Below, one piece after another: positions 1 to 56,491 of a stretch of 56,491 nt of DNA (position 1 is its first letter; each line of letters opens with the position of its first letter). The translations under genes and the position numbers were made by a program. Location of the stretch: positions 1-56,491 of the forward strand of contig JAZNEQ010000151.1 in the NCBI GenBank assembly GCA_045588715.1. Reading direction: 5' to 3'. The notes below the pieces were generated by a model. That model saw only the letters and a program-made list of their open reading frames with translations. It was not told the DNA's origin and did no database searches. The stretch comes from Eubacteriales bacterium. Its GTDB lineage: Bacteria; Bacillota; Clostridia; Oscillospirales; CAG-272.

Positions 1-2
1 AT

Positions 3-557
3 TTTGGCAATCCAACATCTGCAAGATTTATAAGCGATAATCTTTGCAAGCCGATATCTGATTGCAAAGTGCTGTACTTTCCTAATGAGAAAGTCACCCC
101 CGAAAAGATAAAAAGCGGTAAATATGAGGCACGTGTGGCAGCGTTCGGCTTTCAGAAGAAGAACATCTATGTGGCAAACTATTTTGAGCCCTTACAGTTT
201 TTCAATCTTGATATTGACGTGATTTACATTAGCGGTGGAAATACCTTTGGAACGATGAAACTGATACGCGACTCGGGATTTGATAAAGCAATCGTTGATT
301 ACGTTCAAAGAGGTGTTATCTATATTGGCGGTAGCGCAGGTGCACATATTGCAACAGCAGATATTACTCACGTAGCAAAATATGATAAAGACACGTTTGG
401 TTTAACTGATTTTTCGGGACTTGGTTTGTATAAGGGCATCTTGGTTTGCCACTATACCGAAGACCGAAAAGCAGACTTCGATGCCTTGAACTCTTTAGGT
501 AAATATCGTGCCATCTCGTTAAGCGAGGAACAGTCAATCGTGATAAAAGATGAGTGA
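3..557 (+). CDS. S51-family peptidase (dipeptidase E-like), 5' end lies outside the window
   Basis: The frame of ORF 69..557 stays open back to nt 3, so the listed start is artificial. Motifs YISGGNTF and YIGGSAGA (S51 nucleophile context) are present. Confidence 0.7.
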   Translation, partial: FGNPTSARFISDNLCKPISDCKVLYFPNEKVTPEKIKSGKYEARVAAFGFQKKNIYVANYFEPLQFFNLDIDVIYISGGNTFGTMKLIRDSGFDKAIVDYVQRGVIYIGGSAGAHIATADITHVAKYDKDTFGLTDFSGLGLYKGILVCHYTEDRKADFDALNSLGKYRAISLSEEQSIVIKDE

Positions 558-623
558 TAAAAAACAATGTCGAGGACAATCATTTGGTTATCCTCGGCAT
601 TATCTTAATTCGAATAATTATAG

Positions 624-674
624 TAAAAAACAAATCCGAACCAATTTCGATTTACGAAATAGTTCGGATTTGTT
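624..674 (-). terminator. Hairpin terminator downstream of the orphan tRNA-Glu 3' fragment
   Basis: ACAAATCCGAAC (630-641) pairs with GTTCGGATTTGT (663-674), with an inner ATTTCG/CGAAAT pairing. A T-run follows on the minus strand (complement of A-run 625-629). Confidence 0.55.
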
Positions 675-677
675 ACG

Positions 678-706
678 TTTGGTGACCCGTAGCAGAATCT
701 GAACTG
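678..706 (-). repeat. Orphan copy of the 3' end of tRNA-Glu (3' half of T-arm, acceptor 3' strand, CCA)
   Basis: TTTGGTGACCCGTAGCAGAATC(T)GAACTG matches 844-871 except for one extra T. Homology stops at nt 707 and I could not fold a cloverleaf 5' of it. Confidence 0.8.
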
Positions 707-804
707 AAACGTGCGCCATGACGAGAGCAAAAGGGGAAGTGTGTGCACGCACGTTATAGCACATTTTGTAAACAAAATGTGCGCAGTTCGATTTGGATTG
801 TACA

Positions 805-846
805 GATAACAAAAGGACACGATACCGAATGGTATCGTGTCCTTTT
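805..846 (-). terminator. Hairpin terminator immediately after tRNA-Glu
   Basis: AAAAGGACACGATACC (811-826) pairs with GGTATCGTGTCCTTTT (831-846) around a GAAT loop. On the minus strand the stem ends in CCUUUU followed by GUUAUC. Confidence 0.6.
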
Positions 847-920
847 GGTGACCCGTAGCAGAATCGAACTGCTGTTACTGCCGTGAAAGGGCGGTGTCTT
901 AACCTCTTGACCAACGGGCC
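846..920 (-). tRNA. tRNA-Glu (anticodon UUC)
   Basis: The reverse complement reads GGCCCGTTGGTCAAGAGGTTAAGACACCGCCCTTTCACGGCAGTAACAGCAGTTCGATTCTGCTACGGGTCACCA. Hand-folded cloverleaf of 75 nt with encoded CCA and anticodon loop CTTTCAC. There is one C:A mismatch in the anticodon stem. Confidence 0.9.
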
Positions 921-922
921 GA

Positions 923-999
923 TGGTAGCGGGAATTGGATTTGAACCCATGACCTACCGGGTATGAACCGGTTGCTCTAGCCAACTGAGCTATCCCGCC
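923..999 (-). tRNA. tRNA with CAU anticodon (elongator Met most likely; lysidine-Ile2 not excluded)
   Basis: The reverse complement reads GGCGGGATAGCTCAGTTGGCTAGAGCAACCGGTTCATACCCGGTAGGTCATGGGTTCAAATCCAATTCCCGCTACCA. It is 77 nt with anticodon loop TTCATAC. It lacks initiator features (no C1:A72, no GGG/CCC anticodon stem). It has a G1:U72 pair and one G:A mismatch in the T-stem. Confidence 0.85.
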
Positions 1000-1010
1000 A
1001 ACGCTTGAAT

Positions 1011-1039
1011 ATTATATCACATATTGTAATCCTTGTCAA
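1011..1039 (-). promoter_or_regulatory. Sigma-A type promoter for the tRNA-Met/tRNA-Glu pair
   Basis: The minus strand reads TTGACA (1039-1034), a 17-nt spacer, then TATAAT (1016-1011), about 12 nt upstream of the tRNA-Met 5' end. Confidence 0.65.
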
Positions 1040-1145
1040 GCCTTTTTTTGAAAAAAATAAAAAAATAAGGATGTTTGTAACAAGTTACAAAAGTTGGTTT
1101 TTTTTGTTGCTTTTTTGAATGTTTTTGTGCATTTTAAAAAAGGTA

Positions 1146-1174
1146 TTGAAAAGGAGAAGAAAATGAGATATAAT
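1146..1174 (+). promoter_or_regulatory. Sigma-A type promoter for the aldose epimerase gene
   Basis: TTGAAA (1146-1151), a 17-nt spacer, then TATAAT (1169-1174). RBS AAAGGAG lies before the ATG at 1216. Confidence 0.55.
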
Positions 1175-1215
1175 AAAAATGTTCAAATGCTATTTTTGCA
1201 TAAAGGAGAAAAAAT

Positions 1216-2088
1216 ATGCTTTACACGCTGAAAAACAACCAACTGACCGTTGTGGTTTCCGATGTGGGAGCCGAGCTTCATTCTGTAAAGAGAGGCGATT
1301 GCGAATACATCTGGGTAGGGAATCCCGACGTATGGCCTTTTAAGGCGCCTCTTGTATTTCCCGTGTGCGGAAGATTTTTTGAGGGGAAATATACCTATCG
1401 CGGAAAAACCTATGAGATCAACTGCCACGGCTTTATTCGTCCCTCTGTATTCTCGGTAGCAGAACAGACAGAAACCTCTATTTGTCTGCGCCTTGTCTCC
1501 AATGAAGAGACCAAAAAGGTATACCCCTTTGACTTTGAATTGGACGTGTGGTACGTTCTTGAAGGTGACAAGCTGACCAATCGTTTTGTAATGAAGAATC
1601 CCGGAGAGGACGTTTTGCCTATTACCCTTGGCGCACATCCCGGCTTTAACGTGCCGCTGGACGGAAAAGGCGAGTTTACCGACTATTATCTGGAATTCGC
1701 AAACGCTTGCAGCCCCGATCATATCCAATGCACCGAGCGCTGCCTGCGTGATGGAACCAGATATGCGTTCCCGTTGGAAGGGGGCAAGCGCCTTTCCTTG
1801 CGTCACGATCTGTTTGACAATGACGCCATTTTCCTCTCTCGCGCCGACAGTACGGTAACCTTGAAGTCGGATAAGAGCGAAAGATCGGTTACCTTGACCT
1901 ATCCCGATATGCCTTATCTCGGCGTATGGCACAAGCCCAAGATGGAGGCTCCCTACGTTTGTATCGAGCCTTGGTGCGGTCTGCCCGGTGTTGACGGTTG
2001 TATCGAGAATATGGAAACAAGATCGGATATGTTCCGCATTCAGCCCGCCGGCGAAAAGACTGTTGAATTCTCTATGATATTTGCTTAA
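1216..2088 (+). CDS. Aldose 1-epimerase family protein (LacX-like mutarotase)
   Basis: The 290-aa ORF has an RBS. The segment APLVFPVCGRFFEGKYTYRGKTYEINCHGFIR matches the LacX/aldose-epimerase signature region as I remember it. Confidence 0.8.
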   Translation: MLYTLKNNQLTVVVSDVGAELHSVKRGDCEYIWVGNPDVWPFKAPLVFPVCGRFFEGKYTYRGKTYEINCHGFIRPSVFSVAEQTETSICLRLVSNEETKKVYPFDFELDVWYVLEGDKLTNRFVMKNPGEDVLPITLGAHPGFNVPLDGKGEFTDYYLEFANACSPDHIQCTERCLRDGTRYAFPLEGGKRLSLRHDLFDNDAIFLSRADSTVTLKSDKSERSVTLTYPDMPYLGVWHKPKMEAPYVCIEPWCGLPGVDGCIENMETRSDMFRIQPAGEKTVEFSMIFA

Positions 2089-2102
2089 TTATGTAAAAGA
2101 TG

Positions 2103-2136
2103 AAAAGGGCTCAAGCACCACGCTTGAGCCCTTTTC
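2103..2136. terminator. Bidirectional hairpin terminator between convergent genes
   Basis: GGGCTCAAGC (2107-2116) pairs with GCTTGAGCCC (2122-2131), flanked by AAAA and TTTT. Confidence 0.75.
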
Positions 2137-2141
2137 ATCTT

Positions 2142-2579
2142 TTACAATGTGTTGATCTCGTCCGTCATACTTTCCCCCAAAACACGAATGCCGTTTTTTA
2201 AAAGCAGATCAGTGGTGATGCCGTTTCCGCTGACCAAAGTTTTATCAAAATTTCCGCTGTAGATACATCCCATGCCGCAGGAGGGACTGCGTTCCTTTAA
2301 GATCGCGATCTCACACTTATTTGCACGGGCGATTTCAAGTGCTTTCGTGGCACCGTCCTGATAGTTTTGAGTGACGTCGCGACCGTCCTTTGTAAGAACG
2401 CGGTCGCCAACGATCTCGCTTGGTATGCGTGGGGTAGGGAGTCCCCCAAAAACCTCGGGGCATACGGGAACGAGATGATGTGTTTTTTGCAGATCGCAAA
2501 TTGTTTTTACAGGCTTGCTTTTCCCGTCGTAGCGGCAAGGCGTGCCCAAAAGACAGGCGCTGACAAGAATTGATTTCAT
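2142..2579 (-). CDS. DUF523 family protein (TudS-like thiouracil desulfidase fold, Cys-ligated Fe-S predicted)
   Basis: I take the internal ATG at 2579 (MKSILVSACLLGTPCRYDG...), which is preceded by GGAGG plus 7 nt. The longer listed ORF runs into tRNA-Gly. Conserved Cys motifs are SACLLG.PCRYDG and VPVCPE. Confidence 0.75.
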   Translation of the reverse strand: MKSILVSACLLGTPCRYDGKSKPVKTICDLQKTHHLVPVCPEVFGGLPTPRIPSEIVGDRVLTKDGRDVTQNYQDGATKALEIARANKCEIAILKERSPSCGMGCIYSGNFDKTLVSGNGITTDLLLKNGIRVLGESMTDEINTL

Positions 2580-2596
2580 AGGGGAGCCTCCAATGA

Positions 2597-2636
2597 TAAA
2601 AAAACTGATCCATTCGCTTTTTGGAGAATGGATCAG
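2597..2636 (-). terminator. Hairpin terminator directly after tRNA-Gly
   Basis: On the minus strand CTGATCCATTC pairs with GAATGGATCAG (an 11-bp perfect stem; plus coordinates 2626-2636 and 2605-2615). T7 follows. Confidence 0.7.
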
Positions 2637-2642
2637 TCGATT

Positions 2643-2716
2643 TGGAGCAGATGACGGGAATCGAACCCGCGTATTCGGCTTGGGAAGCGGACACTCTGCC
2701 ATTGAGTTACATCTGC
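2643..2716 (-). tRNA. tRNA-Gly (anticodon CCC)
   Basis: The reverse complement reads GCAGATGTAACTCAATGGCAGAGTGTCCGCTTCCCAAGCCGAATACGCGGGTTCGATTCCCGTCATCTGCTCCA. It is 74 nt with a perfect acceptor stem, discriminator U and loop TTCCCAA. There is one C:C mismatch in the anticodon stem. Confidence 0.88.
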
Positions 2717-2745
2717 GTTTTGGAAGGAGATTTCAAAGCATATAG

Positions 2746-2774
2746 ATTGTATCACAAAATGCGCCCGATGTCAA
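2746..2774 (-). promoter_or_regulatory. Sigma-A type promoter for tRNA-Gly
   Basis: The minus strand reads TTGACA (2774-2769), a 17-nt spacer, then TGATACAAT (extended -10, hexamer 2751-2746). Confidence 0.6.
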
Positions 2775-2811
2775 TAGCTCGGACGCATTTTTGAGAAATA
2801 AATTTTGTACG

Positions 2812-3753
2812 TCAATTTTCAGAAGACGCGGCAGACGCACGCTTTTCAAAAAATTGGGGAAGCTGTGCCAAAATAATCGCCGCAAAGACAAGGGCGCATC
2901 CAAAAAATTCACGGGGAGAGAGGGTGTTGCCGGAGATCAACCAGCCGCCAAGTGCCGCAAAAACGCTTTCCATACTCATGGAAATGGAGGCGATCGCGGG
3001 CTCGGCATACTGCTGACCGTAGATCTGCAGGGTGTAAGCGATCCCGCTGGAGACAATGCCGAGGTAAAGGATCTGCGGTGTGGCGGCGAGGACGTTTTCC
3101 CATACGATGGTTTCAAAGCAAAGAGAGAGAACCAAGGAAATGATGCCGCACACCAAAAACTGAAGCATGGAAAGAAGAACGCCGCCTACGGGGGAGGCGA
3201 AGCGATCGACCGTAAGAATATGGAAGCTAAAGCTGATGGCACAGAAAAAGACGAGAACGTCGCCAAGATAAACGTTTTCAATTCCTTCCGAAAGGCTCAA
3301 AAGGTAAATGCCTCCAATGGCGATGGCTACCGCGATCCAAACGGGTAGTTTTATTTTTTGACCGATAAAGATGGAGAACACGGGGACTAAAACGACGTAA
3401 AGTGCCGTTAAAAAGCCGGCACGGGCTTCACTGGCAACTCCCGCTGGATAGTAGGACAGGCCAAATTGTTGAAAATTGACACTGATCGCCAAAAGTACCC
3501 CGCACAGTACACCGCCGAGGAGAGCTTGCTTTTTTTGATATGAAGTGGTGGGGAAGAGCGGGAGATGCCGCGCCTTAGAGGTGATAAAAAGAAACAAAAA
3601 AAGAAAAAGAGAGCCGATGAAGGAACGCAGTGCATTAAAAATAAAAGGGGGGACCAAATCGGCGGCCTGACTTTGCGCAACGAAGGCAAGTCCCCATAGA
3701 AAGGAGGCAAGGCAGAGGATACTGCTGCCCTTGAGATTGTTAGTTGTTTTCAT
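2812..3753 (-). CDS. DMT-superfamily (EamA-like) permease
   Basis: The 313-aa polytopic membrane protein has two EamA-like halves (SSILCLASFLWGLAFVAQ... and ...GIAYTLQIYGQQY). Confidence 0.75.
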   Translation of the reverse strand: MKTTNNLKGSSILCLASFLWGLAFVAQSQAADLVPPFIFNALRSFIGSLFLFLFLFITSKARHLPLFPTTSYQKKQALLGGVLCGVLLAISVNFQQFGLSYYPAGVASEARAGFLTALYVVLVPVFSIFIGQKIKLPVWIAVAIAIGGIYLLSLSEGIENVYLGDVLVFFCAISFSFHILTVDRFASPVGGVLLSMLQFLVCGIISLVLSLCFETIVWENVLAATPQILYLGIVSSGIAYTLQIYGQQYAEPAIASISMSMESVFAALGGWLISGNTLSPREFFGCALVFAAIILAQLPQFFEKRASAASSEN

Positions 3754-3851
3754 AAAATGATCCTTTTTTAAACTTCGGTGATGATTTTATCATATTTCAT
3801 TTGTAAAATCAATACCTTTTTACCTTGATTTTGATTGTTTACAATTTTTTG

Positions 3852-3880
3852 TTGAAAAAAGAGGAAGAAAATGCTATAAT
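3852..3880 (+). promoter_or_regulatory. Sigma-A type promoter ahead of the TetR-led lipid operon
   Basis: TTGAAA (3852-3857), a 17-nt spacer, then TATAAT (3875-3880). Confidence 0.55.
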
Positions 3881-3931
3881 ATCAGTAAAGTCGGCAGATA
3901 TAAAAAATGACGATGGAAAGGAGGGATTCTT

Positions 3932-4522
3932 GTGTCACAGCTTACGAAAAAAGCAATCGTGGAGGCAACGCTGACGTTGGCGCAGAGCAAATCAATTTCA
4001 AAGATCACGGTGCGCGATATTGTAGAGCTTTGCGGCATTACGAGAAATACCTTCTATTATCATTTCCATGATATCTACGAGGTCCTTGAGGATATGATCG
4101 ATGCAAAATTCGATGCCTTGGAGGGAACGTGGGGAACCGATCCTCAAAATGCGATATACGAGTTGCGATCGTTTTTAAATGAACATAGAAAGATCCTTTT
4201 TAATCTTTATCGGGCAATCGGACACGAGACGTTGGAAAATTATCTGCTGCATCGTCTGCATGCCATTATAATGGAGATTTTATACGCTGAAAACGTGCAT
4301 TACGGTGTGCCTCTTACAAAGTTAGAGCTGATTGCCGACTTTTACGCGCAGGCGTTTACGGGACAGTTTTTAAAAAGGATGAAAACCGAAGGGGAGGACT
4401 TTTTTACCGATGCCGCAGAGCTTGATGAAATTTTCAGCGGGATTTTTGCATACTGCCTCGGCAACTGTAAGGGACTGTCCAAGAGCGATTCCCAAACGCT
4501 GGAAAAAAATGTAAAACCGTAA
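3932..4522 (+). CDS. TetR/AcrR family transcriptional regulator (DhaS-like subgroup)
   Basis: GTG start after GGAAAGGAGGG. The N-terminal HTH reads ITVRDIVELCGITRNTFYYHFHDIYEVLE, which resembles the dihydroxyacetone-kinase-regulator type of TetR protein. Confidence 0.75.
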   Translation: MSQLTKKAIVEATLTLAQSKSISKITVRDIVELCGITRNTFYYHFHDIYEVLEDMIDAKFDALEGTWGTDPQNAIYELRSFLNEHRKILFNLYRAIGHETLENYLLHRLHAIIMEILYAENVHYGVPLTKLELIADFYAQAFTGQFLKRMKTEGEDFFTDAAELDEIFSGIFAYCLGNCKGLSKSDSQTLEKNVKP

Positions 4523-4641
4523 TACATTTAAAAGAGAATGCCCAAAAAACAGACATTTGCTTTGATTTGTCTATGGATTTTGGGATTGTCATTTGATACA
4601 ATTACGCTGATGATTTGTGATCAGCAGAAAGGAGAATCAAT

Positions 4642-5238
4642 ATGAACGAGCATTTCGATGTAAAGCCCAACAGTGCCGTTGTGAAAAGTGCCAAGATCAT
4701 GCATCTTTGCTCCTCGGTCATTTTTTTGATCGCGGGTCTTTTGATCGCGCTTATTCCCAATTTTGATGATTTTGATTTTTTTGGAACGATCGTTGTCGGT
4801 GTTGCAAGTATCATTATCGGGGTTACGGGAATTTACGGCTATTTTTCAAACGATATGTACCGTTTGGCATTTCAATCGGATTTTGCTTTGGGGATCTTTA
4901 ACGTTATCCTTGGTATTTTGCTGATCATCAAACCGGTACAGCTTCCCGTTCTTTTGCCAACGGCAATCTCTATTTTGACGTTGCTTGACGGCGGAAACAA
5001 ATCTCAGATCGCAATTGAAGGACAACGCTTTGGAATCCGCAAGTGGTATCTTGTGGTCTTTTCTGCGCTTCTTGAAATCGCGGCGGGAATTGTTTTGATC
5101 GTTTTGGCATATCACAGTATGGACGTTCGCATTTGGATGGGTGTTGCTATGGGTATTGTTGGCGTTACCAATTTTTGGACGACCATGTATACCGTCCGTA
5201 TTCGGGAAAATCATCAATTTTTGACAAATAAAAATTGA
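4642..5238 (+). CDS. Multi-pass membrane protein, HdeD/DUF308-like, function unknown
   Basis: RBS AAAGGAGAA. The 198-aa product has about 6 Gly-rich hydrophobic segments. The family assignment is tentative. Confidence 0.55.
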   Translation: MNEHFDVKPNSAVVKSAKIMHLCSSVIFLIAGLLIALIPNFDDFDFFGTIVVGVASIIIGVTGIYGYFSNDMYRLAFQSDFALGIFNVILGILLIIKPVQLPVLLPTAISILTLLDGGNKSQIAIEGQRFGIRKWYLVVFSALLEIAAGIVLIVLAYHSMDVRIWMGVAMGIVGVTNFWTTMYTVRIRENHQFLTNKN

Positions 5239-5248
5239 GGAAAATGAC

Positions 5249-6148
5249 ATGAGAAGAATTCAAGTGCTTACCGATTCTTGTTCCGATCTTTCGGGAGAGC
5301 TTCTTTTGAAGTACGGTATTGATTACTGCCGCATGAACACCGTACAAAACGAGGAGGAAACTCCGGCATCTCTTTTGTGGGAATACTATACTCCGCACGA
5401 GCTGTATGAGCTCATGCGTGCGGGGGAGCGAGTAAAAACCACGCAGGTTCCCCCCGCCGAATTTACAAGGGTGTTTACAAAGTATATAGAGGAGGGCTGC
5501 GATATCCTTTATGTCGGATGCTCCTCCAAGCAATCGGGTTCTGTGAACACTGCGACTGTAATTGCAAAAAAACTGAAGGAAACCTACCCGGATGCCAGTA
5601 TCCTTTGCGTTGATTCTCTCAACGCAAGTATGGGAGAGGGGCTTTTGGCGATCCGTGCGGCGGAGCTGGCAAGTGAGGGACTTCCTTTAGAAGATGTCTA
5701 TAATACGGTTCTTTCTCTTCGAAATTGCGTTAATCAATACGTAACCGTGCATTCCTTGCGTGCGCTTGAGCGCGCGGGGCGTGTGACGGCAAGTGCCGCT
5801 TTTTTGGGGAACCTTATGGGGGTCAAGCCGATTTTGATCTCCGACGCAGACGGAGTGCAGACCCCTATCAAAAAGACAAAAGGGCGCATGAATTCCTTTA
5901 AGGAAATCGTAGAACTGCTCGCAGGTTCGATTACGGACCCAACAACACAAACTGTATATATTGCGCATGCGGATTGTGCCGAAGCAGAGCTTGAGGAAAT
6001 GAAGCGTTTGATCAAGGCAAAAATTCCTTGCCGTGATATCGTATGCGTTTACATCGGCCCCATCATCGGTGCCAGCATTGGTCCCGATGCGATCGGGATT
6101 TGGGCGTTCGGTAACGAGGTTACCTACCGCGTAAGCGAGGTGAAATGA
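5249..6148 (+). CDS. fakB: DegV family fatty-acid-binding protein (FakB-type)
   Basis: 299 aa. The N-terminus IQVLTDSCSDLS is typical of DegV. Its stop overlaps the next start (ATGA at 6145-6148). Confidence 0.8.
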   Translation: MRRIQVLTDSCSDLSGELLLKYGIDYCRMNTVQNEEETPASLLWEYYTPHELYELMRAGERVKTTQVPPAEFTRVFTKYIEEGCDILYVGCSSKQSGSVNTATVIAKKLKETYPDASILCVDSLNASMGEGLLAIRAAELASEGLPLEDVYNTVLSLRNCVNQYVTVHSLRALERAGRVTASAAFLGNLMGVKPILISDADGVQTPIKKTKGRMNSFKEIVELLAGSITDPTTQTVYIAHADCAEAELEEMKRLIKAKIPCRDIVCVYIGPIIGASIGPDAIGIWAFGNEVTYRVSEVK

Positions 6149-7806
6149 TGGGAAGAACTTCGATCAACGGTTTTTTGTGGGCGGATATGGTTGCCGCCGG
6201 CGGCGGAAATCTTCATGCACACGTGGATGAAGTCAATGATCTCAACGTTTTTCCGATTCCCGACGGAGATACGGGCGAAAATATGATGCTGACGATGCAG
6301 GGCGGTGTTAAGGTGGCCGGGCAGGCAGATGCATCGCTTTGCGATACGGCAGCGCGGATCTCTGACGGGATGCTGCTTAGTGCACGCGGAAATTCCGGGG
6401 TGATCCTCTCTCAGTTTTTCGCAGGAATAGCGGAGGGCTTTCAGGCATGTAGCGAGGCCGACGTTCACGCCTTAGAAAAGGCAGTCGATCGCGGTGTTGG
6501 ATGTGCCTTTGAATCGGTCGTAACCCCCACAGAAGGAACGATCCTTACCGTTATGCGTGATGCCGCAAGGTACGCGGCAAATACCAATCCCAAAACGGTA
6601 GAGGAGTATTTTGACGCATTTATAGGAGAAGCACAGCGTTCGTTGGATCATACCCCCGAGCTTCTTCCCATTCTTCGCGAGGCCGGCGTCGTTGATTCGG
6701 GCGGCGCGGGATTGCTTTACATTGTAAAGGGGATGTATGCGTATCTCTGTGGCGAGGAGATCGCGAAGTCGGATGTCGGCTCTTTTGCAAGTGCGGCGGC
6801 GGTGGACCCAAATCTGTTTGATGAGAATAGCATTATGGAATTTGGGTATTGCACAGAGTTGTTGCTGCGCCTCCAAAATTGCAAGGTGGACACCGCTTGC
6901 TTTGACGCTGAGGTGATCACGGAATACCTCAACAGCGTGGGAGATTCGGTGGTGCTTGTGAAAAACGGCACTGTCGTGAAGCTGCACGTGCATACCATGA
7001 CCCCGTATAAGGTGCTTGAATTTTGTCAGCGCTTTGGGGAATTTCTCACCGTGAAAATAGAAAATATGATGCTCCAGCATAACGGCACCGCTAAAAAGGA
7101 GGACCCTGCTCCCACAGCGGTACAGGCAAATGCCGAGGTGCGCCAACGTTTTTCGGTCGTAACGGTTGCTACGGGCGAGGGGATTCAAAATGCCTTTCTT
7201 GAAATGGGCGCCGACGAGGTGATTCGCGGTGGGCAGACAATGAACCCCAGTGCCGAGGATTTTTTACAGGCATTTGATCGTGTGAATGCAGACGTTGTGT
7301 TCGTATTGCCTAACAATGGTAACGTTTTGCTTGCCGCTCGTCAAGCGGCACAGCTTTACCAAAAAAGCGACGTTCGCGTGGTTCCGACGCATTCGATCGG
7401 TGATGGATATGCTGTCCTTTCCATGCTGGATTTTGATAGCGGAGATCCCGATGCGATCGAAGCAGAAATGAACGCGGCGATGGAAGGCGTCCTTACCGCT
7501 GAAATTTCAAAAAGCATAAGAGATGCCGAAATAAACGGCATAAAAATTAAAAAGGACGACTATATCGGTATCGAAGGAAAGAGGATTTTGGCCTCGGGTC
7601 AGAGTCGCGAGGAGGTGACGTGCCGTACGGCAGATGCACTTGATCTTTCTTCACACTCTCTTCTCTTGCTCATCCGCGGCGACGGCGTAGATGAAAAGAA
7701 TTCCGCACCGATCGTATCTTATCTTCAAAGCAAATATCCCCTTGCTGAAATTTGCGAGGCGGATGGCGGTCAGGATATTTACGAGTATATTCTGGTTGCC
7801 GAATAA
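6145..7806 (+). CDS. fakA: DAK2-domain protein, YloV/FakA-type fatty acid kinase
   Basis: 553 aa, the length of YloV/FakA. It carries the DAK2 motif NVFPIPDGDTGENM and is translationally coupled to the DegV gene. Confidence 0.75.
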   Translation: MMGRTSINGFLWADMVAAGGGNLHAHVDEVNDLNVFPIPDGDTGENMMLTMQGGVKVAGQADASLCDTAARISDGMLLSARGNSGVILSQFFAGIAEGFQACSEADVHALEKAVDRGVGCAFESVVTPTEGTILTVMRDAARYAANTNPKTVEEYFDAFIGEAQRSLDHTPELLPILREAGVVDSGGAGLLYIVKGMYAYLCGEEIAKSDVGSFASAAAVDPNLFDENSIMEFGYCTELLLRLQNCKVDTACFDAEVITEYLNSVGDSVVLVKNGTVVKLHVHTMTPYKVLEFCQRFGEFLTVKIENMMLQHNGTAKKEDPAPTAVQANAEVRQRFSVVTVATGEGIQNAFLEMGADEVIRGGQTMNPSAEDFLQAFDRVNADVVFVLPNNGNVLLAARQAAQLYQKSDVRVVPTHSIGDGYAVLSMLDFDSGDPDAIEAEMNAAMEGVLTAEISKSIRDAEINGIKIKKDDYIGIEGKRILASGQSREEVTCRTADALDLSSHSLLLLIRGDGVDEKNSAPIVSYLQSKYPLAEICEADGGQDIYEYILVAE

Positions 7807-7833
7807 TTCAAAATTCATGAAAGAAGGTCTTTT

Positions 7834-9141
7834 ATGACGAAGAGAAAAAATACAGCTTCGTCTTCCCATGTGTTTTCACCTCCGGAATTTACCAAAGAAA
7901 TGAAGTCCACGCACAAGATCTTAGCTCCCGATATTTTTCCTGTGCATATGGAGCTGATCAAGCTGATCTTCCGTATGTACGGCTATGATCTTGAGATTTT
8001 GAAGAGCCGCGGAAAAAAGGTAGTTGACAAGGGGTTGGAATTTATTCATAACGACATGTGTTACCCTGCGATCTGTATCAGCGGCCAACAGCTTTATGCC
8101 CTGACAAGCGGGGAATACGATCCGCACAAATGTGCGCTGATCCAGTTTCAAACCGGTGGCGGTTGCCGCGCATCCAACTACATCTGGTTGCTCAGAAAAG
8201 CACTTCACAATATGGGAATGGATTACGTTCCCGTTATTTCCTTAAGCTTTACGGGAATGGAGAAGGCAAGCGGATTTAAGATCACCCCCATGATGATTGC
8301 AAAGGCGATGGTAGCGATCATTTACGGAGATATGCTGATGCTGTTGCGCAATCAAGTGCGACCGTATGAAGTCAATGCGGGAGACTCTCAAAGAGTGATC
8401 GATCATTGGTATGCCGAATTGGCAGAACAATTCAAACACAATAAGGGGCTGTTTGGGAAGGCGTTGCGTAAAAATCTGCGCGCCATTGCCAAGGATTTTC
8501 ACGATATCCCGAAAAGGAATGAAAAAAAGACACGGGTCGGCATCGTTGGAGAGATCTACGTAAAATATTCCCCCTTTGGAAACAATGGCCTTGAAGAATT
8601 TTTAGACACGCAGGGGTGTGAATATATGGTCCCGGGTGTGCTTGGCTTTTTCCAATTTATGTTTGATAACAAGCAAACTGACTATCGCTTGTACGGTAAA
8701 AGCTTTAAAGCTGCGTTTGTTTCAAAAGGTGGGAGTGCCCTGACCGATCGGATCGAACGTATTTTTGTGGAGGTGCTTAGCGAATTCCCGGAATTTGTTA
8801 CGCCTACCTCCTTTAAAAATATACGCGCGTTGGGCGACAAGATCATTGGGCGCGGTGTAAAAATGGGCGAGGGATGGCTTTTGCCCGCAGAGGTGGCAGA
8901 GCTGATCGAAAAAGGATATAGCAACGTTATTTGTGCACAGCCCTTTGGCTGCCTTCCTAACCACGTGGTGGGAAAGGGGACGATCCGCACCTTGCGTGAG
9001 ATGTATCCAAATGCGAATATTTGTCCCATCGATTATGATGCGGGCGCTTCTCACGTCAATCAAGAAAACCGTATTAAGCTGATGCTGGCATTGGCAAGGG
9101 ACGGGGAATCCTCCAAAACCGAAAGCGGGGTGGCACAATGA
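7834..9141 (+). CDS. 2-hydroxyacyl-CoA dehydratase (HAD/BCR) family subunit-like protein (DUF2229-type); candidate plasmalogen synthase component
   Basis: 435 aa. Conserved Cys contexts are NDMCYPAICISGQ, QTGGGCRASNY and CAQPFGCLPNH. Its stop overlaps the next start (ATGA at 9138-9141). Confidence 0.7.
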   Translation: MTKRKNTASSSHVFSPPEFTKEMKSTHKILAPDIFPVHMELIKLIFRMYGYDLEILKSRGKKVVDKGLEFIHNDMCYPAICISGQQLYALTSGEYDPHKCALIQFQTGGGCRASNYIWLLRKALHNMGMDYVPVISLSFTGMEKASGFKITPMMIAKAMVAIIYGDMLMLLRNQVRPYEVNAGDSQRVIDHWYAELAEQFKHNKGLFGKALRKNLRAIAKDFHDIPKRNEKKTRVGIVGEIYVKYSPFGNNGLEEFLDTQGCEYMVPGVLGFFQFMFDNKQTDYRLYGKSFKAAFVSKGGSALTDRIERIFVEVLSEFPEFVTPTSFKNIRALGDKIIGRGVKMGEGWLLPAEVAELIEKGYSNVICAQPFGCLPNHVVGKGTIRTLREMYPNANICPIDYDAGASHVNQENRIKLMLALARDGESSKTESGVAQ

Positions 9142-12068
9142 AACGGCTCGGGATCGATATTGGCTCCACGACGATCAAATGCGTGTTGTTTGACGAAGCA
9201 GGAGCGTTGGTCTATAAAAGCTATGAGCGGCACAAATCCAAAATCTCTGAGAAAATGGCAGAGGTTTTGCGTACGGTGGATAAGCTCTACCCAAAGGAAA
9301 AGATGCTTCTTTCGGTGTCCGGATCTGCCGGTATGGGGCTTGCTACAGACATGGAGCTGCCCTTTGTGCAAGAGGTTTATGCCACACGCATTGCCGTAAA
9401 GGAACGGTTTCCCAAAACCGATGCGGTGATTGAGCTCGGCGGTGAAGATGCGAAGATCCTCTTTCTTTCAGGAGGAATGGAAATACGAATGAATGGCACG
9501 TGTGCCGGCGGCACAGGTGCGTTTATCGATCAAATGGCGGAATTGATGAACGTTTCCTCCGATGAAATGGATCTGTTGGCGCAAAAGCGTGAAAAAATCT
9601 ATACCATTGCATCGCGTTGCGGTGTGTTTGCAAAATCCGACGTGCAGCCGCTTTTGAATCAAGGAGCGCGCAAGGAGGATATCGCGGGAAGTATTCTTTA
9701 CGCAGTCGTCAACCAAACGGTAGGAGGCTTGGCACAGGGCAGACGCATCGAAGGAAACGTGCTCTATCTGGGTGGTCCCTTGACCTTTTTCGGATGTCTT
9801 CGCGCGGCATTTGACGACGTGCTGGGTATTGTGGGGCAGTGCCCCGAAAATTCTCTTTACTTTGTAGCGATGGGCGCGGCATATTCTTTGGAAGCACGTG
9901 AGGTTGATCTTTGCGGTCTTGCAGAGCGTGTGGAGGGGTATACTTCCTCTCATTCTTATCACGGGTGTGCTCCGCTCTTTTCTTCAAAGGATGCGTTTTA
10001 TAATTTCGTCAAAAGACACGAGGCAGATTCTGCGGGGATCTGTACCTTGCAAGCTCCCGCAAAGGAAATGTACCTTGGAATTGATGCGGGATCTACGACG
10101 GTAAAGGCAGTGCTGTGTGACGGAGAGGGGAATCTTTTTCGCACACTCTACACGCCAAACAGCGGAAATCCTGTACCGCTGATCAAGAAGTATCTTGAGG
10201 AGCTCTATCGCGATTACCCCGATGTTCACATTGTGAGCGCGGCGGCAACAGGATACGGCGAGCAGATCATCAAAAGCGCCTTCCATATTGATTACGGAAT
10301 TGTGGAAACGATCGCGCACTATACGGCAGCAAAGCATTTTTGCCCCGACGTGGATTTTATTTTGGATATTGGGGGGCAAGATATTAAATGTTTCCGGATC
10401 AAAAACGGTGCGATCGATAATATCTTTTTAAATGAAGCATGCTCCTCGGGTTGCGGTTCTTTTCTTCAAACCTTTGCGGCAGTGCTTGGATATTCCGTTA
10501 AGGAGTTTTCACAGCTTGCGCTTTTCGCCGATGCTCCCGTGGATCTTGGCTCAAGATGTACCGTTTTTATGAATAGCTCTGTCAAGCAAGCACAAAAGGA
10601 CGGTGCGAGCATTGAGAATATTTCGGCAGGACTTTCTATCAGTGTTGTAAAAAACGCATTGTACAAGGTGATCCGTTGTGCCGATCCCGCACAGCTTGGA
10701 AAAAAGATCGTTGTGCAAGGGGGAACTTTCCTCAATGATGCCGTGCTCCGCGCTTTTGAAATGGAGACCGGCAGAGAGGTACTTCGTCCCTCGGTCGCCG
10801 GCTTGATGGGGGCCTACGGTGCCGCACTTTACGCCAAGGAAATGTCGCGGGTGGGGCAAAAAAGCAGTATTGTTACCGCTTCCGATCTTGCGAACTTTTC
10901 ACACGACGTTAAAGCGCTTACCTGTAAGGGATGTAACAATCGTTGCCGTTTGACGGTAAATACCTTTTCTACGGGCGAAAAATACATTGCGGGGAATCGG
11001 TGTGAGCGTCCCTTAGAGCGTAAAAGCGAGCTGAAAAGATACGATCTTTATGAAGATAAGCTTGCTTTATTGTCGACTTATAGGAAAAACGAGCGTATCG
11101 AGGGGAGACCGACCGTGGGAATCCCGATGGGCTTGAATATGTATGAGTTACTTCCGTTCTGGCATACGTTTTTTACCAATCTTGGATATAACGTGATCGT
11201 TTCGGGGGACTCCAACCACAAGCTTTATCTCAAGGGACAGCATACCATTCCGTCGGATACTGTGTGTTATCCCGCAAAGCTTATGCATGGTCACGTGGAG
11301 GACCTTATCTCGCGCGGCGTGGATATGATCTTTTATCCCAGTATGACCTACAACGTCGATGAGGGGTTGGGTGTGAATCATTACAACTGTCCTGTGGTTG
11401 CTTACTATCCTGCTTTGCTTAAAGGCAACGTGCAATTCCCCAAGGAGATCCCGTTCGTCAACGGCTTTGTGGGACTCCACGATCCCGGGCTGTTTGTCAA
11501 ATATTTTGTTCGCATGATGGGAGAATACGGAATCGTTCTTAAGTCGGGTGCGGTCAAAAAAGCGGCAGACGTTGCTTACGGTGCCTACCGTTCGTATATG
11601 CAACGGATCAAGGCATTAGGCGATGAATATCTTGAAATCGCCAAGCGTGAGGGGAGGCGCGTGATCGTGCTTTCCGGGCGCCCTTATCACGTGGATCCCG
11701 AGATCAATCACGGCATTCACCGCTTGATTACCGACATGGGGGCTATCGTTGTGACCGAGGACTCCGTCGCATATCGCGAGGGAGCGATCAAAACCACTGT
11801 GCTGAATCAATGGACCTATCATTCGCGCTTATACAGTGCAGCGGGTTACGTTGCAAAATGCAAGGATCTTAAAATTGACTTGGTGCAGCTTGTTTCCTTT
11901 GGTTGCGGAGTTGATGCTGTGACAACAGATGAGACGCGCGCGATTATTGAAAGCGCGGGAAAGCTTTATACCCAGATCAAGATCGATGAAATCACCAATT
12001 TAGGAGCGGTTAAAATTCGTCTGCGCAGTCTTTTTGCTGTGCTGGACAAGGAAAAAGGAAGGAATTAA
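9138..12068 (+). CDS. BcrAD/BadFG-type double ATPase (activase) fused to a HAD-like domain; candidate plasmalogen synthase component
   Basis: 976 aa. It has two acetate/sugar-kinase-fold ATPase modules (GIDIGSTTIK...NGTCAGGTGAFIDQ and GIDAGSTTVK...NEACSSGCGSFLQ). A CKGCNNRC...GNRCERP cluster follows. The C-terminal HAD-like half carries DTVCYPAKL, YNCPVVAYYP and VSFGCGVDA. Confidence 0.75.
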   Translation: MKRLGIDIGSTTIKCVLFDEAGALVYKSYERHKSKISEKMAEVLRTVDKLYPKEKMLLSVSGSAGMGLATDMELPFVQEVYATRIAVKERFPKTDAVIELGGEDAKILFLSGGMEIRMNGTCAGGTGAFIDQMAELMNVSSDEMDLLAQKREKIYTIASRCGVFAKSDVQPLLNQGARKEDIAGSILYAVVNQTVGGLAQGRRIEGNVLYLGGPLTFFGCLRAAFDDVLGIVGQCPENSLYFVAMGAAYSLEAREVDLCGLAERVEGYTSSHSYHGCAPLFSSKDAFYNFVKRHEADSAGICTLQAPAKEMYLGIDAGSTTVKAVLCDGEGNLFRTLYTPNSGNPVPLIKKYLEELYRDYPDVHIVSAAATGYGEQIIKSAFHIDYGIVETIAHYTAAKHFCPDVDFILDIGGQDIKCFRIKNGAIDNIFLNEACSSGCGSFLQTFAAVLGYSVKEFSQLALFADAPVDLGSRCTVFMNSSVKQAQKDGASIENISAGLSISVVKNALYKVIRCADPAQLGKKIVVQGGTFLNDAVLRAFEMETGREVLRPSVAGLMGAYGAALYAKEMSRVGQKSSIVTASDLANFSHDVKALTCKGCNNRCRLTVNTFSTGEKYIAGNRCERPLERKSELKRYDLYEDKLALLSTYRKNERIEGRPTVGIPMGLNMYELLPFWHTFFTNLGYNVIVSGDSNHKLYLKGQHTIPSDTVCYPAKLMHGHVEDLISRGVDMIFYPSMTYNVDEGLGVNHYNCPVVAYYPALLKGNVQFPKEIPFVNGFVGLHDPGLFVKYFVRMMGEYGIVLKSGAVKKAADVAYGAYRSYMQRIKALGDEYLEIAKREGRRVIVLSGRPYHVDPEINHGIHRLITDMGAIVVTEDSVAYREGAIKTTVLNQWTYHSRLYSAAGYVAKCKDLKIDLVQLVSFGCGVDAVTTDETRAIIESAGKLYTQIKIDEITNLGAVKIRLRSLFAVLDKEKGRN

Positions 12069-12070
12069 CT

Positions 12071-12709
12071 ATGTCAACAGAATTTATTGTACTCTCTGTG
12101 ATCGCAGCACTGACCGCATATCTCTTGGGAGGAATCAACGGTGCGATGATTCTTTCCAGGCTGGTTTATCACGAAGACATAAGAACAAAAGGAAGTGGGA
12201 ACCCCGGCTTTACCAATTTTAAGCGTGTGCACGGTTTTTGTCCCGCAACTTTTGCAGCAATGGCAATCGACATTTTAAAAACCGTTATTCCTGTACTTAC
12301 CTACATGCTTCTGTTTGGACATTTCTTTGAAAATGGGCAGTTTGGTGCCGTTTTCACGCTTTTGTTCTGTATGCTGGGGCATTGCTTCCCGGTTTGGTAC
12401 AAATTCAAGGGTGGCAAGGCGGTGCTGGCTTACCTTTCAGGAATTTGGTTTGTAGACTGGAAAATGGGTCTTATCTGTTTTGGGATTTTTGTCGTCATTC
12501 TTTTGACGATCAAATACATGTCCCTGGCATCTATGACCTTTGCTTTTACAAGCCCGATCGTCCTATTCCTTTTGGGATGCAGGGATTGGTTGGTTCTTGT
12601 GACTGCCGCCATTCTCTCTATTCTCGTTATCGCTCGCCATCATCAAAATATCGTTCGCCTTTGCAAGGGAACGGAATCAAAGTTTACCCTCAAAAGTAAA
12701 AAGGCATAA
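12071..12709 (+). CDS. plsY: Acyl-phosphate:glycerol-3-phosphate acyltransferase PlsY
   Basis: The 212-aa membrane protein carries the motif TKGSGNPGFTNFKRVHG and starts 2 nt after the previous stop. Confidence 0.88.
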   Translation: MSTEFIVLSVIAALTAYLLGGINGAMILSRLVYHEDIRTKGSGNPGFTNFKRVHGFCPATFAAMAIDILKTVIPVLTYMLLFGHFFENGQFGAVFTLLFCMLGHCFPVWYKFKGGKAVLAYLSGIWFVDWKMGLICFGIFVVILLTIKYMSLASMTFAFTSPIVLFLLGCRDWLVLVTAAILSILVIARHHQNIVRLCKGTESKFTLKSKKA

Positions 12710-12747
12710 AAAAATCGGCGCTTGTTTTTGCAAGCGCCGATTTTTTT
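12708..12747. terminator. Bidirectional terminator (end of lipid operon and of the convergent MBL gene)
   Basis: ATCGGCGCTTG (12714-12724) pairs with CAAGCGCCGAT (12731-12741), flanked by A7 and T7. Confidence 0.8.
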
Positions 12748-12753
12748 ATCTCA

Positions 12754-13437
12754 TCAGAGATCGATCTCCTCGTAGATCCTTGGGGTGACCTTTGCGGGAT
12801 GAACAAATTTTTCGTCTGTGAGCGAATCAAACATTCCAATGTGGTAAGGAACGGCATATTTGGCTCCTGTGCGGAGGGCAAAGCGCGAGGCATCTGCCAT
12901 GTTCATATTGTTGCCCTTGCCGTTGCAGGGAAGAAAGATCGCGTGCAGCTCCTTTTTGGGAAGGGAAGCGAGTACACGTTCGCTATACAGCGTATCTCCC
13001 GTAACGTAATAGCTTTTTCCCTCTGCCGACAGGATCACGCCAATGGCGTAAGGGTCGGAGTGCTCTGCGGCTACCGCGTGGATACGTACGTTTCCCTCGG
13101 TCCACTTCGTTCCTGCATTGAATAGAATATAGTTGCATTTTGTATTGGGATAGGTTTTGCGCAGGTCGGCATATCCTCCCGTGGGGCAAAAGACCAGTGC
13201 CTTCGACTCCTCTGTCAAATAGTGCTTTAAGGTTTCGTGATCCAAATGATCCAAGTGGTTGTGCGTGATCACGATCATATCGGGGGAGATCTTTAAAAAA
13301 CGCTCATCTACAGGAACGCGCCGTGCGTTTTGCGGTTCAAAATTTTTAACGTTGTCCGAAAGGTAGGGGTCGATTACGATTTTTTTGCCGTCCGTTTCAA
13401 ACAAAAGTCCGGCTTGCCCTAAGTAAGTGATCTTCAT
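12754..13437 (-). CDS. MBL-fold metallo-hydrolase
   Basis: 227 aa with the HxHxDH motif ITHNHLDHLDH. Confidence 0.75.
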   Translation of the reverse strand: MKITYLGQAGLLFETDGKKIVIDPYLSDNVKNFEPQNARRVPVDERFLKISPDMIVITHNHLDHLDHETLKHYLTEESKALVFCPTGGYADLRKTYPNTKCNYILFNAGTKWTEGNVRIHAVAAEHSDPYAIGVILSAEGKSYYVTGDTLYSERVLASLPKKELHAIFLPCNGKGNNMNMADASRFALRTGAKYAVPYHIGMFDSLTDEKFVHPAKVTPRIYEEIDL

Positions 13438-13440
13438 TGT

Positions 13441-14247
13441 TTACTCCTTTTCGTAGGTCGTGTTCCGATAGGGGGTTCCGATAAATGCAACTTGACGAAA
13501 ATCTTCAAAGTTGTGGCGAATGACGTAATCAATGTATGCGGCAACCAATTTTGCGGTGTAGATATAACCGATGGGGCTCATATGACCGCCAAGAAAAAAG
13601 GTGTCGCGGAATTCTTGGTCGTAATCGGGGGCATATTTGCGAAGGTCCAAAACGTAACAGTTGGAAAAAAGGTCGGCGAGCTGATAAAAAAGATCGGCTT
13701 GTCGGTCGGTCTGCGCGCACTTGAATTTTGCATCGTCGGCGGTCTCATAGGGCATGGTCATTAAAAAGAACTTTGCGTCGGGTTGGATCTCCTTATAGCG
13801 TTGGATGATCTTTGCGTAGTGCCCCGCATAGGTGTCTTTGTTTAGTCTCCAGTCCGCTACACATACGTCCTCAATGCTTCCCACCTCACCGCGACGGCAG
13901 ATCAGGTCGTTTACACCCAAGGCGATAATGTAGCACTGTGCGGCGTATTCTCGGTTCCAATAGCCGTGCGCGTCGGCAAAGCGGTCACAATATTCCTTTG
14001 CGGTCATGCCCCCGCATGAAAAATTGTAAACGCGACTTGCGCACATGCGTCCCAAATACTGTCCCCAGGAATATTCGTAAAAATCATGAAAGCCCTTGCC
14101 GCCATCGGGCTTTGTGCTTTCCATTTCTCCGGAGGAAAGGCTGTCACCTACACATGCAATGGTACGGAAAATGCCACAGTAACCACCGTCGAAGGGGATG
14201 TTGTCAAGTGGCTTTTCATTGGGATCAGGACATAAAAAACGATTCAT
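13441..14247 (-). CDS. SGNH/GDSL-type hydrolase
   Basis: I take the start at 14247 (MNRFLCPD..., GGAGA plus 6 nt). Block I reads ACVGDSLSSGE. Confidence 0.7.
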   Translation of the reverse strand: MNRFLCPDPNEKPLDNIPFDGGYCGIFRTIACVGDSLSSGEMESTKPDGGKGFHDFYEYSWGQYLGRMCASRVYNFSCGGMTAKEYCDRFADAHGYWNREYAAQCYIIALGVNDLICRRGEVGSIEDVCVADWRLNKDTYAGHYAKIIQRYKEIQPDAKFFLMTMPYETADDAKFKCAQTDRQADLFYQLADLFSNCYVLDLRKYAPDYDQEFRDTFFLGGHMSPIGYIYTAKLVAAYIDYVIRHNFEDFRQVAFIGTPYRNTTYEKE

Positions 14248-14367
14248 AGTTGTCTCCTTGAAAGAAATAGATGCAGGCGAGCACATGGGTGCCACCTGCA
14301 TTTATTTTACCATATATCGGTGGATTTGTCGATAGAAAAATGAAAAAAACAGGGGCGCTTTACGTTT

Positions 14368-15675
14368 TTAAGTCTCGTATCTTTTCATAAACTCGTCCAT
14401 TTTTACAAGCTTGCCGCCTGCAAGTCTGGATTCCTCCGCAGCAAAGGCGATCATATGATTGTCGCAGGATTCGCGGATCGAGCATACTGATTTGTTGGAA
14501 ATTCCGTGGATAAGATCCCTGAGTGAGGCAATAATGCCCTGGTCTCCGCCGCCGTGACCGCTGACGATAGTGTCTCCTGCCAGAGTGCTGTTACAGTCGT
14601 GCTCGCGCAGTGCACCCGTTTCAAGATTGTAAACGGTGATCTTATTGTTTTCAGCAAAGGCCTCGATCTCACCTTTCGTTCCCATAATGCGCATTCTTCT
14701 GCCTCCGAGATTGAAGGCACTCATGGTAAAGCTGACGAATACGTCGTCGGCAAACTGTAAATTCACAATCTGATGGTCAACGACGTCATTGTCGCACTTG
14801 TAAACGCATTTTCCGTATTCTGTGGTGCGAAGTACCTTTTCCACGTCAGCGTCGGTAGGATCGGTGAGCTTAGTGGCAGCGGTACGGTGCCATCTGCCGC
14901 GGCCTGTGTCGTTGGATTCCTCCAGGTAAAGCTTGACGGAATTGTAAGGGCAGGTATTTGCATGAGGACAGCCGTCGATGCAACGTGCAGGGGTGCCCTC
15001 GGGAGCATTTTCTTTGGTAAAGTAGGAAAGAGAACCAAAGCTTTGCACGGCGATACACGGCTTCCCGATCAGCCATGCGAGAATATCCATATCGTGGCAA
15101 GATTTTTGCAAAAGCATAAAGGAACTGCGTGTGCTGTTGCCCCAGTTTCCTCTGACAAAGCTGTGACTTTGATGGATATTTCCAACGCCTTCGATATGTT
15201 GAATATTCATGATCTTACCAATTTCGCCCGAATCGATAATGCTTTTGATCGCACGGTAGAAATTGGTATAGCGAAGCACATGACAGATCAAAACGAAGAC
15301 ACCCTTTTTCTCTGCGGCCTTTTCAATGGCGCGACATTCCTCGGCGGTAGGGGCGGCGGGCTTTTCCAGAAGTAGATCGTAGCCCTTTTCGATTGCCGCC
15401 ATTGCGGGGGCAAAATGCCCGCGATCCATCGTAGCGATCAGTGCGACGTCTGCCATTTTCGGGAGGGTGAGAAGCGGCTCCCAGGTTGTAAAACAGAATT
15501 CGTCGGGGATATTGTGCTTGCTTTTTACGTAATTTCTTCGATCGTCGATGGGCTCGGCAACGGCGACGACCTCAAAATCATCGGAAAACTGATTTGCCAT
15601 AATGTTGGTGTATCCCATGCCACGGCCGCCCGCACCGATGAGAATGACCTTTTTCTTAACCTTGGAAGTGCTCAT
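14368..15675 (-). CDS. Gfo/Idh/MocA family oxidoreductase (long form with Cys-rich insert)
   Basis: N-terminal Rossmann motif KVILIGAGGRGMGY. The insert reads CIDGCPHANTCPY...GKCVYKC. Confidence 0.75.
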   Translation of the reverse strand: MSTSKVKKKVILIGAGGRGMGYTNIMANQFSDDFEVVAVAEPIDDRRNYVKSKHNIPDEFCFTTWEPLLTLPKMADVALIATMDRGHFAPAMAAIEKGYDLLLEKPAAPTAEECRAIEKAAEKKGVFVLICHVLRYTNFYRAIKSIIDSGEIGKIMNIQHIEGVGNIHQSHSFVRGNWGNSTRSSFMLLQKSCHDMDILAWLIGKPCIAVQSFGSLSYFTKENAPEGTPARCIDGCPHANTCPYNSVKLYLEESNDTGRGRWHRTAATKLTDPTDADVEKVLRTTEYGKCVYKCDNDVVDHQIVNLQFADDVFVSFTMSAFNLGGRRMRIMGTKGEIEAFAENNKITVYNLETGALREHDCNSTLAGDTIVSGHGGGDQGIIASLRDLIHGISNKSVCSIRESCDNHMIAFAAEESRLAGGKLVKMDEFMKRYET

Positions 15676-15722
15676 TTTTGTTCCTCCATACCCTTATTTT
15701 TTGGCAATTGTCCGGTTCACGG

Positions 15723-15751
15723 TTGACAACCTTACGTAAAAATGATACAAT
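15723..15751 (+). promoter_or_regulatory. Sigma-A type promoter for the AraC regulator at 15824
   Basis: TTGACA (15723-15728), a 17-nt spacer, then TGATACAAT (hexamer 15746-15751). Confidence 0.55.
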
Positions 15752-15823
15752 ATAGACGTTGAAAATGCAATTGACTATTTTTTTAAAAAGATGGATTATT
15801 TTATCACAGCCAAAGGAGCGGAA

Positions 15824-16690
15824 ATGAAGAGCACCAGCTTTTGTACCTATCAGGATATCACGAGCAACAACTTAAATCACTGTAGCTGCGAATCTGTCGA
15901 AAGGAGTTTAATGGTCAACTGCGCGGGAAGATTTGTAACGCAAACACCGTTTACCACCTACAACAAAGAGGGAAGACTGGACTATTATTTGATGTACGTT
16001 TTATCGGGAAGTCTTTTGGTTCCTATCAATGGCAGTGAGGTGGTGGCAAATAGCGGGACTGTCATTGTTTATCCTCCGCGCTATCCTTACACCTATACCT
16101 ATACGGGGGGAGAGGAGCTTTCGTACGAATGGGTCCATTTTACGGGAAGTGATGCCAAAAGTGCGCTTGCGCAAAGCGGATTTGAAAAATTGCCAATATT
16201 AAGGACACTCCCTACTCCCAATACGCTCTCCCATCATTTTGGCAACTTGTTTGATGCTTTTTCCGTTCAAGATACGTTTCGTGACCGTGAGCTTTCCGCA
16301 ATTCTTGATCAGCTTTTAATTGCGATCGGTCGCGCCGGAGCGGATGTCGGTGACATAAAAAAGGATCTTTCTCTCTCACTGCGCTATATCATGACCTCCT
16401 ATCCGTCGGATATCCGCATTCCGCAGCTTGCTGCGATGGAGCACATGAGTGTACCACGCTACAATGCACGCTTTAAGGCTTTGGTGGGGATGTCTCCTAC
16501 CAAATATATTCTCTCACTCCGTATGACCGCGGCGTGCGATCTTTTGTCGCATACCGATCTCTCCGTCAAGGAGATCGCGGGGCTTTGCGGATATCGTGAT
16601 CCCTACTTCTTCAGCCGTGCCTTTAAGGCATATATCGACATTTCGCCGAAGGGGTACCGTACAAAGAATGAAAATAAAAAGAGAGTGTGA
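15824..16690 (+). CDS. AraC family transcriptional regulator (cupin sensor plus HTH)
   Basis: I prefer the ATG at 15824 (AAAGGAG plus 5 nt) over 15791. The C-terminal dual HTH reads LSVKEIAGLCGYRDPYFFSRAFKAYIDISPKGYR. Confidence 0.8.
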   Translation: MKSTSFCTYQDITSNNLNHCSCESVERSLMVNCAGRFVTQTPFTTYNKEGRLDYYLMYVLSGSLLVPINGSEVVANSGTVIVYPPRYPYTYTYTGGEELSYEWVHFTGSDAKSALAQSGFEKLPILRTLPTPNTLSHHFGNLFDAFSVQDTFRDRELSAILDQLLIAIGRAGADVGDIKKDLSLSLRYIMTSYPSDIRIPQLAAMEHMSVPRYNARFKALVGMSPTKYILSLRMTAACDLLSHTDLSVKEIAGLCGYRDPYFFSRAFKAYIDISPKGYRTKNENKKRV

Positions 16691-16754
16691 GTTGTGCACG
16701 CGTCCGCCTTTAACGGAGTTGAGCACGGCTCACTCTCTTTTTATAGGGCACTTT

Positions 16755-17540
16755 TCAGCTTTCTTTTTCGGGAACGATGGGGTAAAGCTGGATCATATTT
16801 CCTCCATCTACGGTCAATTCTGCACCCGTGCTGTTGCGCGCATGTGCGGTCAGATAATATGCTGCCTCGGCAATGTCGACACCGTTGGCAACGTCTCCGA
16901 TGGGGGTGTAGCGCGAGGGGACCGTGTTGTAGAAATCGGGGTTCTTTTCCCAACGGTCAGTGCGGATCATTCCGGGAAGCACCGCGTTGACACGGATGCC
17001 GTATTTGCCAAGATCCAGTGCCATTGCGCGCATCATGCCGAGTTGACCGCCTTTAGATGCGGAGTATGCAATGCGGTTGGGGATAGCGCGATAGGCGGTG
17101 TTGGAGTTGATAAATACAATGCTTCCTCCTCCATGCTCCTTCATGCGGGAGGCGGCGTGTTCGCAAAGGCACCAGTTCCAAACAACGTTGGTGTTGATCA
17201 CACGCATAAAATCGGTCAGCGGATTTTCAAACGCCGCCATGCCGATCCCCTGATCTGCGGCGTTGAGGACGAGCGCCTCGGCAAAAATGCCACGCTCGTC
17301 AAGGGTAGAGAAAAGAGCATCTACGCTTGCCTCGTCGACCGTGCGTTCGTCAAGAAGTGAATCAATGGTGTAACCGAAAAACTCCACGTGTGGAAACTTC
17401 TTTTTATATGCTTCCTCTGCGTTGGTAACAGCTTCCCGCCGCCTTCCCGTGAAAACGACGTTCCAGCCCTCGCTTGCAAATTTTTCAACGATATCAACGC
17501 CCGTATTGATGCAGGCGCCCGTGATAAGTACGGTTTTCAT
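16755..17540 (-). CDS. Short-chain dehydrogenase/reductase (SDR)
   Basis: MKTVLITGACINTG dinucleotide motif and YSASK catalytic motif. Confidence 0.8.
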   Translation of the reverse strand: MKTVLITGACINTGVDIVEKFASEGWNVVFTGRRREAVTNAEEAYKKKFPHVEFFGYTIDSLLDERTVDEASVDALFSTLDERGIFAEALVLNAADQGIGMAAFENPLTDFMRVINTNVVWNWCLCEHAASRMKEHGGGSIVFINSNTAYRAIPNRIAYSASKGGQLGMMRAMALDLGKYGIRVNAVLPGMIRTDRWEKNPDFYNTVPSRYTPIGDVANGVDIAEAAYYLTAHARNSTGAELTVDGGNMIQLYPIVPEKES

Positions 17541-17553
17541 GGATGTATGCTCC

Positions 17554-18714
17554 TTAAAAATAAAATGCGGTCTTTGCAGGGCGGATATCCGTTAAAGCCC
17601 CTGTGTAATGGCGAAGATTATGCTCGACGTAAGGGTGCTTTAAGCACTCTTCCTCATTCAGATCGATTCCAAGCCCGGGGCGGTCGCCGATCTTGATACG
17701 CCCGTTTTCGTAAACGAGTTCCTCGTTTGTAATCAGATTGCGATATTCCACGTCGCTGTACATAATTTCAAGAATACAGAAGTTGGGACAGCATGCCGCG
17801 ATCTGAAGCGTTGCGGCATTGGCAATGGGACCCGAAGGATTGTGGGGGGCAAAGGGAATATAGTTTGCCTCCGCGATCGCGGCGATCTTCTTCAGCTCCA
17901 TAATGCCTCCCGCATGTGAAATATCGGGTTGGATATAGTCGGCAGCGCGACGGCGGAAGAGCTCGTTATAATCAAAACGAGTGTAAAGACGCTCACCTGC
18001 GGAGATGGCAACGGGCGATTTTTCGCGTACTGCAGCAAGAGCTTCAATGTTGTTTGGGGGGACGGGCTCCTCAAGGAACATCGGCTTGAAGGGGGCGACC
18101 TCCTGCGCGATCTTAATGCCTGTTGGAACGTCAAATCTGCCGTGTGCTTCGATCAAAAGATCTACGCTGTCGCCAACCGCGTCTCTTACGGCGGCAATAC
18201 AGCGGAGGGCTTTGTCAAGATCCTGATTCGAGATTTGAAGATAGCTTTTTCCAAATGGGTCCCATTTCATGGCTGTGACACCGCGTTCTACGGCAATACG
18301 CGCCTTTTCACCGAATTCCTCGGGCTCGCGTGCTCCCGAGAACCAACCGTTGACGTAAATGCGGCAGTCCTCGTTGACCTTGCCGCCAAGAAGCTGATAA
18401 ACGGGAACACCGAGGTGTTTGCCGAGAATGTCCCACAACGCCATTTCCACGGCGGAGAGCGCACTCATCAAAACCGCACCGCCGCGCCAATAAGCATCTC
18501 TGTAAATGTCGTGGTAGTGCTTTTCGATGAGCAGGGGATCCTTGCCCACAAGAGTGTCACGCAAATGCTCAACGGCACCGACCAAAGCCTTTTCCTTGTA
18601 TTCCAGCGTGCCTTCTCCAACACCTGTGATCCCCTCGTCTGTATAGACCTTTACAAAGACCCAATTGGTGCGAAAACAATCGACTACAAACGTTTTAATA
18701 TCCGTAATTTTCAT
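17554..18714 (-). CDS. Enolase-superfamily sugar-acid dehydratase (D-galactonate/D-mannonate dehydratase family)
   Basis: I take the start at 18714 (MKITDIKTFVV, GGAGA plus 5 nt). The N-terminus resembles DgoD. MR/MLE-type acidic residues occur in the contexts IEAHG, LEEP and AGE. Confidence 0.75.
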   Translation of the reverse strand: MKITDIKTFVVDCFRTNWVFVKVYTDEGITGVGEGTLEYKEKALVGAVEHLRDTLVGKDPLLIEKHYHDIYRDAYWRGGAVLMSALSAVEMALWDILGKHLGVPVYQLLGGKVNEDCRIYVNGWFSGAREPEEFGEKARIAVERGVTAMKWDPFGKSYLQISNQDLDKALRCIAAVRDAVGDSVDLLIEAHGRFDVPTGIKIAQEVAPFKPMFLEEPVPPNNIEALAAVREKSPVAISAGERLYTRFDYNELFRRRAADYIQPDISHAGGIMELKKIAAIAEANYIPFAPHNPSGPIANAATLQIAACCPNFCILEIMYSDVEYRNLITNEELVYENGRIKIGDRPGLGIDLNEEECLKHPYVEHNLRHYTGALTDIRPAKTAFYF

Positions 18715-18878
18715 GGCAGTCTCCTTTGATGTAAAATCTGACTCCATTATAGTTTGTTTTTTTCGGGGTGTCTATCGGGATATTACTATGTTTTTTCAAA
18801 ATCTTACGATATTCGCCTTGTTTTTTATGCTTGTATATGGTACAATTGTGATAATGAAGCAAAGCATGGAGGGATTCT

Positions 18879-19694
18879 ATGGAAATATGCGAGCTTTTGG
18901 AGTACGGTATATTTGATACGAAGACTGCATTTCCGGGACGGCGCCGAACGCTTGCTCGCGAGGTGACGGAATACGAAATTGAATATTACACCGAGGTAAC
19001 GGGGCACACCGCCGTAAATGGCAAGGTGTACGACATTGGCCCGGGGACATTGATTTGCGCGCGCCCCGGTGAGGTGCGCGGGAGCGTGTTTGATTTTCGT
19101 TGCTTTTTCATCCACGCCAAATTTTCAGAGGATTCCCCTTATAGGGCGCTCCTTGATTCTGTCCCCAGCTTTTACCGCATTATCGATCGCGAGGTCTATG
19201 GGCGTATTTTTGAGGATCTGATCCGCCATCTTCTTTCCGAGGGATATTCCTCTTCTTCCGATTACGTCAATGCAAAGCTTCTTGAATTGTTTTATTATTT
19301 GAAAAAGGACGCACAAAGGAACCGCAATTATCTGGTGCATAACGCGCGACGTATCCAAACCGATGCGGCGATCCCACAGGCGTTGGAATTCATTCGTACC
19401 AATTATCAAAAGGATATATCTCTTTCTGATATTGCTTACGTTACGGGATATTCTCCCAATTATTTTCATCACCTTTTTACCTCGGTCATGGGAAAAACGC
19501 CCCAACGGTATCTTTTGGACGTGCGACTGCGGCATGCAAAATACCTTTTGGCGCAGCCGGAAAAAACGCTTTCCGAGATCGCCTATGAATGCGGCTTTTC
19601 CTCGCAGGCGTATTTTACCGAGCAATTCAAAAAAATGACCTTTACCACACCCGGTCAATACCGAAAAAGATGTGCCGAAAGGTATTATACGTAA
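18879..19694 (+). CDS. AraC family transcriptional regulator
   Basis: GGAGG plus 6 nt before the ATG. The C-terminal HTH reads LSDIAYVTGYSPNYFHHLFTSVMGKTPQRY ... LSEIAYECGFSSQAYFTEQFKK. Confidence 0.8.
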   Translation: MEICELLEYGIFDTKTAFPGRRRTLAREVTEYEIEYYTEVTGHTAVNGKVYDIGPGTLICARPGEVRGSVFDFRCFFIHAKFSEDSPYRALLDSVPSFYRIIDREVYGRIFEDLIRHLLSEGYSSSSDYVNAKLLELFYYLKKDAQRNRNYLVHNARRIQTDAAIPQALEFIRTNYQKDISLSDIAYVTGYSPNYFHHLFTSVMGKTPQRYLLDVRLRHAKYLLAQPEKTLSEIAYECGFSSQAYFTEQFKKMTFTTPGQYRKRCAERYYT

Positions 19695-19738
19695 ACTAAA
19701 AATAATGAAGCCTTTTTAAAAAAACTTTGCTCTTTTCA

Positions 19739-19767
19739 TTGACATGGAAAGATGAAAAATGTATAAT
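19739..19767 (+). promoter_or_regulatory. Consensus sigma-A promoter for the carrier-protein/MBOAT operon
   Basis: TTGACA (19739-19744), a 17-nt spacer, then TATAAT (19762-19767). Confidence 0.65.
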
Positions 19768-19800
19768 ATAATTTAGAGCTTGAAAGGAAAGGAAGATATT

Positions 19801-20028
19801 ATGGAACAGCTTCTTGAAATTTTAAACCAATTGCATCCCGACGTGGATTTTACGACCGTTGACGACCTTTATGAGGAAGGCGTTCTCGATTCTTTGGATA
19901 TGGTGCGTCTTGTCACCGAGATCTCACAGAGCTTTGACGTTGACGTGCCGCCCGAGGAGCTCATCCCCGACAACTTTCAAAACGTCAACACCATTATGGC
20001 TTTGATCACGCGCTTGGACGAGGAATAA
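19801..20028 (+). CDS. Small acyl/D-alanyl carrier protein (DltC-like)
   Basis: 75 aa from the ATG at 19801 (RBS GGAAAGGAAG). The phosphopantetheine-attachment context is EGVLDSLDMVRLV. Confidence 0.75.
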   Translation: MEQLLEILNQLHPDVDFTTVDDLYEEGVLDSLDMVRLVTEISQSFDVDVPPEELIPDNFQNVNTIMALITRLDEE

Positions 20029-20037
20029 TTCGCTGTC

Positions 20038-21627
20038 ATGCTGTTTACGTCTGCTTCGTTTGTTCTTTTTGCGTGCATCACGCTTCTTTTATATTTTCTG
20101 GTGCCCAAAAAGCTGCAATGGTGGGTTCTTTTGGGGGCAAGCCTTGCATTTTATGCCCTTTGCGGCGTGGAATATATCTTTTTTATTCTCTATACCGCAA
20201 CGGTTACCTACGTAGCCGCGCTGCTTTTGCAAAAGCGAGCGGACGGCGAGGACGCCTATATAGAGGCACACCGTGCGGACATGGATAAAACAGAGCGGAA
20301 GGCATATCGCGCAAGAGAAAAGAAAAAAAGATTCCGTATTTTGTTGGCGGGGCTTTTTTTGGGACTTGGTATGCTTGCCGTTTTGAAATATACCGCTTTT
20401 GTTTTAAACGGTGTATCCTCGGTGGTGACCGCCTTTGGGGGAGAGGGAATCGCGATCCCTTCCTTGATCTTGCCGTTGGGGATTTCCTTTTACACCTTTC
20501 AATCGATGGGATACCTCATCGACGTTTACCGAAAAAAGGCAACTGCCGAGCGAAATTACGGAAAGCTTTTGCTTTTCGTATCCTTCTTTCCGCAATTGCT
20601 CCAAGGACCGATCAGCCGCTTTGATTCCTTGCACGATCAATTGATCACACCGCATCGCTTCCACGCATTTTCCTTCCGTGCGGGGCTTTTGCGGGTCATG
20701 TGGGGATATTTTAAAAAGCTTTTGATGGCAGATACCGCAATGATCGGCATCAAGCTTCTCATTGCCGATCCGGAGAAATACGGTGGAATTTACGTGTTTC
20801 TTCTCATTCTCTTGTATTCCGCGCAGATTTACGGCGATTTTACGGGTGGGATCGACATTACGATAGGCCTTTGCGAAATGATGGGGATTCGACTGGTTGA
20901 AAACTTCAACCATCCCTTTTCCTCAAAATCTACCAAGGAATACTGGAACCGCTGGCACATTACCATGGGCGCATGGTTTACCGATTACGTGTTTTACCCC
21001 TTGTCGGTCTGCCGTCCGATGCAACGCTTTTCTTTGTTTTCTACCAAAAAATTCGGCAAGGCATTAGGGCTTCGCTTACCCGTTTACGTTGCAACGGTTG
21101 TCACTTGGTTTTTAACGGGGCTTTGGCATGGCGCGGGCTGGAATTTTATCGTATGGGGGCTTCTTAACTGCCTTGTGATCTTGGTTTCACGTGAGTTGGA
21201 GCCGCTTTACCGTGCTTTTCACAAAAAATTCCCACGCCTTGCTTCTTCCTCTGTGTGGGGGGGCTGGTGTGCAGTTCGTACCTTCCTGCTCATGGGACTT
21301 ATTCGCTCTCTTGACTGTTACCGTGACGTTTCTACCACCTTTTCACAGTGGGGGAGCATGATCACCCGCTTCAATATCGGGGAGCTGTTTGCCGGGGGGA
21401 TTACTTCCTTTGGTCTTACGTATTTCGATTTTGGTGTGATCCTTCTCTCTGTACTCACGGTGTTTCTTGTCAGCCGCGCGGGAAAAGAGGAGCCGGTGCG
21501 TCACCGTGTGGCATCGCGCCCGATTTTGTGGTGCTTCCTTGTCTGCTTGCTCTTCGTAGTTGTTTTGGTGTTCGGGGCATACGGCATTGGATATGACGCA
21601 TCGCAATTTATCTATTCGCAATTCTGA
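20038..21627 (+). CDS. MBOAT family membrane O-acyltransferase (DltB/AlgI-like)
   Basis: 529-aa polytopic protein. The conserved His context is FLTGLWHGAGWNF. The region LPLGISFYTFQSMGYLIDVYR is typical of AlgI/DltB. Confidence 0.85.
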   Translation: MLFTSASFVLFACITLLLYFLVPKKLQWWVLLGASLAFYALCGVEYIFFILYTATVTYVAALLLQKRADGEDAYIEAHRADMDKTERKAYRAREKKKRFRILLAGLFLGLGMLAVLKYTAFVLNGVSSVVTAFGGEGIAIPSLILPLGISFYTFQSMGYLIDVYRKKATAERNYGKLLLFVSFFPQLLQGPISRFDSLHDQLITPHRFHAFSFRAGLLRVMWGYFKKLLMADTAMIGIKLLIADPEKYGGIYVFLLILLYSAQIYGDFTGGIDITIGLCEMMGIRLVENFNHPFSSKSTKEYWNRWHITMGAWFTDYVFYPLSVCRPMQRFSLFSTKKFGKALGLRLPVYVATVVTWFLTGLWHGAGWNFIVWGLLNCLVILVSRELEPLYRAFHKKFPRLASSSVWGGWCAVRTFLLMGLIRSLDCYRDVSTTFSQWGSMITRFNIGELFAGGITSFGLTYFDFGVILLSVLTVFLVSRAGKEEPVRHRVASRPILWCFLVCLLFVVVLVFGAYGIGYDASQFIYSQF

Positions 21628-21651
21628 TGAAAAAGAAATAAAGGATCTTTC

Positions 21652-22677
21652 ATGAAGAAAACAATCATTCTCAGCATTTGTATCCTGCTTTTAACGGTTC
21701 TTTTTTTAGGGCTTTTACAAGCGGTACTAATGCCGAAATATATGACCGATTTTCGCGAAGGGGCGTTGATCGGGGAATATTATGCCGCCTCCGGAGGGAA
21801 CGACGTTCTTTTTGTCGGTGACTGTGAGGTTTACGAATCCTTTACGCCGCCAACACTTTGGAAGGAATACGGTATTACCTCTTACGTGCGCGGAAGCGCG
21901 CAGCAGCTGATCTGGCAGTCCTATTATCTTTTGGAGGAGATGTTGGAGAGGGAAACGCCGCGCGCGGTCGTATATAACGTATACGCAATGAAATATGGCA
22001 CGCCGCAGGATGAGGCGGCAAATCGTAAAACGCTGGACGGAATGCGGTGGTCTGCTTCCAAGTTGGCGGCGATCAACGCCTCTATGACCGAGGATGAGAG
22101 CTTTTTGTCCTACGTTTTTCCCATTCTGCGTTTTCACAGTCGGTGGAATCAGCTCGGGGGCGAGGATTTTACCTATCTTTTTTCCAAAGAAACGGTTTCT
22201 CACAATGGGTATATGATGCAAACTGCGATCGCCCCCAAGCCGGATGCGCCCATCATGGCGCCGGCCCTGGGCGATTACGAGCTGCCCGAGGTCTCTTTTG
22301 GGTATCTTGAAAAAATGCGACTTTTGTGTGAAGAGAAGGGAGTAAAGTTGATTCTTATCAAGGCTCCCACCAATACCCGCGGCTACTATTGGTACGACGA
22401 GTGGGATGCGCAGATCGCGGAATACGCGACGGAAAAGGGGCTGGATTACTATAATTTTATACCCCTTTGCGAGGAGATCGGCATTGATTGGGAAACGGAC
22501 ACCTATGATAAGGGGTATCACCTCAACGTTTACGGTGCCGAAAAACTGACCTCATATTTCGGCAAGATCCTATCCGAAAAATACGGATTTTCCGACCGTC
22601 GTAATGAGGCGGAAACGAGCGTCGTATGGAATGAAAAACTTATGAGATATGAAAAAGAAAGGAACGGTGGATCATGA
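21652..22677 (+). CDS. Membrane-anchored SGNH-like (DltD/AlgJ-like) protein with GDC in place of GDS
   Basis: It has an N-terminal TM segment. The block-I-like strand reads VLFVGDCEVYE and the block-V-like motif reads DKGYHLN. It lies directly downstream of the MBOAT gene. Confidence 0.6.
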   Translation: MKKTIILSICILLLTVLFLGLLQAVLMPKYMTDFREGALIGEYYAASGGNDVLFVGDCEVYESFTPPTLWKEYGITSYVRGSAQQLIWQSYYLLEEMLERETPRAVVYNVYAMKYGTPQDEAANRKTLDGMRWSASKLAAINASMTEDESFLSYVFPILRFHSRWNQLGGEDFTYLFSKETVSHNGYMMQTAIAPKPDAPIMAPALGDYELPEVSFGYLEKMRLLCEEKGVKLILIKAPTNTRGYYWYDEWDAQIAEYATEKGLDYYNFIPLCEEIGIDWETDTYDKGYHLNVYGAEKLTSYFGKILSEKYGFSDRRNEAETSVVWNEKLMRYEKERNGGS

Positions 22678-23168
22678 AAAAATTAATAGCCTGCTTGCTG
22701 TGTGCAATAGCACTTTTGGGATGTGTTGCTTGCAGTGGAGGGGACGAACCAAAGGGGAAGGCGTACGTGTTTCAATACAACGGTGCCGAGATCAAAATCG
22801 ACGAAGATCTTGACTTGGTGTTGGAAGCGATCGGAAAATACGATCGCCACGAATCCTCGCCCTCATGCAACCACGACGGAGATGCACATTTTTACTATTA
22901 CGGAACCAAGATCGAGCTGGAATCCTATCCCAAGGGCGGAAAGGATCTTCTTTACAAGATCACGCTGTTTGACGATACTGTAAAAACAGCCGAGGGAATT
23001 CGCATCGGTGACTCGAGGGATGAGGTGATCAAGGCGTATGGGGACGGTGCGCAAGAAAAGGGAAGCGCACTTCTTTACCGTGCGGGAGATATGTATTTGC
23101 AATTCAATTTCAACAAAGAAGGTCTTGTTTCTCAAATTCAGTACCTGCATCCCGATGCGATCGGCTGA
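22674..23168 (+). CDS. Lipoprotein of unknown function
   Basis: ATGA overlap with the upstream gene. The signal peptide has lipobox LLGC (MKKLIACLLCAIALLGCVAC). Confidence 0.65.
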   Translation: MKKLIACLLCAIALLGCVACSGGDEPKGKAYVFQYNGAEIKIDEDLDLVLEAIGKYDRHESSPSCNHDGDAHFYYYGTKIELESYPKGGKDLLYKITLFDDTVKTAEGIRIGDSRDEVIKAYGDGAQEKGSALLYRAGDMYLQFNFNKEGLVSQIQYLHPDAIG

Positions 23169-23181
23169 TCGCTTATAAAAA

Positions 23182-23220
23182 CAAAATCTGCCTTGTCGTG
23201 CCGACAGGGCAGATTTTTGT
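23182..23220. terminator. Bidirectional hairpin terminator
   Basis: ATCTGCCTTGTCG (23186-23198) pairs with CGACAGGGCAGAT (23202-23214), flanked by A-rich and T-rich runs. Confidence 0.7.
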
Positions 23221-24069
23221 TTAAGAATCGTTGGGAACGTGCGGCCCGGGATTTGTTTCTTTTTCGGATTTTAGGTATTCTCGCGGTGTTTTTCCATAGC
23301 ATTTTTTAAAATTGCGGATCAAATTACAGGGGTCTCCAAATCCGCATCGCTCTGCTGCTTCCTGCTCGGTGACCCCGGTGCGAAGAATATGAAGTGCATT
23401 TTTTGCACGGCAACGGATCACGTATTCGTTTAGCGTGCTTCCCGTGTATGCCTTAAAGGCGGTCATCAGGGTAGTGCGCCCAATACCCAGGTGCCATGCA
23501 AGCTTTTCGGCAACGATCTTTTCGGAATAATGATCGCTGATGTAGGTCAAGGCACCGGTTACGTACAACGGAATTTCCGTAGAGGTATCGTTCTCGCCGC
23601 CCATCTCTGAAATACGCGAGAGAAGGCAGAGGATCATCAAACGGCGCCGAAAGGAACTTTCCTCGGCGTCAATCTGCTTGATGTGGGAAAAAAGAAGCTC
23701 CTTTTGTTCGGGTGATAGGATGATCACTCGCCCGCGTTCTCCAAATACGGATAAAATGCGAGAGACCTCCGGTATGTAATCCTCTACAAAGCTATGCGAA
23801 AACAAAAGATTAAGTCTGCTGTAGAATATATCGGGATCGCAGGAAATAAAATGCGGCGTTTTTGGAGCGGTAAGGACCAGACGTGCTTCCTGACCTTCTT
23901 GAATATGATCCGGAAGCAGGACCTTTACGTTGCCAGTAAGGATCAGACTGACCTCGTAATAATCATGCATATGGAAGTTGACCATGGTATTGCGATAGCC
24001 CTCGTAGTAATCTACGGTGCATTCGTTCCAATGGGTACGGTAATAAAGGTTTTCGAGATTTGTCGACAT
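23221..24069 (-). CDS. AraC family transcriptional regulator (divergent from the uxa operon)
   Basis: I take the start at 24069 (MSTNLENLYY, GGAG plus 5 nt). The C-terminal HTH reads AERCGFGDPCNLIRNFKKCYGKTPREY. Confidence 0.8.
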   Translation of the reverse strand: MSTNLENLYYRTHWNECTVDYYEGYRNTMVNFHMHDYYEVSLILTGNVKVLLPDHIQEGQEARLVLTAPKTPHFISCDPDIFYSRLNLLFSHSFVEDYIPEVSRILSVFGERGRVIILSPEQKELLFSHIKQIDAEESSFRRRLMILCLLSRISEMGGENDTSTEIPLYVTGALTYISDHYSEKIVAEKLAWHLGIGRTTLMTAFKAYTGSTLNEYVIRCRAKNALHILRTGVTEQEAAERCGFGDPCNLIRNFKKCYGKTPREYLKSEKETNPGPHVPNDS

Positions 24070-24164
24070 GATGGCTCCTTTGGATTGTGTCTTTTCATAT
24101 TTTAGCATAACATTGAATGATTTTCAATAGCAAAAGTTTGTCTTTTTTAAAAATATAGAAAAAA

Positions 24165-24193
24165 ATGAACGATATGCAAAATACATGAACGAT
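24165..24193 (+). promoter_or_regulatory. Direct repeat ATGAACGAT x2 (20-bp period), candidate AraC-type operator
   Basis: Identical 9-mers lie at 24165-24173 and 24185-24193, just upstream of the -35 of the uxaB promoter. Confidence 0.35.
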
Positions 24194-24199
24194 TTTATA

Positions 24200-24228
24200 T
24201 TGTTTTAGAGCTGAGAATGCATTATAAT
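24200..24228 (+). promoter_or_regulatory. Promoter of the hexuronate operon
   Basis: TTGTTT (24200-24205), a 17-nt spacer, then TATAAT (24223-24228). The weak -35 fits activator dependence. Confidence 0.45.
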
Positions 24229-24308
24229 AGAATCAAGTAAAAACAGTTGCTTTTTTTAAAGCAGACCTGAAAAACTTCAAAATAGACTGAATGAAAGAGG
24301 TGCTTGGT

Positions 24309-25604
24309 ATGAATCCGAAGGGGAGACGACCTATTCGTGTGATCCAGTTTGGAGAAGGCGGTTTTTTACGCGGTTTTGTTGATTGGATGCTTCAAAAAAT
24401 GAATGACGAGGGGCTGTTTGACGGTGGTGTTGCCGTAGTTCAGCCCATCCGGGAAGGGCTTTGTGACGTGCTTGAGGCACAGGGGAACGTATATACACAC
24501 GTGATCCGAGGGGCCGAGGGGGTTGAGATGACAAGGGTAGACGTCATCGAGACTTGTGTCAAGCCCTACGACGATTTTGAGAGCTTTTTAAAGCTTGCGG
24601 AGAACGAGGATGCGAGATTTATCGTTTCCAATACGACCGAGTCGGGGATCGAGTTTCGTCCCGATGATCGTGCCACCGATGCGCCTCCCGCGGCGTTTCC
24701 GGCTAAGTTGACGCTTCTTCTCAAGAGAAGATTTGACTTAGGGCTTAACGGGTTTATCCTCCTCCCCTGTGAATTGATCGATCGCAACGGTGACAACCTC
24801 AAAAAGGCGGTGCTCCAATATGCGGAGTTGTGGGACTTTGACAGTCAATTCGTCCGCTGGATCGAGGAGAAAAACGTATTTTGCAATACCCTGGTCGACC
24901 GTATCAATACGGGATATCCCAAGGAAGAGCATATTGAGGTCGGCTTTGAGGATCGGATGATCAACACCTCCGAATATTTCCACCTTTGGGTCATTGAGAC
25001 CGATGCCGATATCGAAAGGGAGCTTCCTTTTTCCAAGGCGGGGCTTAACGTCATTGTTACACGCGATGCTCTTGAGCGGTACCGCACGCGAAAGGTGCGG
25101 ATTCTGAACGGTGCCCATACGTCCATGGTTCCTTACGCACTTCTTTTGGGATTTGATACCGTAAAATCCTGTATGGATGATGACAAAATGAGCGCGTTTA
25201 TCAGAGGATGTCTTTTTGAAGAGATCATTCCGACCCTGGATCTTGGAAGAGAAGAGCTGGAAAAGTATGCGGAGGACGTTTTGGTTCGTTTTTCCAATCC
25301 TTACATCAAGCACTATCTCTCGGCGATCTCTCTTAATTCCGTAAGTAAGTTCCGCGTGCGTGTTCTGCCTTCGATCCTGGAGTATCGAAAGCGTTTTGGC
25401 TCATCCCCCGAAAGATTGATGTTTTCTTTTGGAAAGTTGATCGATTTTTATAAAAACGGAACTCCCAAGGATGATCCCGCTGTTATCGACCGAATGAAAA
25501 ATTCCACAGTAAGAGAGATCCTTTCCGATACGTCTTTCTGGGGCGAGGATCTTTCCTATCTCTCAAAGGAGGTTGAAAAATATGCGGATCCATCCGTCAG
25601 ATAA
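24309..25604 (+). CDS. uxaB: Tagaturonate reductase (altronate oxidoreductase)
   Basis: I prefer the ATG at 24309 (AAAGAGG plus 7 nt). It is collinear with E. coli UxaB as I remember it (VIQFGEGGFLRGFVDW, FIVSNTTESGI, LPCELIDRNGD, ILNGAHTSMVP, RFSNPYIKH). Confidence 0.88.
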   Translation: MNPKGRRPIRVIQFGEGGFLRGFVDWMLQKMNDEGLFDGGVAVVQPIREGLCDVLEAQGNVYTHVIRGAEGVEMTRVDVIETCVKPYDDFESFLKLAENEDARFIVSNTTESGIEFRPDDRATDAPPAAFPAKLTLLLKRRFDLGLNGFILLPCELIDRNGDNLKKAVLQYAELWDFDSQFVRWIEEKNVFCNTLVDRINTGYPKEEHIEVGFEDRMINTSEYFHLWVIETDADIERELPFSKAGLNVIVTRDALERYRTRKVRILNGAHTSMVPYALLLGFDTVKSCMDDDKMSAFIRGCLFEEIIPTLDLGREELEKYAEDVLVRFSNPYIKHYLSAISLNSVSKFRVRVLPSILEYRKRFGSSPERLMFSFGKLIDFYKNGTPKDDPAVIDRMKNSTVREILSDTSFWGEDLSYLSKEVEKYADPSVR

Positions 25605-26958
25605 CGTAGAGGTCCGTGCAGACGGACAAAAGTACGCACTGTGCGAAATTGCCAAGGGAGAGGACGTCATCAAGTACGGTTTTCCCATTGGCGCTGCCAC
25701 ACAAAATATTGCCGCGGGGGAGCGCGTCTCTCCCGGCAATCTCCGCTCTAAAATTTCCGGGCTTGGAGAGTGGACCTATGATCCGTTGCCGACCTCGCCT
25801 ATTGGAATCAAAGACGGTGAATTTATGGGCTATCTCCGCGAAAACGGTGACGTGGGAATTCGAAATGATCTTTGGATCGTTCCCACGGTAGGGTGCATCA
25901 ATGACGTGGCACGCACGCTTGCCGAGCGTTCCTCGGCGCGGGCGCTCTTGCATCCCTACGGGTGCTCACAGCTTGGCGGTGACCTTTTGACCACGCAAAA
26001 GCTTCTTTGCGGCTTGATCAAGCATCCCAATGCGGGCGGTGTGCTCGTTCTGGCGCTTGGATGTGAAAACAACCGTCTGGAGGATATGAAGAAAATGTTG
26101 GGCTCCTACAATAAGGAGCGTATACGCTTTCTTTCTTTGCAGAACTGCGAGGATGAGATGATGGAAGGGGAGCGGATCCTGACAGAGCTGAAGTCGCTTA
26201 TGGCAAAGGACGTTCGCGTTTCCGTTCCGCTTTCTCGACTTCGTATTGCGGTCAAATGCGGGGGAAGTGACGGATATAGCGGAATTACCGCAAATCCCCT
26301 GGTAGGGCGTGCGATGGAGATGCTGGGAGAATACGGCGGTACGGCATTGATGACCGAGCTCCCGGAGGCGTTCGGTGCCGAACAGCTTTTGCTTTCCCGC
26401 GCATGTGACAAGGGGGTATTTGATGCATCGGTGGACATGATCCGTGCTTTTCGTGCCTATTTTATTTCACATGGGGAAGGAATTGCCGACAATCCCTCTC
26501 CCGGGAACATTGAAGGGGGAATTAGCACGTTAGAGGAAAAATCGCTTGGTTGTGTTCAAAAGGCAGGCAAGCTTCCTTTGTGCGGTGCTTTGGGTTTTGG
26601 CGAAACGCCTGCCAAGGACGGCGGACTTTATCTGGTCAACGGTCCCGGAAACGATATGGTGGCTGTGACGAATCTTGCTGCATCGGGAGCGCATCTGATC
26701 CTGTTTACCACCGGACGGGGAACACCTCTTTCTTCTGTGATCCCCACCCTGAAGATCTCTACCAATACCCCTCTTGCAAAGAAAAAGGGACATTGGATCG
26801 ATTTTGATGCGGGTGTTTTGCTGGATGGCGCGGATATGGACGCATTGGCAAGGGATCTGCTTGCGCTTTGTGTGGAAGTTGCAAACGGTCAAAGCACACT
26901 CAGTGAGAAAAGAGGATTTGGTGAGATCGCAATATTTAAGGACGGAGTGACACTTTAA
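25582..26958 (+). CDS. uxaA: Altronate dehydratase
   Basis: ATG at 25582 after AAGGAGG plus 9 nt (the listed TTG at 25573 is also possible). UxaA motifs are GIRNDLWIVPTVGCIN, GCENN, CGGSDGYSGITANP, ENPSPGN.EGGISTLEEKSLGC and FKDGVTL at the C-terminus. Confidence 0.88.
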   Translation: MRIHPSDNVEVRADGQKYALCEIAKGEDVIKYGFPIGAATQNIAAGERVSPGNLRSKISGLGEWTYDPLPTSPIGIKDGEFMGYLRENGDVGIRNDLWIVPTVGCINDVARTLAERSSARALLHPYGCSQLGGDLLTTQKLLCGLIKHPNAGGVLVLALGCENNRLEDMKKMLGSYNKERIRFLSLQNCEDEMMEGERILTELKSLMAKDVRVSVPLSRLRIAVKCGGSDGYSGITANPLVGRAMEMLGEYGGTALMTELPEAFGAEQLLLSRACDKGVFDASVDMIRAFRAYFISHGEGIADNPSPGNIEGGISTLEEKSLGCVQKAGKLPLCGALGFGETPAKDGGLYLVNGPGNDMVAVTNLAASGAHLILFTTGRGTPLSSVIPTLKISTNTPLAKKKGHWIDFDAGVLLDGADMDALARDLLALCVEVANGQSTLSEKRGFGEIAIFKDGVTL

Positions 26959-27051
26959 GTAAACGGTAAAGGACACTATGCACCTTATTTGGCTTTGATC
27001 TCAATCCAACAGTGTACCTCAACGGTGGAACAAAAATAAGGAAAAGAAATT

Positions 27052-28110
27052 ATGGACAATACAAATTTAAAAAACGCTTACGAGTACGCAGAGGAGCCTC
27101 TGCACAAAAATCTCATTCATGCAATGAAGCCCTATCTTTCCTTTGATCCCCAAAAGGACTATGCAGTATGGAAAAAAGAGCTTTACGCAAAGTTTATAGA
27201 GCTTTCGGGATTGGATCTGATCGAGGCGGAAGAGCCGTGCGATCCCAAGCTTGAAATTGAGTATACCGAGGAAAATGACGGATATACCGAAACGCGATTT
27301 ACCTTCCAGAGTGAAGAGGGATATCGCGTTCCGTGCTTCCTTTTGATCCCCAACGGTAATCGGGAAAAATATCCCGTGGCAATTACCTTACAAGGACATT
27401 CTACGGGCTTTCATAATTCCGTAGGTCAGATCAAATATGCTCGCGATCCCGCTTATCATCCCCGTGGACAGTTTGGGGTGCAGTCGGTCAAGCGCGGCTT
27501 TGCAACGCTTTGCATCGAACAGCGAGGAATGGGCGAGCGCCGTCCCCGTGCCACGGAGGAGGAATGCTATCAATCCTGTACCTACACGGCAATGCAAGCG
27601 CTTCAGATTGGGCGCACGATCCTCGCGGAACGCGTTTGGGATGTGCATAAGGCGATCGATCTTTTGGCATCGGCTTTCCCCGTGTGTGACACGGAAAAGG
27701 TTTTGATTACGGGAAACTCGGGAGGGGGGACCGCTTCCTTCTATGCTGCATGCTATGACAAACGAATCAAGCTTTGCGCTCCCAGCTGTTCTTTTTGTCC
27801 GTACAGCCCTTCCATTCTTGATATGTACCACTGTACCTGTAACTATATTCCCTCTGCATACCGTTACTTTGATATGCAGGATCTTGCCGCGCTTATCGCC
27901 CCCAGAAACCTGTCGGTGATTGCCGGTGTCAAGGATAATATTTTCCCCATTGAAGGTGTAAGGAAGGGATATGAAACCGTAAAGAAATTCTATAAAATCG
28001 AAGACGTAGAGGATGCCTGTTCCTTGACGGTAACTCCAAGAGAGCATTGGTGGTGTGAAGATATCGTATGGGGTGAAATTTTGCGTGTGACCGAAAAGCT
28101 TGGCTGGTAA
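27052..28110 (+). CDS. Alpha/beta-hydrolase esterase (acetyl-esterase/dienelactone-hydrolase-like)
   Basis: 352 aa with nucleophile elbow GNSGGG. It is embedded between uxaA and uxaC. Confidence 0.6.
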   Translation: MDNTNLKNAYEYAEEPLHKNLIHAMKPYLSFDPQKDYAVWKKELYAKFIELSGLDLIEAEEPCDPKLEIEYTEENDGYTETRFTFQSEEGYRVPCFLLIPNGNREKYPVAITLQGHSTGFHNSVGQIKYARDPAYHPRGQFGVQSVKRGFATLCIEQRGMGERRPRATEEECYQSCTYTAMQALQIGRTILAERVWDVHKAIDLLASAFPVCDTEKVLITGNSGGGTASFYAACYDKRIKLCAPSCSFCPYSPSILDMYHCTCNYIPSAYRYFDMQDLAALIAPRNLSVIAGVKDNIFPIEGVRKGYETVKKFYKIEDVEDACSLTVTPREHWWCEDIVWGEILRVTEKLGW

Positions 28111-28120
28111 AGGAGATAAA

Positions 28121-29515
28121 ATGAGTTATATCAACGACGATTTTTTGCTTAAGAATGAAACGGCAAAAAAGCTTTACTATTCTTACGCTAAAGAAATGCC
28201 TATTTTTGATTACCACTGCCATTTGCCCGAAAAGCAAATTCTTGAAAACCGTCCTTTTTCGGACGTTTTCGAAATTTGGCTGGCGGGAGATCATTACAAG
28301 TGGAGACTCATGCGCAACTACGGTGTGGATGAAGAATACATTACGGGGGAGCGCTCCAATAAAGAAAAGTTCGTTGCGTACTGTCGGGCACTATCCACGG
28401 CTTTTGGAAACCCGCTGTATCATTGGTCTCAGGTGGAGCTGAGAGAGTTTTTTGGTTGCGAAAAGGAGATCAATGAGGAAAACGCAGAGGATATCTGGGA
28501 GGAGTGCAACGCGTATATCCGTGAGCACAACGTAACTCCGCAAATGCTTATCGAAGCCTCGGGCGTGCGCCATCTTTACACGACCAACGAGGTGTTTGAC
28601 GATTTGAGCATTTTTGAACGTATTCAAGAGAAGGGGTACCGTTTTACTGTCAGCCCCGCGTTCCGTGCGGACAAGATCATGAATATTGATGCTCCCGCAT
28701 ACCGTGAATATCTTTCAAAGCTGGAGGCATTGACCCATCCCATAAACAACATGAATGCCTTGGAAAGAGCTTTGGAGGCGCGGTTGTGCAAATTTTTGCA
28801 CGTGGGAGCGCGTGCAAGTGACATCGCTCTTGAGCGTGTGCTTCCCGTTACGACTCCGGCAGCGGCAGAAAAGGTTCTTCTTGGGGTTCTTTCCGGCAAG
28901 CTTCCCGATGCCGAGGAGACCGAATGCTTCAAGGGATACCTTACCTACTTCCTTATGAAGCTGTATGCCAAATACAACGTGGCTACCGAGCTTCACGTGG
29001 GGGCGATGCGAAACAACAATTCGCGTATGCTTGCGCGCCTTGGCTTGGACACCGGTTTTGACAGTATCTCAGATACCAATAGCATCACGATGATGTCGCG
29101 TCTCTTTGACCGTCTTGATAGTGAAGCCGCAATGCCCAGAACGATCGTGTTTAACCTCAATCCCAAAATGAACACCGAGATCATGACGTTAATCGGATGC
29201 TTCCAGGGGAGCGAGGTACGCGGAAAGCTCCAGTACGGTCCTGCATGGTGGTTCCTCGACAACAAAGTTGGTATGGAACAACATCTGCGTGACTTGACCG
29301 CAACGGGGCATATCGGAGCTTTTGTCGGTATGCTGACAGACAGCCGTTCCTTCCTTTCTTATCCGAGACATCATTATTTCCGTCGCATTCTTTGCTCCTA
29401 TTTTGGAGAGATGATGGAAGCGGGAGAAATGACGCAGGATCTTGCAAAAGTCGGCGCGGTAGTTCGAGATATTGCTTATTATAATTCAGTAAACTATTTT
29501 AAAATGAAAGTGTAA
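28121..29515 (+). CDS. uxaC: Glucuronate isomerase
   Basis: ATG at 28121 (GGAG plus 5 nt). The N-terminus MSYINDDFLLKNETAKKLYY..MPIFDYHCHL is typical of UxaC, as are GDHYKWR and NPLYHW. Confidence 0.9.
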   Translation: MSYINDDFLLKNETAKKLYYSYAKEMPIFDYHCHLPEKQILENRPFSDVFEIWLAGDHYKWRLMRNYGVDEEYITGERSNKEKFVAYCRALSTAFGNPLYHWSQVELREFFGCEKEINEENAEDIWEECNAYIREHNVTPQMLIEASGVRHLYTTNEVFDDLSIFERIQEKGYRFTVSPAFRADKIMNIDAPAYREYLSKLEALTHPINNMNALERALEARLCKFLHVGARASDIALERVLPVTTPAAAEKVLLGVLSGKLPDAEETECFKGYLTYFLMKLYAKYNVATELHVGAMRNNNSRMLARLGLDTGFDSISDTNSITMMSRLFDRLDSEAAMPRTIVFNLNPKMNTEIMTLIGCFQGSEVRGKLQYGPAWWFLDNKVGMEQHLRDLTATGHIGAFVGMLTDSRSFLSYPRHHYFRRILCSYFGEMMEAGEMTQDLAKVGAVVRDIAYYNSVNYFKMKV

Positions 29516-29528
29516 AGGAGAAAAAACC

Positions 29529-30299
29529 TTGAAAATCGGATCATGCATCAATTATGCAAAGGCTTTGAATGATTTTCCCAAAAATGCGGATTTTGTTGAG
29601 ATCGCAGGTTGGGATTTTATTGACATCGAAAAAGAGAAGCTTGATCAAATGAAAAAGGCAGTGGAAGAGGGATATTTTAAAACCTACAGCGCCAACGGAC
29701 TTTTCCCGCAAACGCTCCGCTTGACTGGGGACGTGGATTGGACTGCGGTTCGCAATTACTGTGATAAAATGTTTTATCGTTTGGCTGAATTAAAGGTATC
29801 TATGATCGTATTCGGCTCCGGGAAAGCCAAACACGTTCCTGAAGGATTTTCTCGGGAAAAGGCTTGGGAGCAACTTTACGAGCTTGGGAATTTGATGGCA
29901 GATATCGCAAAGCCCTTGGGACAGACAGTGGTTGTAGAGCCCTTGCGTTATCAAGAGGTCAATATTGTCAATACCTATGCAGAAGGAGCGGATTACTGTC
30001 GTAAGGTAAACCGAGATAATTTCAAGCTTCTCGTTGACTTTTATCATTTTGATGCCAACGGGGAAGATTTTGCAACGATCGAAGCCGATAAGGATCTTTT
30101 GTACCACACCCATATCGCAACTCAGAGTAACCGTACCCGTCCTACTAACGAGCAGGAGTGGGCGTTCTTTGCGGATTGCATTCAAAAGCTTAAGAGCATT
30201 GGCTACGATAAGGGGCTTAGCTTTGAAGGTGGCGAACATGACATTGCTGATTTTGACGCAATGCTTCACCGCATGAAGGAAATTTACAACGCACTCTAA
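29529..30299 (+). CDS. Sugar phosphate isomerase/epimerase (xylose-isomerase-like TIM barrel)
   Basis: TTG start after AAAGGAG. The 256-aa product shows the family pattern VVEPL..E.N...T, DFYH and an FEG tail. Confidence 0.6.
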   Translation: MKIGSCINYAKALNDFPKNADFVEIAGWDFIDIEKEKLDQMKKAVEEGYFKTYSANGLFPQTLRLTGDVDWTAVRNYCDKMFYRLAELKVSMIVFGSGKAKHVPEGFSREKAWEQLYELGNLMADIAKPLGQTVVVEPLRYQEVNIVNTYAEGADYCRKVNRDNFKLLVDFYHFDANGEDFATIEADKDLLYHTHIATQSNRTRPTNEQEWAFFADCIQKLKSIGYDKGLSFEGGEHDIADFDAMLHRMKEIYNAL

Positions 30300-30319
30300 A
30301 GTCTTTATATCTATCCGAA

Positions 30320-30366
30320 AAACGCGAACGTTCGATACTTTTGTGTTGAACGTTCGCATTTTTTTA
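30320..30366 (+). terminator. Terminator of the uxa operon
   Basis: GCGAACGTTC (30324-30333) pairs with GAACGTTCGC (30348-30357), followed by T7. Confidence 0.7.
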
Positions 30367-30369
30367 CAG

Positions 30370-30416
30370 AAAAAGCGCGGCACACTTTGAAATTCGAAGC
30401 GTGCCGCGCCTTTTTT
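30370..30416. terminator. Hairpin terminator serving the convergent substrate-binding-protein gene
   Basis: GCGCGGCAC (30375-30383) pairs with GTGCCGCGC (30401-30409), flanked by A5 and T6. Confidence 0.7.
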
Positions 30417-30431
30417 GTTTATACTTTTAAT

Positions 30432-32540
30432 TTACTTTCCGATCTTATCCCACTGAATTGTAGGGAAGGTTGCGAAGATGGAGATCTTCTCTCCCTCTTC
30501 GTTTTCGTAGGTATAGTCGTTATAATCCTTAAGGTCGGTCTTTGCGAAGTTGAAGGGAGTATAGAAGCCTTCTGCCACATCCTTCAGCTGGCTCGAAGTA
30601 AGGGTCGCATCCTTGTTAAATACCAAGGGGATTACGGGAAGGTCGTTCATAAGAACCTTTTCGGCTTCCTTCAAGAGCTGTGCCTTCTGTGCTGCCCACT
30701 TGGAGGAATCCTTGGTGGGCTCAATTCCATATCTGTTGTAAACGGCATTTACAGCATTGTAAACCGCTTGGAAGTCCGCCTTCGACTTGTAAATACCAAG
30801 GAAGGAGTGGCTGTTTTCGTTAAGGCTTGCAAAATAGGGAACGTAGTAAACAGCCTCAATGATGTTGTTATAGGTCTCGCTGTCGTAACCTGTGCGATGA
30901 GGAACGAGTGCATAGTCATCGGAATCCATATCAATGGGCATACCGGAGAAGGCTTTTGCATAGCATGCAAGCATTCCGTAAGCATCGGCAGAGAAGGAGA
31001 CCGCATCGGCAATGATCACCTCATAGTCGTTTCTCTGAATTGCTTCGGTGAACTGATCGTCACAAATATCCTCGGAAACGGCACCGGTCAGCTTCAAAAC
31101 GTCGTTGTTCTGAATGGAGGTTACTTCGTTAAGGGTTACTTTAAATCCAAGGGCACACCATGCATCCTTTACTGCGTTTGCTACGGCAACGTTTGCCTTA
31201 TCGTACTTTGCAACGGTGATGGAGAAGCTATACTTGGAGGTGTCGATACCCTTGAGAAGCTCCTGAGCCTTGGCTGTGTTCTTTTTGGTGGCAAGAATTG
31301 CGTCGGTTTCATCGCGGAATTCGGGAGACTTCTTCTTCTTGTAGGTAGAGATAACGCCGTTGGGAACAAGTCCTGTTGCCGCCTCTGCGTATACCAGCAT
31401 AGAAGCCAGTGCCTCGCGGTCAATTGCCTCGGAGAGAGCCTCGCGTACCTTTTGGTTTTTGAAGAGTTTTTCACCGTCGGCGCCGTTGTTGATCAGCGCG
31501 TTTTGGTTGAGATAAAGAACCAACGTGGAGAGAGAATCACGGGTCGTAACGTTTGCAAGATCTCCCTTGTAGGTATCATTCGTTCTGAGGGCGTAGGGAA
31601 TATCACCGATATAGAAGAGCTTGCCTGCTTTATAGTCCTCCATCAGTTCGGACTCGGTCTTGGTGCAGTCCACCAGAATCCTGTAGCTCTTGACAGATTT
31701 TTTCAAGCTGTCGCGTGCATCGTCTCTCTGATAGTAGCGGTTGCGCTCAAGGATAAAAGAGCTGATTTTTTTCTCGTAAGCACCCTTGGCGGTGGTAGAG
31801 GTCAAATTGCCCTTTTCATCAAACGCATACTTATCCTTGGTGTCAAACTTGGTGCCGTCGGTAGTTCTTTCATAAACGGTTTTTCCAAGCTTGAACGCAC
31901 CGCTGGTACGGATGGTAGCGCTCTTCTTTGCCCAGTCGGCATCCTTTGATACCATACTTTCCGAGAGCGGTGCTGTGACAATGTTGGTCAAATTCAGGAA
32001 AAACTGATCGTAATCAGCGGGACCCTCAAAGGTGATCTTGAGAAGATTGTTTTTTACTGCTTCCAGTCCCAGGTCGTCAATACTGATATCGCCCTGCTTT
32101 ACCGCACGCGCGTTTTTAATGTCGAAGAGAAGCGCAGCTGCCTCGTAATTCGAGTTGACGTTCAAAAGACGCTTCCAAGCAAAAATAACGTCGTCAGCGG
32201 TAATGGGGGATCCGTCACTCCAATAGGCTTCTTTGAGTGTGAGCTCCACTCCGTACTCGTTTTCGTCTTTGTTTTCAATTTTTTTGTATTCTTCAACGAG
32301 GGAGGGCTTGATTTCTCCCTTTTCGGTCATCACAAAGAGTGTGTCGTACATCATGCTGACGACGTTGAAGGTGCTACGATTGTAATAAGCGCTGAGTGGA
32401 TCGAAATCATAGATCTCGTCTGTCAGATACATAGTGATGTATGCTCCGAGATCGCCGTCGTCTTCGCTGTCGGAACAGGAAACGAGAACGGGAACCAACA
32501 TCAATACGCACAGCATAAGAGCAAGAATACGTTTTAACAT
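30432..32540 (-). CDS. ABC-transporter substrate-binding lipoprotein, family 5 (peptide/oligosaccharide type), orphan
   Basis: I take the start at 32540 (MLKRILALMLCVLMLVPVLVSC, lipobox LVSC, GGAGG plus 8 nt). The 702-aa product has a family-5 SBP look (LVEEYK.., WSDGSPITADDVIFAW). Confidence 0.7.
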   Translation of the reverse strand: MLKRILALMLCVLMLVPVLVSCSDSEDDGDLGAYITMYLTDEIYDFDPLSAYYNRSTFNVVSMMYDTLFVMTEKGEIKPSLVEEYKKIENKDENEYGVELTLKEAYWSDGSPITADDVIFAWKRLLNVNSNYEAAALLFDIKNARAVKQGDISIDDLGLEAVKNNLLKITFEGPADYDQFFLNLTNIVTAPLSESMVSKDADWAKKSATIRTSGAFKLGKTVYERTTDGTKFDTKDKYAFDEKGNLTSTTAKGAYEKKISSFILERNRYYQRDDARDSLKKSVKSYRILVDCTKTESELMEDYKAGKLFYIGDIPYALRTNDTYKGDLANVTTRDSLSTLVLYLNQNALINNGADGEKLFKNQKVREALSEAIDREALASMLVYAEAATGLVPNGVISTYKKKKSPEFRDETDAILATKKNTAKAQELLKGIDTSKYSFSITVAKYDKANVAVANAVKDAWCALGFKVTLNEVTSIQNNDVLKLTGAVSEDICDDQFTEAIQRNDYEVIIADAVSFSADAYGMLACYAKAFSGMPIDMDSDDYALVPHRTGYDSETYNNIIEAVYYVPYFASLNENSHSFLGIYKSKADFQAVYNAVNAVYNRYGIEPTKDSSKWAAQKAQLLKEAEKVLMNDLPVIPLVFNKDATLTSSQLKDVAEGFYTPFNFAKTDLKDYNDYTYENEEGEKISIFATFPTIQWDKIGK

Positions 32541-32657
32541 GGTGGGAACCTCCTCAAAATAGATATGATCAAGGATCGGGCAGTAATGCACGATTATATA
32601 CTCTATTATTATAACCTATTTTCTATTGGATTTCAATAGATTACCAAATATTTTGAT

Positions 32658-32687
32658 GTATATTTTGTTAATTTTTTTAGCAAAGTA
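32658..32687 (+). promoter_or_regulatory. Possible forespore sigma (F/G-type) promoter for gpr
   Basis: GTATA (32658-32662), an 18-nt spacer, then CAAAGTA (32681-32687). This is only a partial match to GHATR-18-CATxHTA. Confidence 0.25.
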
Positions 32688-32719
32688 GAGACAAAAGGGA
32701 TTAAAAAAGGAGAAAAAAC

Positions 32720-33622
32720 ATGAAAGATTATACCCGAAGCGATCTTGCGTGCGAAAGTATAAGATGTGAGAATGCGCAATCCGTGCAGGGCGCAAATTTT
32801 TCGGAAGAAAAACACGGCGAGATCCGCATTCAGCGCGCACAGATAATGACACAAGAGGCAGCAGAGAGGATCGGGCGCGGAGTGGGGACTTACGTGACCT
32901 TTGAATGCGGGCGGATCGATCGCCTTTCCAATGAGGAAGCAAAAAGCTTGACAGGGCTTTTGGCAAATGAATTGCGCATACTTGGCGAAAGATTGACAGG
33001 GAAGCACACGGACGGTGAGCTTGAGGTTTTTGTAGCGGGACTTGGAAACGAATCCTTGACCGCCGATGCCATAGGTCCCAAAACGGTACGTGGGATCACG
33101 GCGACAAGACATCTTAAGGATCATGAGGGGGCTGTTTATCAAAGTCTTGGGTGTGCATCGCTTTCCGCGCTTTCTCCCGGAGTGCTTGGACAGACCGGTA
33201 TCGAGACGCTGGAAATTCTCCGCGGCACAGTACGGAGCGTACGTCCCGATCTTGTGCTTGTGATCGATGCTTTGGCTGCACGCAGCTGCTCTCGTCTTGC
33301 CTCTACCGTTCAGCTTTCCAGTGAGGGGCTCCTTCCCGGCGCTGGAGTTGGAAATCATCGTTGTGCGATCAACCAACAAAGCCTTGGAGTGCCTGTGATC
33401 GCCATTGGCGTTCCCACCGTCGTCAATTCGGCGACTCTTGTGTACGACGCCTTGCATAAGGCGGGAATCAAGCAGCCCTCCGCGGCGCTGAGGCGCGTTC
33501 TTGAGGAAGGGGAAGCATTTTTCGTTTCTCCGCGGGAATGTGATCTGATCGCACAAAGTGTGGGAGAGCTTCTTTCTGCGACCATCAAGCAAGCGTTTAC
33601 GGCGGCACTTTGTGATATATAA
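32720..33622 (+). CDS. gpr: Germination protease (GPR endopeptidase)
   Basis: The N-terminus reads ..RSDLACES and the motif VAGLGNESLTADAIGPKTV is present. The 300-aa gene is adjacent to spoIIP, as in Bacillus. Confidence 0.85.
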   Translation: MKDYTRSDLACESIRCENAQSVQGANFSEEKHGEIRIQRAQIMTQEAAERIGRGVGTYVTFECGRIDRLSNEEAKSLTGLLANELRILGERLTGKHTDGELEVFVAGLGNESLTADAIGPKTVRGITATRHLKDHEGAVYQSLGCASLSALSPGVLGQTGIETLEILRGTVRSVRPDLVLVIDALAARSCSRLASTVQLSSEGLLPGAGVGNHRCAINQQSLGVPVIAIGVPTVVNSATLVYDALHKAGIKQPSAALRRVLEEGEAFFVSPRECDLIAQSVGELLSATIKQAFTAALCDI

Positions 33623-33684
33623 ATGTCATAACCCTAAAGTCTTTTGCATACGATGATAACAAAAAAGGAAGGGAAGGCAACGGT

Positions 33685-34773
33685 ATGGAAAAATATCCGG
33701 TCAGGCAAAATGATATCAGCACAGGGGAGAGGATCTCTCTGTCGGAATACTATCGAAAAAGAAAGCGCTTTTTTGCTCTGTTTCTCATTTGCGCGGCATT
33801 TCTTGTCGCGGCATTTGCCCTAAGCTCTATTTTCGAAAAAGGCTCAAGCCTCCAAAACGGGACGGCTATGACCGACGGTATTCAAGGATCAAATGTTTCG
33901 ACGGAAAGTACTTTTTTACAAACCGATACGGAGAAAGAGAGCATGCAAACGACCGTATTGACAGAAACAGAACTGAGAGAACCGACAAAGGATCCCATAG
34001 GAGGCACGCCTGTTCTCACGCTGACCCTCCCAACCAAAGGGAGCGGTAATGCCCATATAAATAATGAAAGTATTCAAGTGACAGCCCCAAGAGGATATCT
34101 TGATTGGGATGTTTCTTGCAAGATTGGAAATGAACCGCTTGTCCTGATCCTTCATACGCACACAAGCGAGGGGTATCTTGAGGAAGCACAAGAGTGGATA
34201 CAGGGAGAGGTTGGGGAGGTTACATATACCGAAGATGCTACGCGCAACGTATTGGCTGTGGGGGAGATCCTTTGCGATGTGCTCAATGAAGAAGGAATTC
34301 CCAGCATTCATTGCACGACGGTTCACGATGGCGATGGAAGAATGGGTGCATATGAGCGTGCCGCGGAAAGCGTTCGCTTTTTTCTTTCGCATTACCCCGG
34401 TATTACCTACGTGGTCGATCTGCACCGTGATGCGATCTTGACCTCCGACGGTAAATACGTCCGCGCGATAGCAGGGGCGGAGAATGAGGCGTTGGCGCAA
34501 GTGATGGCGGTGGTGGGAAGCGACGGTAACGGAACGCATCACCCAAATTGGGAAAGAAATCTTGCCATAGCAGAGCAGCTGCGTGCCGCATTGAATGAAA
34601 AGGCAGAAGATCTGTGCAGACCCACCGTTTTACGAAATGCTTCTTACAATCAAGAGCTGGCACCGTATTCTCTGTTGCTTGAGATCGGAACCGGTGGAAA
34701 TTGTATTGAGGAAGCAAAAAGGAGCGCCGCTCTGGTGGGGAGGGCACTTGCAGATCTGATTCGGGGAGCATAA
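33685..34773 (+). CDS. spoIIP: Stage II sporulation protein P
   Basis: It has an N-terminal TM segment, the motif LVLILHTHTSEGY, and the amidase-like context DLHRD. Confidence 0.8.
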   Translation: MEKYPVRQNDISTGERISLSEYYRKRKRFFALFLICAAFLVAAFALSSIFEKGSSLQNGTAMTDGIQGSNVSTESTFLQTDTEKESMQTTVLTETELREPTKDPIGGTPVLTLTLPTKGSGNAHINNESIQVTAPRGYLDWDVSCKIGNEPLVLILHTHTSEGYLEEAQEWIQGEVGEVTYTEDATRNVLAVGEILCDVLNEEGIPSIHCTTVHDGDGRMGAYERAAESVRFFLSHYPGITYVVDLHRDAILTSDGKYVRAIAGAENEALAQVMAVVGSDGNGTHHPNWERNLAIAEQLRAALNEKAEDLCRPTVLRNASYNQELAPYSLLLEIGTGGNCIEEAKRSAALVGRALADLIRGA

Positions 34774-34776
34774 AGG

Positions 34777-34820
34777 AAACGGTGCACCGCGCTTGTCAGC
34801 GCTTTGGTGCACCGTTTCGT
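34777..34820. terminator. Two-tier bidirectional hairpin terminator
   Basis: AAACGGTGCACC (34777-34788) pairs with GGTGCACCGTTT (34806-34817), with an inner GCGCT/AGCGC pairing. Confidence 0.75.
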
Positions 34821-34833
34821 TACGTATGAAAGA

Positions 34834-35154
34834 TCAAAGCTTTCTCAAGGTGAAAAATTCAAGAGCGAGCAGGGCGCTGCCCAGTACAAACCCCAAACCA
34901 AGCCCAAGGTTACCTGCCTCGATGGCGGCGATGAGCCCCACGAGAGAAACCAGAAGAACTGCAACGGAAAACACGCGGTAAATACGGCGTGCCGTGCTTC
35001 CCGCAAGAACTGTGATAAGGGAAACCAAAAAAGCGAGAAGGGTATCAGCATGTCTTTTCCATGCGGGTGCGGGTGCGGCTTCTCCTAAAAGATACGTTCT
35101 GAAAATATCGTTATTGGAATTATTTGCTTTTGAATTATTGTAATATGCGTTCAT
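34834..35154 (-). CDS. Small two-TM membrane protein, unknown function
   Basis: I take the start at 35154 (MNAYYNN.., GGAGG plus 6 nt). The 106-aa product has an Asn-rich N-terminus and two hydrophobic helices. Confidence 0.55.
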   Translation of the reverse strand: MNAYYNNSKANNSNNDIFRTYLLGEAAPAPAWKRHADTLLAFLVSLITVLAGSTARRIYRVFSVAVLLVSLVGLIAAIEAGNLGLGLGFVLGSALLALEFFTLRKL

Positions 35155-35225
35155 TGTACGCCTCCTATGTTCCATTATTGGAATTCTCTTGTGACGACAT
35201 TATAACAGATAATTTTTGATTTGTC

Positions 35226-35270
35226 AATAGTTTTTTTCCAAAAAAAGAAAAATATTTTCGAAAAACTATT
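35226..35270. promoter_or_regulatory. Inverted repeat AATAGTTTTT / AAAAACTATT abutting the -35 of the XRE-S24 gene (candidate operator)
   Basis: The 10-bp arms lie at 35226-35235 and 35261-35270, separated by 25 nt. The right arm overlaps the -35 TTTACA by 2 nt. Confidence 0.35.
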
Positions 35271-35297
35271 TACAATGGAAAATAAGTGTGGTATAAT
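35269..35297 (+). promoter_or_regulatory. Sigma-A type promoter of the XRE-S24/radC pair
   Basis: TTTACA (35269-35274), a 17-nt spacer, then TATAAT (35292-35297). Confidence 0.55.
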
Positions 35298-35326
35298 AAT
35301 GCCGTAATCGGAATTTGGAGGCTGTT

Positions 35327-36145
35327 ATGGAATCATATTTGGATCGGATTAAGCTTTTAAAAAATGAAAGAAAAATGACAAACGATCAGCTCTCAGAGTT
35401 GTCGGGGATCCCTCTTGGTACACTTAGCAAGATCTTGGCGGGAATGAGCGATTCTCCCAAGCTTTCCAATATTGTGGCGATCTGCAACGCTCTTGGTTGC
35501 TCGGTGGAATATATCGTCAGCGGTACGCCCGAAAATACAAACAACTATACGCTTTCGGGAGAGGAGATCCGCTTGGTCGAGGATTTTCGTGAGCTTGACG
35601 GTTATGGAAAGAGGCTTGTAAAAACCGTGCTTTCCATGGAGAAAACACGCGTTGTCGAAGCGCTTGACAAAGAAAATACGGAAGTGCTTATTCCCGAGCA
35701 GAAGGGAAGATCTACGCGGATTCTTCCCTCTATTCCCATGCGTGGACGGTATGCGGGGAATTCCGCGCGTACCGAAAAACGCACCATTTCACTTTACGAT
35801 CTTCCCGTTTCCGCCGGTGTTGGCGTATATCTTGAGGATGCGGTTGCTGAAACGATCAGTGTTCCAAGCACAGAAAAAACCGCCGAGGCGGATTATGCCC
35901 TCAGGATCAGTGGAAACAGCATGGAGCCGAAGTATCACGACGGCGACGTTTTGTTGGTTAAGGAAACGGATTCTGTTGACGTTGGCGAGCTTGGTATTTT
36001 CCTTTTGGACGGGTGCGGATTTTTCAAGATCTTTGGCGGCGATCGATTGCTGTCTTTAAACCCCCAATACGGCCCCATCCTTCTCAAGGATTTTTCCGAC
36101 ATTCAATGTAAAGGTGCCGTTGTAGGAAAATTAAAGAGAAAATAA
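35327..36145 (+). CDS. XRE-family HTH repressor fused to an S24 (LexA/CI-type) self-cleaving peptidase domain
   Basis: ATG at 35327 after GGAGG plus 5 nt. The HTH reads MTNDQLSELSGIPLGTLSKILAG. The S24 motifs are ISGNSMEP (Ser) and GFFKIF (Lys). Confidence 0.75.
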   Translation: MESYLDRIKLLKNERKMTNDQLSELSGIPLGTLSKILAGMSDSPKLSNIVAICNALGCSVEYIVSGTPENTNNYTLSGEEIRLVEDFRELDGYGKRLVKTVLSMEKTRVVEALDKENTEVLIPEQKGRSTRILPSIPMRGRYAGNSARTEKRTISLYDLPVSAGVGVYLEDAVAETISVPSTEKTAEADYALRISGNSMEPKYHDGDVLLVKETDSVDVGELGIFLLDGCGFFKIFGGDRLLSLNPQYGPILLKDFSDIQCKGAVVGKLKRK

Positions 36146-36166
36146 CACAAGGGAGTCTATGACAGA

Positions 36167-36979
36167 ATGAGCGCGCACGATAACCACAGAGAACGGATGC
36201 GGAAGCGGTACTATCTTAGCGGATTTGACTCTTTTTCAGATCATGAAATTTTGGAAATGATCCTTTACCATTGTATGCCGCGTGGGGATACCAACGAGCT
36301 TGCACACCGGCTCATCGAGCATTTTGGAAATTTTAATCATGTCATTGAGGCAAAGCCCGATGAACTGAAGAACATAAAGGGAATCGGCGAGTCCGCTGCA
36401 ATGCTTTTAAAGCTTGTGGAGGCGGCGGTTCGCATCTATGCCTCTTCTTACGTGGAGGTAGAAACGAGATACGATACCATCAAGAAGATTGCGGATTTTA
36501 TGTGGCCACGCTTTTTCGGATTGGATCACGAGCGACTTTATATGCTTCTTTTAAATAACAAGATGGGAATGATCGACTGTATTGCCTTGGCGGACGGATC
36601 GGTCAACAGTGCCAGTATTCAAACTCGCTTTATCATCGAAAGGGCACTTTCGAAAAAAGCGGCAGGGGTGGTTTTAGCACATAATCATCCGCACGGAATC
36701 GCCACGCCGTCCGACAGTGACGTTTCCTTAACGATGCGGCTTTACGACGGTCTTTCCTTAATTGATATTCCGTTGCTTGAGCATATCGTGATCGCCGAAA
36801 ATCGATTTGTTCCGATCATAAAAACAAGGTGTGGAATATCCGGCAGAATTTTTGGAAGCGACTCGCTTGTTGGAACCAATGGATTTGATCCCGACCGTTT
36901 TTACGACGTTGATGAGGAGAATTATCGTTTTGAACCGCTCTTCCATAAAATATTGGGAGAAGATCGGGAGCGCGACTAA
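36167..36979 (+). CDS. radC: RadC-family JAB/MPN-domain protein
   Basis: The N-terminal HhH-like part reads RERMRKRY...FSDHEILEMILYH. The JAMM motif is VLAHNHPHG..PSDSD. The protein is about 40 aa longer at the C-terminus than typical RadC. Confidence 0.8.
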   Translation: MSAHDNHRERMRKRYYLSGFDSFSDHEILEMILYHCMPRGDTNELAHRLIEHFGNFNHVIEAKPDELKNIKGIGESAAMLLKLVEAAVRIYASSYVEVETRYDTIKKIADFMWPRFFGLDHERLYMLLLNNKMGMIDCIALADGSVNSASIQTRFIIERALSKKAAGVVLAHNHPHGIATPSDSDVSLTMRLYDGLSLIDIPLLEHIVIAENRFVPIIKTRCGISGRIFGSDSLVGTNGFDPDRFYDVDEENYRFEPLFHKILGEDRERD

Positions 36980-37021
36980 AAAATACATATAAAAATTGAA
37001 ATCCGTATGGATTTCTACCTT

Positions 37022-37072
37022 AAAAACCGCTTTTTCTATCGTTTTTTTCGACAGAAAAAGCGGTTCTTTTTT
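37022..37072. terminator. Bidirectional terminator between radC and eno
   Basis: AACCGCTTTTTCT (37025-37037) pairs with AGAAAAAGCGGTT (37053-37065), flanked by A and T runs. Confidence 0.7.
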
Positions 37073-37083
37073 CTTATTTGATC

Positions 37084-37119
37084 CGTGTGTTTTTGTTCTG
37101 CGCTAAATGAAGCAGCCCC
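37084..37119 (+). repeat. 36-nt element, copy A (in the eno 3' UTR)
   Basis: CGTGTGTTTTTGTTCTGCGCTAAATGAAGCAGCCCC matches the reverse complement of 42342-42377 at 35 of 36 positions. Confidence 0.85.
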
Positions 37120-37129
37120 GTGCGGTTGC

Positions 37130-38461
37130 TCAGCTGCCTATAACGGCGGGCTTGCGTGTTTCCGCTTTTTTTAAGGAAGAAGTGTGAAAGGAATGCCCCA
37201 GTCCGTATCTGTGAGAGGAGCCAAGAGCGGATTCAATTCGCAAAAGTCGATTGTATTTGGCTACGCGCTCACTGCGGCAGGGGGCGCCTGTTTTGATCAG
37301 CGGAGCACATACCGCGACTGAAAGATCGGCAATGGTGGTATCTTCGGTTTCTCCGCTTCTGTGCGAGGGGATATAACGGTAGCCGGCATCTCGTGCTGTG
37401 GCGATCACGGAAAGCGTTTCGGTAAGGGTCCCTATTTGATTGGGTTTGATCAAGATCGTGTTGGCGGCGCCTGCTAAGATCCCTTCCTTTAATCTTTTTT
37501 CATTGGTAACGAAAAGATCGTCTCCAACCAGCAGAAGGTCTTTCCCAAGTCGTTCTGTCAAAATGCGCCATCCTTCAAAATCCCTTTGATCCAATCCGTC
37601 CTCAATCGAAAAAATGGGGTATTTTTTGGAAAGACTTACCCAATTTTCAATCAGTGCGGCGCGGGTATATTGCTTTTTGCGCTTTGGCATACGGTAGGCG
37701 CCATCCTCGCAATACCATTCGCTGGAGGCACAATCCAATGCGATCTTTACGCGGTCGGTATCGTATCCAGCCTCGGCAATGGCGCGACAGATCAGATCCA
37801 GTGCCTCCTCGTCATCGGAAAGATTGGGAGCGAAGCCTCCTTCGTCTCCTACTGTGGAAGCAAAACCGCCCTCTTTTAATATTCTTCCAAGGGTATGATA
37901 TATTTCGCATCCGATCCTCATTGCCTCGCACAAAGAGGAGGCGCCCACAGGGGCGATCATGAATTCTTGAATCTCCACGTTGTTGGATGCGTGTGCGCCT
38001 CCGTTGAGAATATTCATCATGGGAACGGGGAGTCTTGTTGCCTGTGTTCCGCCAAGATATTTGTAAAGGGGAATATGATACCAGTTGGCGGCGGCGCGCG
38101 CCGTTGCCATTGATACGGCAAGAATGGCATTGGCGCCAAGACGCGCTTTGTTTTCGGTTCCGTCAAGATCGCAAAGGATTCTGTCTACCTCGCTTTGCTC
38201 GCATGCGCAAAGACCCGAAAGAGCAGGGGAGATGATCTTTGAAACGCCCGCCGCGGCATCCCTGACCCCCTTGCCGTTGTATCGAGAGGGATTGGCGTCG
38301 CGCTTTTCGCAAGCCTCGTAAATTCCGGTGGATGCACCCGAGGGGACGCTGGCAACTCCTACGGTGCCGTCGGTGAGGAAAACGGTGGCTTCCACAGTAG
38401 GGTTTCCCCTGGAATCAAGGATCTCTCTGGCGCAAGAGCGCAGTATTTGCGGTTTGTTCAT
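37130..38461 (-). CDS. eno: Enolase (phosphopyruvate hydratase), somewhat divergent copy
   Basis: Motifs present are EILDSRGNPTVEA, GDEGGFAP, IEDG, VGDDL, LIKPNQIGT, SHRSGETED and IKTGAP. The segment EACEKRD and a C-terminal extension are atypical. Confidence 0.88.
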   Translation of the reverse strand: MNKPQILRSCAREILDSRGNPTVEATVFLTDGTVGVASVPSGASTGIYEACEKRDANPSRYNGKGVRDAAAGVSKIISPALSGLCACEQSEVDRILCDLDGTENKARLGANAILAVSMATARAAANWYHIPLYKYLGGTQATRLPVPMMNILNGGAHASNNVEIQEFMIAPVGASSLCEAMRIGCEIYHTLGRILKEGGFASTVGDEGGFAPNLSDDEEALDLICRAIAEAGYDTDRVKIALDCASSEWYCEDGAYRMPKRKKQYTRAALIENWVSLSKKYPIFSIEDGLDQRDFEGWRILTERLGKDLLLVGDDLFVTNEKRLKEGILAGAANTILIKPNQIGTLTETLSVIATARDAGYRYIPSHRSGETEDTTIADLSVAVCAPLIKTGAPCRSERVAKYNRLLRIESALGSSHRYGLGHSFHTSSLKKAETRKPAVIGS

Positions 38462-38540
38462 ATTGTGTCATCCTTTCGTATAAAAATTGAGCAATCCTAT
38501 TATCGCCCCCCAAAAAATGCTTTATACAAAAGGAAGAGGT

Positions 38541-38655
38541 AAAAATAAAATTGCACACCGTGGGCTCCCGCGAGGCAGGTGTCATAAGATTGACACTTCG
38601 CAGGGCGTATGCGGTGTGCATAAAGGGGAACCCGGAGAGCTCTTGCTCACCGGCA
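38541..38655 (-). ncRNA. Candidate structured leader or small RNA ending in an intrinsic terminator, upstream of eno
   Basis: On the minus strand a P1 hairpin reads CCGGTGAGC-AAGA-GCTCTCCGG. An approximately 80-nt three-tier hairpin follows (TGCACACCG/CGGTGTGCA, CCC(T)GCGA/TCGCGGG, GTGTCA/TGACAC), then AATTTTATTTTT. I do not recognise a known RNA family. Confidence 0.4.
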
Positions 38656-38661
38656 GATAAT

Positions 38662-38690
38662 ATTATACATCATTTACCTTGTTTTGTAAA
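38662..38690 (-). promoter_or_regulatory. Sigma-A type promoter driving the structured RNA and eno
   Basis: The minus strand reads TTTACA (38690-38685), a 17-nt spacer, then TATAAT (38667-38662). Confidence 0.6.
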
Positions 38691-38847
38691 TAATCAATAG
38701 TGACGAAAATTATCAAAAAAATTTGGCAAAAAGCATATGAGTTAGAAATTTTAATGGTTTTTATTTCCCTTTTTTGTGTATAATTTCAATGGACATAAAT
38801 GTCGTGGGTCTAAAAAAGGTCGAATTCTGTTTTTTTAGAGAATTCTA

Positions 38848-38876
38848 TTTACAAATTCGTAGAATTATGGTAGAAT
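38848..38876 (+). promoter_or_regulatory. Promoter of the MFS/histidine-phosphatase pair
   Basis: TTTACA (38848-38853), a 17-nt spacer, then TAGAAT (38871-38876). Confidence 0.5.
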
Positions 38877-38905
38877 ACTTCTATTGAATTTTGAGGGAAA
38901 AAGCT

Positions 38906-40087
38906 ATGAAACTGACATGTCGTTCTACCATGCTCGCCTGTTATAACGGATATATTACGCAGGCGATCTCTATCAATTTAGCGCCGCTTCTTTATCTGAC
39001 CTTTCAAAAGGAATTCGGCCTTTCGGTGGGAGAGATCAGCGCGTTGATCGCTTTTAACTTTTTTACCCAACTTTCGATCGATGCTGTTGCGACCCGCTTT
39101 GCCCGCCGTATAAATCTTCGTATTTTTACGGTACTGGCACACGTTTTTGTTGTCATCGGTCTGTGCGGGCTTTCTCTCTTTCCGCTCTTTATGTCTCCTT
39201 ACTTGGGGCTTTTGCTTGCCGTTGGACTTTTGGGGCTTGGCGGTGGATTTACCGAGGTTTTGATCAGCCCCCTCTTGGAAGCATGTCCCACTGAGGGAAA
39301 AGCTGGGAATATGAGCCTTCTTCATTCCTTTTATTGCTGGGGACAGGCGGCGATCGTTCTTTTTTCGGGACTTTATTTTTATTTCTTCGATATCGAAATT
39401 TCCTGGCGCTACCTACCTTTTTTATGGGCGATCATTCCCTTGGCGGGTGCCGTTGCCTTTGCGCTGGTCCCCATCTACCGTCTTCCGGGTGACAGTGAGG
39501 AGGGAGGGCTTGGCTTACGTGCTCTTTTGCGCCGCCCCCTTTTCTTCCTCTTCTTGTTAATGATGCTTTGTGCGGGAGCGGGAGAGATGATCATGAGCCA
39601 ATGGGCAAGCGCTTTTGCGGAGTCTGCGTTGCGTATTCCCAAGGCGGTGGGCGATCTTTTAGGACCTTGTATGTTTGCCTTGATGATGGGGAGTGCGCGT
39701 GCCTTTTACGGGAAATTCAGCAACCGATTGGACTTGCATCGGCTAATGCTTTTGGGATGTGTGGGGTGTGCGATATCCTACCTTTTGGCGGCATTTGCAC
39801 CGTACCCCGCGCTTTCGCTTTTCGGATGCGCTTTGTGCGGTCTCAGCGTTGGAATTTTCTGGCCGGGGATACTCAGCCGTGCGGCAGAGGCGTTTCCCAT
39901 GGGGGGGATTTCCATGTTTGCGTTGCTTGCCCTTGCAGGGGACCTCGGTTGTCTTGCCGGTCCCAGCGCAGCGGGTGGGATCGCCGATCTTTTGGGGGGC
40001 GATCTTAAATGGGCGTTTTTCTTTGCCGCGCTCTTTCCAATCATTTGTTTTACGGCTTTATTACTACACAACAGGAAGAAGGATTGA
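38906..40087 (+). CDS. MFS transporter
   Basis: I prefer the ATG at 38906. The 393-aa product has about 12 hydrophobic segments. Confidence 0.75.
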   Translation: MKLTCRSTMLACYNGYITQAISINLAPLLYLTFQKEFGLSVGEISALIAFNFFTQLSIDAVATRFARRINLRIFTVLAHVFVVIGLCGLSLFPLFMSPYLGLLLAVGLLGLGGGFTEVLISPLLEACPTEGKAGNMSLLHSFYCWGQAAIVLFSGLYFYFFDIEISWRYLPFLWAIIPLAGAVAFALVPIYRLPGDSEEGGLGLRALLRRPLFFLFLLMMLCAGAGEMIMSQWASAFAESALRIPKAVGDLLGPCMFALMMGSARAFYGKFSNRLDLHRLMLLGCVGCAISYLLAAFAPYPALSLFGCALCGLSVGIFWPGILSRAAEAFPMGGISMFALLALAGDLGCLAGPSAAGGIADLLGGDLKWAFFFAALFPIICFTALLLHNRKKD

Positions 40088-40737
40088 TGAAAATGACGAA
40101 AATGATTTTTGTACGTCATGGACAAAGCGAAGCCAATCTTGCCCGCGTGTTTGCAGGAAACACCGACACGGTGTTGACAGAACTTGGAAAGCTTCAGGCA
40201 GAAAGAACCGCGCTTTTTCTTAAGGATTATAAAATTGACGTAATTTACGCAAGCGATCTTACGCGTGCTATGCAAACGGCTATCCCCACGGCAAAAGCAC
40301 AGGGGCTTGGGATCATTCCGTGCGAGGAGCTTCGCGAAATTTACGCGGGAGACTGGGAAAACCTTCCGTATGAGGTGCTGATGCGTGATTTTGAGGAAAG
40401 CTATGCTATGTGGCGCAACGATTGCGGACGCGCACATCCCGAAAACGGTGAAAGTGTGATCGAGCTTTCAAAGCGCATTTATCAGGCTGTAGAGCATATT
40501 GCTCGCAAGCACGAGGGAAAATGCGTGGCGATTTTTTCCCATGCAACGCCCATTCGTCTTTTGCGTGCCAAGTGGGAGGGATATCCCCCTGAGGAGCTTT
40601 CCCGCGTGATGTTTTGCTCCAATGCTTCGGTCAGCATTGTAGATTATAATGCGGACGGCTCTTATAACGTACAGCTTTGCGGCTACGACGGTCATCAAGG
40701 AGAGCTTTCGACGGGCTTTGCCAAGGGAATCGTTTGA
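40087..40737 (+). CDS. Histidine phosphatase family protein (phosphoglycerate-mutase-like)
   Basis: The ATG at 40087 overlaps the MFS stop (TGATG). The motif IFVRHGQSEAN and a downstream SHA..IR context are present. Confidence 0.8.
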   Translation: MKMTKMIFVRHGQSEANLARVFAGNTDTVLTELGKLQAERTALFLKDYKIDVIYASDLTRAMQTAIPTAKAQGLGIIPCEELREIYAGDWENLPYEVLMRDFEESYAMWRNDCGRAHPENGESVIELSKRIYQAVEHIARKHEGKCVAIFSHATPIRLLRAKWEGYPPEELSRVMFCSNASVSIVDYNADGSYNVQLCGYDGHQGELSTGFAKGIV

Positions 40738-40775
40738 TTTTAACGAAATATAATAGGCTTGTTCTAAAATGATTG

Positions 40776-40815
40776 AACCTCCCATATATTGTATCAACGC
40801 GATATACGGGAGGTT
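40776..40815 (+). terminator. Hairpin that terminates the MFS operon; its 3' arm contains the spoIVA Shine-Dalgarno
   Basis: AACCTCCCATATAT (40776-40789) pairs with ATATACGGGAGGTT (40802-40815) with one mismatch. TTTAT and the ATG at 40821 follow. Confidence 0.5.
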
Positions 40816-40820
40816 TTATC

Positions 40821-42299
40821 ATGCCGGAGCATTCAATTTATAAAGACATTGCCGAGCGGACAGGCGGAGATATTTACGTTGGAGTCGTAGGACCGGTCCG
40901 CAGTGGAAAGTCCACGTTTATTAAGAGGTTTATGGAAGAGGTCGTGCTTCCCAATATCGGGGAAGGGTATTCCCGCGACCGCGCTCGGGATGAGCTGCCG
41001 CAATCGGCAGCGGGAAAGACTGTGATGACCACCGAGCCGAAGTTTATTCCCGAGGATGCGGTTCCCGTGGTGTTGGAAAACAACGCCCAAATGCGCGTCC
41101 GTATGATCGATTGTGTGGGCTATCTGATTCCCGAGGCTATGGGGGCGATCGAGGACGGTCAACCGCGCATGGTAAGAACGCCCTGGCGGGAGGAGCCAAT
41201 GCCGTTTGTTGAGGCGGCAGAAATGGGGACCCATAAGGTCATTACCGAGCATTCCACCATAGGAATGCTTGTTACGACGGACGGAACGATCGGTGAAATA
41301 CCGCGCGATGCGTATATTGAAGCCGAGGAGCGCATCGTAAAGGAACTGCGGGAGATCGGAAAGCCCTTTGCGATTATTCTGAATTCCGCGCAGCCCGCGT
41401 CCGAAAACGCAAGGAATCTTGCTTTTGAATTGGAGGAAAAATACGCAGCTCCCGTTGCTCTTGTCAGTTGTTTGGAGCTGGATGCAGAAGATATCCGTCA
41501 TATTCTGGGGCTTGTGCTGGAGGAATTCCCGGTTACAGAGATTCGCATTCGCGTTCCCGAATGGATGAGTGCCTTGCCGGAGGACCACCGCATCCGTTCT
41601 TCTGTCCGCGCCTCTGTTTGCCGTTGTGCAGATCTTGTTTCTCGTATCGGGGACGTGAGGGACGCATTTGAAAAAATGTGCGAAAATGAATATACCGAAA
41701 AGGCGCAGGTCAGCGCGCTGGAGCTGGGCACGGGAAAGGCGTGTGTCGATCTTGAGATGCGCCGCGGACTTTATTATGAGATCGTTAGCGAAGTGACGGG
41801 ATTTTCGGTGCAAAGTGAGCGTGAATTGATTGCGCTTCTGTGCGAGCTTTCCAAAATGAAGGTGCGATACGACAAGGTGGCGGAGGCACTGGACGAGGTC
41901 AGCGCGGGCGGTTACGGGATCGTGATGCCCGACGTGGAGGATCTGAGACTTGAGGAGCCGCAGATCGTCAAGCAGGCGGGCGGTTACGGTGTCAAGCTTC
42001 GTGCCGCGGCACAGTCGGTACACATGATCCGTGCCAATATTCAGGCGGAGATCAATCCCATGGTGGGAACCGAGGAGCAATCAGAGGATCTTGTACGCTA
42101 TCTTCTCAAGGAATTTGAAGAGGATCCCAAGAGCATTTGGCAGTCCAATATGTTTGGGAAATCCTTGTATGAGTTGATCAACGAAGGACTTCATACCAAG
42201 CTTGAGCATATGCCGCCGGAGTCAAGAGAAAAGCTTTCGGAAACCTTGGAGAGGATCGTGAACGAAGGAAGCAATGGGCTGATCTGTATTCTTTTGTGA
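40821..42299 (+). CDS. spoIVA: Stage IV sporulation protein A (spore-coat morphogenetic ATPase)
   Basis: 492 aa from the ATG at 40821. The segment IYKDIAERTGGDIYVGVVGPVRSGKSTFIKRFME..ELPQSAAGKTVMTTEPKF matches SpoIVA closely. Confidence 0.92.
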   Translation: MPEHSIYKDIAERTGGDIYVGVVGPVRSGKSTFIKRFMEEVVLPNIGEGYSRDRARDELPQSAAGKTVMTTEPKFIPEDAVPVVLENNAQMRVRMIDCVGYLIPEAMGAIEDGQPRMVRTPWREEPMPFVEAAEMGTHKVITEHSTIGMLVTTDGTIGEIPRDAYIEAEERIVKELREIGKPFAIILNSAQPASENARNLAFELEEKYAAPVALVSCLELDAEDIRHILGLVLEEFPVTEIRIRVPEWMSALPEDHRIRSSVRASVCRCADLVSRIGDVRDAFEKMCENEYTEKAQVSALELGTGKACVDLEMRRGLYYEIVSEVTGFSVQSERELIALLCELSKMKVRYDKVAEALDEVSAGGYGIVMPDVEDLRLEEPQIVKQAGGYGVKLRAAAQSVHMIRANIQAEINPMVGTEEQSEDLVRYLLKEFEEDPKSIWQSNMFGKSLYELINEGLHTKLEHMPPESREKLSETLERIVNEGSNGLICILL

Positions 42300-42341
42300 T
42301 TGGTGTTTTGAGTATAAGGCTACGCACGTACGTTGTTTTAA

Positions 42342-42377
42342 GGGGCTGATTCATTTAGCGCAGAACAAAAACACACG
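42342..42377 (-). repeat. 36-nt element, copy B (in the spoIVA 3' UTR)
   Basis: The plus strand reads GGGGCTGATTCATTTAGCGCAGAACAAAAACACACG. It has the same orientation relative to its upstream gene as copy A has relative to eno. Confidence 0.85.
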
Positions 42378-42467
42378 AGAAAAAATGAAAAGAAAAAGCC
42401 GCCAAAACATCAAAAATGATTGTTTGGCAACTTTCGAAGTGGAAATTCTTGCGAATTTCGATTTTTA

Positions 42468-42563
42468 TGTGTGTTTTTTAGCCGCGTTCACGACACTTAC
42501 CGTACCTTTGTACGTCTACAGTGTCGCGAACGCGGCTTCTGTTTCTGTTTGAATCAGCCCCTT
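42468..42563 (+). repeat. Third, interrupted copy of the 36-nt element carrying a nested hairpin
   Basis: TGTGTGTTTTTTA, then a hairpin insert at 42481-42536, then TTCTGTTTCTGTTTGAATCAGCCCCTT. The ends match copy A (GTGTGTTTTT ... GAATCAGCCCC). The hairpin arms GCCGCGTTCACGACACT and AGTGTCGCGAACGCGGC pair at 16 of 17 positions. Confidence 0.7.
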
Positions 42564-42594
42564 TTTTACAGGGATATGAAATTATGATTTTGGA

Positions 42595-42623
42595 TTGACA
42601 CGGAAAGAAGGGTGTGCTATAAT
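42595..42623 (+). promoter_or_regulatory. Consensus sigma-A promoter ahead of the GH42-like gene
   Basis: TTGACA (42595-42600), a 17-nt spacer, then TATAAT (42618-42623). Confidence 0.65.
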
Positions 42624-42685
42624 AAAAAAGAAGATAATTAGATCGCTCTGTGACAGAATAAATAAAATTTTGAGGAGACATCGTT

Positions 42686-44767
42686 ATGTATGCAAAAACA
42701 GTCGCTCGTGACGGATTTGTAAAAATCGACGTAAACGGAGAGGTTTTGGAGCCTACGGCTTTTATGACTTATCGCCCTGATGCGCGTATCTTTTCCGACT
42801 TTAGAAGGGCGGGAGTGCGCTTTGCCAGCTTTGGTGCCTACGCACCCGATCGCGGGATTAACGATTTTGCGGGTCTTTTTCCTATGACAAAGCATTTTTG
42901 GGTAGGGGAAGGAACCTACGATTTTTCACAGGTTGATCACGACCTTGAATTGATCTGCCCCGAGGGAAATGAAATGTACGTTTTTCCCCGTGTGTTTTTG
43001 GACGTTCCCACCTGGTGGGAGGAGAAATATCCAAGTGAGCGTTGCATGGATGACAAAGGCGTGTTGCTTCGTCAGTCCTTTGCCTCAAAAAAATGGAGAG
43101 AGGATGCATCCTGCGCTTTGCGCGCCTTGATGGATCATATCGCAGCCTCCAAGTGGAAGGACTGCGTGGTAGGATACCATATTGCCGCAGGTGGCACCGA
43201 AGAATGGACACCGGAATGTTACGAGGGTGAGATCTTTCGCTTGGATTATTCCGAGGTCAACCGCCAAGGCTTTGTCAAATGGCTTGAGGAAAAATATAAA
43301 GCCGTAAAGGAATTAAACTTGGGCTGGGGGCGGAAGCTTGCATCCTTTGACGACGTCGAAATTCCAAGTGTTCTTGAACGCTGTTATTCCTTGCGCGGTG
43401 TGCTGCGCGATGAAGGTCGCGAGCAAAACGTCATTGATTTTTATGCCTATACCAACGATACCTTTGCCGATGCCATCGTTCATTTTTGCCGCACAGTCAA
43501 GGAGCATTCGGCATCCGCGCGGCTGGCGGGGGCGTTTTACGGCTACAATATTTTCTTGATCCATCCCGATAAGGGACATTTTGCGCTCTCACGGGTGCTG
43601 GAGTCTCCGTACGTCGATTTTATCGCGGCAACGGGCAACCATCCCGAACCGGGAGGGGCGTGGTCAAGCAATGCAACGCTTACAAGTGCCTCGCTTCACA
43701 AAAAGCTCTTTTTCTGCGAGGGAGATATTCGCACGCATCTCACACGCCCTCTGGGTGAGATGCTCCCGCACGTTGTTTCCAAAAACAACTACTACAAAAC
43801 GCCCGTTTGGAAACCGCTTGACAGCAAGGAGCTGACCTTCTCTGCTGTAAAAAAGGCGATCGCCCGTGTACTTACGGAGGGCGTTTCCGTTTGGTGGTTT
43901 GATATGTTCGGGGGCACATTTGACGACCCCGACGTGATGGGGCTGTTTTCGGATTTTTGCATTCGTATGAAAGAGCGGACTTCGGAGCCTCTTCGCCGTG
44001 ACGTTGCGTTTATCGTAGATGAAACGGGTGTGTTCCATATGAAGAGAAACGATTCTCCTGCGGAATACGTCAACAGGCGCCAGATCGACGAGATCTCCCG
44101 CATGGGAGTACCGGTGGATATGCTGGAGGCAAAGGATCTTTTGTGCGATTCGTTTGATGCGGACAAGTACCGTTTGATCATTTTGTCGAGCTTTTTGTCT
44201 CCGGCGGAGGAGATTCGCCACGCAATTGATGAAAAACTACGAAAAAACGGAAGAACCTTGCTTTGGTGTCAGTTTACCCCCGACGATCTGACAGGGGTGG
44301 AGACTGTGTACGATCCGTATGCCCCGAAAGCGCAGGGAATATTCAAAGGGCAAGCGTTTCCCGACGAGGCAGTTGTGTGCGCGCGCTTTTCTGAAGAAAC
44401 GCTAAAAGAAGGGTATCCCTTGGCGTATTTTGACGATGATCAAAAGCCGTCGGTCATGGCGTTTGAAAGAGACGGCTACCGTGAGATCGTCAGCACGGTT
44501 CCGTGTCTTTCAAGCGATCTTATGCGCGAGATCGCAACACTTGCGGGCGCTCACGTTTACACACGGCGTGGCGACGTGATCTATGCGGGCGGAAATTACG
44601 TGGCGATCCACGCGCGAAGTGCGGGAGAAAAGCGCATTTGCTTGCCCCTTCCCGTACGTGCACTTACCGATACCGAAACGGGCGAGCATCCGTTTCTCTT
44701 TAACGGTGTGTATACCGACGTTGAAATGAAAGAGTTTGAGACGCGCATTTATAAAGTCGAGATATAA
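42686..44767 (+). CDS. Putative cytoplasmic glycoside hydrolase, GH42-like (beta-galactosidase fold)
   Basis: 693 aa with no signal peptide. The segment FVKWLEEKYKAVKELNLGWG resembles the GH42 signature. The later segment YRLIILSSFLSPAEE..L..NGRTLLW resembles the GH42 trimerisation/GATase-like domain. Assignment is by eye only. Confidence 0.45.
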   Translation: MYAKTVARDGFVKIDVNGEVLEPTAFMTYRPDARIFSDFRRAGVRFASFGAYAPDRGINDFAGLFPMTKHFWVGEGTYDFSQVDHDLELICPEGNEMYVFPRVFLDVPTWWEEKYPSERCMDDKGVLLRQSFASKKWREDASCALRALMDHIAASKWKDCVVGYHIAAGGTEEWTPECYEGEIFRLDYSEVNRQGFVKWLEEKYKAVKELNLGWGRKLASFDDVEIPSVLERCYSLRGVLRDEGREQNVIDFYAYTNDTFADAIVHFCRTVKEHSASARLAGAFYGYNIFLIHPDKGHFALSRVLESPYVDFIAATGNHPEPGGAWSSNATLTSASLHKKLFFCEGDIRTHLTRPLGEMLPHVVSKNNYYKTPVWKPLDSKELTFSAVKKAIARVLTEGVSVWWFDMFGGTFDDPDVMGLFSDFCIRMKERTSEPLRRDVAFIVDETGVFHMKRNDSPAEYVNRRQIDEISRMGVPVDMLEAKDLLCDSFDADKYRLIILSSFLSPAEEIRHAIDEKLRKNGRTLLWCQFTPDDLTGVETVYDPYAPKAQGIFKGQAFPDEAVVCARFSEETLKEGYPLAYFDDDQKPSVMAFERDGYREIVSTVPCLSSDLMREIATLAGAHVYTRRGDVIYAGGNYVAIHARSAGEKRICLPLPVRALTDTETGEHPFLFNGVYTDVEMKEFETRIYKVEI

Positions 44768-44801
44768 TCCTGTTTTTTACGGGAAAGGAGAATTTATCCT
44801 T

Positions 44802-45362
44802 ATGGCACATCCTTTTTTGCATCTGAAAACCATTACGCGCCACCGCCATCGGGTGATTGCACATTGCTTTCGCGCGGGAATTGGTTTTCAAGGGCTTTTT
44901 CACGATCTTTCCAAATATTCGCCTACGGAATTTATTCCGGGGGCTCGCCACTATATTGGGACAAGAAGCCCCAACGAGGGGGAACGGGAGGTGCTTGGAT
45001 ATTCTCTTGCATGGATGCATCATAAGGGAAGAAATCGGCATCATTTCGAGTATTGGAACGATCTCAATCCAAAATCCAAAATGTACGAGCCTGTCAAAAT
45101 GCCCATACGCTTTGTAAAGGAAATGTTTTGCGACCGTGTTGCCGCCAGCAAGATTTATAAGGGGAAGGAATATACCGATACAATGCCGCTTGAGTATTTT
45201 TTACGCGGAAACGCGCGAAAGAAAATGCACGCGGATACCGCAGATCTTTTGGAGGAGTGGCTGACCCTCCTTGCCGAAAAGGGGGAAGAGGCGGCTTTTG
45301 CGCATTTGCGAACTCTTCCAAACGATGCGTCTTACGGAAAAGAGGAGAAAGCAGAGGAGTGA
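44802..45362 (+). CDS. His-rich HD-like protein of unknown function (DUF5662-like)
   Basis: ATG at 44802. The 186-aa product carries RHRHRVIAHC, GLFHDLSKY and WMHHKGRNRHHFEYW. Confidence 0.5.
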   Translation: MAHPFLHLKTITRHRHRVIAHCFRAGIGFQGLFHDLSKYSPTEFIPGARHYIGTRSPNEGEREVLGYSLAWMHHKGRNRHHFEYWNDLNPKSKMYEPVKMPIRFVKEMFCDRVAASKIYKGKEYTDTMPLEYFLRGNARKKMHADTADLLEEWLTLLAEKGEEAAFAHLRTLPNDASYGKEEKAEE

Positions 45363-45408
45363 TCTGCTTCGTTGCATCAAATATTACGTTCTACAAAGGA
45401 GAGCAAAA

Positions 45409-48400
45409 ATGGATTTCAAAACAAAACGCTTTGTTGCCCGCATGACTTGCGTGCTTGCACTGATCGGTATGCTTTTTGTTGCCTCCTGTGCTCAACCGCC
45501 CGAAGAGGACGGCGGGGAAACGGGAAGTGAAAGCAGCTGCGTGCACGAGATGGGGAATTACGTTGCCAACAACGATGCTGACTGTCAGCATAACATGACC
45601 GAAACGGCGACGTGCTCCAAATGCGGCGAAAAGGATACGCGCGAGCTTGCGAATTCCAAAAATCCAGCCGTCCACACTTCCGAGGAAGTAAAGTATCGGG
45701 AAAACGGCACGGATGCCAATAAGCACGATAAGTATCATGCTTGTTGCCAAGCCATTATCGAAACGGTAGATCATCGCTACGGAGAGGGTGTATCGGATAC
45801 GGAAAACGCGGGTGTTACCGTTTATATCTGTGCCGATTGCGGCGCGGTGAAAAAAACACATGATGGCGCGCATACCCACAAGGCAATACTGGTAGACGCT
45901 ACCCCTGCGGGGTGCACTGCGTTCGGTAATATCGAATATTGGTATTGCGCAGGATGCGATACCCGCTTTGCGGACGGGACCTTGACGACGATCTTGTCCA
46001 AGGAGGATGTGCGCGTCTCTCCCTCGCACAAGGGTGGAACGGCAACCTGTACGGCAGCAGCGGTCTGCACCGCTTGTGGAGAAGCCTACGGGTCTCTCGA
46101 TCCCGAAAACCATGCAAGCGCCTCTTTTGAATACGTCGAAATGTCGACAGATGACGAAAAGCACGAGCGGCGTCACGCCTGCTGTCATACGGTCGTTTCT
46201 ACGGAGGTGCACACGTGGAACAACGGAACTGTCAACGGAGACGTAACCGTTTACACGTGTACCAAATGCGGTAAGGAAAAACGCGAGGCGAATGCTCTTC
46301 ACGTGCATACAAGTACTCATGTCTTGCCCAAGGCGGCAACCTGCACCGAGGAGGGGAATATCGAATACTGGCACTGTGCGGCGTGCGGTAAATACTTCTC
46401 CGATGAAGCACTTACGCAAGAGGTGAGTGCTGCTTCGGTCAAAACAGATCCCGCACACACCTCCACCGAATTTACTTATGCCCCCAATGCGATCGATCCC
46501 GAGCGGCACGATAAAAAGCACGCTTGCTGCGGAACGGTCGTCGAAACGTTGGCACATGCCTACGAGTCTGCAGGCAGCTTTGTGGCAAGCTGCGAGGAAA
46601 ACGGATATACACTTTATCAATGCGTGTGCGGAGAAAGCTATCGGGAATTTACCGCACCCGCTACGGGACACAACGTCGAGCTTTGGAGCTTAACGCTTGA
46701 ATCTCCCAAAACGGGGGCTGATTGCACCTATTTGCAGACCTTTGAGGGTGAATGTTTCTTCTGTGGAGAGGAGCTTGAAAAAACGACCGAGACGGTGCGC
46801 CACAGATATGCGGCAACCGTTGTGACCCAGCCTACCTGTCAGTCGGCAGGCAGCAAGAGCTATGCTTGCTCTTGCGGAGCTAAGCCCACGCCCGATACGG
46901 TTTCCATTCCCAAAAATCCCCATGCACACACGTGGGAAGCGGGAACCACCGAAAACGGCGTTACGACCTATCGGTGTGAAAACTGCACAGCTTCCAAAAC
47001 CTCGGTCGTTTCTCTTGATACACAGGCACAGCTTGACAAAACGCAACTGAACGGAAACGAGATCGTTCTTGGCGACGTTGCCTTGACGCTGGACAATACC
47101 GTACTGGGGCTTATTGATGATAACGGTGACGTTACGCTGTCCGCTGCCCCCGTTACCGAGGGACGCGCGGAGCTTGTCAGCTCTTTGCCGGAGGCGCTTC
47201 GCGCACAGATCACAGATAGCACTCCCATTTATGATTTTTCACTTTCGCAAGGTGGCAATGCCATTTCGAATTTTGAAGAGGGAAGAGTTACCGTTACCAT
47301 TCCCTATACACTCCCTAACGATGCCGATGCCGATCGCGTTGCCGTTTGGTACGTTTCGGCACAAGGCTTGAAATTTTATGCGGCATCCTATTACGGGATC
47401 GGTGAGAATGGCTTTGTAACCTTTGAAGCCGAGCACTTCTCGGTCTACCTTCCCGGAATTGCGCCCGCCGACGAAGCGTGTGCGCTTTACGGGCACAATT
47501 ATACCACAAGCATCACCTCTCCCACCTGCGTTGAGCCGGGGTACACCGAGTATCATTGCCAGCGTTGCTCCCACAGTAAATTGGACGATATTCTGACTGC
47601 ACTTGGACACGCGTACAGTGCGGGGAACGAAACGCCCTCCACTTGCCTTGTCCCCGGAGAGAGAACCTATTCCTGTGCGCGCGATGATTGTGATCATACC
47701 TACAGAAAAACGCTTCCGCTTGCCGCGCATACCTTTGTAAAGGACACAGAGGAAAGTGTAGAAAAGACCTGTACCGAGGATGGACTTGACGTTTACAAAT
47801 GCTCGGTTGCAGGTTGTAACGGCGAAAAGCGCGAAACGCTTACGGCATACGGGCACGATCTTTACGAGGTGTCTATCGGACTTGCCGAAGGCGCACAGAG
47901 CTGTCACGACGGCGTTGCCATCGGCAAAAAATGCCGCAACTGTGATCATACCGAGACCGAGATCTTAACGGGCACTCATGTCGATTACGAAAAATACATG
48001 ACGCCCGAATGTACGTACCCGAGCCACACGGACGAATACGTTTATCTTGGTAGTTATCTTACGGCGGCGGGGATCGCTTACGATGAAGAGCCTTATCTTG
48101 CAATGACGCCGGGATGCGTATGCGGCGAACTTTATCGTTCGGTGAGAATGGAAAACCGCGGTATGGCGTACGGCATGGAGTTGTTCAACGATTTTGTGGA
48201 ATTCAGCCATATGAGCTTTTTTGAGGAAACAAGGGTGCTGACCGCAACGTCAATGCCGATGGGAGGTCCCGGAATGCCCGGCTACACCGAGCCCTCGTCC
48301 TACAGCATTTGCTTTGACGCAAAGATCGTAAAAGGTGAGGGCTGCCACACTACCTTCCGGCTTACGCTTAAGCTTGGGTATAACGAAGCGTCGGGAGAAT

Positions 48401-50052
48401 GCGACGAGGAGATGGTTTTTGTTCTTGCCGACCGAATTGAGCACGGCAACGTCAAAACCGTTGCAACGCTTTCCGATCCCACAAAATCTTGTTATGAAAA
48501 CAGCCGTAACGAGGGTCTTACCGTCACCAGGTATTGCCTTGCATGCGATTCGCTGATCGAAACCTTTTCGGAATACCTCCCCAACTCCTCCTCGCACTAT
48601 TTCGTTGACAAGGAGACCTTGGAGCACAAGCACGATCCGAGCGATCCTTATTATTGTGTGCGTGTCAACGTAAGCGAGTGCCCCTGCGGACAAATTCAAT
48701 GGCGTGATTACCGCGCCAACAATGGCTCTTATACAACGACGTATGTGGGAAATACAGCAGTTTACTCCTGTAATTCCTGCCATTTCATTTACGCGGAGTG
48801 TGAAAATGCGGTTGCACAGGATGCGGAGGATTGCCGCGAGACCAGAACGGATCATCTCTATTTTGATTGCGAGAGCGTCAATAATTTTGAAAGCTGCGAA
48901 AAGACACTTGTAAACCTCGACTACGACACAGCATGGCACGCAAGCTATCGCAACGAAACCAACAAAAATGCCCCGGAGGCGACCGATCAGACGTGCTGCT
49001 ATTATTACTACGATCGATTGGTTTGCGAGAGGTGCGGATTTGTAACGCACAACTCTGTCGACGGTTATCGAATGATTCACGAGCTTGTCGAAAACAGCGT
49101 TACCGATGCCCGCAAAAACGTGACCAAGACCACGACGTGCACGCGTGACGGTTGTGAATATCTTTGCATTGAACTGAGGGACGCCGACGGAAACCTGCTG
49201 CGTAGGTATTGCGAGGCGCCGGATCACACACAGGGAGAACTTTGCATCTCTCTTACGGCAAATAACGTGACAAACGGAGTCCTTCGTCCTACCATAGAGC
49301 GTGAGGAATATTATGATCTTGAAACGGGTGCGGCTAAGAGATGGTATCAATTCGTTTATACCTACGCGACAGATCCGATGAATGGCTGCATCCAAACGCA
49401 AACGTTTACCAATTCCAATGGTGACTGCGAGGTTCATGAAAGTCCCTGCTGTCTTTACGATATTCATGTAAGTCAAGAAGGCAACTGTGTGCAGGATGCA
49501 TACAGTAAATACGTGTGCTCACTTTGCGGTGGGGAGCGGATCGATTCTATGGGGAGCAGTTTTGGACATTCGTTTGGAGAGTATTACACGGTAAAGCAAA
49601 CCGATGGTAACTCTGATATGTATTTTCCTTATTACAAATGTGAGGTGTGCGGGATCTATCGTAAAAATACTGATAACTATTCGCCGATAAGTGTTACACA
49701 GGTAGGTGTTGAGGACGGTGTTGTAACGATTGCTTACCGCGATTACAATCAAGGGGAGGCAGCTCCGCTGGAGGAACCTTGTTTCTTCGTTGCCTATCAA
49801 TTCCGTACGTCGGATGAAGCACTTCGCGTTGATGAGATCGTTGACGGATATATTCCCCAGCCGTTGGTTGATTATTTGGAGGGAATTGACGTTACGGACA
49901 ACGGTGAAGGACTTTTGACCTATCAGCTTTCAGACGTTGCCGCGGCACTCGAAGTCTTGACACCCTTAGAAGACGGATACGTTTATAAGGTTTGCCTAAT
50001 GGTTGGAACCGACCCCGAATATGCAAGCTATATCTTAGTTCCGCTTGATTAA
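45409..50052 (+). CDS. Giant Cys-rich repeat lipoprotein (1547 aa), unknown function
   Basis: I take the start at 45409 (GGAG plus 7 nt), which gives MDFKTKRFVARMTCVLALIGMLFVASC with lipobox VASC. About 20 CxxC/CxC knuckles occur in degenerate 35-45 aa modules, with a Cys-free central segment. The listed start at 45271 would overlap the upstream gene. Confidence 0.8.
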   Translation: MDFKTKRFVARMTCVLALIGMLFVASCAQPPEEDGGETGSESSCVHEMGNYVANNDADCQHNMTETATCSKCGEKDTRELANSKNPAVHTSEEVKYRENGTDANKHDKYHACCQAIIETVDHRYGEGVSDTENAGVTVYICADCGAVKKTHDGAHTHKAILVDATPAGCTAFGNIEYWYCAGCDTRFADGTLTTILSKEDVRVSPSHKGGTATCTAAAVCTACGEAYGSLDPENHASASFEYVEMSTDDEKHERRHACCHTVVSTEVHTWNNGTVNGDVTVYTCTKCGKEKREANALHVHTSTHVLPKAATCTEEGNIEYWHCAACGKYFSDEALTQEVSAASVKTDPAHTSTEFTYAPNAIDPERHDKKHACCGTVVETLAHAYESAGSFVASCEENGYTLYQCVCGESYREFTAPATGHNVELWSLTLESPKTGADCTYLQTFEGECFFCGEELEKTTETVRHRYAATVVTQPTCQSAGSKSYACSCGAKPTPDTVSIPKNPHAHTWEAGTTENGVTTYRCENCTASKTSVVSLDTQAQLDKTQLNGNEIVLGDVALTLDNTVLGLIDDNGDVTLSAAPVTEGRAELVSSLPEALRAQITDSTPIYDFSLSQGGNAISNFEEGRVTVTIPYTLPNDADADRVAVWYVSAQGLKFYAASYYGIGENGFVTFEAEHFSVYLPGIAPADEACALYGHNYTTSITSPTCVEPGYTEYHCQRCSHSKLDDILTALGHAYSAGNETPSTCLVPGERTYSCARDDCDHTYRKTLPLAAHTFVKDTEESVEKTCTEDGLDVYKCSVAGCNGEKRETLTAYGHDLYEVSIGLAEGAQSCHDGVAIGKKCRNCDHTETEILTGTHVDYEKYMTPECTYPSHTDEYVYLGSYLTAAGIAYDEEPYLAMTPGCVCGELYRSVRMENRGMAYGMELFNDFVEFSHMSFFEETRVLTATSMPMGGPGMPGYTEPSSYSICFDAKIVKGEGCHTTFRLTLKLGYNEASGECDEEMVFVLADRIEHGNVKTVATLSDPTKSCYENSRNEGLTVTRYCLACDSLIETFSEYLPNSSSHYFVDKETLEHKHDPSDPYYCVRVNVSECPCGQIQWRDYRANNGSYTTTYVGNTAVYSCNSCHFIYAECENAVAQDAEDCRETRTDHLYFDCESVNNFESCEKTLVNLDYDTAWHASYRNETNKNAPEATDQTCCYYYYDRLVCERCGFVTHNSVDGYRMIHELVENSVTDARKNVTKTTTCTRDGCEYLCIELRDADGNLLRRYCEAPDHTQGELCISLTANNVTNGVLRPTIEREEYYDLETGAAKRWYQFVYTYATDPMNGCIQTQTFTNSNGDCEVHESPCCLYDIHVSQEGNCVQDAYSKYVCSLCGGERIDSMGSSFGHSFGEYYTVKQTDGNSDMYFPYYKCEVCGIYRKNTDNYSPISVTQVGVEDGVVTIAYRDYNQGEAAPLEEPCFFVAYQFRTSDEALRVDEIVDGYIPQPLVDYLEGIDVTDNGEGLLTYQLSDVAAALEVLTPLEDGYVYKVCLMVGTDPEYASYILVPLD

Positions 50053-50062
50053 AAAACCAAAG

Positions 50063-50117
50063 AACAAAACATATGCCGCCCAAACGCATTTTGCGTTTGG
50101 GCGGCATATGTTTTGTT
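50063..50117. terminator. Perfect 25-bp hairpin shared by two convergent genes
   Basis: AACAAAACATATGCCGCCCAAACGC (50063-50087) pairs perfectly with 50093-50117 around a 5-nt loop. Confidence 0.8.
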
Positions 50118-50535
50118 AAGTCTTTTTAGGTGTTCGCTTGTTGCAACGCGGGCAGGTGACAATGATCTCTCCCTTGCCCTTGGGAACGCGAAGGACGGCT
50201 TTGCAGGAGGGACATTTAAAATAGCAGTGCGTCTTTTTGTCGCGCTTTTTGTTTTTTCTCAGCTTTCTGGCGTTTTGCGGCTTTTGCTTGATGCGTAAAT
50301 ATCTTTCAAGCTCACGTCGGCGGCGCGGGATGTTTTTTGAAAACACGCGAAAATTTGACCAGATCAAAATCACAAAAGCAAGGATGCCAAACAAAAAGCC
50401 CACAACGGGGATATAAGCAAGAAGCAAAAAGACGAGTGCGGTCATCAGCAAAACCATATTTAACTCATCCGTTCCGTACCTTCCGTACATCCACCTTGAA
50501 ACGGCGTTTCCGATACGCTTGAAAAGCTTCCTCAT
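50116..50535 (-). CDS. Membrane-anchored zinc-ribbon protein
   Basis: I take the start at 50535 (MRKLFKRIG, GGAGA plus 7 nt). It has two TM helices, a very basic linker, and a C-terminal CPSC...CPRC ribbon. Confidence 0.65.
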   Translation of the reverse strand: MRKLFKRIGNAVSRWMYGRYGTDELNMVLLMTALVFLLLAYIPVVGFLFGILAFVILIWSNFRVFSKNIPRRRRELERYLRIKQKPQNARKLRKNKKRDKKTHCYFKCPSCKAVLRVPKGKGEIIVTCPRCNKRTPKKT

Positions 50536-50654
50536 TTTTATTTCTCCTTTTCGGTATTCCCGCAAAAAATCTTTTCTTTCTTTATAATATCACACTTTTT
50601 TAAACCGAACGCAAACTTTTGATGAGAATTTTAAAATATATTGCTTTCTTTTTC

Positions 50655-50698
50655 AAAAAAAGGAAGGAGCACACGCGGTGCAAAAGCATTGCGTATGC
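50655..50698 (-). terminator. Terminator after the deacetylase gene (end of the pheST-led unit)
   Basis: The minus strand reads GCATACGC, a 14-nt loop, GCGTGTGC (one G:U pair), then TCCTTCCTTTTTTT. Confidence 0.55.
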
Positions 50699-50709
50699 CC
50701 CTTTTGACG

Positions 50710-51636
50710 TTAAAGCTTGATCGCGCTGTAGGCGCAAAGAATTTTCTTTTTGCCGTTTATTTTGATATAAAGATCGATGTCGGAATTGTTCTGGATCTCA
50801 CGCTCGGTAACCTTGACTGCCTTGACCGCATCTTCGTAATCAAAGATGTCTCCCATCGAGGCGTACCAAAGGTCGGAGCGGTTTCCAAAGCGCTCGCAAA
50901 ACGTTTTAAGATCTTCCCATTTTTCGTCTCGCTCAAAATCGATGGAGTGTACACCAAAGCAAAACAGCTTTAACTCCCCGTCGTCGGGGATGTTGTCGTA
51001 CAGTGCCGAAACGTCAAGCAAGGTCTTGTGATGCGCGTTGTAGGTCCAGTGCATGCGGTCGCGGGGAAGGGAAAAGCCCGTAGAATCTCTGACGTCTCCC
51101 GTGGCTCTGATCGAACGAAAGCCGCGGTCGATCAGGGCTTGCATGACGGCGGAATTGTTTTGCTCGCCAAAGGGCCATACAAAATCCTTGATTGCCCCGT
51201 CACCAAATACACGTGCAAGCTCCTTCGAGCAGGTATCGGTCAATTCCATATATTTTTCGTCGGTTGCAATGTAATACTTCCACGTGCGAGAAAATATGCG
51301 ATAAAGTCCTTCCTCGTCTGTGCGATAAGCCTTTGTTTTGTCTGCGCTCTCCTCATCAAACGGCTCTTCTGCGATCGCGGGCGCGCGGTTTGGTGTAAAG
51401 GGGGCAGGGTGATGATGGCAGTGATTGGCAATTTCAAATCCGCGGTAAAAGCGGCGGTAGTCCTCGTCGCTCATATGCTTTTTGAGCGGAGTACACAGAT
51501 TAAAGGTCCCCTTAATTCCCGCAGGCTTTACGATGGAGAGAAATTTCTCGTCCATCGCAAGGTTGCCGTCGTCGATCGTAAAGGAAACGGATCTTCTGGT
51601 CCATCCCGGAAAGAAATTGAGATCGATTGCATACAT
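50710..51636 (-). CDS. Polysaccharide deacetylase (CE4/NodB-like) family protein
   Basis: I prefer the start at 51636 (GGAGG plus 8 nt). The motif SFTIDDG and a His-rich context NHCHHHP are present. The gene starts 15 nt after the pheT stop. Confidence 0.65.
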   Translation of the reverse strand: MYAIDLNFFPGWTRRSVSFTIDDGNLAMDEKFLSIVKPAGIKGTFNLCTPLKKHMSDEDYRRFYRGFEIANHCHHHPAPFTPNRAPAIAEEPFDEESADKTKAYRTDEEGLYRIFSRTWKYYIATDEKYMELTDTCSKELARVFGDGAIKDFVWPFGEQNNSAVMQALIDRGFRSIRATGDVRDSTGFSLPRDRMHWTYNAHHKTLLDVSALYDNIPDDGELKLFCFGVHSIDFERDEKWEDLKTFCERFGNRSDLWYASMGDIFDYEDAVKAVKVTEREIQNNSDIDLYIKINGKKKILCAYSAIKL

Positions 51637-51651
51637 TTTCATCGCCTCCAA

Positions 51652-54057
51652 TCAATTTCTGAGTTCGAGTCCCATCTTATACTTCAGATCGTTCAGCATT
51701 TTCTTGGTGACCTTGTCTGCCTCCTCAACCGTTAAGGTGCGGTCTGCGGCGCGCAGAGTAACACGCAGGGAAACGGATTTTTTACCTTCGCCAAGCTGAG
51801 GCCCTCGGTAGATATCGAAGAGAGCGACATTTTCAACAAGCTTGCCACCTGCTTTTTGCATGACACCTTCAATGGCACCAACCTCCATCTCTTCTTCACA
51901 AACGAAGGAGAAGTCGCGGGTGGAGGCAGGATACTTGGGAAGGGGCTTGTATGACTTTTTGGTGTTTGCAGCTGCAAAGATCTCGTCAAAGGCAAGCTCC
52001 GCAATATAAACGGGAACGTTGATGCCATAGTTTTCTGCCATCAGAGGATGGGATTCACCCAAAATTCCCAAAAGCGTTCCATCCTCGGTAAGGATCTTTG
52101 CGCATCTTCCGGGATGATATGCGTTTTGTTCCTTATCCGCCGTGTAGATCGCACTCTTGATGCCTGCTAAGCGAAGAACGTTTTCACAAATTCCCTTCAG
52201 TGCGTAAAAGTCAAAGTTCCCGTAAGCACCTACCGTAAGCACCTTTTTTTCGGTGGGAAGCGCAGTGGGATCCTCACTCGGAAGATAAACGCTCGCAATT
52301 TCGAACAAACGCACGTTTTCGTTGTTAAAGTTGTTGTTGCGTGCCAAGGTCTCCATCATGGAGGGGAGCGCGGTGGTACGCATTACGCTGGTGTCCTCTC
52401 CCAAAGGATTGGAGATGACCACAGAGCGACGAAGCACGCTGTCCTCGGGCATACGGATCTTATCGTAATACTTGGGGCTGATAAAGGAGAAGGTGTGGAT
52501 CTGGGAAACACCCATGCCGACCATTGCCGCCTCGGTATTTACCTCGAAGATCTGTTTTTCGTTTCTTCCGCCAAGCGTAGTTTCGGCATTCATATAGGAT
52601 GCCTCGATCTTGTCGTATCCGTAAATGCGGCATACCTCTTCGGCAATGTCGTTCATACAGCCAAGATCTGCACGCCAGGAGGGAACGTGGATCTTTCCGT
52701 CTTCAATGCGACAGCCCAGACCCTCCAAGGTTTTGATCATATGCTCGTGTGGGATATCCATTCCAAGGAATTCGTTGTAGCGATCGGGAGTAAAGGGAAG
52801 CACTGTTGCATCTGCCTTTACAGGATATACGTCGATGATGCCGTCAACGACCTCACCCGCACCTAAAAGCTCAACCAGCTCGCAGGCACGTTCCAGGGCG
52901 GGAAGACAGTTTTCAGCATCCAGTCCCTTTTCAAAGCGCGCCGAGGATTCGGTACGCATGCCGTTTTTCTTTGCGGTCACGCGGACAGAGGCACCGTTAA
53001 AGCAAGCGGATTCAAATACAACGGTCGCCGTATCTGCCTCGATCTCGGAGTTGGCTCCTCCCATCACGCCCGCAAGTGCGCAAGCCTTTTTGGCGTCGGC
53101 AATGACCAGCATGGAGGAATCCAGCGTATGATCCGTGTCGTCAAGCGAGCGGAAGTTTTCGTTGTCGGCGGCACGGCGCACGTCAATTGAGGCACCGTCA
53201 AGCGATTTGTAATCAAACGCGTGCATGGGCTGGCCGTATTCAAGCATGACGTAGTTGGTAATATCCACGATGTTGTTGATGGGGCGCACGCCGGATGCGC
53301 GCAAGCGCATACGCATCCAAAGCGGGGAGGGGGCGATCTTTACGTTTTTGACCACTCTTGCACAGTAGCGGTAGCAAAGATCGGGGGCAGAGATCCCCAC
53401 ACGGAGATAATTGTCGATCTTGTCACCGTCGGCAGCACCCTTTACCTCGGGGGTATGGAGGGTGAGGGGGCGGTCGAAGGAAACGGCGGTCTCACGTGCA
53501 AGACCGATCACGGAGAGACAGTCGGGACGGTTGGAGGTGATCTCAAACTCAACCGTGGTATCCTTCAGCATCAGAACGTCGCGAATGTCCTTTCCAAACT
53601 TGTCGGCACAGTCCTCGTCAAGGATCAAAATTCCGTTTTCTTCTTTGCCGGGGCACTCGTGTACCGTTAGCTGTAATTCGCCCATGGAGCAAAGCATACC
53701 GTTGGACTCTACACCGCGCAATTTTCCTGCCTTGATCACAACGTCGCCGGGAAGCTTTGCAACGGGGAGTGCCGCGGGAACGATGGCACCCTCAAAAATG
53801 TTTTGTGCGCCTGTTACGATTTGAATATCGTGTCCGAATTTGTCTCCGGCATCGACACGGCAGATCCAGAGGTGATCCGAATCGGGATGCTTTTCCATGT
53901 GCGTGATCTTTGCAACAACCACGTTTTCAATGTCGTCGCCCAGCACCTCAAAGCCCTCAACCTTGGAGCCTGTGATGGTGAGCTTGTCGCAGTATTCTTT
54001 ATTGTCGATCCCGTCGGTGTTGACGAAATCCGAAAGCCAATTTCTTGAAAGATTCAT
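51652..54057 (-). CDS. pheT: Phenylalanine--tRNA ligase beta subunit
   Basis: 801 aa. The N-terminus MNLSRNWLSDFV and the overall length are typical of PheT. It lies directly downstream of pheS. Confidence 0.92.
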   Translation of the reverse strand: MNLSRNWLSDFVNTDGIDNKEYCDKLTITGSKVEGFEVLGDDIENVVVAKITHMEKHPDSDHLWICRVDAGDKFGHDIQIVTGAQNIFEGAIVPAALPVAKLPGDVVIKAGKLRGVESNGMLCSMGELQLTVHECPGKEENGILILDEDCADKFGKDIRDVLMLKDTTVEFEITSNRPDCLSVIGLARETAVSFDRPLTLHTPEVKGAADGDKIDNYLRVGISAPDLCYRYCARVVKNVKIAPSPLWMRMRLRASGVRPINNIVDITNYVMLEYGQPMHAFDYKSLDGASIDVRRAADNENFRSLDDTDHTLDSSMLVIADAKKACALAGVMGGANSEIEADTATVVFESACFNGASVRVTAKKNGMRTESSARFEKGLDAENCLPALERACELVELLGAGEVVDGIIDVYPVKADATVLPFTPDRYNEFLGMDIPHEHMIKTLEGLGCRIEDGKIHVPSWRADLGCMNDIAEEVCRIYGYDKIEASYMNAETTLGGRNEKQIFEVNTEAAMVGMGVSQIHTFSFISPKYYDKIRMPEDSVLRRSVVISNPLGEDTSVMRTTALPSMMETLARNNNFNNENVRLFEIASVYLPSEDPTALPTEKKVLTVGAYGNFDFYALKGICENVLRLAGIKSAIYTADKEQNAYHPGRCAKILTEDGTLLGILGESHPLMAENYGINVPVYIAELAFDEIFAAANTKKSYKPLPKYPASTRDFSFVCEEEMEVGAIEGVMQKAGGKLVENVALFDIYRGPQLGEGKKSVSLRVTLRAADRTLTVEEADKVTKKMLNDLKYKMGLELRN

Positions 54058-54071
54058 TGTTTTCTACCTCC

Positions 54072-55085
54072 TTAGAACTGTTCAAGGAAACGCTCGTCGT
54101 TTTCGTAGAAAAGACGAATGTCGTCAATTCCGTATCTTGCCATGGTGATACGCTCGATGCCAAGACCGAAGGCAAAGCCCGAATATTCCTCGGGATCGAT
54201 GCCGCAGTTGGAAAGGACGAAGGGATGTACCATGCCGGCACCGAGAATTTCGATCCAACCTTCTCCCTTGCAAAGACGGCAGCCCTTTCCGCCGCATACG
54301 AAGCAAGAAACGTCAACCTCTGCCGAGGGCTCGGTAAACGGGAAGTGGTGAGGACGGAAACGGATCTGTGTTTTTTCACCGAACATCTTCTTGGCAAAAA
54401 CGGCAAGCGTTCCCTTCAGGTCGCCCATGGTGATTCCCTTGTCAATCACAAGCCCCTCCAATTGATGGAAGAGGGGAGAGTGCGTTGCGTCCAATGCATC
54501 GGAACGGTAAACGCGCCCGGGGGAGATGATGCGGATCGGGGGCTTCTGATGCTCCATTACACGCACCTGGACCGGGGAGGTTTGCGAACGCAGAAGGATG
54601 TTGTCGGTGATGTAAAAGGTGTCCTGCGTGTCGCGTGCGGGATGATTTTCGGGAATGTTGAGTGCCTGGAAGTTGTAGTAATCCAACTCAACCTCGGGAC
54701 CCTCGGCAATGGAGAAGCCCATACCGATGAAAATATCCTCAAGCTCTCTTTGTGCACGCGTCAAGGGGTGGATATGTCCCACGGGAGCGGCATTGGCAGG
54801 CATAGTGACGTCCAGCTTTTCGGAAACAAGACGTGCTTCGAGTGCCTTTTGGCGAAGCTCCTTGGATTTTTCGGAGATCGCCGCTTCAATGGTTTCGCGG
54901 ATCTCGTTTGCAAGCTGACCGATCAGAGGTCTCTCCTCGGCACTTAGCGCTCCCATACCGCGAAGCACCGCAGTAAGCTCACCTTTCTTTCCAAGATATT
55001 TGATTCGGATCTCTTCCAAATTCGCATCGGGAGCGTTGATCTGCTCCAATGCTTCATTGCGGATTTTTGAAAGCTTTTCTTTCAT
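54072..55085 (-). CDS. pheS: Phenylalanine--tRNA ligase alpha subunit
   Basis: 337 aa from the ATG at 55085 ([16 protein letters not shown]...). Class II motifs are present ([34 protein letters not shown]). Confidence 0.92.
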
Positions 55086-55144
55086 TTTTATGTTCGTTCC
55101 TTTCTGAAAATATGGAATTGAAATACTGTTTTTAGGCTTGGCGG

Positions 55145-55404
55145 AAAACAAAAAAAGCGCCGTCCCAAATCATCAGGACGAGGCGCATAAGCACACCGCG
55201 GTACCACCCGAAATTCCGGCTCAAAGCCAACACTCTGATAGGCCTGTAACGGTGCCTTTCCGTATCGGGTGACTTGCTTTTGGCGTTGGCCCGATCTGCT
55301 CCGAAGGGAAATGCGCGATTCAAGGGTACTGCACCGCTTTCAGCTGTGCGGCGCTCTCTGTGAATACCAAAATTTGAAACGGCTGACTTCATCATAGCAT
55401 TCTG
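55145..55404 (-). promoter_or_regulatory. T-box riboswitch leader (Phe) with terminator
   Basis: The minus strand carries the T-box sequence AATTTCGGGTGGTACCGCG (55215-55197). The terminator GCGCCTCGTCC/GGACGGCGC plus T7 lies at 55186-55145. AGAGAG and GAAAGC stem-I elements are present, and UUC triplets occur in the CAUUUCCCUUCGG segment. Confidence 0.85.
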
Positions 55405-55410
55405 CGATGA

Positions 55411-55439
55411 ATTATATCATACTCTTTTGAGTTTTGCAA
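55411..55439 (-). promoter_or_regulatory. Sigma-A promoter of the T-box/pheST unit
   Basis: The minus strand reads TTGCAA (55439-55434), a 17-nt spacer, then TATAAT (55416-55411). Confidence 0.6.
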
Positions 55440-55476
55440 TACTTTTTTTTAAAAAAACGGAAAAGAAACCCGAAAA

Positions 55477-56202
55477 TCACGTCGTTTTGATGGCAATGCA
55501 ATCAATAAACGCGGCAATACGTGGGATGCGGAGAACAAAATAAAGAAGTATGCCGCCAAAAACGTTTAAGATCAGATCGTCGACGTCGCATGATCCTACC
55601 ATAAAGAAAAATTGCAGAGCTTCTACGCAAACGACCGACAGCACAAGCGTGGGAATAAAAACATACCAACGTCTTTGTACTTTCCAAAGTGTGGGGAGGA
55701 AAAAGGAAACCGGCATAAAAACGCAAATGTTTCCAAGCAGATTGAGAATGACGTAATAAGAAGAGACGTACCCGTGCGCAAGTCCCAGAATATACACCTC
55801 CCAAATACTTTGAAAGGGAATAAAATTTACAAAGTTTTGCAGGTAGTATTCCCGTGTGTTCTCACCACCGTCAAGAAGGGAGTCGCGACCAAAGCCCTTT
55901 TCAAAAAGCGTTACATTAAGCAAGAGATAAAGGTAGAGAAAAAAGAAAAACACGATCAAACGTGGGAACATACGGCGGTCGCCCGTTCTATCGGCATACA
56001 GCATTGCTGACAGATAAAACAAAAGGCAGATCAGGATAAGAAGAATGATGCGCAAAAGCACCGAACGGGGAAGCGTGCCGGTGCCGATGTGAAGAGAAAC
56101 TTCAAGGATCGCAAACAGGAGAAGAAAAAGGAATGCAGCTGCACATACCCAGCTTTCCGCATGGAGGATCTTTGCAAAAAGATTTGAAAGCTTATTTTTC
56201 AT
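55477..56202 (-). CDS. VanZ family membrane protein
   Basis: 241 aa. The C-terminal VanZ signature reads NFIPFQS..., NICVFMPVSFF, VEALQFFFMVGSCDVDDLILNVFGG. Confidence 0.75.
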   Translation of the reverse strand: MKNKLSNLFAKILHAESWVCAAAFLFLLLFAILEVSLHIGTGTLPRSVLLRIILLILICLLFYLSAMLYADRTGDRRMFPRLIVFFFFLYLYLLLNVTLFEKGFGRDSLLDGGENTREYYLQNFVNFIPFQSIWEVYILGLAHGYVSSYYVILNLLGNICVFMPVSFFLPTLWKVQRRWYVFIPTLVLSVVCVEALQFFFMVGSCDVDDLILNVFGGILLYFVLRIPRIAAFIDCIAIKTT

Positions 56203-56302
56203 ATGGCTTCTCCTTTCTTCGAATTTGTAAGCGGCATCCTTTCAAAGTATAGCAGAAAAATCAAAAAAAGTCTATAGTTTTGATAAAAAATTTCCTTTTG
56301 TC

Positions 56303-56331
56303 TTTACAAAGCAAAAAAAATATGTTATAAT
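56303..56331 (+). promoter_or_regulatory. Sigma-A type promoter for the last (truncated) gene
   Basis: TTTACA (56303-56308), a 17-nt spacer, then TATAAT (56326-56331). Confidence 0.5.
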
Positions 56332-56363
56332 CTAAGCAAACAGAAAACGAAAGGATGACAATT

Positions 56364-56491
56364 ATGAAAGATACAACCCTCGTTATTTTAGCAGCAGGAC
56401 TTGGCAGCCGCTTTGGCGGAAACAAGCAGATCTCTCACGTGGGACCTCACGATGAGATCTTAATGGAATATTCCATCCACGATGCGATCGC
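56364..56491 (+). CDS. Sugar-phosphate nucleotidyltransferase family protein, 3' end lies outside the window
   Basis: The ATG at 56364 follows AAAGGA. The translation MKDTTLVILAAGLGSRFGGNKQISHVGP carries the NTP-transferase G-loop LAAGxGSRF. The frame is open to the window end. Confidence 0.6.
   Translation, partial: MKDTTLVILAAGLGSRFGGNKQISHVGPHDEILMEYSIHDAI

Follow-up and report, generated by a model that had tools for sequence, protein, structure and literature searches.

The window, which here means the whole 56,491-nucleotide stretch of DNA that was analysed, probably carries a TetR-controlled membrane-lipid operon of an uncultured gut bacterium of the Oscillospirales (Clostridia), which groups three activities concerned with the sn-1 chain, plasmalogen synthesis included. 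The operon is built by seven open reading frames on the forward strand, which encode, in this order, a TetR-family regulator, a DUF308/HdeD-like membrane protein, FakB, FakA, PlsR (435 aa), PlsA (976 aa) and PlsY, and their content, order and coordinates are exactly those given by a sequence-only reading of the same DNA. All parts belong to known families and, as far as the literature was searched, it is the arrangement that is new. The Oscillospirales placement is that of the clade and was taken from the MAG names of relatives.

The seven-gene unit is cleanly delimited, since the flanking genes, an EamA gene upstream and an MBL-fold hydrolase gene downstream, lie on the opposite strand. A gap of 119 nt, read from the sequence, separates the TetR and DUF308 genes. 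The junctions that follow are a gap of 10 nt (DUF308-fakB), an ATGA overlap at 6145-6148 (fakB/fakA), a gap of 27 nt (fakA-plsR), an ATGA overlap at 9138-9141 (plsR/plsA) and a gap of 2 nt (plsA-plsY), and each of these five was re-read identically to the sequence-only reading. A purine-rich ribosome-binding site precedes each of the seven starts. The unit is not split internally: its six structural genes follow one another closely, no internal terminator was found within the seven genes, and the sole likely internal promoter lies behind the TetR gene and ahead of the structural genes, as is usual when a TetR controls an operon. The operon genes are probably co-transcribed, and the promoter-like element behind the regulator gene means that the regulator may be transcribed apart from the six structural genes.

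PlsR and PlsA carry the assignment to plasmalogen synthesis. The PlsR homologue (7834..9141, + strand) is a putative second reductase/dehydratase-like subunit, and the PlsA homologue (9138..12068, + strand) has two BcrAD/BadFG ATPase "activator" domains, a Cys-rich linker and a DUF2229 reductase domain. PlsA matches PF01869 in two stretches and PF09989 (DUF2229) with 243 bits, the same pattern as the PlsA of Clostridium perfringens, whose plsA-plsR genes (CPE1194/CPE1195) are reported to encode an anaerobic plasmalogen synthase (Jackson et al. 2021, cited in PMC12838417 and PMC9702350). The C. perfringens reference pair was located with a primer published for the cloning of plsA (PMC12838417 Table S6), and in this locus (L011) the stretch from the primer match through the stop of plsR measures 4199 bp, exactly the length of the fragment cloned in PMC12838417. 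The window PlsA is 53% identical to the C. perfringens PlsA over 980 columns (1058 bits) and the window PlsR is 48% identical to its counterpart over 407 residues, both end to end. These identities are in the same range as those of lactic-acid-bacterium homologues against C. perfringens (PlsA 48-55%, PlsR 41-42%), some of which yielded plasmalogen on expression in E. coli (PMC12838417). Thirteen cysteines of PlsA are invariant across 67 homologues, C. perfringens included, and all are present in the window protein, while Cys 76, 111, 367 and 373 of PlsR are invariant in 12 diverse sequences; the conserved cysteines of both proteins, which are the same as in the C. perfringens pair, may ligate iron-sulfur clusters. 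Judged by this sequence evidence, the 435/976-aa pair is orthologous to the validated PlsR/PlsA, as had been proposed from the sequence alone.

The fold of PlsR is consistent with this superfamily. Its AF2 model has a pLDDT of 81.7 and a pTM of 0.85, and the top eight PDB fold matches of the model are HadC (3o3m_D), DCCP (7yyl, 6eno) and BzdNO (8s02, 8s2r), with probabilities of 0.98-1.00 and TM of 0.33-0.48, followed by a sharp drop. This likeness is remote and suggests a HAD/BCR/DCCP catalytic-subunit fold for the modelled protein. A search of the PDB with the PlsR sequence gave no useful match, and the cluster members of ten representatives provided no link to a characterised organism.

The window and the C. 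perfringens systems are both split into two genes, with a PlsA built by two BcrAD_BadFG domains and DUF2229 and a HAD-like PlsR with a weak DUF2229 match, but they differ in organization. In the window, plsR precedes plsA, with which it overlaps by 4 nt, instead of following it as expected, so the proposed PlsA-PlsR architecture stands for the homology and is reversed in its order; the swapped order is a descriptive and not a functional feature. The window pair is also enclosed by fakBA and plsY in a TetR-headed operon, whereas the C. perfringens pair is flanked by a radical-SAM gene and a two-component system and has no lipid genes, fak and plsY included, as neighbours. Fused PlsA proteins, such as those of Enterococcus faecalis (EF1327), Lactococcus cremoris and Bifidobacterium, have the same four modules, Act1-Act2-Red1-Red2, as the window pair. 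In fused homologues of 1409-1437 aa, the first ~985 aa align with the window PlsA and the last ~410 aa with the window PlsR, the latter part at 38-42% identity. Compared with the fused PlsA of facultative anaerobes, the window proteins are split and permuted.

Another product of the same chemistry has to be weighed here. Ger, the glycerol ester reductase of Thermotoga maritima (Tmari_0479) and Desulfatibacillum alkenivorans, is homologous to PlsA, shares its BBD core and acts without oxygen on the sn-1 ester of glycerolipids to give saturated alkyl ethers (PMC13159169), and a Ger-type enzyme in the window would make saturated 1-O-alkyl ethers, or a mixture, with the operon logic otherwise the same. 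PlsA and Ger cannot currently be told apart by primary sequence, and two activation domains, which the window PlsA has, were suggested to correlate with alkyl-ether production (PMC13274423); against this, the validated C. perfringens PlsA shows the same two-stretch PF01869 pattern. Validated Gers are single fused polypeptides with small HGD-D matches in the C-terminal part (PMC13159169), whereas the window pair is split like the C. perfringens pair and shares its Pfam signature, with no HGD-D (PF06050) match in either window protein or in the C. perfringens PlsR even at E <= 5. Ger is set apart here by its published description, and a Ger-type activity of the window pair is considered unlikely.

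The genes on both sides of plsR-plsA encode the putative activation and transfer of fatty acids. FakB (5249..6148, + strand, 299 aa), the predicted DegV-family fatty-acid-binding subunit, matches PF02645 with 197 bits and TIGR00762 (DegV) with 217 bits against a cut-off of 99.7. FakA (6145..7806, + strand, 553 aa), the predicted kinase subunit, has the Dak2, FakA-like_M and FakA-like_C domains and reaches 517 bits with TIGR03599 (YloV subfamily; cut-off 396). The cut-offs of the S. aureus FakA and FakB1 equivalogs are missed by both proteins (NF038248, 435 bits against 975; NF038249, 124 bits against 350). The operon FakA is 45-60% identical to the FakAs of other variants of the operon but just 33% identical to the Asp23-linked FakA of L110 (33-36% for its paralogue group), and both types coexist in one relative, L110. 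The low identity and this coexistence rule out that the operon FakA is simply a housekeeping gene. By sequence comparison, it is a member of a distinct second-type paralogue group, linked to plsY, so that the FakB-FakA pair holds at the level of domain families, with a kinase of a separate kind.

PlsY (12071..12709, + strand, 212 aa), the predicted acyl-phosphate:glycerol-3-phosphate sn-1 acyltransferase, matches PF02660 with 148 bits and passes the equivalog model TIGR00023 with 143 bits, just above the cut-off of 137.2, which bears out its earlier naming. About six hydrophobic segments indicate a polytopic membrane topology. PlsY orthologues are the last gene in every operon variant that contains them. 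In model Firmicutes, fakA lies beside asp23 (yloU-yloV) and plsY lies at another location. The window shares with the FakA/FakB-PlsX-PlsY pathway, described as the route of exogenous fatty-acid incorporation in Firmicutes (Parsons et al. 2014, as cited in PMC13400652), the families of the DegV-type FakB and the three-domain FakA, which together make acyl-phosphate, and of the PlsY that consumes it; it differs in that a divergent FakA paralogue and FakB are encoded in one operon with plsY.

The coupling of fak, pls and plsY genes is conserved beyond a single genome. The full seven-gene operon is found in the same order and with different flanks in at least four other lineages, L099, L100, L101/L108 and L022, whose PlsA proteins are 85%, 78%, 74% and 60% identical to that of the window, respectively, and a six-gene version is present in L001 (PlsA 67% identical). 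Shorter versions are TetR-DUF308-PlsY in L106, at the same EamA-flanked site, TetR-FakB-FakA-PlsY in L110, where plsRA is missing, TetR-PlsR-PlsA-PlsY in L020, where fak is missing, and TetR-PlsR-PlsA in L002. The constant frame of this nested series is TetR ... PlsY. Further phospholipid genes are recruited to the cluster in relatives: the L022 operon contains a CDP-alcohol phosphatidyltransferase gene, and in L101 PssA-like and PSD genes are transcribed divergently from TetR. In about 70 canonical plsA-plsR loci, no gene for PlsY, FakA or DUF308 lies up to 10 kb away, which, together with the C. perfringens locus, confines the linkage to one swapped-order Oscillospirales clade, which is monophyletic and nested within canonical-order Oscillospirales sequences in a neighbour-joining tree drawn without support values. 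The linkage is facultative, since many members of this clade, such as L002, L004, L005, L102 and L104, have plsR-plsA without fak or plsY.

These clade members, the limitation of the linkage to one clade and the ability of PlsA/PlsR to function alone in E. coli, as reported in PMC12838417, would also fit a co-location without pathway meaning, in which plsRA came to lie beside plsY by chance, in a phospholipid operon of the housekeeping kind or through a neutral rearrangement in one lineage. Chance is improbable, because the same seven genes recur in order, down to 60% PlsA identity, while the flanks change completely. The subsets also recur on their own, plsRA-plsY without fak in L020 and fakBA-plsY without plsRA in L110. 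The separate FakA paralogue that coexists with the Asp23-linked type, the junctions that overlap or span only few nucleotides and the additional lipid genes of L022 and L101 argue in the same direction. A true fermentative 2-hydroxyacyl-CoA dehydratase, whose activator is fused and whose substrate is a CoA thioester, is a hardly credible reading of the pair and already contradicted: public annotations name homologues "2-hydroxyacyl-CoA dehydratase", the ATPase domains match the HgdC and HadI activators and HadC is among the nearest folds of the PlsR model, but PF06050 is absent, PlsA joins two activator domains and a DUF2229 domain in one chain, the HadC likeness is remote (13% identity, TM 0.43-0.48), the neighbours are lipid genes with no CoA-transferase or fermentation genes nearby, and the full-length homology to a validated plasmalogen synthase keeps the pair apart from true dehydratases.

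A TetR of the TetR_C_8 type heads each operon variant (L001, L002, L020, L022, L099-L101, L106, L108 and L110). The window protein (3932..4522, + strand, 196 aa) has TetR_N and TetR_C_8 domains, and of its earlier description as DhaS-like only these domains stand: with 62 bits against a cut-off of 129 it does not pass the DhaS equivalog model TIGR02366, and it shares with DhaS only the TetR_C_8 ligand-domain family. The regulator may sense a lipid-related ligand. Oscillospirales are strict anaerobes. In E. faecalis, a TetR/AcrR gene (EF1326) lies directly upstream of the PlsA gene EF1327, and according to a review strict anaerobes lack such an upstream TetR (PMC9702350). The window and E. faecalis are alike here by family and position and, contrary to the literature, TetR genes ahead of pls genes are not confined to facultative anaerobes.

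The second gene (4642..5238, + strand) encodes a predicted integral membrane protein of 198 aa with about 5-6 hydrophobic helices by hydropathy and a PF03729 match of 31.9 bits (cut-off 25). This protein had been left without a role; its orthologue, 70% identical, lies directly between TetR and PlsY in L106/L107, and this placement ties the DUF308 gene primarily to PlsY. A partnership with plsR-plsA was considered and rejected, since the true orthologue adjoins plsY (L106) and the 163-aa "DUF308 (faint)" proteins of L005 and L102, whose genes come before the pair and had prompted the idea, have no significant similarity to the window protein.

The signals that frame the operon agree with those seen before. 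A sigma-70-type promoter with TTGAAA, a 17-nt spacer and TG-n-TATAAT lies upstream of the TetR gene (3852..3880, + strand); it has an extended -10, scores 11/12 and ranks first in a 12-kb scan, and both of its hexamers are kept in two related genomes, L099 and L100. In the TetR-DUF308 gap, the extended -10-like element TGATACAAT (4594..4602, + strand) is followed by the palindrome GCTGAT-N8-ATCAGC (4606..4625, + strand), a candidate operator, and both form a candidate internal promoter/operator (4594..4625) of the six structural genes. The -10-like TAnAAT and the upstream TG are kept in the window, L099, L100 and L101, and the palindrome in the window, L099 and L100. The same gap contains a conserved 19-mer, AATGCCCAAAAAACAGACA (4537..4555, + strand), a candidate regulatory site that is found at the equivalent position in L099, L100 and L101 with 0-3 mismatches and has no second match at <=3 mismatches in the 56-kb window. 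A common TetR operator was rejected for this 19-mer, as it is absent from the TetR-proximal gaps of L001, L002, L020 and L022 and is thus specific to the closest relatives. The strong terminator after plsY (12706..12749, either strand) combines a stem of 19 bp with A- and T-tracts, has a folding energy of -30.2 kcal/mol, at z -8.5 relative to shuffled sequences, and is additionally bidirectional, being common to the operon and the convergent MBL-fold gene.

In the proposed mechanism, the enzymes would have the activities of their families. FakB would bind a free fatty acid, which the dedicated FakA paralogue would phosphorylate to acyl-phosphate, and PlsY would move the acyl group from acyl-phosphate to the sn-1 position of glycerol-3-phosphate. 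PlsC, CdsA and head-group enzymes encoded elsewhere would complete the lipid before the last step, in which PlsR/PlsA, an iron-sulfur enzyme driven by ATP and belonging to the benzoyl-CoA-reductase/2-hydroxyacyl-CoA-dehydratase superfamily, would reduce and dehydrate the sn-1 ester to the vinyl ether of a plasmalogen. The DUF308 protein would be a small polytopic membrane partner, tied first to PlsY. The linkage may serve to bring scavenged fatty acids to the sn-1 position, where the alkenyl chain would later be formed. In contrast to the self-contained module of the sequence-only reading, the operon lacks PlsC, CdsA and the head-group enzymes, and current evidence has PlsA/PlsR acting on diacyl lipids. 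PlsA/PlsR alone are reported to suffice for plasmalogen formation in E. coli (Jackson 2021, as cited in PMC12838417), so the enzyme need not depend biochemically on Fak or PlsY.

A closer coupling is possible but doubtful, in which this second-type Fak, PlsY and PlsR/PlsA would form a membrane assembly, maybe organised by DUF308, that takes scavenged fatty acids through acyl-phosphate to 1-acyl-glycerol-3-phosphate and forms the vinyl ether at the lyso-PA/PA stage. If so, alkenyl chains would derive specifically from exogenous fatty acids, and TetR would sense exogenous fatty acids or their acyl-phosphates.

The genes of the anaerobic plasmalogen synthase have been known only since 2021 (Jackson et al., as cited in PMC12838417 and PMC9702350). 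The literature search, with the original 2021 plsA-plsR paper outside the comparison, found no paper that links plasmalogen synthesis genes to fatty acid kinase, PlsY or DegV, in line with the earlier belief that the coupling was undescribed, and found no settled account of the in vivo substrate, the regulation or the sn-1 chain choice of PlsA/PlsR. The repeated position of plsR-plsA between a fatty-acid-activating pair and the sn-1-installing enzyme is a testable hint on the origin of plasmalogen chains. It raises the questions of whether the operon kinase sets the alkenyl chains, whether lyso-PA or PA is a substrate of PlsR/PlsA and which ligand TetR binds. The operon also defines a second, plsY-linked FakA paralogue group and gives the first lipid-synthesis context for DUF308/HdeD-like proteins. 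Plasmalogens of gut anaerobes are linked to host effects (e.g. PMC10076029), which gives practical interest to taxa that couple dietary fatty acids to plasmalogen synthesis, and the metagenomic matches of the clade come largely from gut and rumen samples.

All seven open reading frames that the sequence-only reading placed on the forward strand are found at its coordinates, and they span positions 3932 to 12709. TetR and DUF308 are separated by a gap of 119 nt, and the next five junctions are exactly as it had given them: gaps of 10, 27 and 2 nt, alternating with ATGA overlaps at 6145-6148 and 9138-9141. The promoter it proposed at 3852-3880 is the top-scoring site of the scan and is kept in two relatives, and the strong terminator is present at 12706-12749 (dG -30.2 kcal/mol, z = -8.5). 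The operon is flanked on the opposite strand by unrelated genes, an EamA transporter on one side and an MBL-fold hydrolase and a GDSL lipase on the other, and the rest of the window carries ordinary chromosomal genes, among them those for enolase, PheT and sugar-acid functions.

Pfam and NCBIfam also support the protein families assigned to the seven products. The TetR product matches TetR_N and TetR_C_8, the second product matches DUF308 and the third, FakB, matches DegV. FakA contains Dak2, FakA-like_M and FakA-like_C and scores 517 bits for the YloV subfamily (cut-off 396). The 435-aa protein has a weak DUF2229 match alone, the 976-aa protein has two BcrAD_BadFG ATPase stretches and DUF2229, and PlsY is matched by TIGR00023 (143 bits, cut-off 137.2). 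Every part of the operon is a known family.

Table S6 of PMC12838417 gives the cloning primers for the Clostridium perfringens plsA-plsR pair, and this reference was recovered via the plsA forward primer, whose 22 gene-specific bases matched 11 metagenome contigs. In contig L011, 4199 bp separate the primer site from the stop codon of the second gene, exactly the fragment size given for the CPE1194/CPE1195 clone that makes plasmalogen in E. coli (PMC12838417), so the L011 pair is identified as C. perfringens plsA-plsR. The comparison proposed in the sequence-only reading gives 53% identity for the 976-aa protein and PlsA (980 columns, 1058 bits) and 48% for the 435-aa protein and PlsR (407 residues). 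Homologues from lactic acid bacteria, some of them functionally confirmed, are 48-55% (PlsA) and 41-42% (PlsR) identical to those of C. perfringens (PMC12838417).

The window and C. perfringens pairs have the same Pfam signature, including the weak N-terminal DUF2229 match of PlsR, and neither has an HGD-D match at E <= 5. Fused homologues of 1409-1437 aa align with the 976-aa protein over their N-terminal ~985 residues and with the 435-aa protein over their C-terminal ~410. The window proteins have all 13 cysteines that are invariant across 67 PlsA sequences and all four that are invariant across 12 diverse PlsR sequences. The only significant PDB neighbours of the PlsR AlphaFold model (pLDDT 81.7) are catalytic subunits of 2-hydroxyisocaproyl-CoA dehydratase, double-cubane cluster protein and the benzoyl-CoA reductase BzdNO, a remote likeness of fold (TM 0.40-0.48). 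Because identity, Pfam signature, coverage of fused homologues, cysteines and fold agree, the 435/976-aa pair is assigned as an orthologue of PlsR and PlsA, of the BCR/HAD superfamily, and its annotation as a putative plasmalogen synthase is solid. The sole structural difference from C. perfringens is the gene order, which is swapped in the window, with plsR upstream of plsA.

Neighbourhoods were collected by exact-protein look-ups and by scanning GTDB species genomes with an alignment of PlsR (80 loci kept of at least 600), and all fetched loci were also scanned by tblastn and HMM with the window proteins. The canonical plsA-plsR order is found in about 70 loci, from Ruminococcus, Acutalibacter, Gemmiger, Intestinimonas, Papillibacter, Christensenellaceae and others, whose PlsR is 46-55% identical to that of the window. 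By tblastn and HMM, none of these has PlsY, FakA or DUF308 within 10 kb, and none of the three is near C. perfringens plsA-plsR. The swapped group, with PlsR at least 62% identical to window PlsR, is monophyletic and nested within canonical Oscillospirales sequences, with C. perfringens far outside, in a neighbour-joining tree that is midpoint-rooted and without support values. Each of the 80 genome loci kept (of at least 600 in the scan) comes from a different assembly, and one pair per genome is weakly suggested for these genomes.

Within the swapped group, the seven-gene form is found in the window, in L099, which has the same flanks (PlsA 85% identical), and with other flanks in L100 (78%), L101/L108 (74%) and L022 (60%). 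L001 has the six-gene form TetR-FakB-FakA-PlsR-PlsA-PlsY (PlsA 67%), L020 has TetR-PlsR-PlsA-PlsY and L002 has TetR-PlsR-PlsA, while in L004, L005, L102 and L104 the pair stands by itself or with an unrelated small membrane protein. In L004 a 13-nt unit, ATGAAACAAATAC, is repeated in tandem about five times upstream of plsR (6495-6684), with no counterpart in the window. L022, a deep-branching relative, has two additional genes, a CDP-alcohol phosphatidyltransferase-VTT/DedA-like fusion between DUF308 and fakB (4245-5519) and, downstream of plsY, a small RelA/SpoT-type synthetase (12878-13576), and all its operon genes are tightly packed. In L101/L108 an operon divergent from TetR (L101 684-3447; L108 1-533) encodes LPG_synthase_TM (lysyl-PG-synthase-like), CDP-alcohol phosphatidyltransferase and PS decarboxylase, which are head-group (PE-type) synthesis genes adjoining the plasmalogen operon.

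Shorter forms were found by a PlsY search and inspection of the contexts of PlsY relatives. L106/L107 have EamA on the opposite strand followed by TetR-DUF308-PlsY and no more genes (L106 6699-9627), with 66% (EamA), 70% (DUF308) and 69% (PlsY) identity to the window, and represent the same chromosomal frame minus the four middle genes. This minimal form occupies the same EamA-flanked site in L106, which suggests that fakB-fakA-plsR-plsA was inserted or lost as a block between DUF308 and plsY. L110/L111 have TetR-DegV-FakA-PlsY, in which fakA overlaps plsY (L110 4736-8639). The constant frame is TetR ... PlsY, with fakBA and plsRA inside it, singly or together.

The Asp23-FakA arrangement (yloU-yloV) is usual in Firmicutes, and L110/L111 carry such a pair about 4 kb from their TetR-DegV-FakA-PlsY operon, on the other strand (L110 12374-14391); the two FakA paralogues of L110 share 36% identity. 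The plsY-linked FakA proteins form their own group, which includes window FakA. As window FakA is only 33% identical to the Asp23-linked type, against 45-60% to every operon-linked FakA, and falls far under the S. aureus FakA equivalog cut-off, it is predicted to be a distinct second-type fatty-acid kinase and more than a housekeeping gene. The window DUF308 protein, with about 5-6 hydrophobic helices, belongs to the TetR ... PlsY frame, adjoining PlsY. A 163-aa protein with a faint DUF308 match immediately precedes plsR-plsA in two separate branches (L005 6096-6587; L102 7077-7568). As it has no significant similarity to window DUF308, it is perhaps a separate small membrane protein that partners the synthase.

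According to PMC13400652, which cites Parsons 2014, FakB presents free fatty acid, FakA phosphorylates it and PlsY moves acyl-phosphate to sn-1 of glycerol-3-phosphate. PMC8788747 and PMC9702350, which summarise Jackson 2021, describe how PlsA/PlsR reduce and dehydrate the sn-1 ester, by low-potential electron transfer driven by ATP, so that a vinyl ether results. In the operon, FakB and FakA would form acyl-phosphate, PlsY would acylate sn-1 and PlsR/PlsA would convert it to the vinyl ether, so that all three activities would act on the sn-1 chain. The module had been called self-contained, which is too strong, since PlsC, CdsA and head-group enzymes are absent from the window operon. The most likely reading, held with good confidence, is that co-regulated genes route scavenged fatty acids into sn-1, with plasmalogen formation keeping pace.

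Physical channelling of the enzymes, with the vinyl ether formed at the lyso-PA/PA stage, is a more novel reading and an unlikely one. Saturated-ether chemistry of the glycerol ester reductase (Ger) type is slightly less plausible still: sequence does not distinguish PlsA from Ger (PMC13274423), but a split pair without HGD-D segments fits PlsA/PlsR better (PMC13159169). Neutral co-location is equally improbable, as recurrence and the nested variants argue against it. A true acyl-CoA dehydratase is rejected: the pair does not group with 2-hydroxyacyl-CoA dehydratases, a placement that could have overturned the sequence-only reading, given its PlsA/PlsR orthology and the missing HGD-D.

The operon is no surprise in kind, but as a clean and conserved genomic lead it bears on which substrate anaerobic plasmalogen synthesis uses and where the chains come from. 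No description of the coupling was found in the literature searched, which does not include Jackson 2021, in line with the earlier remark that none was known. Within that literature, the swapped-order plsR-plsA clade, the dedicated FakA/FakB paralogue pair and the DUF308 membrane protein, each in the TetR ... PlsY frame, are new.

In four species the gap between TetR and DUF308 (4523-4641) shows stronger conservation than the sequence around it, and more than expected of an intergenic region. It contains the 19-mer AATGCCCAAAAAACAGACA (4537-4555), the only match in the window with up to 3 mismatches and absent from more distant variants, an extended -10-like element, TGATACAAT (4594-4602), and the palindrome GCTGAT-N8-ATCAGC (4606-4625), immediately 5' of the ribosome-binding site. 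The gap probably holds a second promoter, with an operator, that would serve the six structural genes. The L101 counterpart of the 19-mer sits inside the loop of a perfect 10-bp hairpin, which is followed by a T run.

A TetR/AcrR gene, EF1326, is directly upstream of pls in E. faecalis and is described in a review as absent from strict anaerobes (PMC9702350). In contrast, the window clade, of Oscillospirales, carries TetR upstream of the pls genes, with a TetR_C_8-type regulator at the head of every operon variant. The fak/plsY context makes a lipid ligand for this TetR seem no less likely than a role in sensing oxygen.

The GDSL-family lipase/acylhydrolase gene just downstream of the operon (13441-14301, reverse strand), with another GDSL lipase near the L106 mini-operon, might supply free fatty acids, or its position may be coincidental. 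Three tRNA genes, at 849-999 and 2646-2716 on the reverse strand (Rfam gathering-score matches), lie upstream of the region. A forward-strand ORF of 1593 aa with a TTG start (45271-50052) gives no Pfam match at E <= 0.001. An MBOAT acyltransferase (20038-21627) is located within about 10 kb of the operon, and in L099 (18868-20347) and L106 (11210-13033) a small PP-binding carrier protein precedes the MBOAT gene, forming a DltB/DltC-like pair; shared synteny is the probable cause.

Follow-up and report, generated by a model that had tools for sequence, protein, structure and literature searches.

The window, a 56,491-nt stretch of DNA from a Eubacteriales bacterium (GCA_045588715.1 JAZNEQ010000151.1:1-56491), contains two adjacent genes, referred to here by the names assigned to them below, plsR and plsA. 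They lie in a gene series that runs TetR, DUF308, fakB, fakA, plsR, plsA and plsY and then ends in a terminator (Table 1). The sequence-only reading had proposed two ATGA-overlapping open reading frames of 435 and 976 aa, and both were borne out by the ORF listing, which together with inspection of the sequence gave the junction GCA CAA TGA / ATG AAA, a 4-nt overlap. A GAAGG ribosome-binding site is located approximately 7 nt 5' of plsR.

Table 1. Features of the plsR-plsA region, in window coordinates. R>A, loci in which plsR precedes plsA.
Feature	Position	Strand	Remarks
Sigma-70-like promoter candidate	3852..3880	+	TTGAAA-17-TATAAT, extended TG; 11/12 consensus match, best in region; upstream of TetR gene
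TetR-family regulator, cluster head, DhaS-like	3932..4522	+	Pfam TetR_N, TetR_C_8
DUF308 small membrane protein	4642..5238	+	Pfam DUF308 1.6e-7; kept in 6 R>A loci
fakB, DegV/FakB-type fatty-acid-binding protein	5249..6148	+	Pfam DegV 4.9e-58; TIGR00762 216 bits, above cut-off
fakA, FakA/YloV-type fatty acid kinase catalytic subunit	6145..7806	+	Pfam Dak2, FakA-like_M, FakA-like_C
plsR	7834..9141	+	435 aa, ATG start; HAD/BCR-fold Fe-S subunit (predicted fold, putative Fe-S); motifs at residues: NDMCYPAICI 73, GGGCRASNY 108, QPFGCLPNH 369
plsA	9138..12068	+	976 aa, ATG start; ATPase-ATPase-4-Cys patch-DUF2229 fusion; motifs at residues: NGTCAGGTGAF 119, NEACSSGCGSF 432, CKGCNNRC 596, GNRCERP 619
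plsA ATPase module 1	9144..9884	+	residues 3-249; putative cluster ligands Cys122, Cys161
plsA ATPase module 2	10074..10865	+	residues 313-576; Cys435, Cys474, plus invariant Cys418, Cys439
plsA 4-Cys patch	10923..11003	+	C596-x2-C599-x3-C603-x18-C622; between ATPases and catalytic half; putative metal/cluster binding
plsA catalytic half	11112..12065	+	DUF2229, HAD/BCR/DCCP fold; universal Cys710, Cys751, Cys923; motifs at residues: DTVCYPAKL 707, YNCPVV 749, SFGCGVDA 920
plsY, acyl-phosphate:glycerol-3-phosphate sn-1 acyltransferase	12071..12709	+	Pfam G3P_acyltransf 2.5e-43; TIGR00023 PlsY 143 bits, above cut-off
Strong bidirectional intrinsic-terminator-like hairpin	12706..12749	.	19 bp stem, A and T runs at sides; closes cluster

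From fakB to plsY, the genes are separated by gaps of 27 nt or less: the end of fakB overlaps the start of fakA by ATGA, and plsY starts 2 nt past the plsA stop codon. The hairpin that follows lies between the plsY stop and a convergent MBL-fold gene (12754-13437, minus strand). With more specific models, fakB scored 124 bits against FakB1, below the equivalog cut-off, and fakA scored 517 bits against TIGR03599 YloV, above its cut-off, and 435 bits against FakA_VfrB, below the equivalog cut-off. The best NCBIfam match of the TetR gene was DhaS (TIGR02366), at 62 bits and below cut-off.

The 976-aa protein had been described as carrying two BcrAD/BadFG-type ATPase modules, and both the Pfam assignment and a cysteine alignment to HgdC and HadI support this. 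Pfam detected two BcrAD_BadFG stretches (5.4e-61) followed by DUF2229 at residues 659-877 (4.5e-72), and NCBIfam returned TIGR00241 CoA_E_activ (1.1e-72). Module 1 matched HgdC (1hux_A) at 3e-25 in phmmer, with Cys122 and Cys161 aligned to HgdC Cys127 and Cys166, which we take from the known HgdC structure to be its [4Fe-4S] ligands. Module 2 matched HadI (4eht_A) at 1.4e-31 and HgdC at 1.1e-30, and its Cys435 and Cys474 line up with the activator cluster cysteines of both proteins. Matches of the two modules also included MbdQ/MbdP and DCCP-R. Thus, the 976-aa protein contains the ASKHA-fold activator with two cysteines per module that is a feature of the HAD/BCR superfamily. In the AF2 model, the 4-Cys patch falls within a small beta-sheet element (pLDDT about 70-80).

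For the 435-aa protein, the sole Pfam match was a sub-threshold DUF2229 hit (22 bits versus a cut-off of 29.4), and PF06050 (HGD-D) gave no match even at E <= 10. The sequence-only reading had named conservation of the cysteine ligands as a test of its proposal, and the candidate ligands, counted as 13, proved invariant across the 70 to 77 homologues aligned. In the larger protein, C122, C161, C435, C474, C596, C599, C603, C622, C710, C751 and C923 are cysteines in 70/70 homologues, that of C. perfringens included; in the smaller one, C76, C111 and C373 are cysteines in 77/77. All of these putative cluster cysteines are present in the C. perfringens proteins, in which Cys81 and Cys262 of the 435-aa protein are replaced by Ile and Ala. 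Every motif that had been quoted for the two proteins was found. Homologues of each protein number in the thousands, and with the quoted cysteines invariant among those aligned, neither the motifs nor the reading frames can be attributed to chance.

No sequence-level PDB match was found for either catalytic half, and a D-x-CYPA motif was the sole profile-level similarity between them. Structure predictions nevertheless agreed with the earlier proposal of two HAD-like halves, one per polypeptide. In Foldseek, the 435-aa protein as modelled by AF2 (pLDDT 84) matched HadC 3o3m_B, DCCP 7yzm/6eno and BzdNO 8s02, and the model of residues 570-976 of the larger protein (pLDDT 85.6) matched DCCP 7yyl/7yzm, HadC 3o3n_B/3o3m_B and MbdON 9gai_B. 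For both halves, the top PDB matches comprised only HadBC, BzdNO, MbdON and DCCP (E values of 1e-4 to 7e-7), with TM scores of 0.4-0.5 versus about 0.2 for unrelated folds. These matches agree with a heterodimeric core in which two related alpha/beta subunits would each carry a putative Fe-S site.

Comparison with the characterized C. perfringens enzyme settled which protein is which, a point that the sequence-only reading had left open. The reference plsA-plsR locus (L083; 28.5% GC, 4,202-bp span) was recovered through the plsA forward primer listed in Table S6 of PMC12838417. In BLASTP, the 976-aa protein was 53% identical to C. perfringens PlsA (E = 0, residues 3-972) and the 435-aa protein 49% identical to PlsR (E 6e-147), a similarity at the level of orthology; therefore, the 976-aa protein is PlsA and the 435-aa protein is PlsR. 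For the plasmalogen-making enzymes of E. faecalis and L. cremoris, identity to the C. perfringens counterparts is 48-55% (PlsA) and 41-42% (PlsR) (PMC12838417); the window pair is thus at least as close to these counterparts. C. perfringens PlsA (CPE1194, Q8XL48) and PlsR (CPE1195, Q8XL47) are likewise two proteins, of 975 and 421 aa, and share the Pfam profile: PlsA has DUF2229 after two BcrAD_BadFG stretches, and PlsR has a weak, sub-threshold DUF2229 (27.5 bits) without PF06050. The two loci differ in arrangement: in C. perfringens, plsA is followed by an 8-nt spacer and plsR, and the neighbors are radical-SAM (YgiQ-like) and DUF2227 genes, whereas in the window plsR comes first, overlaps plsA and is flanked by fakB, fakA, plsY and the TetR gene. 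In facultative anaerobes and bifidobacteria, represented by E. faecalis (EF1327/Q835P9), L. cremoris and B. longum subsp. suis, a single gene encodes PlsA; the domains are those of the window pair, but they are joined, A before R, in a polypeptide of roughly 1,400-1,640 aa. Expression of C. perfringens plsAR, or of the single-gene PlsA of L. cremoris or B. longum subsp. suis, leads to plasmalogens in E. coli (PMC12838417; PMC9702350); for the latter two genes, plasmalogens were detected by HPLC and the recombinant strains were Schiff-positive (PMC12838417).

Taken with these data, plsR and plsA probably encode an anaerobic plasmalogen synthase with an ATP-driven Fe-S mechanism. The tandem actin-fold modules of PlsA would form a pseudo-dimer in which Cys122/Cys161 and Cys435/Cys474 together bind a single bridging [4Fe-4S] cluster, which ferredoxin or flavodoxin would reduce. 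ATP hydrolysis would then push a low-potential electron into a catalytic heterodimer of the PlsA DUF2229 half (Cys710/751/923) and PlsR (Cys76/111/373), each half offering a HAD/BCR fold and a three-cysteine site for an Fe-S cluster. The sn-1 acyl ester of a glycerophospholipid would take up two electrons and two protons, lose water and become a 1-alk-1'-enyl (vinyl) ether. Translation of plsR and plsA is predicted to be coupled through the ATGA overlap, and the pair is probably cotranscribed with fakB-fakA and plsY. In such a unit, FakB-FakA would convert free fatty acid to acyl-phosphate, and PlsY would transfer the same acyl group to sn-1 of glycerol-3-phosphate.

Parts of this scheme are shared with known enzymes. 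HadBC/HadI and HgdAB/HgdC have the ATP-dependent activator fold, the cysteine pair of the bridging cluster and the catalytic subunit fold in common with the window pair. In the latter, however, tandem activator modules share a polypeptide with one catalytic subunit, the catalytic subunits have no detected sequence-level similarity to HadBC or HgdAB, and the likely substrate is a lipid ester rather than an acyl-CoA. HADs recycle one electron. The proposed plasmalogen-synthase reaction consumes two (PMC8788747). The class I benzoyl-CoA reductases BzdNOPQ and MbdONPQ, and DCCP with DCCP-R, also combine a heterodimeric or tandem ATPase pair with a HAD-fold catalytic pair and carry out stoichiometric ATP-coupled reductions; these top Foldseek matches of the window models differ from PlsA/PlsR in their substrates.

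It is possible, but unlikely, that the pair is instead a Ger-type glycerol ester reductase, which would use the same ATP-driven Fe-S machinery to convert the sn-1 (possibly sn-2) ester to a saturated alkyl ether. Ger, known from Thermotoga maritima (Tmari_0479) and Desulfatibacillum alkenivorans (SHJ90043), is homologous to PlsA, shares its BcrAD-BcrAD-DUF2229 core and acts anaerobically on the sn-1 ester of glycerolipids (PMC13159169). The authors of PMC13274423 consider Ger and PlsA currently unassignable from primary sequence. Two activation domains, as found in the window protein, have been suggested to correlate with alkyl-ether production (PMC13274423), but this count does not discriminate, since C. 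perfringens PlsA also has two BcrAD_BadFG stretches. Validated Ger proteins, moreover, are single polypeptides in which the BcrAD-BcrAD-DUF2229 core is followed by a C-terminal HGD-D (PF06050) and short DUF2229 segments (PMC13159169), whereas the partner in the window is separate and lacks PF06050, and the pair has high identity to bona fide PlsA and PlsR. We regard the window pair as an ordinary new member of the known PlsA/PlsR family, in a gut-anaerobe version, for which a vinyl and an alkyl ether product cannot be told apart from sequence.

The order plsR then plsA was found in 25 of 77 loci, which form a monophyletic, Oscillospiraceae-type clade; the characterized operon has plsA ahead of plsR, an order also seen in A-R fusions, and the window departs from it. 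A fused R-A protein exists as well (P0324), but it is distant and lacks the 4-Cys patch. Gene order is an organizational rather than a functional feature, and the only unusual points of the window pair are the position of the small gene ahead of the large one and the location of both genes in a probable fatty-acid-kinase/PlsY lipid operon. Among the 77 loci, linkage of FakAB and PlsY to pls was seen only in the R>A clade, where PlsY adjoins the pls genes in 9 loci, and this restricted linkage, together with the R>A order, is partly new. The tight fakB-fakA-plsR-plsA-plsY array would fit an enzyme that, in this clade, acts earlier, on lysophosphatidate or phosphatidate formed by PlsY from FakAB acyl-phosphate rather than on mature phospholipids. 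This is quite improbable, however: gene clustering does not set the substrate, fak and plsY neighbors are absent from most R>A loci, and a review traces bacterial plasmalogens to the corresponding diacyl lipids (PMC9702350).

The neighborhood also bears on the choice between a lipid and an acyl-CoA substrate. The sequence-only reading had favored a lipid on the ground that CoA-transferase and acyl-CoA genes were lacking nearby, and none was present among the window genes checked. With fakB, fakA and plsY on the flanks, that argument is stronger than originally stated, and, along with the identity to PlsA/PlsR, these neighbors support a glycerolipid substrate. Although close homologues are named '2-hydroxyacyl-CoA dehydratase' or '2-hydroxyglutaryl-CoA dehydratase' in databases and both fold and activator are of the HAD/BCR family, it is most improbable that the pair is such a dehydratase, or a different acyl-CoA radical enzyme fused to its activator, given the neighboring genes, the identity to PlsA/PlsR, and the absence from the window pair and the genes checked of the PF06050 subunits and CoA-transferase or acyl-CoA pathway of dehydratases sensu stricto. 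Neither protein matched a PlsA/PlsR-specific NCBIfam model, and this would account for such generic names. In loci with plsA before plsR, PlsC-type acyltransferases abut plsA in 6 cases, which independently links the family with glycerolipid synthesis. Only in facultative anaerobes has a TetR/AcrR regulator been described immediately upstream (PMC9702350); the DhaS-like TetR gene of the window differs in lying four genes upstream, and it is kept upstream in 6 R>A loci.

ORF listing of the window returned a 435-aa and a 976-aa reading frame on one strand whose genes share an ATGA overlap at their junction, as the sequence-only reading had described, and all of the cysteine motifs that it quoted for the two proteins were found where it had placed them. 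Pfam and NCBIfam likewise reproduced its domain map of the 976-aa protein, with two BcrAD_BadFG/CoA_E_activ ATPase modules followed by DUF2229 (residues 659 to 877 in Pfam; E = 4.5e-72). For the 435-aa protein, the Pfam match to DUF2229 was sub-threshold (22 bits), and no HGD-D domain (PF06050) was detected in Pfam even at E ≤ 10. Neither protein matched a PlsA- or PlsR-specific model in NCBIfam or Pfam. Close homologues of both proteins number in the thousands in Clostridia MAGs, where their usual name is "2-hydroxyacyl-CoA dehydratase." An exhaustive phmmer search with the 435-aa query against 1.84 billion cluster representatives gave 432 matches at E ≤ 1e-30 and 1,837 at E ≤ 1e-10, and a search for contigs encoding the exact 435-aa protein returned no record.

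Which of the two proteins corresponds to PlsA and which to PlsR had been left open. The original paper on the plasmalogen synthase family is that of Jackson et al. from 2021; our definition of the PlsA/PlsR family was drawn from secondary sources. The system has been characterized in C. perfringens, where plsA-plsR forms the operon CPE1194-1195 (PMC12838417, PMC8788747). A contig scan with a PlsR alignment kept the 80 closest species-representative loci. Because C. perfringens was not among these, the gene-specific portion of a forward primer published for cloning (PMC12838417, Table S6) served as the query against metagenome contigs to find the reference locus. Eleven contigs matched the primer, with a GC content of 28 to 30% and a mutual identity of 97 to 99% across the locus. 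On one of these, L083, the primer lies at a TTG start that opens a 975-aa ORF, and a 421-aa ORF comes after a spacer of 8 nt (4,202 bp in total), a layout that agrees with the published C. perfringens fragment of 4,199 bp and its "short non-coding region" (PMC12838417). By BLASTP, the 976-aa protein is 53% identical to C. perfringens PlsA (CpPlsA) over residues 3 to 972 (E = 0), and the 435-aa protein is 49% identical to CpPlsR (E = 6e-147). For the enzymes of E. faecalis and L. cremoris, identity with the C. perfringens proteins is 48 to 55% and 41 to 42%, and expression of the L. cremoris and B. longum subsp. suis genes in E. coli gave plasmalogens by HPLC (PMC12838417). Identity at the level of the E. 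faecalis and L. cremoris enzymes answers the open question by designating the 976-aa protein as the putative PlsA and the 435-aa protein as the putative PlsR, and the earlier interpretation of the gene pair is supported.

PlsA is described as inseparable by sequence from its alkyl-ether-forming paralogue Ger (PMC13274423). Two activation domains were considered as a mark of Ger and rejected, since CpPlsA also shows two. That the genes are split, that PF06050 is missing, and that the proteins lie close to CpPlsAR all favor a PlsAR-type enzyme over Ger as described in the literature.

A PDB sequence search with PlsR, either alone or as a 40-sequence profile, gave nothing usable, and no solved relative of either catalytic half was detectable by sequence in the PDB. 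We therefore predicted structures for both halves and compared them with the PDB using Foldseek. The model of the 435-aa protein (pLDDT 84, pTM 0.86) matched HadC (3o3m_B; E = 1.6e-5), the double-cubane cluster protein (7yzm/6eno), and BzdNO (8s02), while that of PlsA residues 570 to 976 (pLDDT 85.6, pTM 0.84) matched DCCP (7yyl/7yzm; 7e-7), HadC (3o3n_B/3o3m_B), MbdON (9gai_B/9g87_B), and BzdNO. These family matches had TM scores of 0.4 to 0.5 with a probability of 1.00, whereas the unrelated alpha/beta folds that came next scored approximately 0.2. The predicted models thus indicate a HAD/BCR/DCCP catalytic fold for both the DUF2229 half of PlsA and PlsR, and the two HAD-like halves that had been claimed were both recovered. 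Profile alignment of the PlsR family with the PlsA family by hhalign covered 43 columns at 14% probability around the D-x-CYPA motif, the only profile-level likeness between the two halves, so that their paralogy rests on fold and not on sequence.

Each ATPase module of PlsA matched, with E values down to 1e-31, PDB sequences of the activators HgdC (1hux) and HadI (4eht), of two BCR ATPase subunits, MbdQ and MbdP (9gai), and of DCCP-R (7yyl). Cys122 and Cys161 of module 1 align with HgdC Cys127 and Cys166, and Cys435 and Cys474 of module 2 align with the corresponding HadI cysteines. In the HgdC structure, Cys127 and Cys166 are the two ligands that each monomer contributes to the bridging [4Fe-4S] cluster; the tandem ATPase pair can therefore form a cluster of this kind on one chain. 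We assessed conservation in 77 PlsR and 70 PlsA sequences, drawn from the two gene-order classes and C. perfringens. The quoted cysteines were invariant, as Cys76, Cys111, and Cys373 occur in all PlsR sequences and Cys122, Cys161, Cys418, Cys435, Cys439, Cys474, Cys596, Cys599, Cys603, Cys622, Cys710, Cys751, and Cys923 in all PlsA sequences. Reduced ferredoxin or flavodoxin would load the cluster bridged by the ATPase modules, ATP hydrolysis would drive the electron into the PlsA(DUF2229)/PlsR core, and two reductions with protonation and dehydration would convert the sn-1 ester to a vinyl ether, the route proposed for the family (PMC8788747, PMC10191378).

Among the closest 80 loci, plsR lies upstream of plsA in 24, as it does in the window, and approximately half of these plsR-first loci share the 4-nt overlap; 51 loci, together with C. 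perfringens, carry plsA upstream of plsR. Neighbor-joining trees rooted on C. perfringens recovered the plsR-first set as a clade in 50 of 50 resamplings for PlsR and 49 of 50 for PlsA. Its nearest species representative to the window is L001, a "Ruminococcus sp." MAG (84% and 79% identity), and metagenome runs containing the stretch came from bovine gut, gut, and feces; a look for RNA runs with the locus found none. At PlsR position 81 (window 8074 to 8076), a cysteine is present in 25 of 25 plsR-first sequences and replaced by Leu or Ile in 52 of 52 plsA-first sequences, so that this residue, five past the universal Cys76, is a clean clade marker.

Fusions were also found among the cluster representatives: A-R proteins of approximately 1,400 to 1,480 aa and a single R-A example, P0324 (1,364 aa; 43% identical to window PlsA), with a PlsR-like part at residues 6 to 411, two ATPases at 432 to 998, and DUF2229 at 1049 to 1266. 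Relative to the E. faecalis-type A-R fusion, P0324 is a circular permutation, one polypeptide in R-A order. It lacks the four-cysteine patch (CxxCxxxC...C), which is therefore not universal across the wider family and may be dispensable. Domain and gene order in the PlsA/PlsR family are evidently flexible, and surveys built on the expectation of either plsA-plsR operons or A-R fusions may miss or mis-split such loci.

Features of the window around the plsR-plsA pair and elsewhere on the contig
Feature	Position	Strand	Remark
Promoter-like site	3852-3880	+	strong match
TetR regulator	3932-4522	+	best partial match DhaS (dihydroxyacetone-kinase activator), below cut-off
DUF308	4642-5238	+	
DegV/FakB	5249-6148	+	
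FakA/YloV	6145-7806	+	
plsR	7834-9141	+	435 aa
plsA	9138-12068	+	976 aa
PlsY	12071-12709	+	after plsR, plsA
Terminator (predicted)	12706-12749		19-bp stem, after PlsY gene
MBL-fold hydrolase, GDSL lipase/acylhydrolase, Gfo/Idh/MocA oxidoreductase	12754-15675	-	convergent with putative operon
MBOAT-family membrane O-acyltransferase	20038-21627	+	
SpoIVA	40773-42299	+	
1593-aa ORF	45271-50052	+	listed TTG start
PheT	51652-54057	-	

From fakB to plsY, adjacent genes overlap or lie no more than 27 nt apart; the gaps flanking the TetR gene are 79 nt and 119 nt. Among the loci sampled, neighbors of the FakB, FakA, DUF308, TetR, and PlsY types occur in the plsR-first clade only, in 6 to 9 loci each, and TetR is kept upstream of pls in 6. 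According to a review, facultative anaerobes typically have a TetR gene upstream of pls, and strict anaerobes lack it (PMC9702350). The window TetR may be tied not to pls but to the fakA genes with their Dak2 domain. When the surroundings of the two promoter-like sites were searched for a palindromic TetR operator, weak AT-rich inverted repeats were all that came up. Unlike the window, the C. perfringens-type locus on L083 has flanks without fak or plsY genes; a YgiQ-like radical-SAM gene (Radical_SAM_N plus DUF3362; 6108 to 8096, +) and a gene for a DUF2227 metal-binding protein (12655 to 13248, -) lie there.

In six plsA-first loci, plsA is directly adjoined by one or two genes for PlsC-type acyltransferases (PF01553), just upstream of it in L037 (3840 to 5041), L038, L046, L048, L052, and L064, which constitute a second, independent link of pls to glycerolipid acyltransferases. 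The window genes that were checked included neither a CoA-transferase gene nor an acyl-CoA gene, in line with the earlier reading. Through fakAB and plsY in the plsR-first clade and plsC-like genes in the plsA-first class, the genomic neighborhood gives a glycerolipid role independent support, and in both gene-order classes it speaks for a glycerolipid substrate. In the literature, a search for a known connection of plasmalogen genes with fatty acid kinase or PlsY found nothing relevant. The fakAB/plsY linkage suggests that ether-lipid synthesis may be tied to the uptake of exogenous fatty acids. We consider it unlikely that the plsR-first clade forms a functionally distinct module, in which FakB/FakA and PlsY channel scavenged fatty acids onto sn-1 before the translationally coupled PlsR-PlsA makes the ether, acting on an early intermediate (LPA/PA) or with a product spectrum unlike that of the C. 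perfringens enzyme, under a DhaS-like TetR in a strict anaerobe.

The gene pair is real, and it belongs to an ordinary, widespread, and already characterized enzyme family, our understanding of which is unchanged by these findings. New are the reversed, translationally coupled order and the fakBA-plsY putative operon, a modest, organizational novelty confined to one clade. Gut anaerobes that make plasmalogens currently attract attention for host ether-lipid supply, colitis, and ferroptosis (PMC10076029). As the window genes show, a putative plasmalogen synthase misnamed as a dehydratase is carried by many Oscillospiraceae-type Clostridia of rumen and gut that are uncultured.

The GDSL lipase gene beside the lipid gene cluster may be a coincidence, and an MBOAT-family gene lies farther downstream. 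The 1593-aa ORF matched no Pfam family at E ≤ 1e-3, and a real gene from its listed start may be doubtful. SpoIVA and PheT genes are also present; the window has a GC content of 48% and belongs to the chromosome of a spore-forming bacterium of the Clostridia.

Follow-up and report, generated by a model that had tools for sequence, protein, structure and literature searches.

The closest described counterparts of the protein analyzed here are two domains of the IgA protease of Thomasclavelia ramosa (T. ramosa IgAse, or ThomasA), ZBD1 and ZBD2, which correspond to CTD2 and CTD4 and to beta3/4/6 (PMC12237041, PMC12415215, PMC12402451; PDB sequence 9qa6_A). The module that builds them was described in 2025 under the first pair of names (PMC12237041) and, as CTD2/CTD4, under the term 'metal-associated periscope domains' (PMC12415215). 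Neither crystallography nor cryo-EM resolved these domains. In their models, three-stranded sheets are joined by tetrahedral Zn sites of either two His and two Cys or three Cys and one His, and ZBD1 spans about 110 Å (∼11 nm) per 129 residues (PMC12237041). Disulfides are absent from the resolved parts of IgAse and from the predicted ZBD models despite 24 Cys (PMC12237041), and SAXS of isolated CTD2 fits a fully extended rod only (PMC12415215).

We found the same module in a 1547-aa lipoprotein encoded in a 56,491-nt stretch of DNA (the window). Residues 293–421 match ZBD1 with E=3.2e-5 as a single sequence and with E=5.1e-13, over the whole of ZBD1, as an ortholog profile, and IgAse ZBD1 is the only significant PDB match of that profile. 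A preceding sequence-only reading had not recognized the repeat as a named domain. This stands in so far as no model in the Pfam and NCBIfam copies searched covers the module, but not with regard to the literature: given the 2025 ZBD/CTD descriptions, the repeat belongs in part to an already described extracellular domain family, one whose function is at the stage of proposal.

The module is far from rare. A search with a 41-residue profile built from the protein returned 36,347 protein clusters at E ≤ 0.001 and, at the stricter cutoff of E ≤ 1e-30, still 3,332. Some proteins carry dozens of copies, and the module co-occurs with cohesin, dockerin, SLH, BspA-LRR, Big_2, transglutaminase, and DUF6273 domains. 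It is thus a very common and recently described module that is nevertheless missing from the family models searched.

Gene organization and host

The gene and its putative transcription signals lie at the following positions of the window:

45409..50052, + strand: coding sequence of the Cys/His-module lipoprotein, 1547 aa, stop codon at 50050–50052, preceded by an AGGAG ribosome-binding site
42595..42623, + strand: sigma-70-like promoter, 12/12 consensus with TG extension (consensus match only)
50069..50111, unstranded: bidirectional intrinsic-terminator-like hairpin, 20-bp stem with 11 GC pairs, T-runs on both sides

The ribosome-binding site sits ∼7 nt 5' of the ATG at 45409. The gene-caller product (P0001) begins at Met12 and therefore loses the K/R-rich n-region of the signal peptide. 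A GH42-like gene, a DUF5662 gene, and the lipoprotein gene all lie downstream of the promoter; the DUF5662 stop codon is only 46 nt away from the lipoprotein ATG, and no site comparable to this promoter was found directly 5' of 45409. Judged from these signals, the promoter likely starts a transcript that includes the lipoprotein gene. The hairpin ends both this gene and a convergent 149-aa gene.

The gene is surrounded by housekeeping and sporulation genes, and neither a ligand nor a partner nor a conserved neighboring gene was found. Because the window encodes SpoIVA, the host is an endospore former. Relatives are Oscillospiraceae, Acutalibacteraceae, and Clostridia gut MAGs, and the host is an uncultured, spore-forming gut Oscillospiraceae-like bacterium.

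Anchor and domain layout

The protein divides into these regions, all on the + strand:

45409..45489: lipoprotein signal peptide, residues 1–27, n-region KTKR..R, h-region, lipobox V-A-S-C27
45538..46998: anchor-proximal module array, residues 44–530, ∼13 putative four-ligand sites
45742..46077: super-repeat, residues 112–223, missing in 6–7 of 11 orthologs, gap fraction 0.60
46285..46671: super-repeat, residues 293–421, homolog of ZBD1/CTD2 of the T. ramosa IgA protease, 14 invariant Cys/His
46999..47475: Cys-free domain, residues 531–689, mainly beta with short helices, AF2 pLDDT 85–91
47476..48006: four consecutive canonical C3H modules, residues 690–866, preceded by invariant C691 and H696
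48007..49683: distal beta-rich half, residues 867–1425, long beta-hairpins with further conserved Cys/His sites
49684..50049: C-terminal Cys-poor domain, residues 1426–1547, pLDDT ∼80–90, identity 0.23

The signal peptide, MDFKTKRFVARMTCVLALIGMLFVAS before C27, had been read as lipoprotein-type from its VASC lipobox. The orthologs bear this out, with a [LFV][ATV][SAG]C lipobox in 11 of 11 and Cys27 invariant. The lipid also appears to be the sole anchor, as had been proposed, since searches for an LPXTG motif with tail, a second hydrophobic segment, SLH, or another Pfam anchor were all negative.

Module types in residues 44–530 comprise 'GNIEYWxC' C3H, 'H-x3-H-x-CC..H', hairpin CxxC with HxH, and canonical C3H forms, and AF2 predicts short beta-strands in threes (pLDDT ∼70–85). 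The Cys-free, beta-like segment that had been noticed by eye at about residues 531–689 lies in a stretch that indeed has no Cys between C526 and C691, and it is predicted with confidence as mainly beta. No other part of the protein is as well conserved (mean identity 0.49), and PDB profile, Pfam, and homolog searches gave no match for it. In residues 690–866 all 12 module Cys are invariant, and AF2 predicts three strands per module, strands 2 and 3 being linked by a turn that holds the CxxC. The distal half, which includes canonical modules at 1189–1231 and 1353–1394, is predicted at pLDDT 81 and diverges faster than the stalk (identity 0.25–0.34); a Foldseek search with it returned meaningless matches only (TM ≤ 0.12). 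The C-terminal domain, at the opposite end from the lipid anchor, varies more than any other region except the signal peptide (mean identity 0.23 vs 0.22). AF2 models of both protein halves are all-beta, with a low pTM of 0.40, which means no more than that the packing between modules is left unpredicted.

Definition of the Cys/His module

Cysteine makes up 5.62% of the lipoprotein (87 of 1547 residues, alongside 54 His), compared with 2.0% in the other genes of the window, and the earlier hand count of about 87 Cys was exact. About 20 modules had been claimed, and we count ∼21: an iterated HMM on the protein recovered 13 full copies of the pattern [T/S]C-x3-G-x3-Y-x-C-x2-4-C(G)-x11-14-(G)H and five partial hairpin-plus-CxxC copies, and three more 'H-x3-H-x-CC-x7-H' elements were found by eye. 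Three Cys positions are invariant over 12 aligned full copies within the protein, and across 4878 module instances in 282 proteins C8 was present in 100%, G12 in 97%, C18 in 100%, C21 in 99%, and H34 in 96%. The modules are mutually only 10–33% identical, and no DNA tandem repeats were found in the gene.

We compared motif counts with 2000 shuffles that preserved the protein's own composition. CxxC occurred 15 times (4.8 ± 2.0 in shuffles) and the full C..CxxC..H motif 11 times (1.4 ± 1.3); neither count was attained in any shuffle. With both counts beyond all shuffles and no residue type better conserved than Cys in 11 orthologs, the module is not a product of chance.

In residues 284–421 the invariant Cys and His split exactly into four quartets, defined by sequence order and not by geometry: C284, C287, H298, and H300; C312, C323, C326, and H350; H366, C373, C374, and H382; C395, C405, C407, and H421. 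Canonical modules combine one His with three invariant Cys and thus have an odd number of the latter; variant modules swap Cys for His and so retain four ligands. Together with the predicted, disulfide-free Zn sites of IgAse, these features make metal binding the better reading of the modules. Thus, where an extracytoplasmic array of metal-binding or disulfide-stabilized mini-domains had been suggested, the lipid-anchored Cys/His array stands, and metal is the better of the two options.

Conservation among orthologs

The Cys positions, whose conservation among homologs the sequence-only reading had left in question, are kept: 60 of the 87 are identical in at least nine of 11 orthologs, although overall identity among these orthologs is only 30–44%. 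Conserved positions account for 69% of Cys and 43% of His, against 5–34% for other residue types except the nine Trp (56%), and the non-conserved Cys fall mostly within a whole-module indel. The orthologs are single-copy and range from 1298 to 1789 aa; the presence or absence of super-repeat 112–223 reads as copy-number variation in the stalk. The lipoprotein is 51% identical to a syntenic ortholog, compared with 72–94% for six flanking genes. Its evolution is of the surface type, and its distal regions are the most divergent.

A probable zinc-stapled rod and its alternatives

We consider it reasonably probable that the protein is a rod, stapled by zinc and anchored in the membrane, that crosses the Gram-positive wall and exposes a rapidly evolving, non-enzymatic distal half, which probably serves for binding. 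Once exported and lipidated at Cys27, the protein would present a 1520-aa ectodomain formed by a chain of small three-stranded beta-sheet modules. A single tetrahedral metal site, with Zn(II) as the most likely ion, would close each module junction through three Cys and one His in canonical modules or two of each in variants. Such sites, putatively some 20–25 per protein as counted from sequence, would replace a hydrophobic core or disulfides and join the sheets lengthwise into a stiff, extended rod. If the array of residues 44–530 scales like ZBD1 (129 residues, ∼11 nm in the model), it would measure ∼40 nm, a shape and length extrapolated from that 129-residue domain; one site per ∼40-residue module would correspond to ∼3.7 nm on the same scale (PMC12237041).

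This array would act as a stalk lifting the remainder through and past the peptidoglycan, namely the conserved Cys-free domain, four more modules, and the rapidly diverging beta-rich distal half, which has no enzyme signature. The gain and loss of a whole super-repeat among orthologs and the many unrelated domains that adjoin the module suggest stalk-like behavior. The distal part would be shown at the surface, most probably as an adhesin-like binding face under host, phage, or immune pressure. An adhesin role is plausible, the idea of a binding surface being drawn from exclusion and evolutionary rate.

The same rod could be purely architectural, a wall-spanning spacer or ruler or an S-layer-like or spore-associated element whose tip binds nothing specific. 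We regard this as unlikely. It would account for a protein in which Pfam, NCBIfam, and Foldseek revealed no recognizable binding or catalytic domain, for a module that is generic filler across thousands of proteins, and for the location among housekeeping and sporulation genes. However, sequence change is fastest in the distal half and C-terminal domain and slowest in the internal Cys-free domain, which is easier to reconcile with exposed, interacting regions than with a passive strut, and the single-copy orthologs lack conserved envelope-gene neighbors.

That the modules are metal-free, disulfide-stabilized Cys-knot or EGF-like mini-domains appears quite improbable, despite their extracytoplasmic location and high Cys content and although the module family has no reported metal measurement. 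Disulfides sit poorly with three invariant Cys and a His at fixed distance in 96% of instances, with variants that trade Cys for His while keeping four ligands, and with their absence from the resolved parts and predicted ZBD models of IgAse despite its 24 Cys (PMC12237041). The habitat speaks against them too: the hosts are strict gut anaerobes, around which extracellular thiols stay reduced.

The proposal that the protein sequesters metal or handles metals or electrons found no support, given closed structural four-ligand sets, about one site per ∼3.7 nm on the ZBD1 model, and filler use of the module in thousands of proteins. A metallothionein-like sink for zinc or heavy metals, or a zinc scavenger, is very improbable: ∼20–25 potential Cys/His sites on one surface polypeptide would suit buffering, but they form closed sets in conserved beta-hairpin scaffolds (G12, aromatic 16, CxxCG), as is usual for structural Zn, which exchanges very slowly, the module also occurs in enzymes and scaffoldins where such a role makes no sense, and no zinc-uptake or Zur-type genes are adjacent. 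An extracellular electron conduit of rubredoxin-like Fe(Cys)3His centers is hardly credible, for although the CxxCG knuckle is also the rubredoxin knuckle and the host is an anaerobe, the ∼3.7 nm between sites far exceeds the tunneling limit of roughly 1.4 nm, each site lacks a second CxxC knuckle, and haem, Fe-S, and flavin motifs and partner genes were not found.

Comparison with known systems

The zinc-stapled rod that we favor resembles the IgAse ZBDs most closely. The three module types follow one another in ZBD1 as they do here ('C..CxxC' with GN-x-x-Y-(Y/W)-x-C, 'H-x-H-x-C..C..H', and 'C..CxC..H'), and the ZBDs share predicted three-stranded sheets, Cys/His quartets, an extracytoplasmic location, and a position adjoining the cell anchor. 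The IgAse ZBDs, however, are two short accessories (129 and 70 aa) to a metalloprotease and lie in its C-terminal tail, which is anchored by sortase, whereas modules make up most of the 1547 aa of the lipoprotein, which has no enzyme domain and an N-terminal lipid anchor. Its array is also interrupted by a Cys-free domain, and canonical C3H sites dominate where those of IgAse are mostly 2His+2Cys.

Periscope proteins and single-layer beta-sheet rods (SasG/Aap G5-E) are likewise long surface proteins of core-less beta-sheet repeats that form rods, differ in repeat number between relatives, and are proposed to project a distal part off the cell. Canonical periscope proteins have an LPXTG anchor and carry repeats with nearly identical DNA sequences, in contrast to the divergent modules (10–33% identity), lack of DNA tandem repeats, and lipid anchor seen here. 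Aap binds Zn between protomers through His, Asp, and Glu and not at intramolecular Cys/His sites (PMC12415215).

C2H2 zinc fingers strikingly resemble the modules in the hairpin signature T-x-x-G-x-x-x-Y-x-C-x2-C-G-x-x-(F/Y) and share the C-x2-C-x12-H spacing, and the module profile cross-matches designed and natural C2H2 arrays. Unlike the beta-beta-alpha finger, the module takes its fourth ligand from an upstream Cys and not from a second His on a helix, is predicted as all-beta without a helix, and is extracytoplasmic. Pfam C2H2 models produce cumulative false matches on bacterial arrays and gave no match to the lipoprotein, in which a C2H2 regular expression fits a single stretch (C284–H304). 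Zinc ribbons (TFIIS C-terminal domain, RPB9, RpoP/RPC12) differ in that the module is tandem and extracellular and has one CxxC knuckle per site, complemented by a single Cys and a single His; no profile match to a zinc-ribbon structure reached significance (E ≥ 0.13).

EGF-like repeats, a comparison also drawn by the IgAse authors (PMC12237041), form stiff rods from chains of ∼40-residue core-less extracellular modules as well. They are not homologous to the Cys/His modules and are held by three disulfides, with or without Ca2+, where the Cys/His modules are apparently held by Zn-thiolate sites suited to an anoxic habitat.

A predicted extracytoplasmic array of Cys/His modules

The intact open reading frame at 45409–50052 (+) encodes 1547 residues, among them 87 Cys (5.62%) and 54 His; mean Cys content in the 18 other genes of the window is 2.0%. 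Its ATG at 45409 is preceded by an AGGAG ribosome-binding site. With its start at Met12, the automatically called product (P0001, 1536 aa) lacks the K/R-rich n-region. The N-terminus, MDFKTKRFVAR-MTCVLALIGMLF-VAS-C27, combines a positive n-region, a hydrophobic h-region and a lipobox that satisfies the pattern [LVI][ASTVI][GAS]C. Cys27 is invariant, and an equivalent lipobox is found in 11 of 11 full-length orthologs. With this textbook lipoprotein signal, the protein is predicted to be a lipoprotein of the Lgt/LspA substrate type. Sequence inspection and a Pfam search identified no sortase signal, second hydrophobic segment, SLH domain or other anchor, and an LPXTG reading of the internal SPKTG at residue 432 was rejected because the tail is absent. 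The sequence-only reading had given a length of 1547 aa and about 87 Cys, both exact on translation, and its proposals of a VASC lipoprotein signal and of anchoring only via the lipid are supported as well. Two long antisense ORFs lie within the gene, at 45391–46671 (−; 426 aa) and 48250–49476 (−; 408 aa), and most likely reflect nothing more than its codon composition.

Iterative HMM searching of the protein recovered a module of ∼41 residues in 13 full copies and 5 partial ones, with the consensus [T/S]C-x3-G-x3-Y-x-C-x2-4-C(G)-x11-14-(G)H. Together with three visible 'H-x3-H-x-CC-x7-H' elements, this gives a total of ∼21 modules, in line with the ∼20 originally counted by eye. CxxC occurs 15 times, compared with 4.8 ± 2.0 in 2000 shuffles of the protein's own composition, and the full C..CxxC..H motif 11 times, compared with 1.4 ± 1.3; neither observed value was attained by any of the 2000 shuffles. 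Composition does not explain the module pattern. Pairwise identity among the modules is 10–33%, and TRF detected no DNA tandem repeats in the gene, suggesting that the modules are old and diverged; no sign of DNA-level repeats or recent duplication as their origin was found.

Homology to the putative zinc-binding domains of an IgA protease

Pfam and NCBIfam searches with the protein, its orthologs and pure-array homologs returned no dedicated family, only cumulative false matches to models of zinc fingers, eukaryotic C2H2 fingers among them. In the PDB, phmmer aligned residues 293–421 with positions 847–979 of chain 9qa6_A, the Thomasclavelia ramosa IgA protease (IgAse), at E = 3.2e-5. A profile of residues 292–424 from nine orthologs (A6) raised this to E = 5.1e-13 (52.5 bits; chain positions 849–978), a match that spans the whole of the IgAse domain ZBD1 and is the sole significant one in the PDB.

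In the published models, ZBD1 has 129 aa and is about 110 Å long, and in both ZBD1 and ZBD2 antiparallel three-stranded sheets are strung together, with putative tetrahedral Zn sites (2His+2Cys or 3Cys+1His) at the joints (PMC12237041). The same domains have been named CTD2/CTD4, and SAXS support for an extended rod comes from IgAse CTD2 (PMC12415215). They are resolved neither in the IgAse crystal structures nor in the cryo-EM map (PMC12237041, PMC12415215). Our AF2 models of the lipoprotein agree with the description of three-stranded sheets, and sequence, ligand pattern and predicted secondary structure together place it in the IgAse ZBD/CTD2–CTD4 module family. The repeat had initially been taken as unnamed; it indeed has no Pfam or NCBIfam model, but was already described in 2025 as ZBD1/ZBD2, alias CTD2/CTD4 (PMC12237041, PMC12415215). 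A literature search for extracellular zinc-finger or zinc-ribbon repeats yielded nothing beyond the IgA protease papers. A lipoprotein made almost wholly of ZBD-type modules is a new architecture, and neither the size of the module family nor its lack of a profile appears to have been described in the literature searched.

Conservation and putative metal ligands

The 11 full-length orthologs, all from uncultured gut Clostridia, are 1298–1789 aa long and share 30–44% identity. By residue type, conservation is strongest for Cys (60 of the 87 identical in at least nine of the 11 orthologs), followed by the nine Trp and then by His; for most other residue types, 5–20% of positions are conserved in the 11-ortholog alignment. 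The sequence-only reading had depended on conserved Cys positions among homologs, and this is what the alignment displays. Cys residues outside the conserved set lie mostly within residues 112–223, a super-repeat of 112 residues (window 45742–46077) that is missing from 6–7 of the 11 orthologs and present in 4–5. An additional N-terminal module found in most orthologs ('C-x-H-x-WGEW...PTC..AG..TRTC..C') has no counterpart in the window protein. Identity among orthologs is highest in the Cys-free domain and the anchor-proximal stalk (0.46–0.49), and the distal regions are the most variable (0.23–0.34).

Across 4878 instances in 282 proteins, the canonical module has its three Cys at 100%, 100% and 99%, its His at 96% and its Gly at 97%. 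Variant modules are without the first Cys and have additional His residues, retaining four ligands. Within residues 284–421, the invariant Cys and His can all be assigned to four quartets, grouped by order in the sequence rather than by 3-D distance, and we estimate 20–25 four-ligand sets over the whole protein. Another candidate quartet parsed in this way is C707/C717/C720 with either H696 or H734 as fourth ligand. We infer from these patterns that the modules contain putative metal sites, with zinc as the probable metal. Modules held by disulfides are quite improbable, given that the number of invariant Cys in the canonical module is odd (three, plus one His) and that the trade of Cys for His in the variants still leaves four ligands.

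Predicted structure and the Cys-free domain

AF2 models of the two halves are both all-beta, with pLDDT of 75 for the N-terminal and 81 for the C-terminal half. In residues 697–866, three strands are predicted per module, with the CxxC in the turn that links the second strand to the third. The pTM is 0.40, and no compact fold was matched with the whole-half models as query, which would be compatible with a rod. Foldseek searches of both models against the PDB, and of the C-terminal model against BFVD, gave only meaningless long alignments (TM ≤ 0.12, rmsd 20–80 Å) to propellers, DDB1, Tc/RHS shells and similar structures, whole multi-domain rods being poor queries. The sole match with probability 1.0 was a viral SLH-domain fragment, which probably carries the same modules.

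Cys is absent between C526 and C691, so the Cys-free segment proposed at residues 531–689 is real, and it has a confident predicted fold (AF2 pLDDT 85–91). A profile of this domain (A5, residues 527–690) searched against PDB sequences had as its best match the GroEL apical domain (E = 0.23), which we judged to be noise. Against a set of 5.8 billion proteins, the same profile returned four short fragments and missed the known orthologs, an outcome more suggestive of a word-index limitation than of biology. The invariant C523/C526 (window 46975–46986) directly precede the domain and the invariant H676/C691/H696 (window 47434–47496) directly follow it; neither group belongs to a complete module. 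Speculatively, the two groups could form one site clamping the ends of the Cys-free domain, which would make it a lateral insertion in the rod.

Distribution of the module

Among 8000 candidates scored, the whole protein finds >4000 relatives, most of which have only the modules in common, beside cohesin, dockerin, SLH, BspA-type LRR, Big_2, transglutaminase and DUF6273 domains. We built a 41-position profile from the protein's own 12 best modules and searched it against 1.84 billion representative proteins. It gave 36,347 matches at E ≤ 0.001, an upper bound in its low-score tail since so short a profile also scores eukaryotic C2H2 arrays, 17,021 at E ≤ 1e-10 and 3,332 at E ≤ 1e-30, with up to 83 matched stretches per protein. 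The 147 top matches listed are all of bacterial type, mostly with signal peptides. Pure arrays read '...PTCTEAGxxTYTCxxCGxxYTExIxALGH...', and some module proteins come from Spirochaetales and Prevotella rumen MAGs. Their source names are 'hypothetical', 'transglutaminase domain-containing' or, wrongly, 'RPC12/RpoP'.

Four Pfam entries that lie outside the Pfam copy searched here (PF26182, PF27065, PF26743 and PF25997) are precomputed for partial homologs (P0026, P0030–P0077, P0043, P0050, P0052 and P0098), and none is on record for the window protein's orthologs. Three loci in Acutalibacteraceae MAGs encode further proteins with the same modules: secreted proteins of ∼2500–2600 aa in L013 (5250–13046, +) and L014 (1287–8912, +), and a 900-aa contig-truncated ORF in L015 (1–2700, +). 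All three end in a common conserved tail, '...C-x-H-x-CHK-x-GFMGFIWKIVRFFWKLFKMNPVCDCGxKHY'. This segment, hydrophobic or amphipathic and with Cys/His on either side, might represent an anchor or sorting signal at the C-terminus that has so far escaped recognition.

Genomic context

Around the lipoprotein gene, the window encodes SpoIVA, enolase and PheST. Features near it include:

42595–42623, sigma-70 promoter by consensus match (12/12, plus TG extension), upstream of the GH42-like gene
42686–44767, GH42-like gene
50069–50111, strong bidirectional terminator with a 20-bp stem, after the lipoprotein gene
50116–50565 (−), convergent 149-aa gene whose product, a small membrane protein, has a CxxC...CxxC zinc ribbon at its C-terminus

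The promoter is followed by the GH42-like, DUF5662 and lipoprotein genes in this order, and promoter and terminator suggest a three-gene transcript. The 149-aa protein has a weak Pfam Zn_ribbon match and is 80% identical in L004, the corresponding locus of a close relative (Oscillospiraceae bacterium SIG682). Only L004 keeps the GH42-like/DUF5662/lipoprotein arrangement; its flanking proteins are 72–94% identical to those of the window, compared with only 51% for the lipoprotein. More distant orthologs have unrelated neighbours, and there is thus no conserved partner gene. A functional link to the GH42-like glycosidase was rejected, as the arrangement is limited to L004.

Proposed mechanism and significance

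We propose that the protein is lipidated at Cys27 and that its chain of Zn-stapled sheets then forms a stiff rod. On the scale of ZBD1, the anchor-proximal array (residues 44–530) would be ∼40 nm long, enough to cross a Gram-positive wall, and the rod would then display the Cys-free domain, four further modules and a beta-rich distal half that evolves fast and is free of enzyme domains. This distal half would most likely serve as a binding surface. A role as a purely architectural strut seems unlikely to us; metal sequestration is a good deal less plausible still, and an electron conduit barely deserves consideration.

Zinc–thiolate sites are classically intracellular. Here, putative sites of this kind seem to provide the main building principle for a whole class of surface proteins in bacteria of anoxic habitats. 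More doubtfully, the modules could mark a very large superfamily, as yet uncatalogued, of zinc-finger-like domains outside the cell in gut and rumen anaerobes. It would take in thousands of protein clusters or more, with dozens of copies in single proteins. If so, surface architecture would depend directly on zinc supply and reducing conditions, since the rods would be stapled by Zn–thiolate sites instead of disulfides, and host zinc withholding or oxidants would cause zinc release and rod collapse. If the rods need zinc and reduced thiols, the surface architecture of gut anaerobes would then be a direct target of host nutritional immunity and oxidative bursts.

As a near-pure module example, the window protein is a handy source of constructs, with four clean C3H modules in residues 690–866. 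Such constructs could provide the experimental validation of zinc binding and fold that both 2025 IgA protease papers call missing. Annotation would also gain from a dedicated profile, through which 'hypothetical protein' labels would be replaced by the thousand and spurious eukaryotic zinc-finger and 'RpoP' labels cleared.

Comparison with known systems

Despite some resemblance, a classical zinc ribbon, with two CxxC(H) knuckles from two beta-hairpins, does not describe the module, which has one CxxC and single residues as its other ligands; profile matches to the TFIIS, RPB9 and RPC10 zinc ribbons have E ≥ 0.13. The classical C2H2 zinc finger (C-x2-4-C-x12-H-x3-5-H, both His helical) was likewise rejected: only one stretch of the protein fits the regular expression, the modules are predicted to be all-beta, and Pfam C2H2 models found no match in it at E ≤ 10.

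The resemblance to C2H2 fingers is confined to the hairpin and the first His. The module profile also matches eukaryotic C2H2 fingers (Aart, E = 2e-9) because both share the hairpin TxxGxxxYxCxxCGxx(F/Y) and the spacing C-x2-C-x12-H, and this cross-match accounts for spurious Pfam C2H2 matches on bacterial proteins. ZNF451, KIN17, zf-met, zf_UBZ and other Pfam finger models pass whole-protein cut-offs on bacterial arrays (homologs P0012–P0087), mostly with no single stretch significant alone. These cross-matches may be a systematic artefact of annotation, or else they hint at shared ancestry; the same T-x-x-G-x3-Y-x-C-x2-C-G signature and spacing may point to a common origin of the module and the C2H2 finger hairpin.

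In IgAse as in the window protein, the modules adjoin the anchor, which is a C-terminal sortase signal in the former and, by prediction, lipidated Cys27 in the latter. Periscope proteins consist of highly similar tandem repeats, near-identical in DNA, with an LPXTG wall anchor. The lipoprotein is not a canonical member of this class, as its repeats are not near-identical and LPXTG is absent (the family definition used is in part that of PMC12415215). It does show the repeat-number variation of periscope proteins, with gain or loss of residues 112–223 and ortholog lengths of 1298–1789 aa, and by analogy it may work like a periscope-type stalk.
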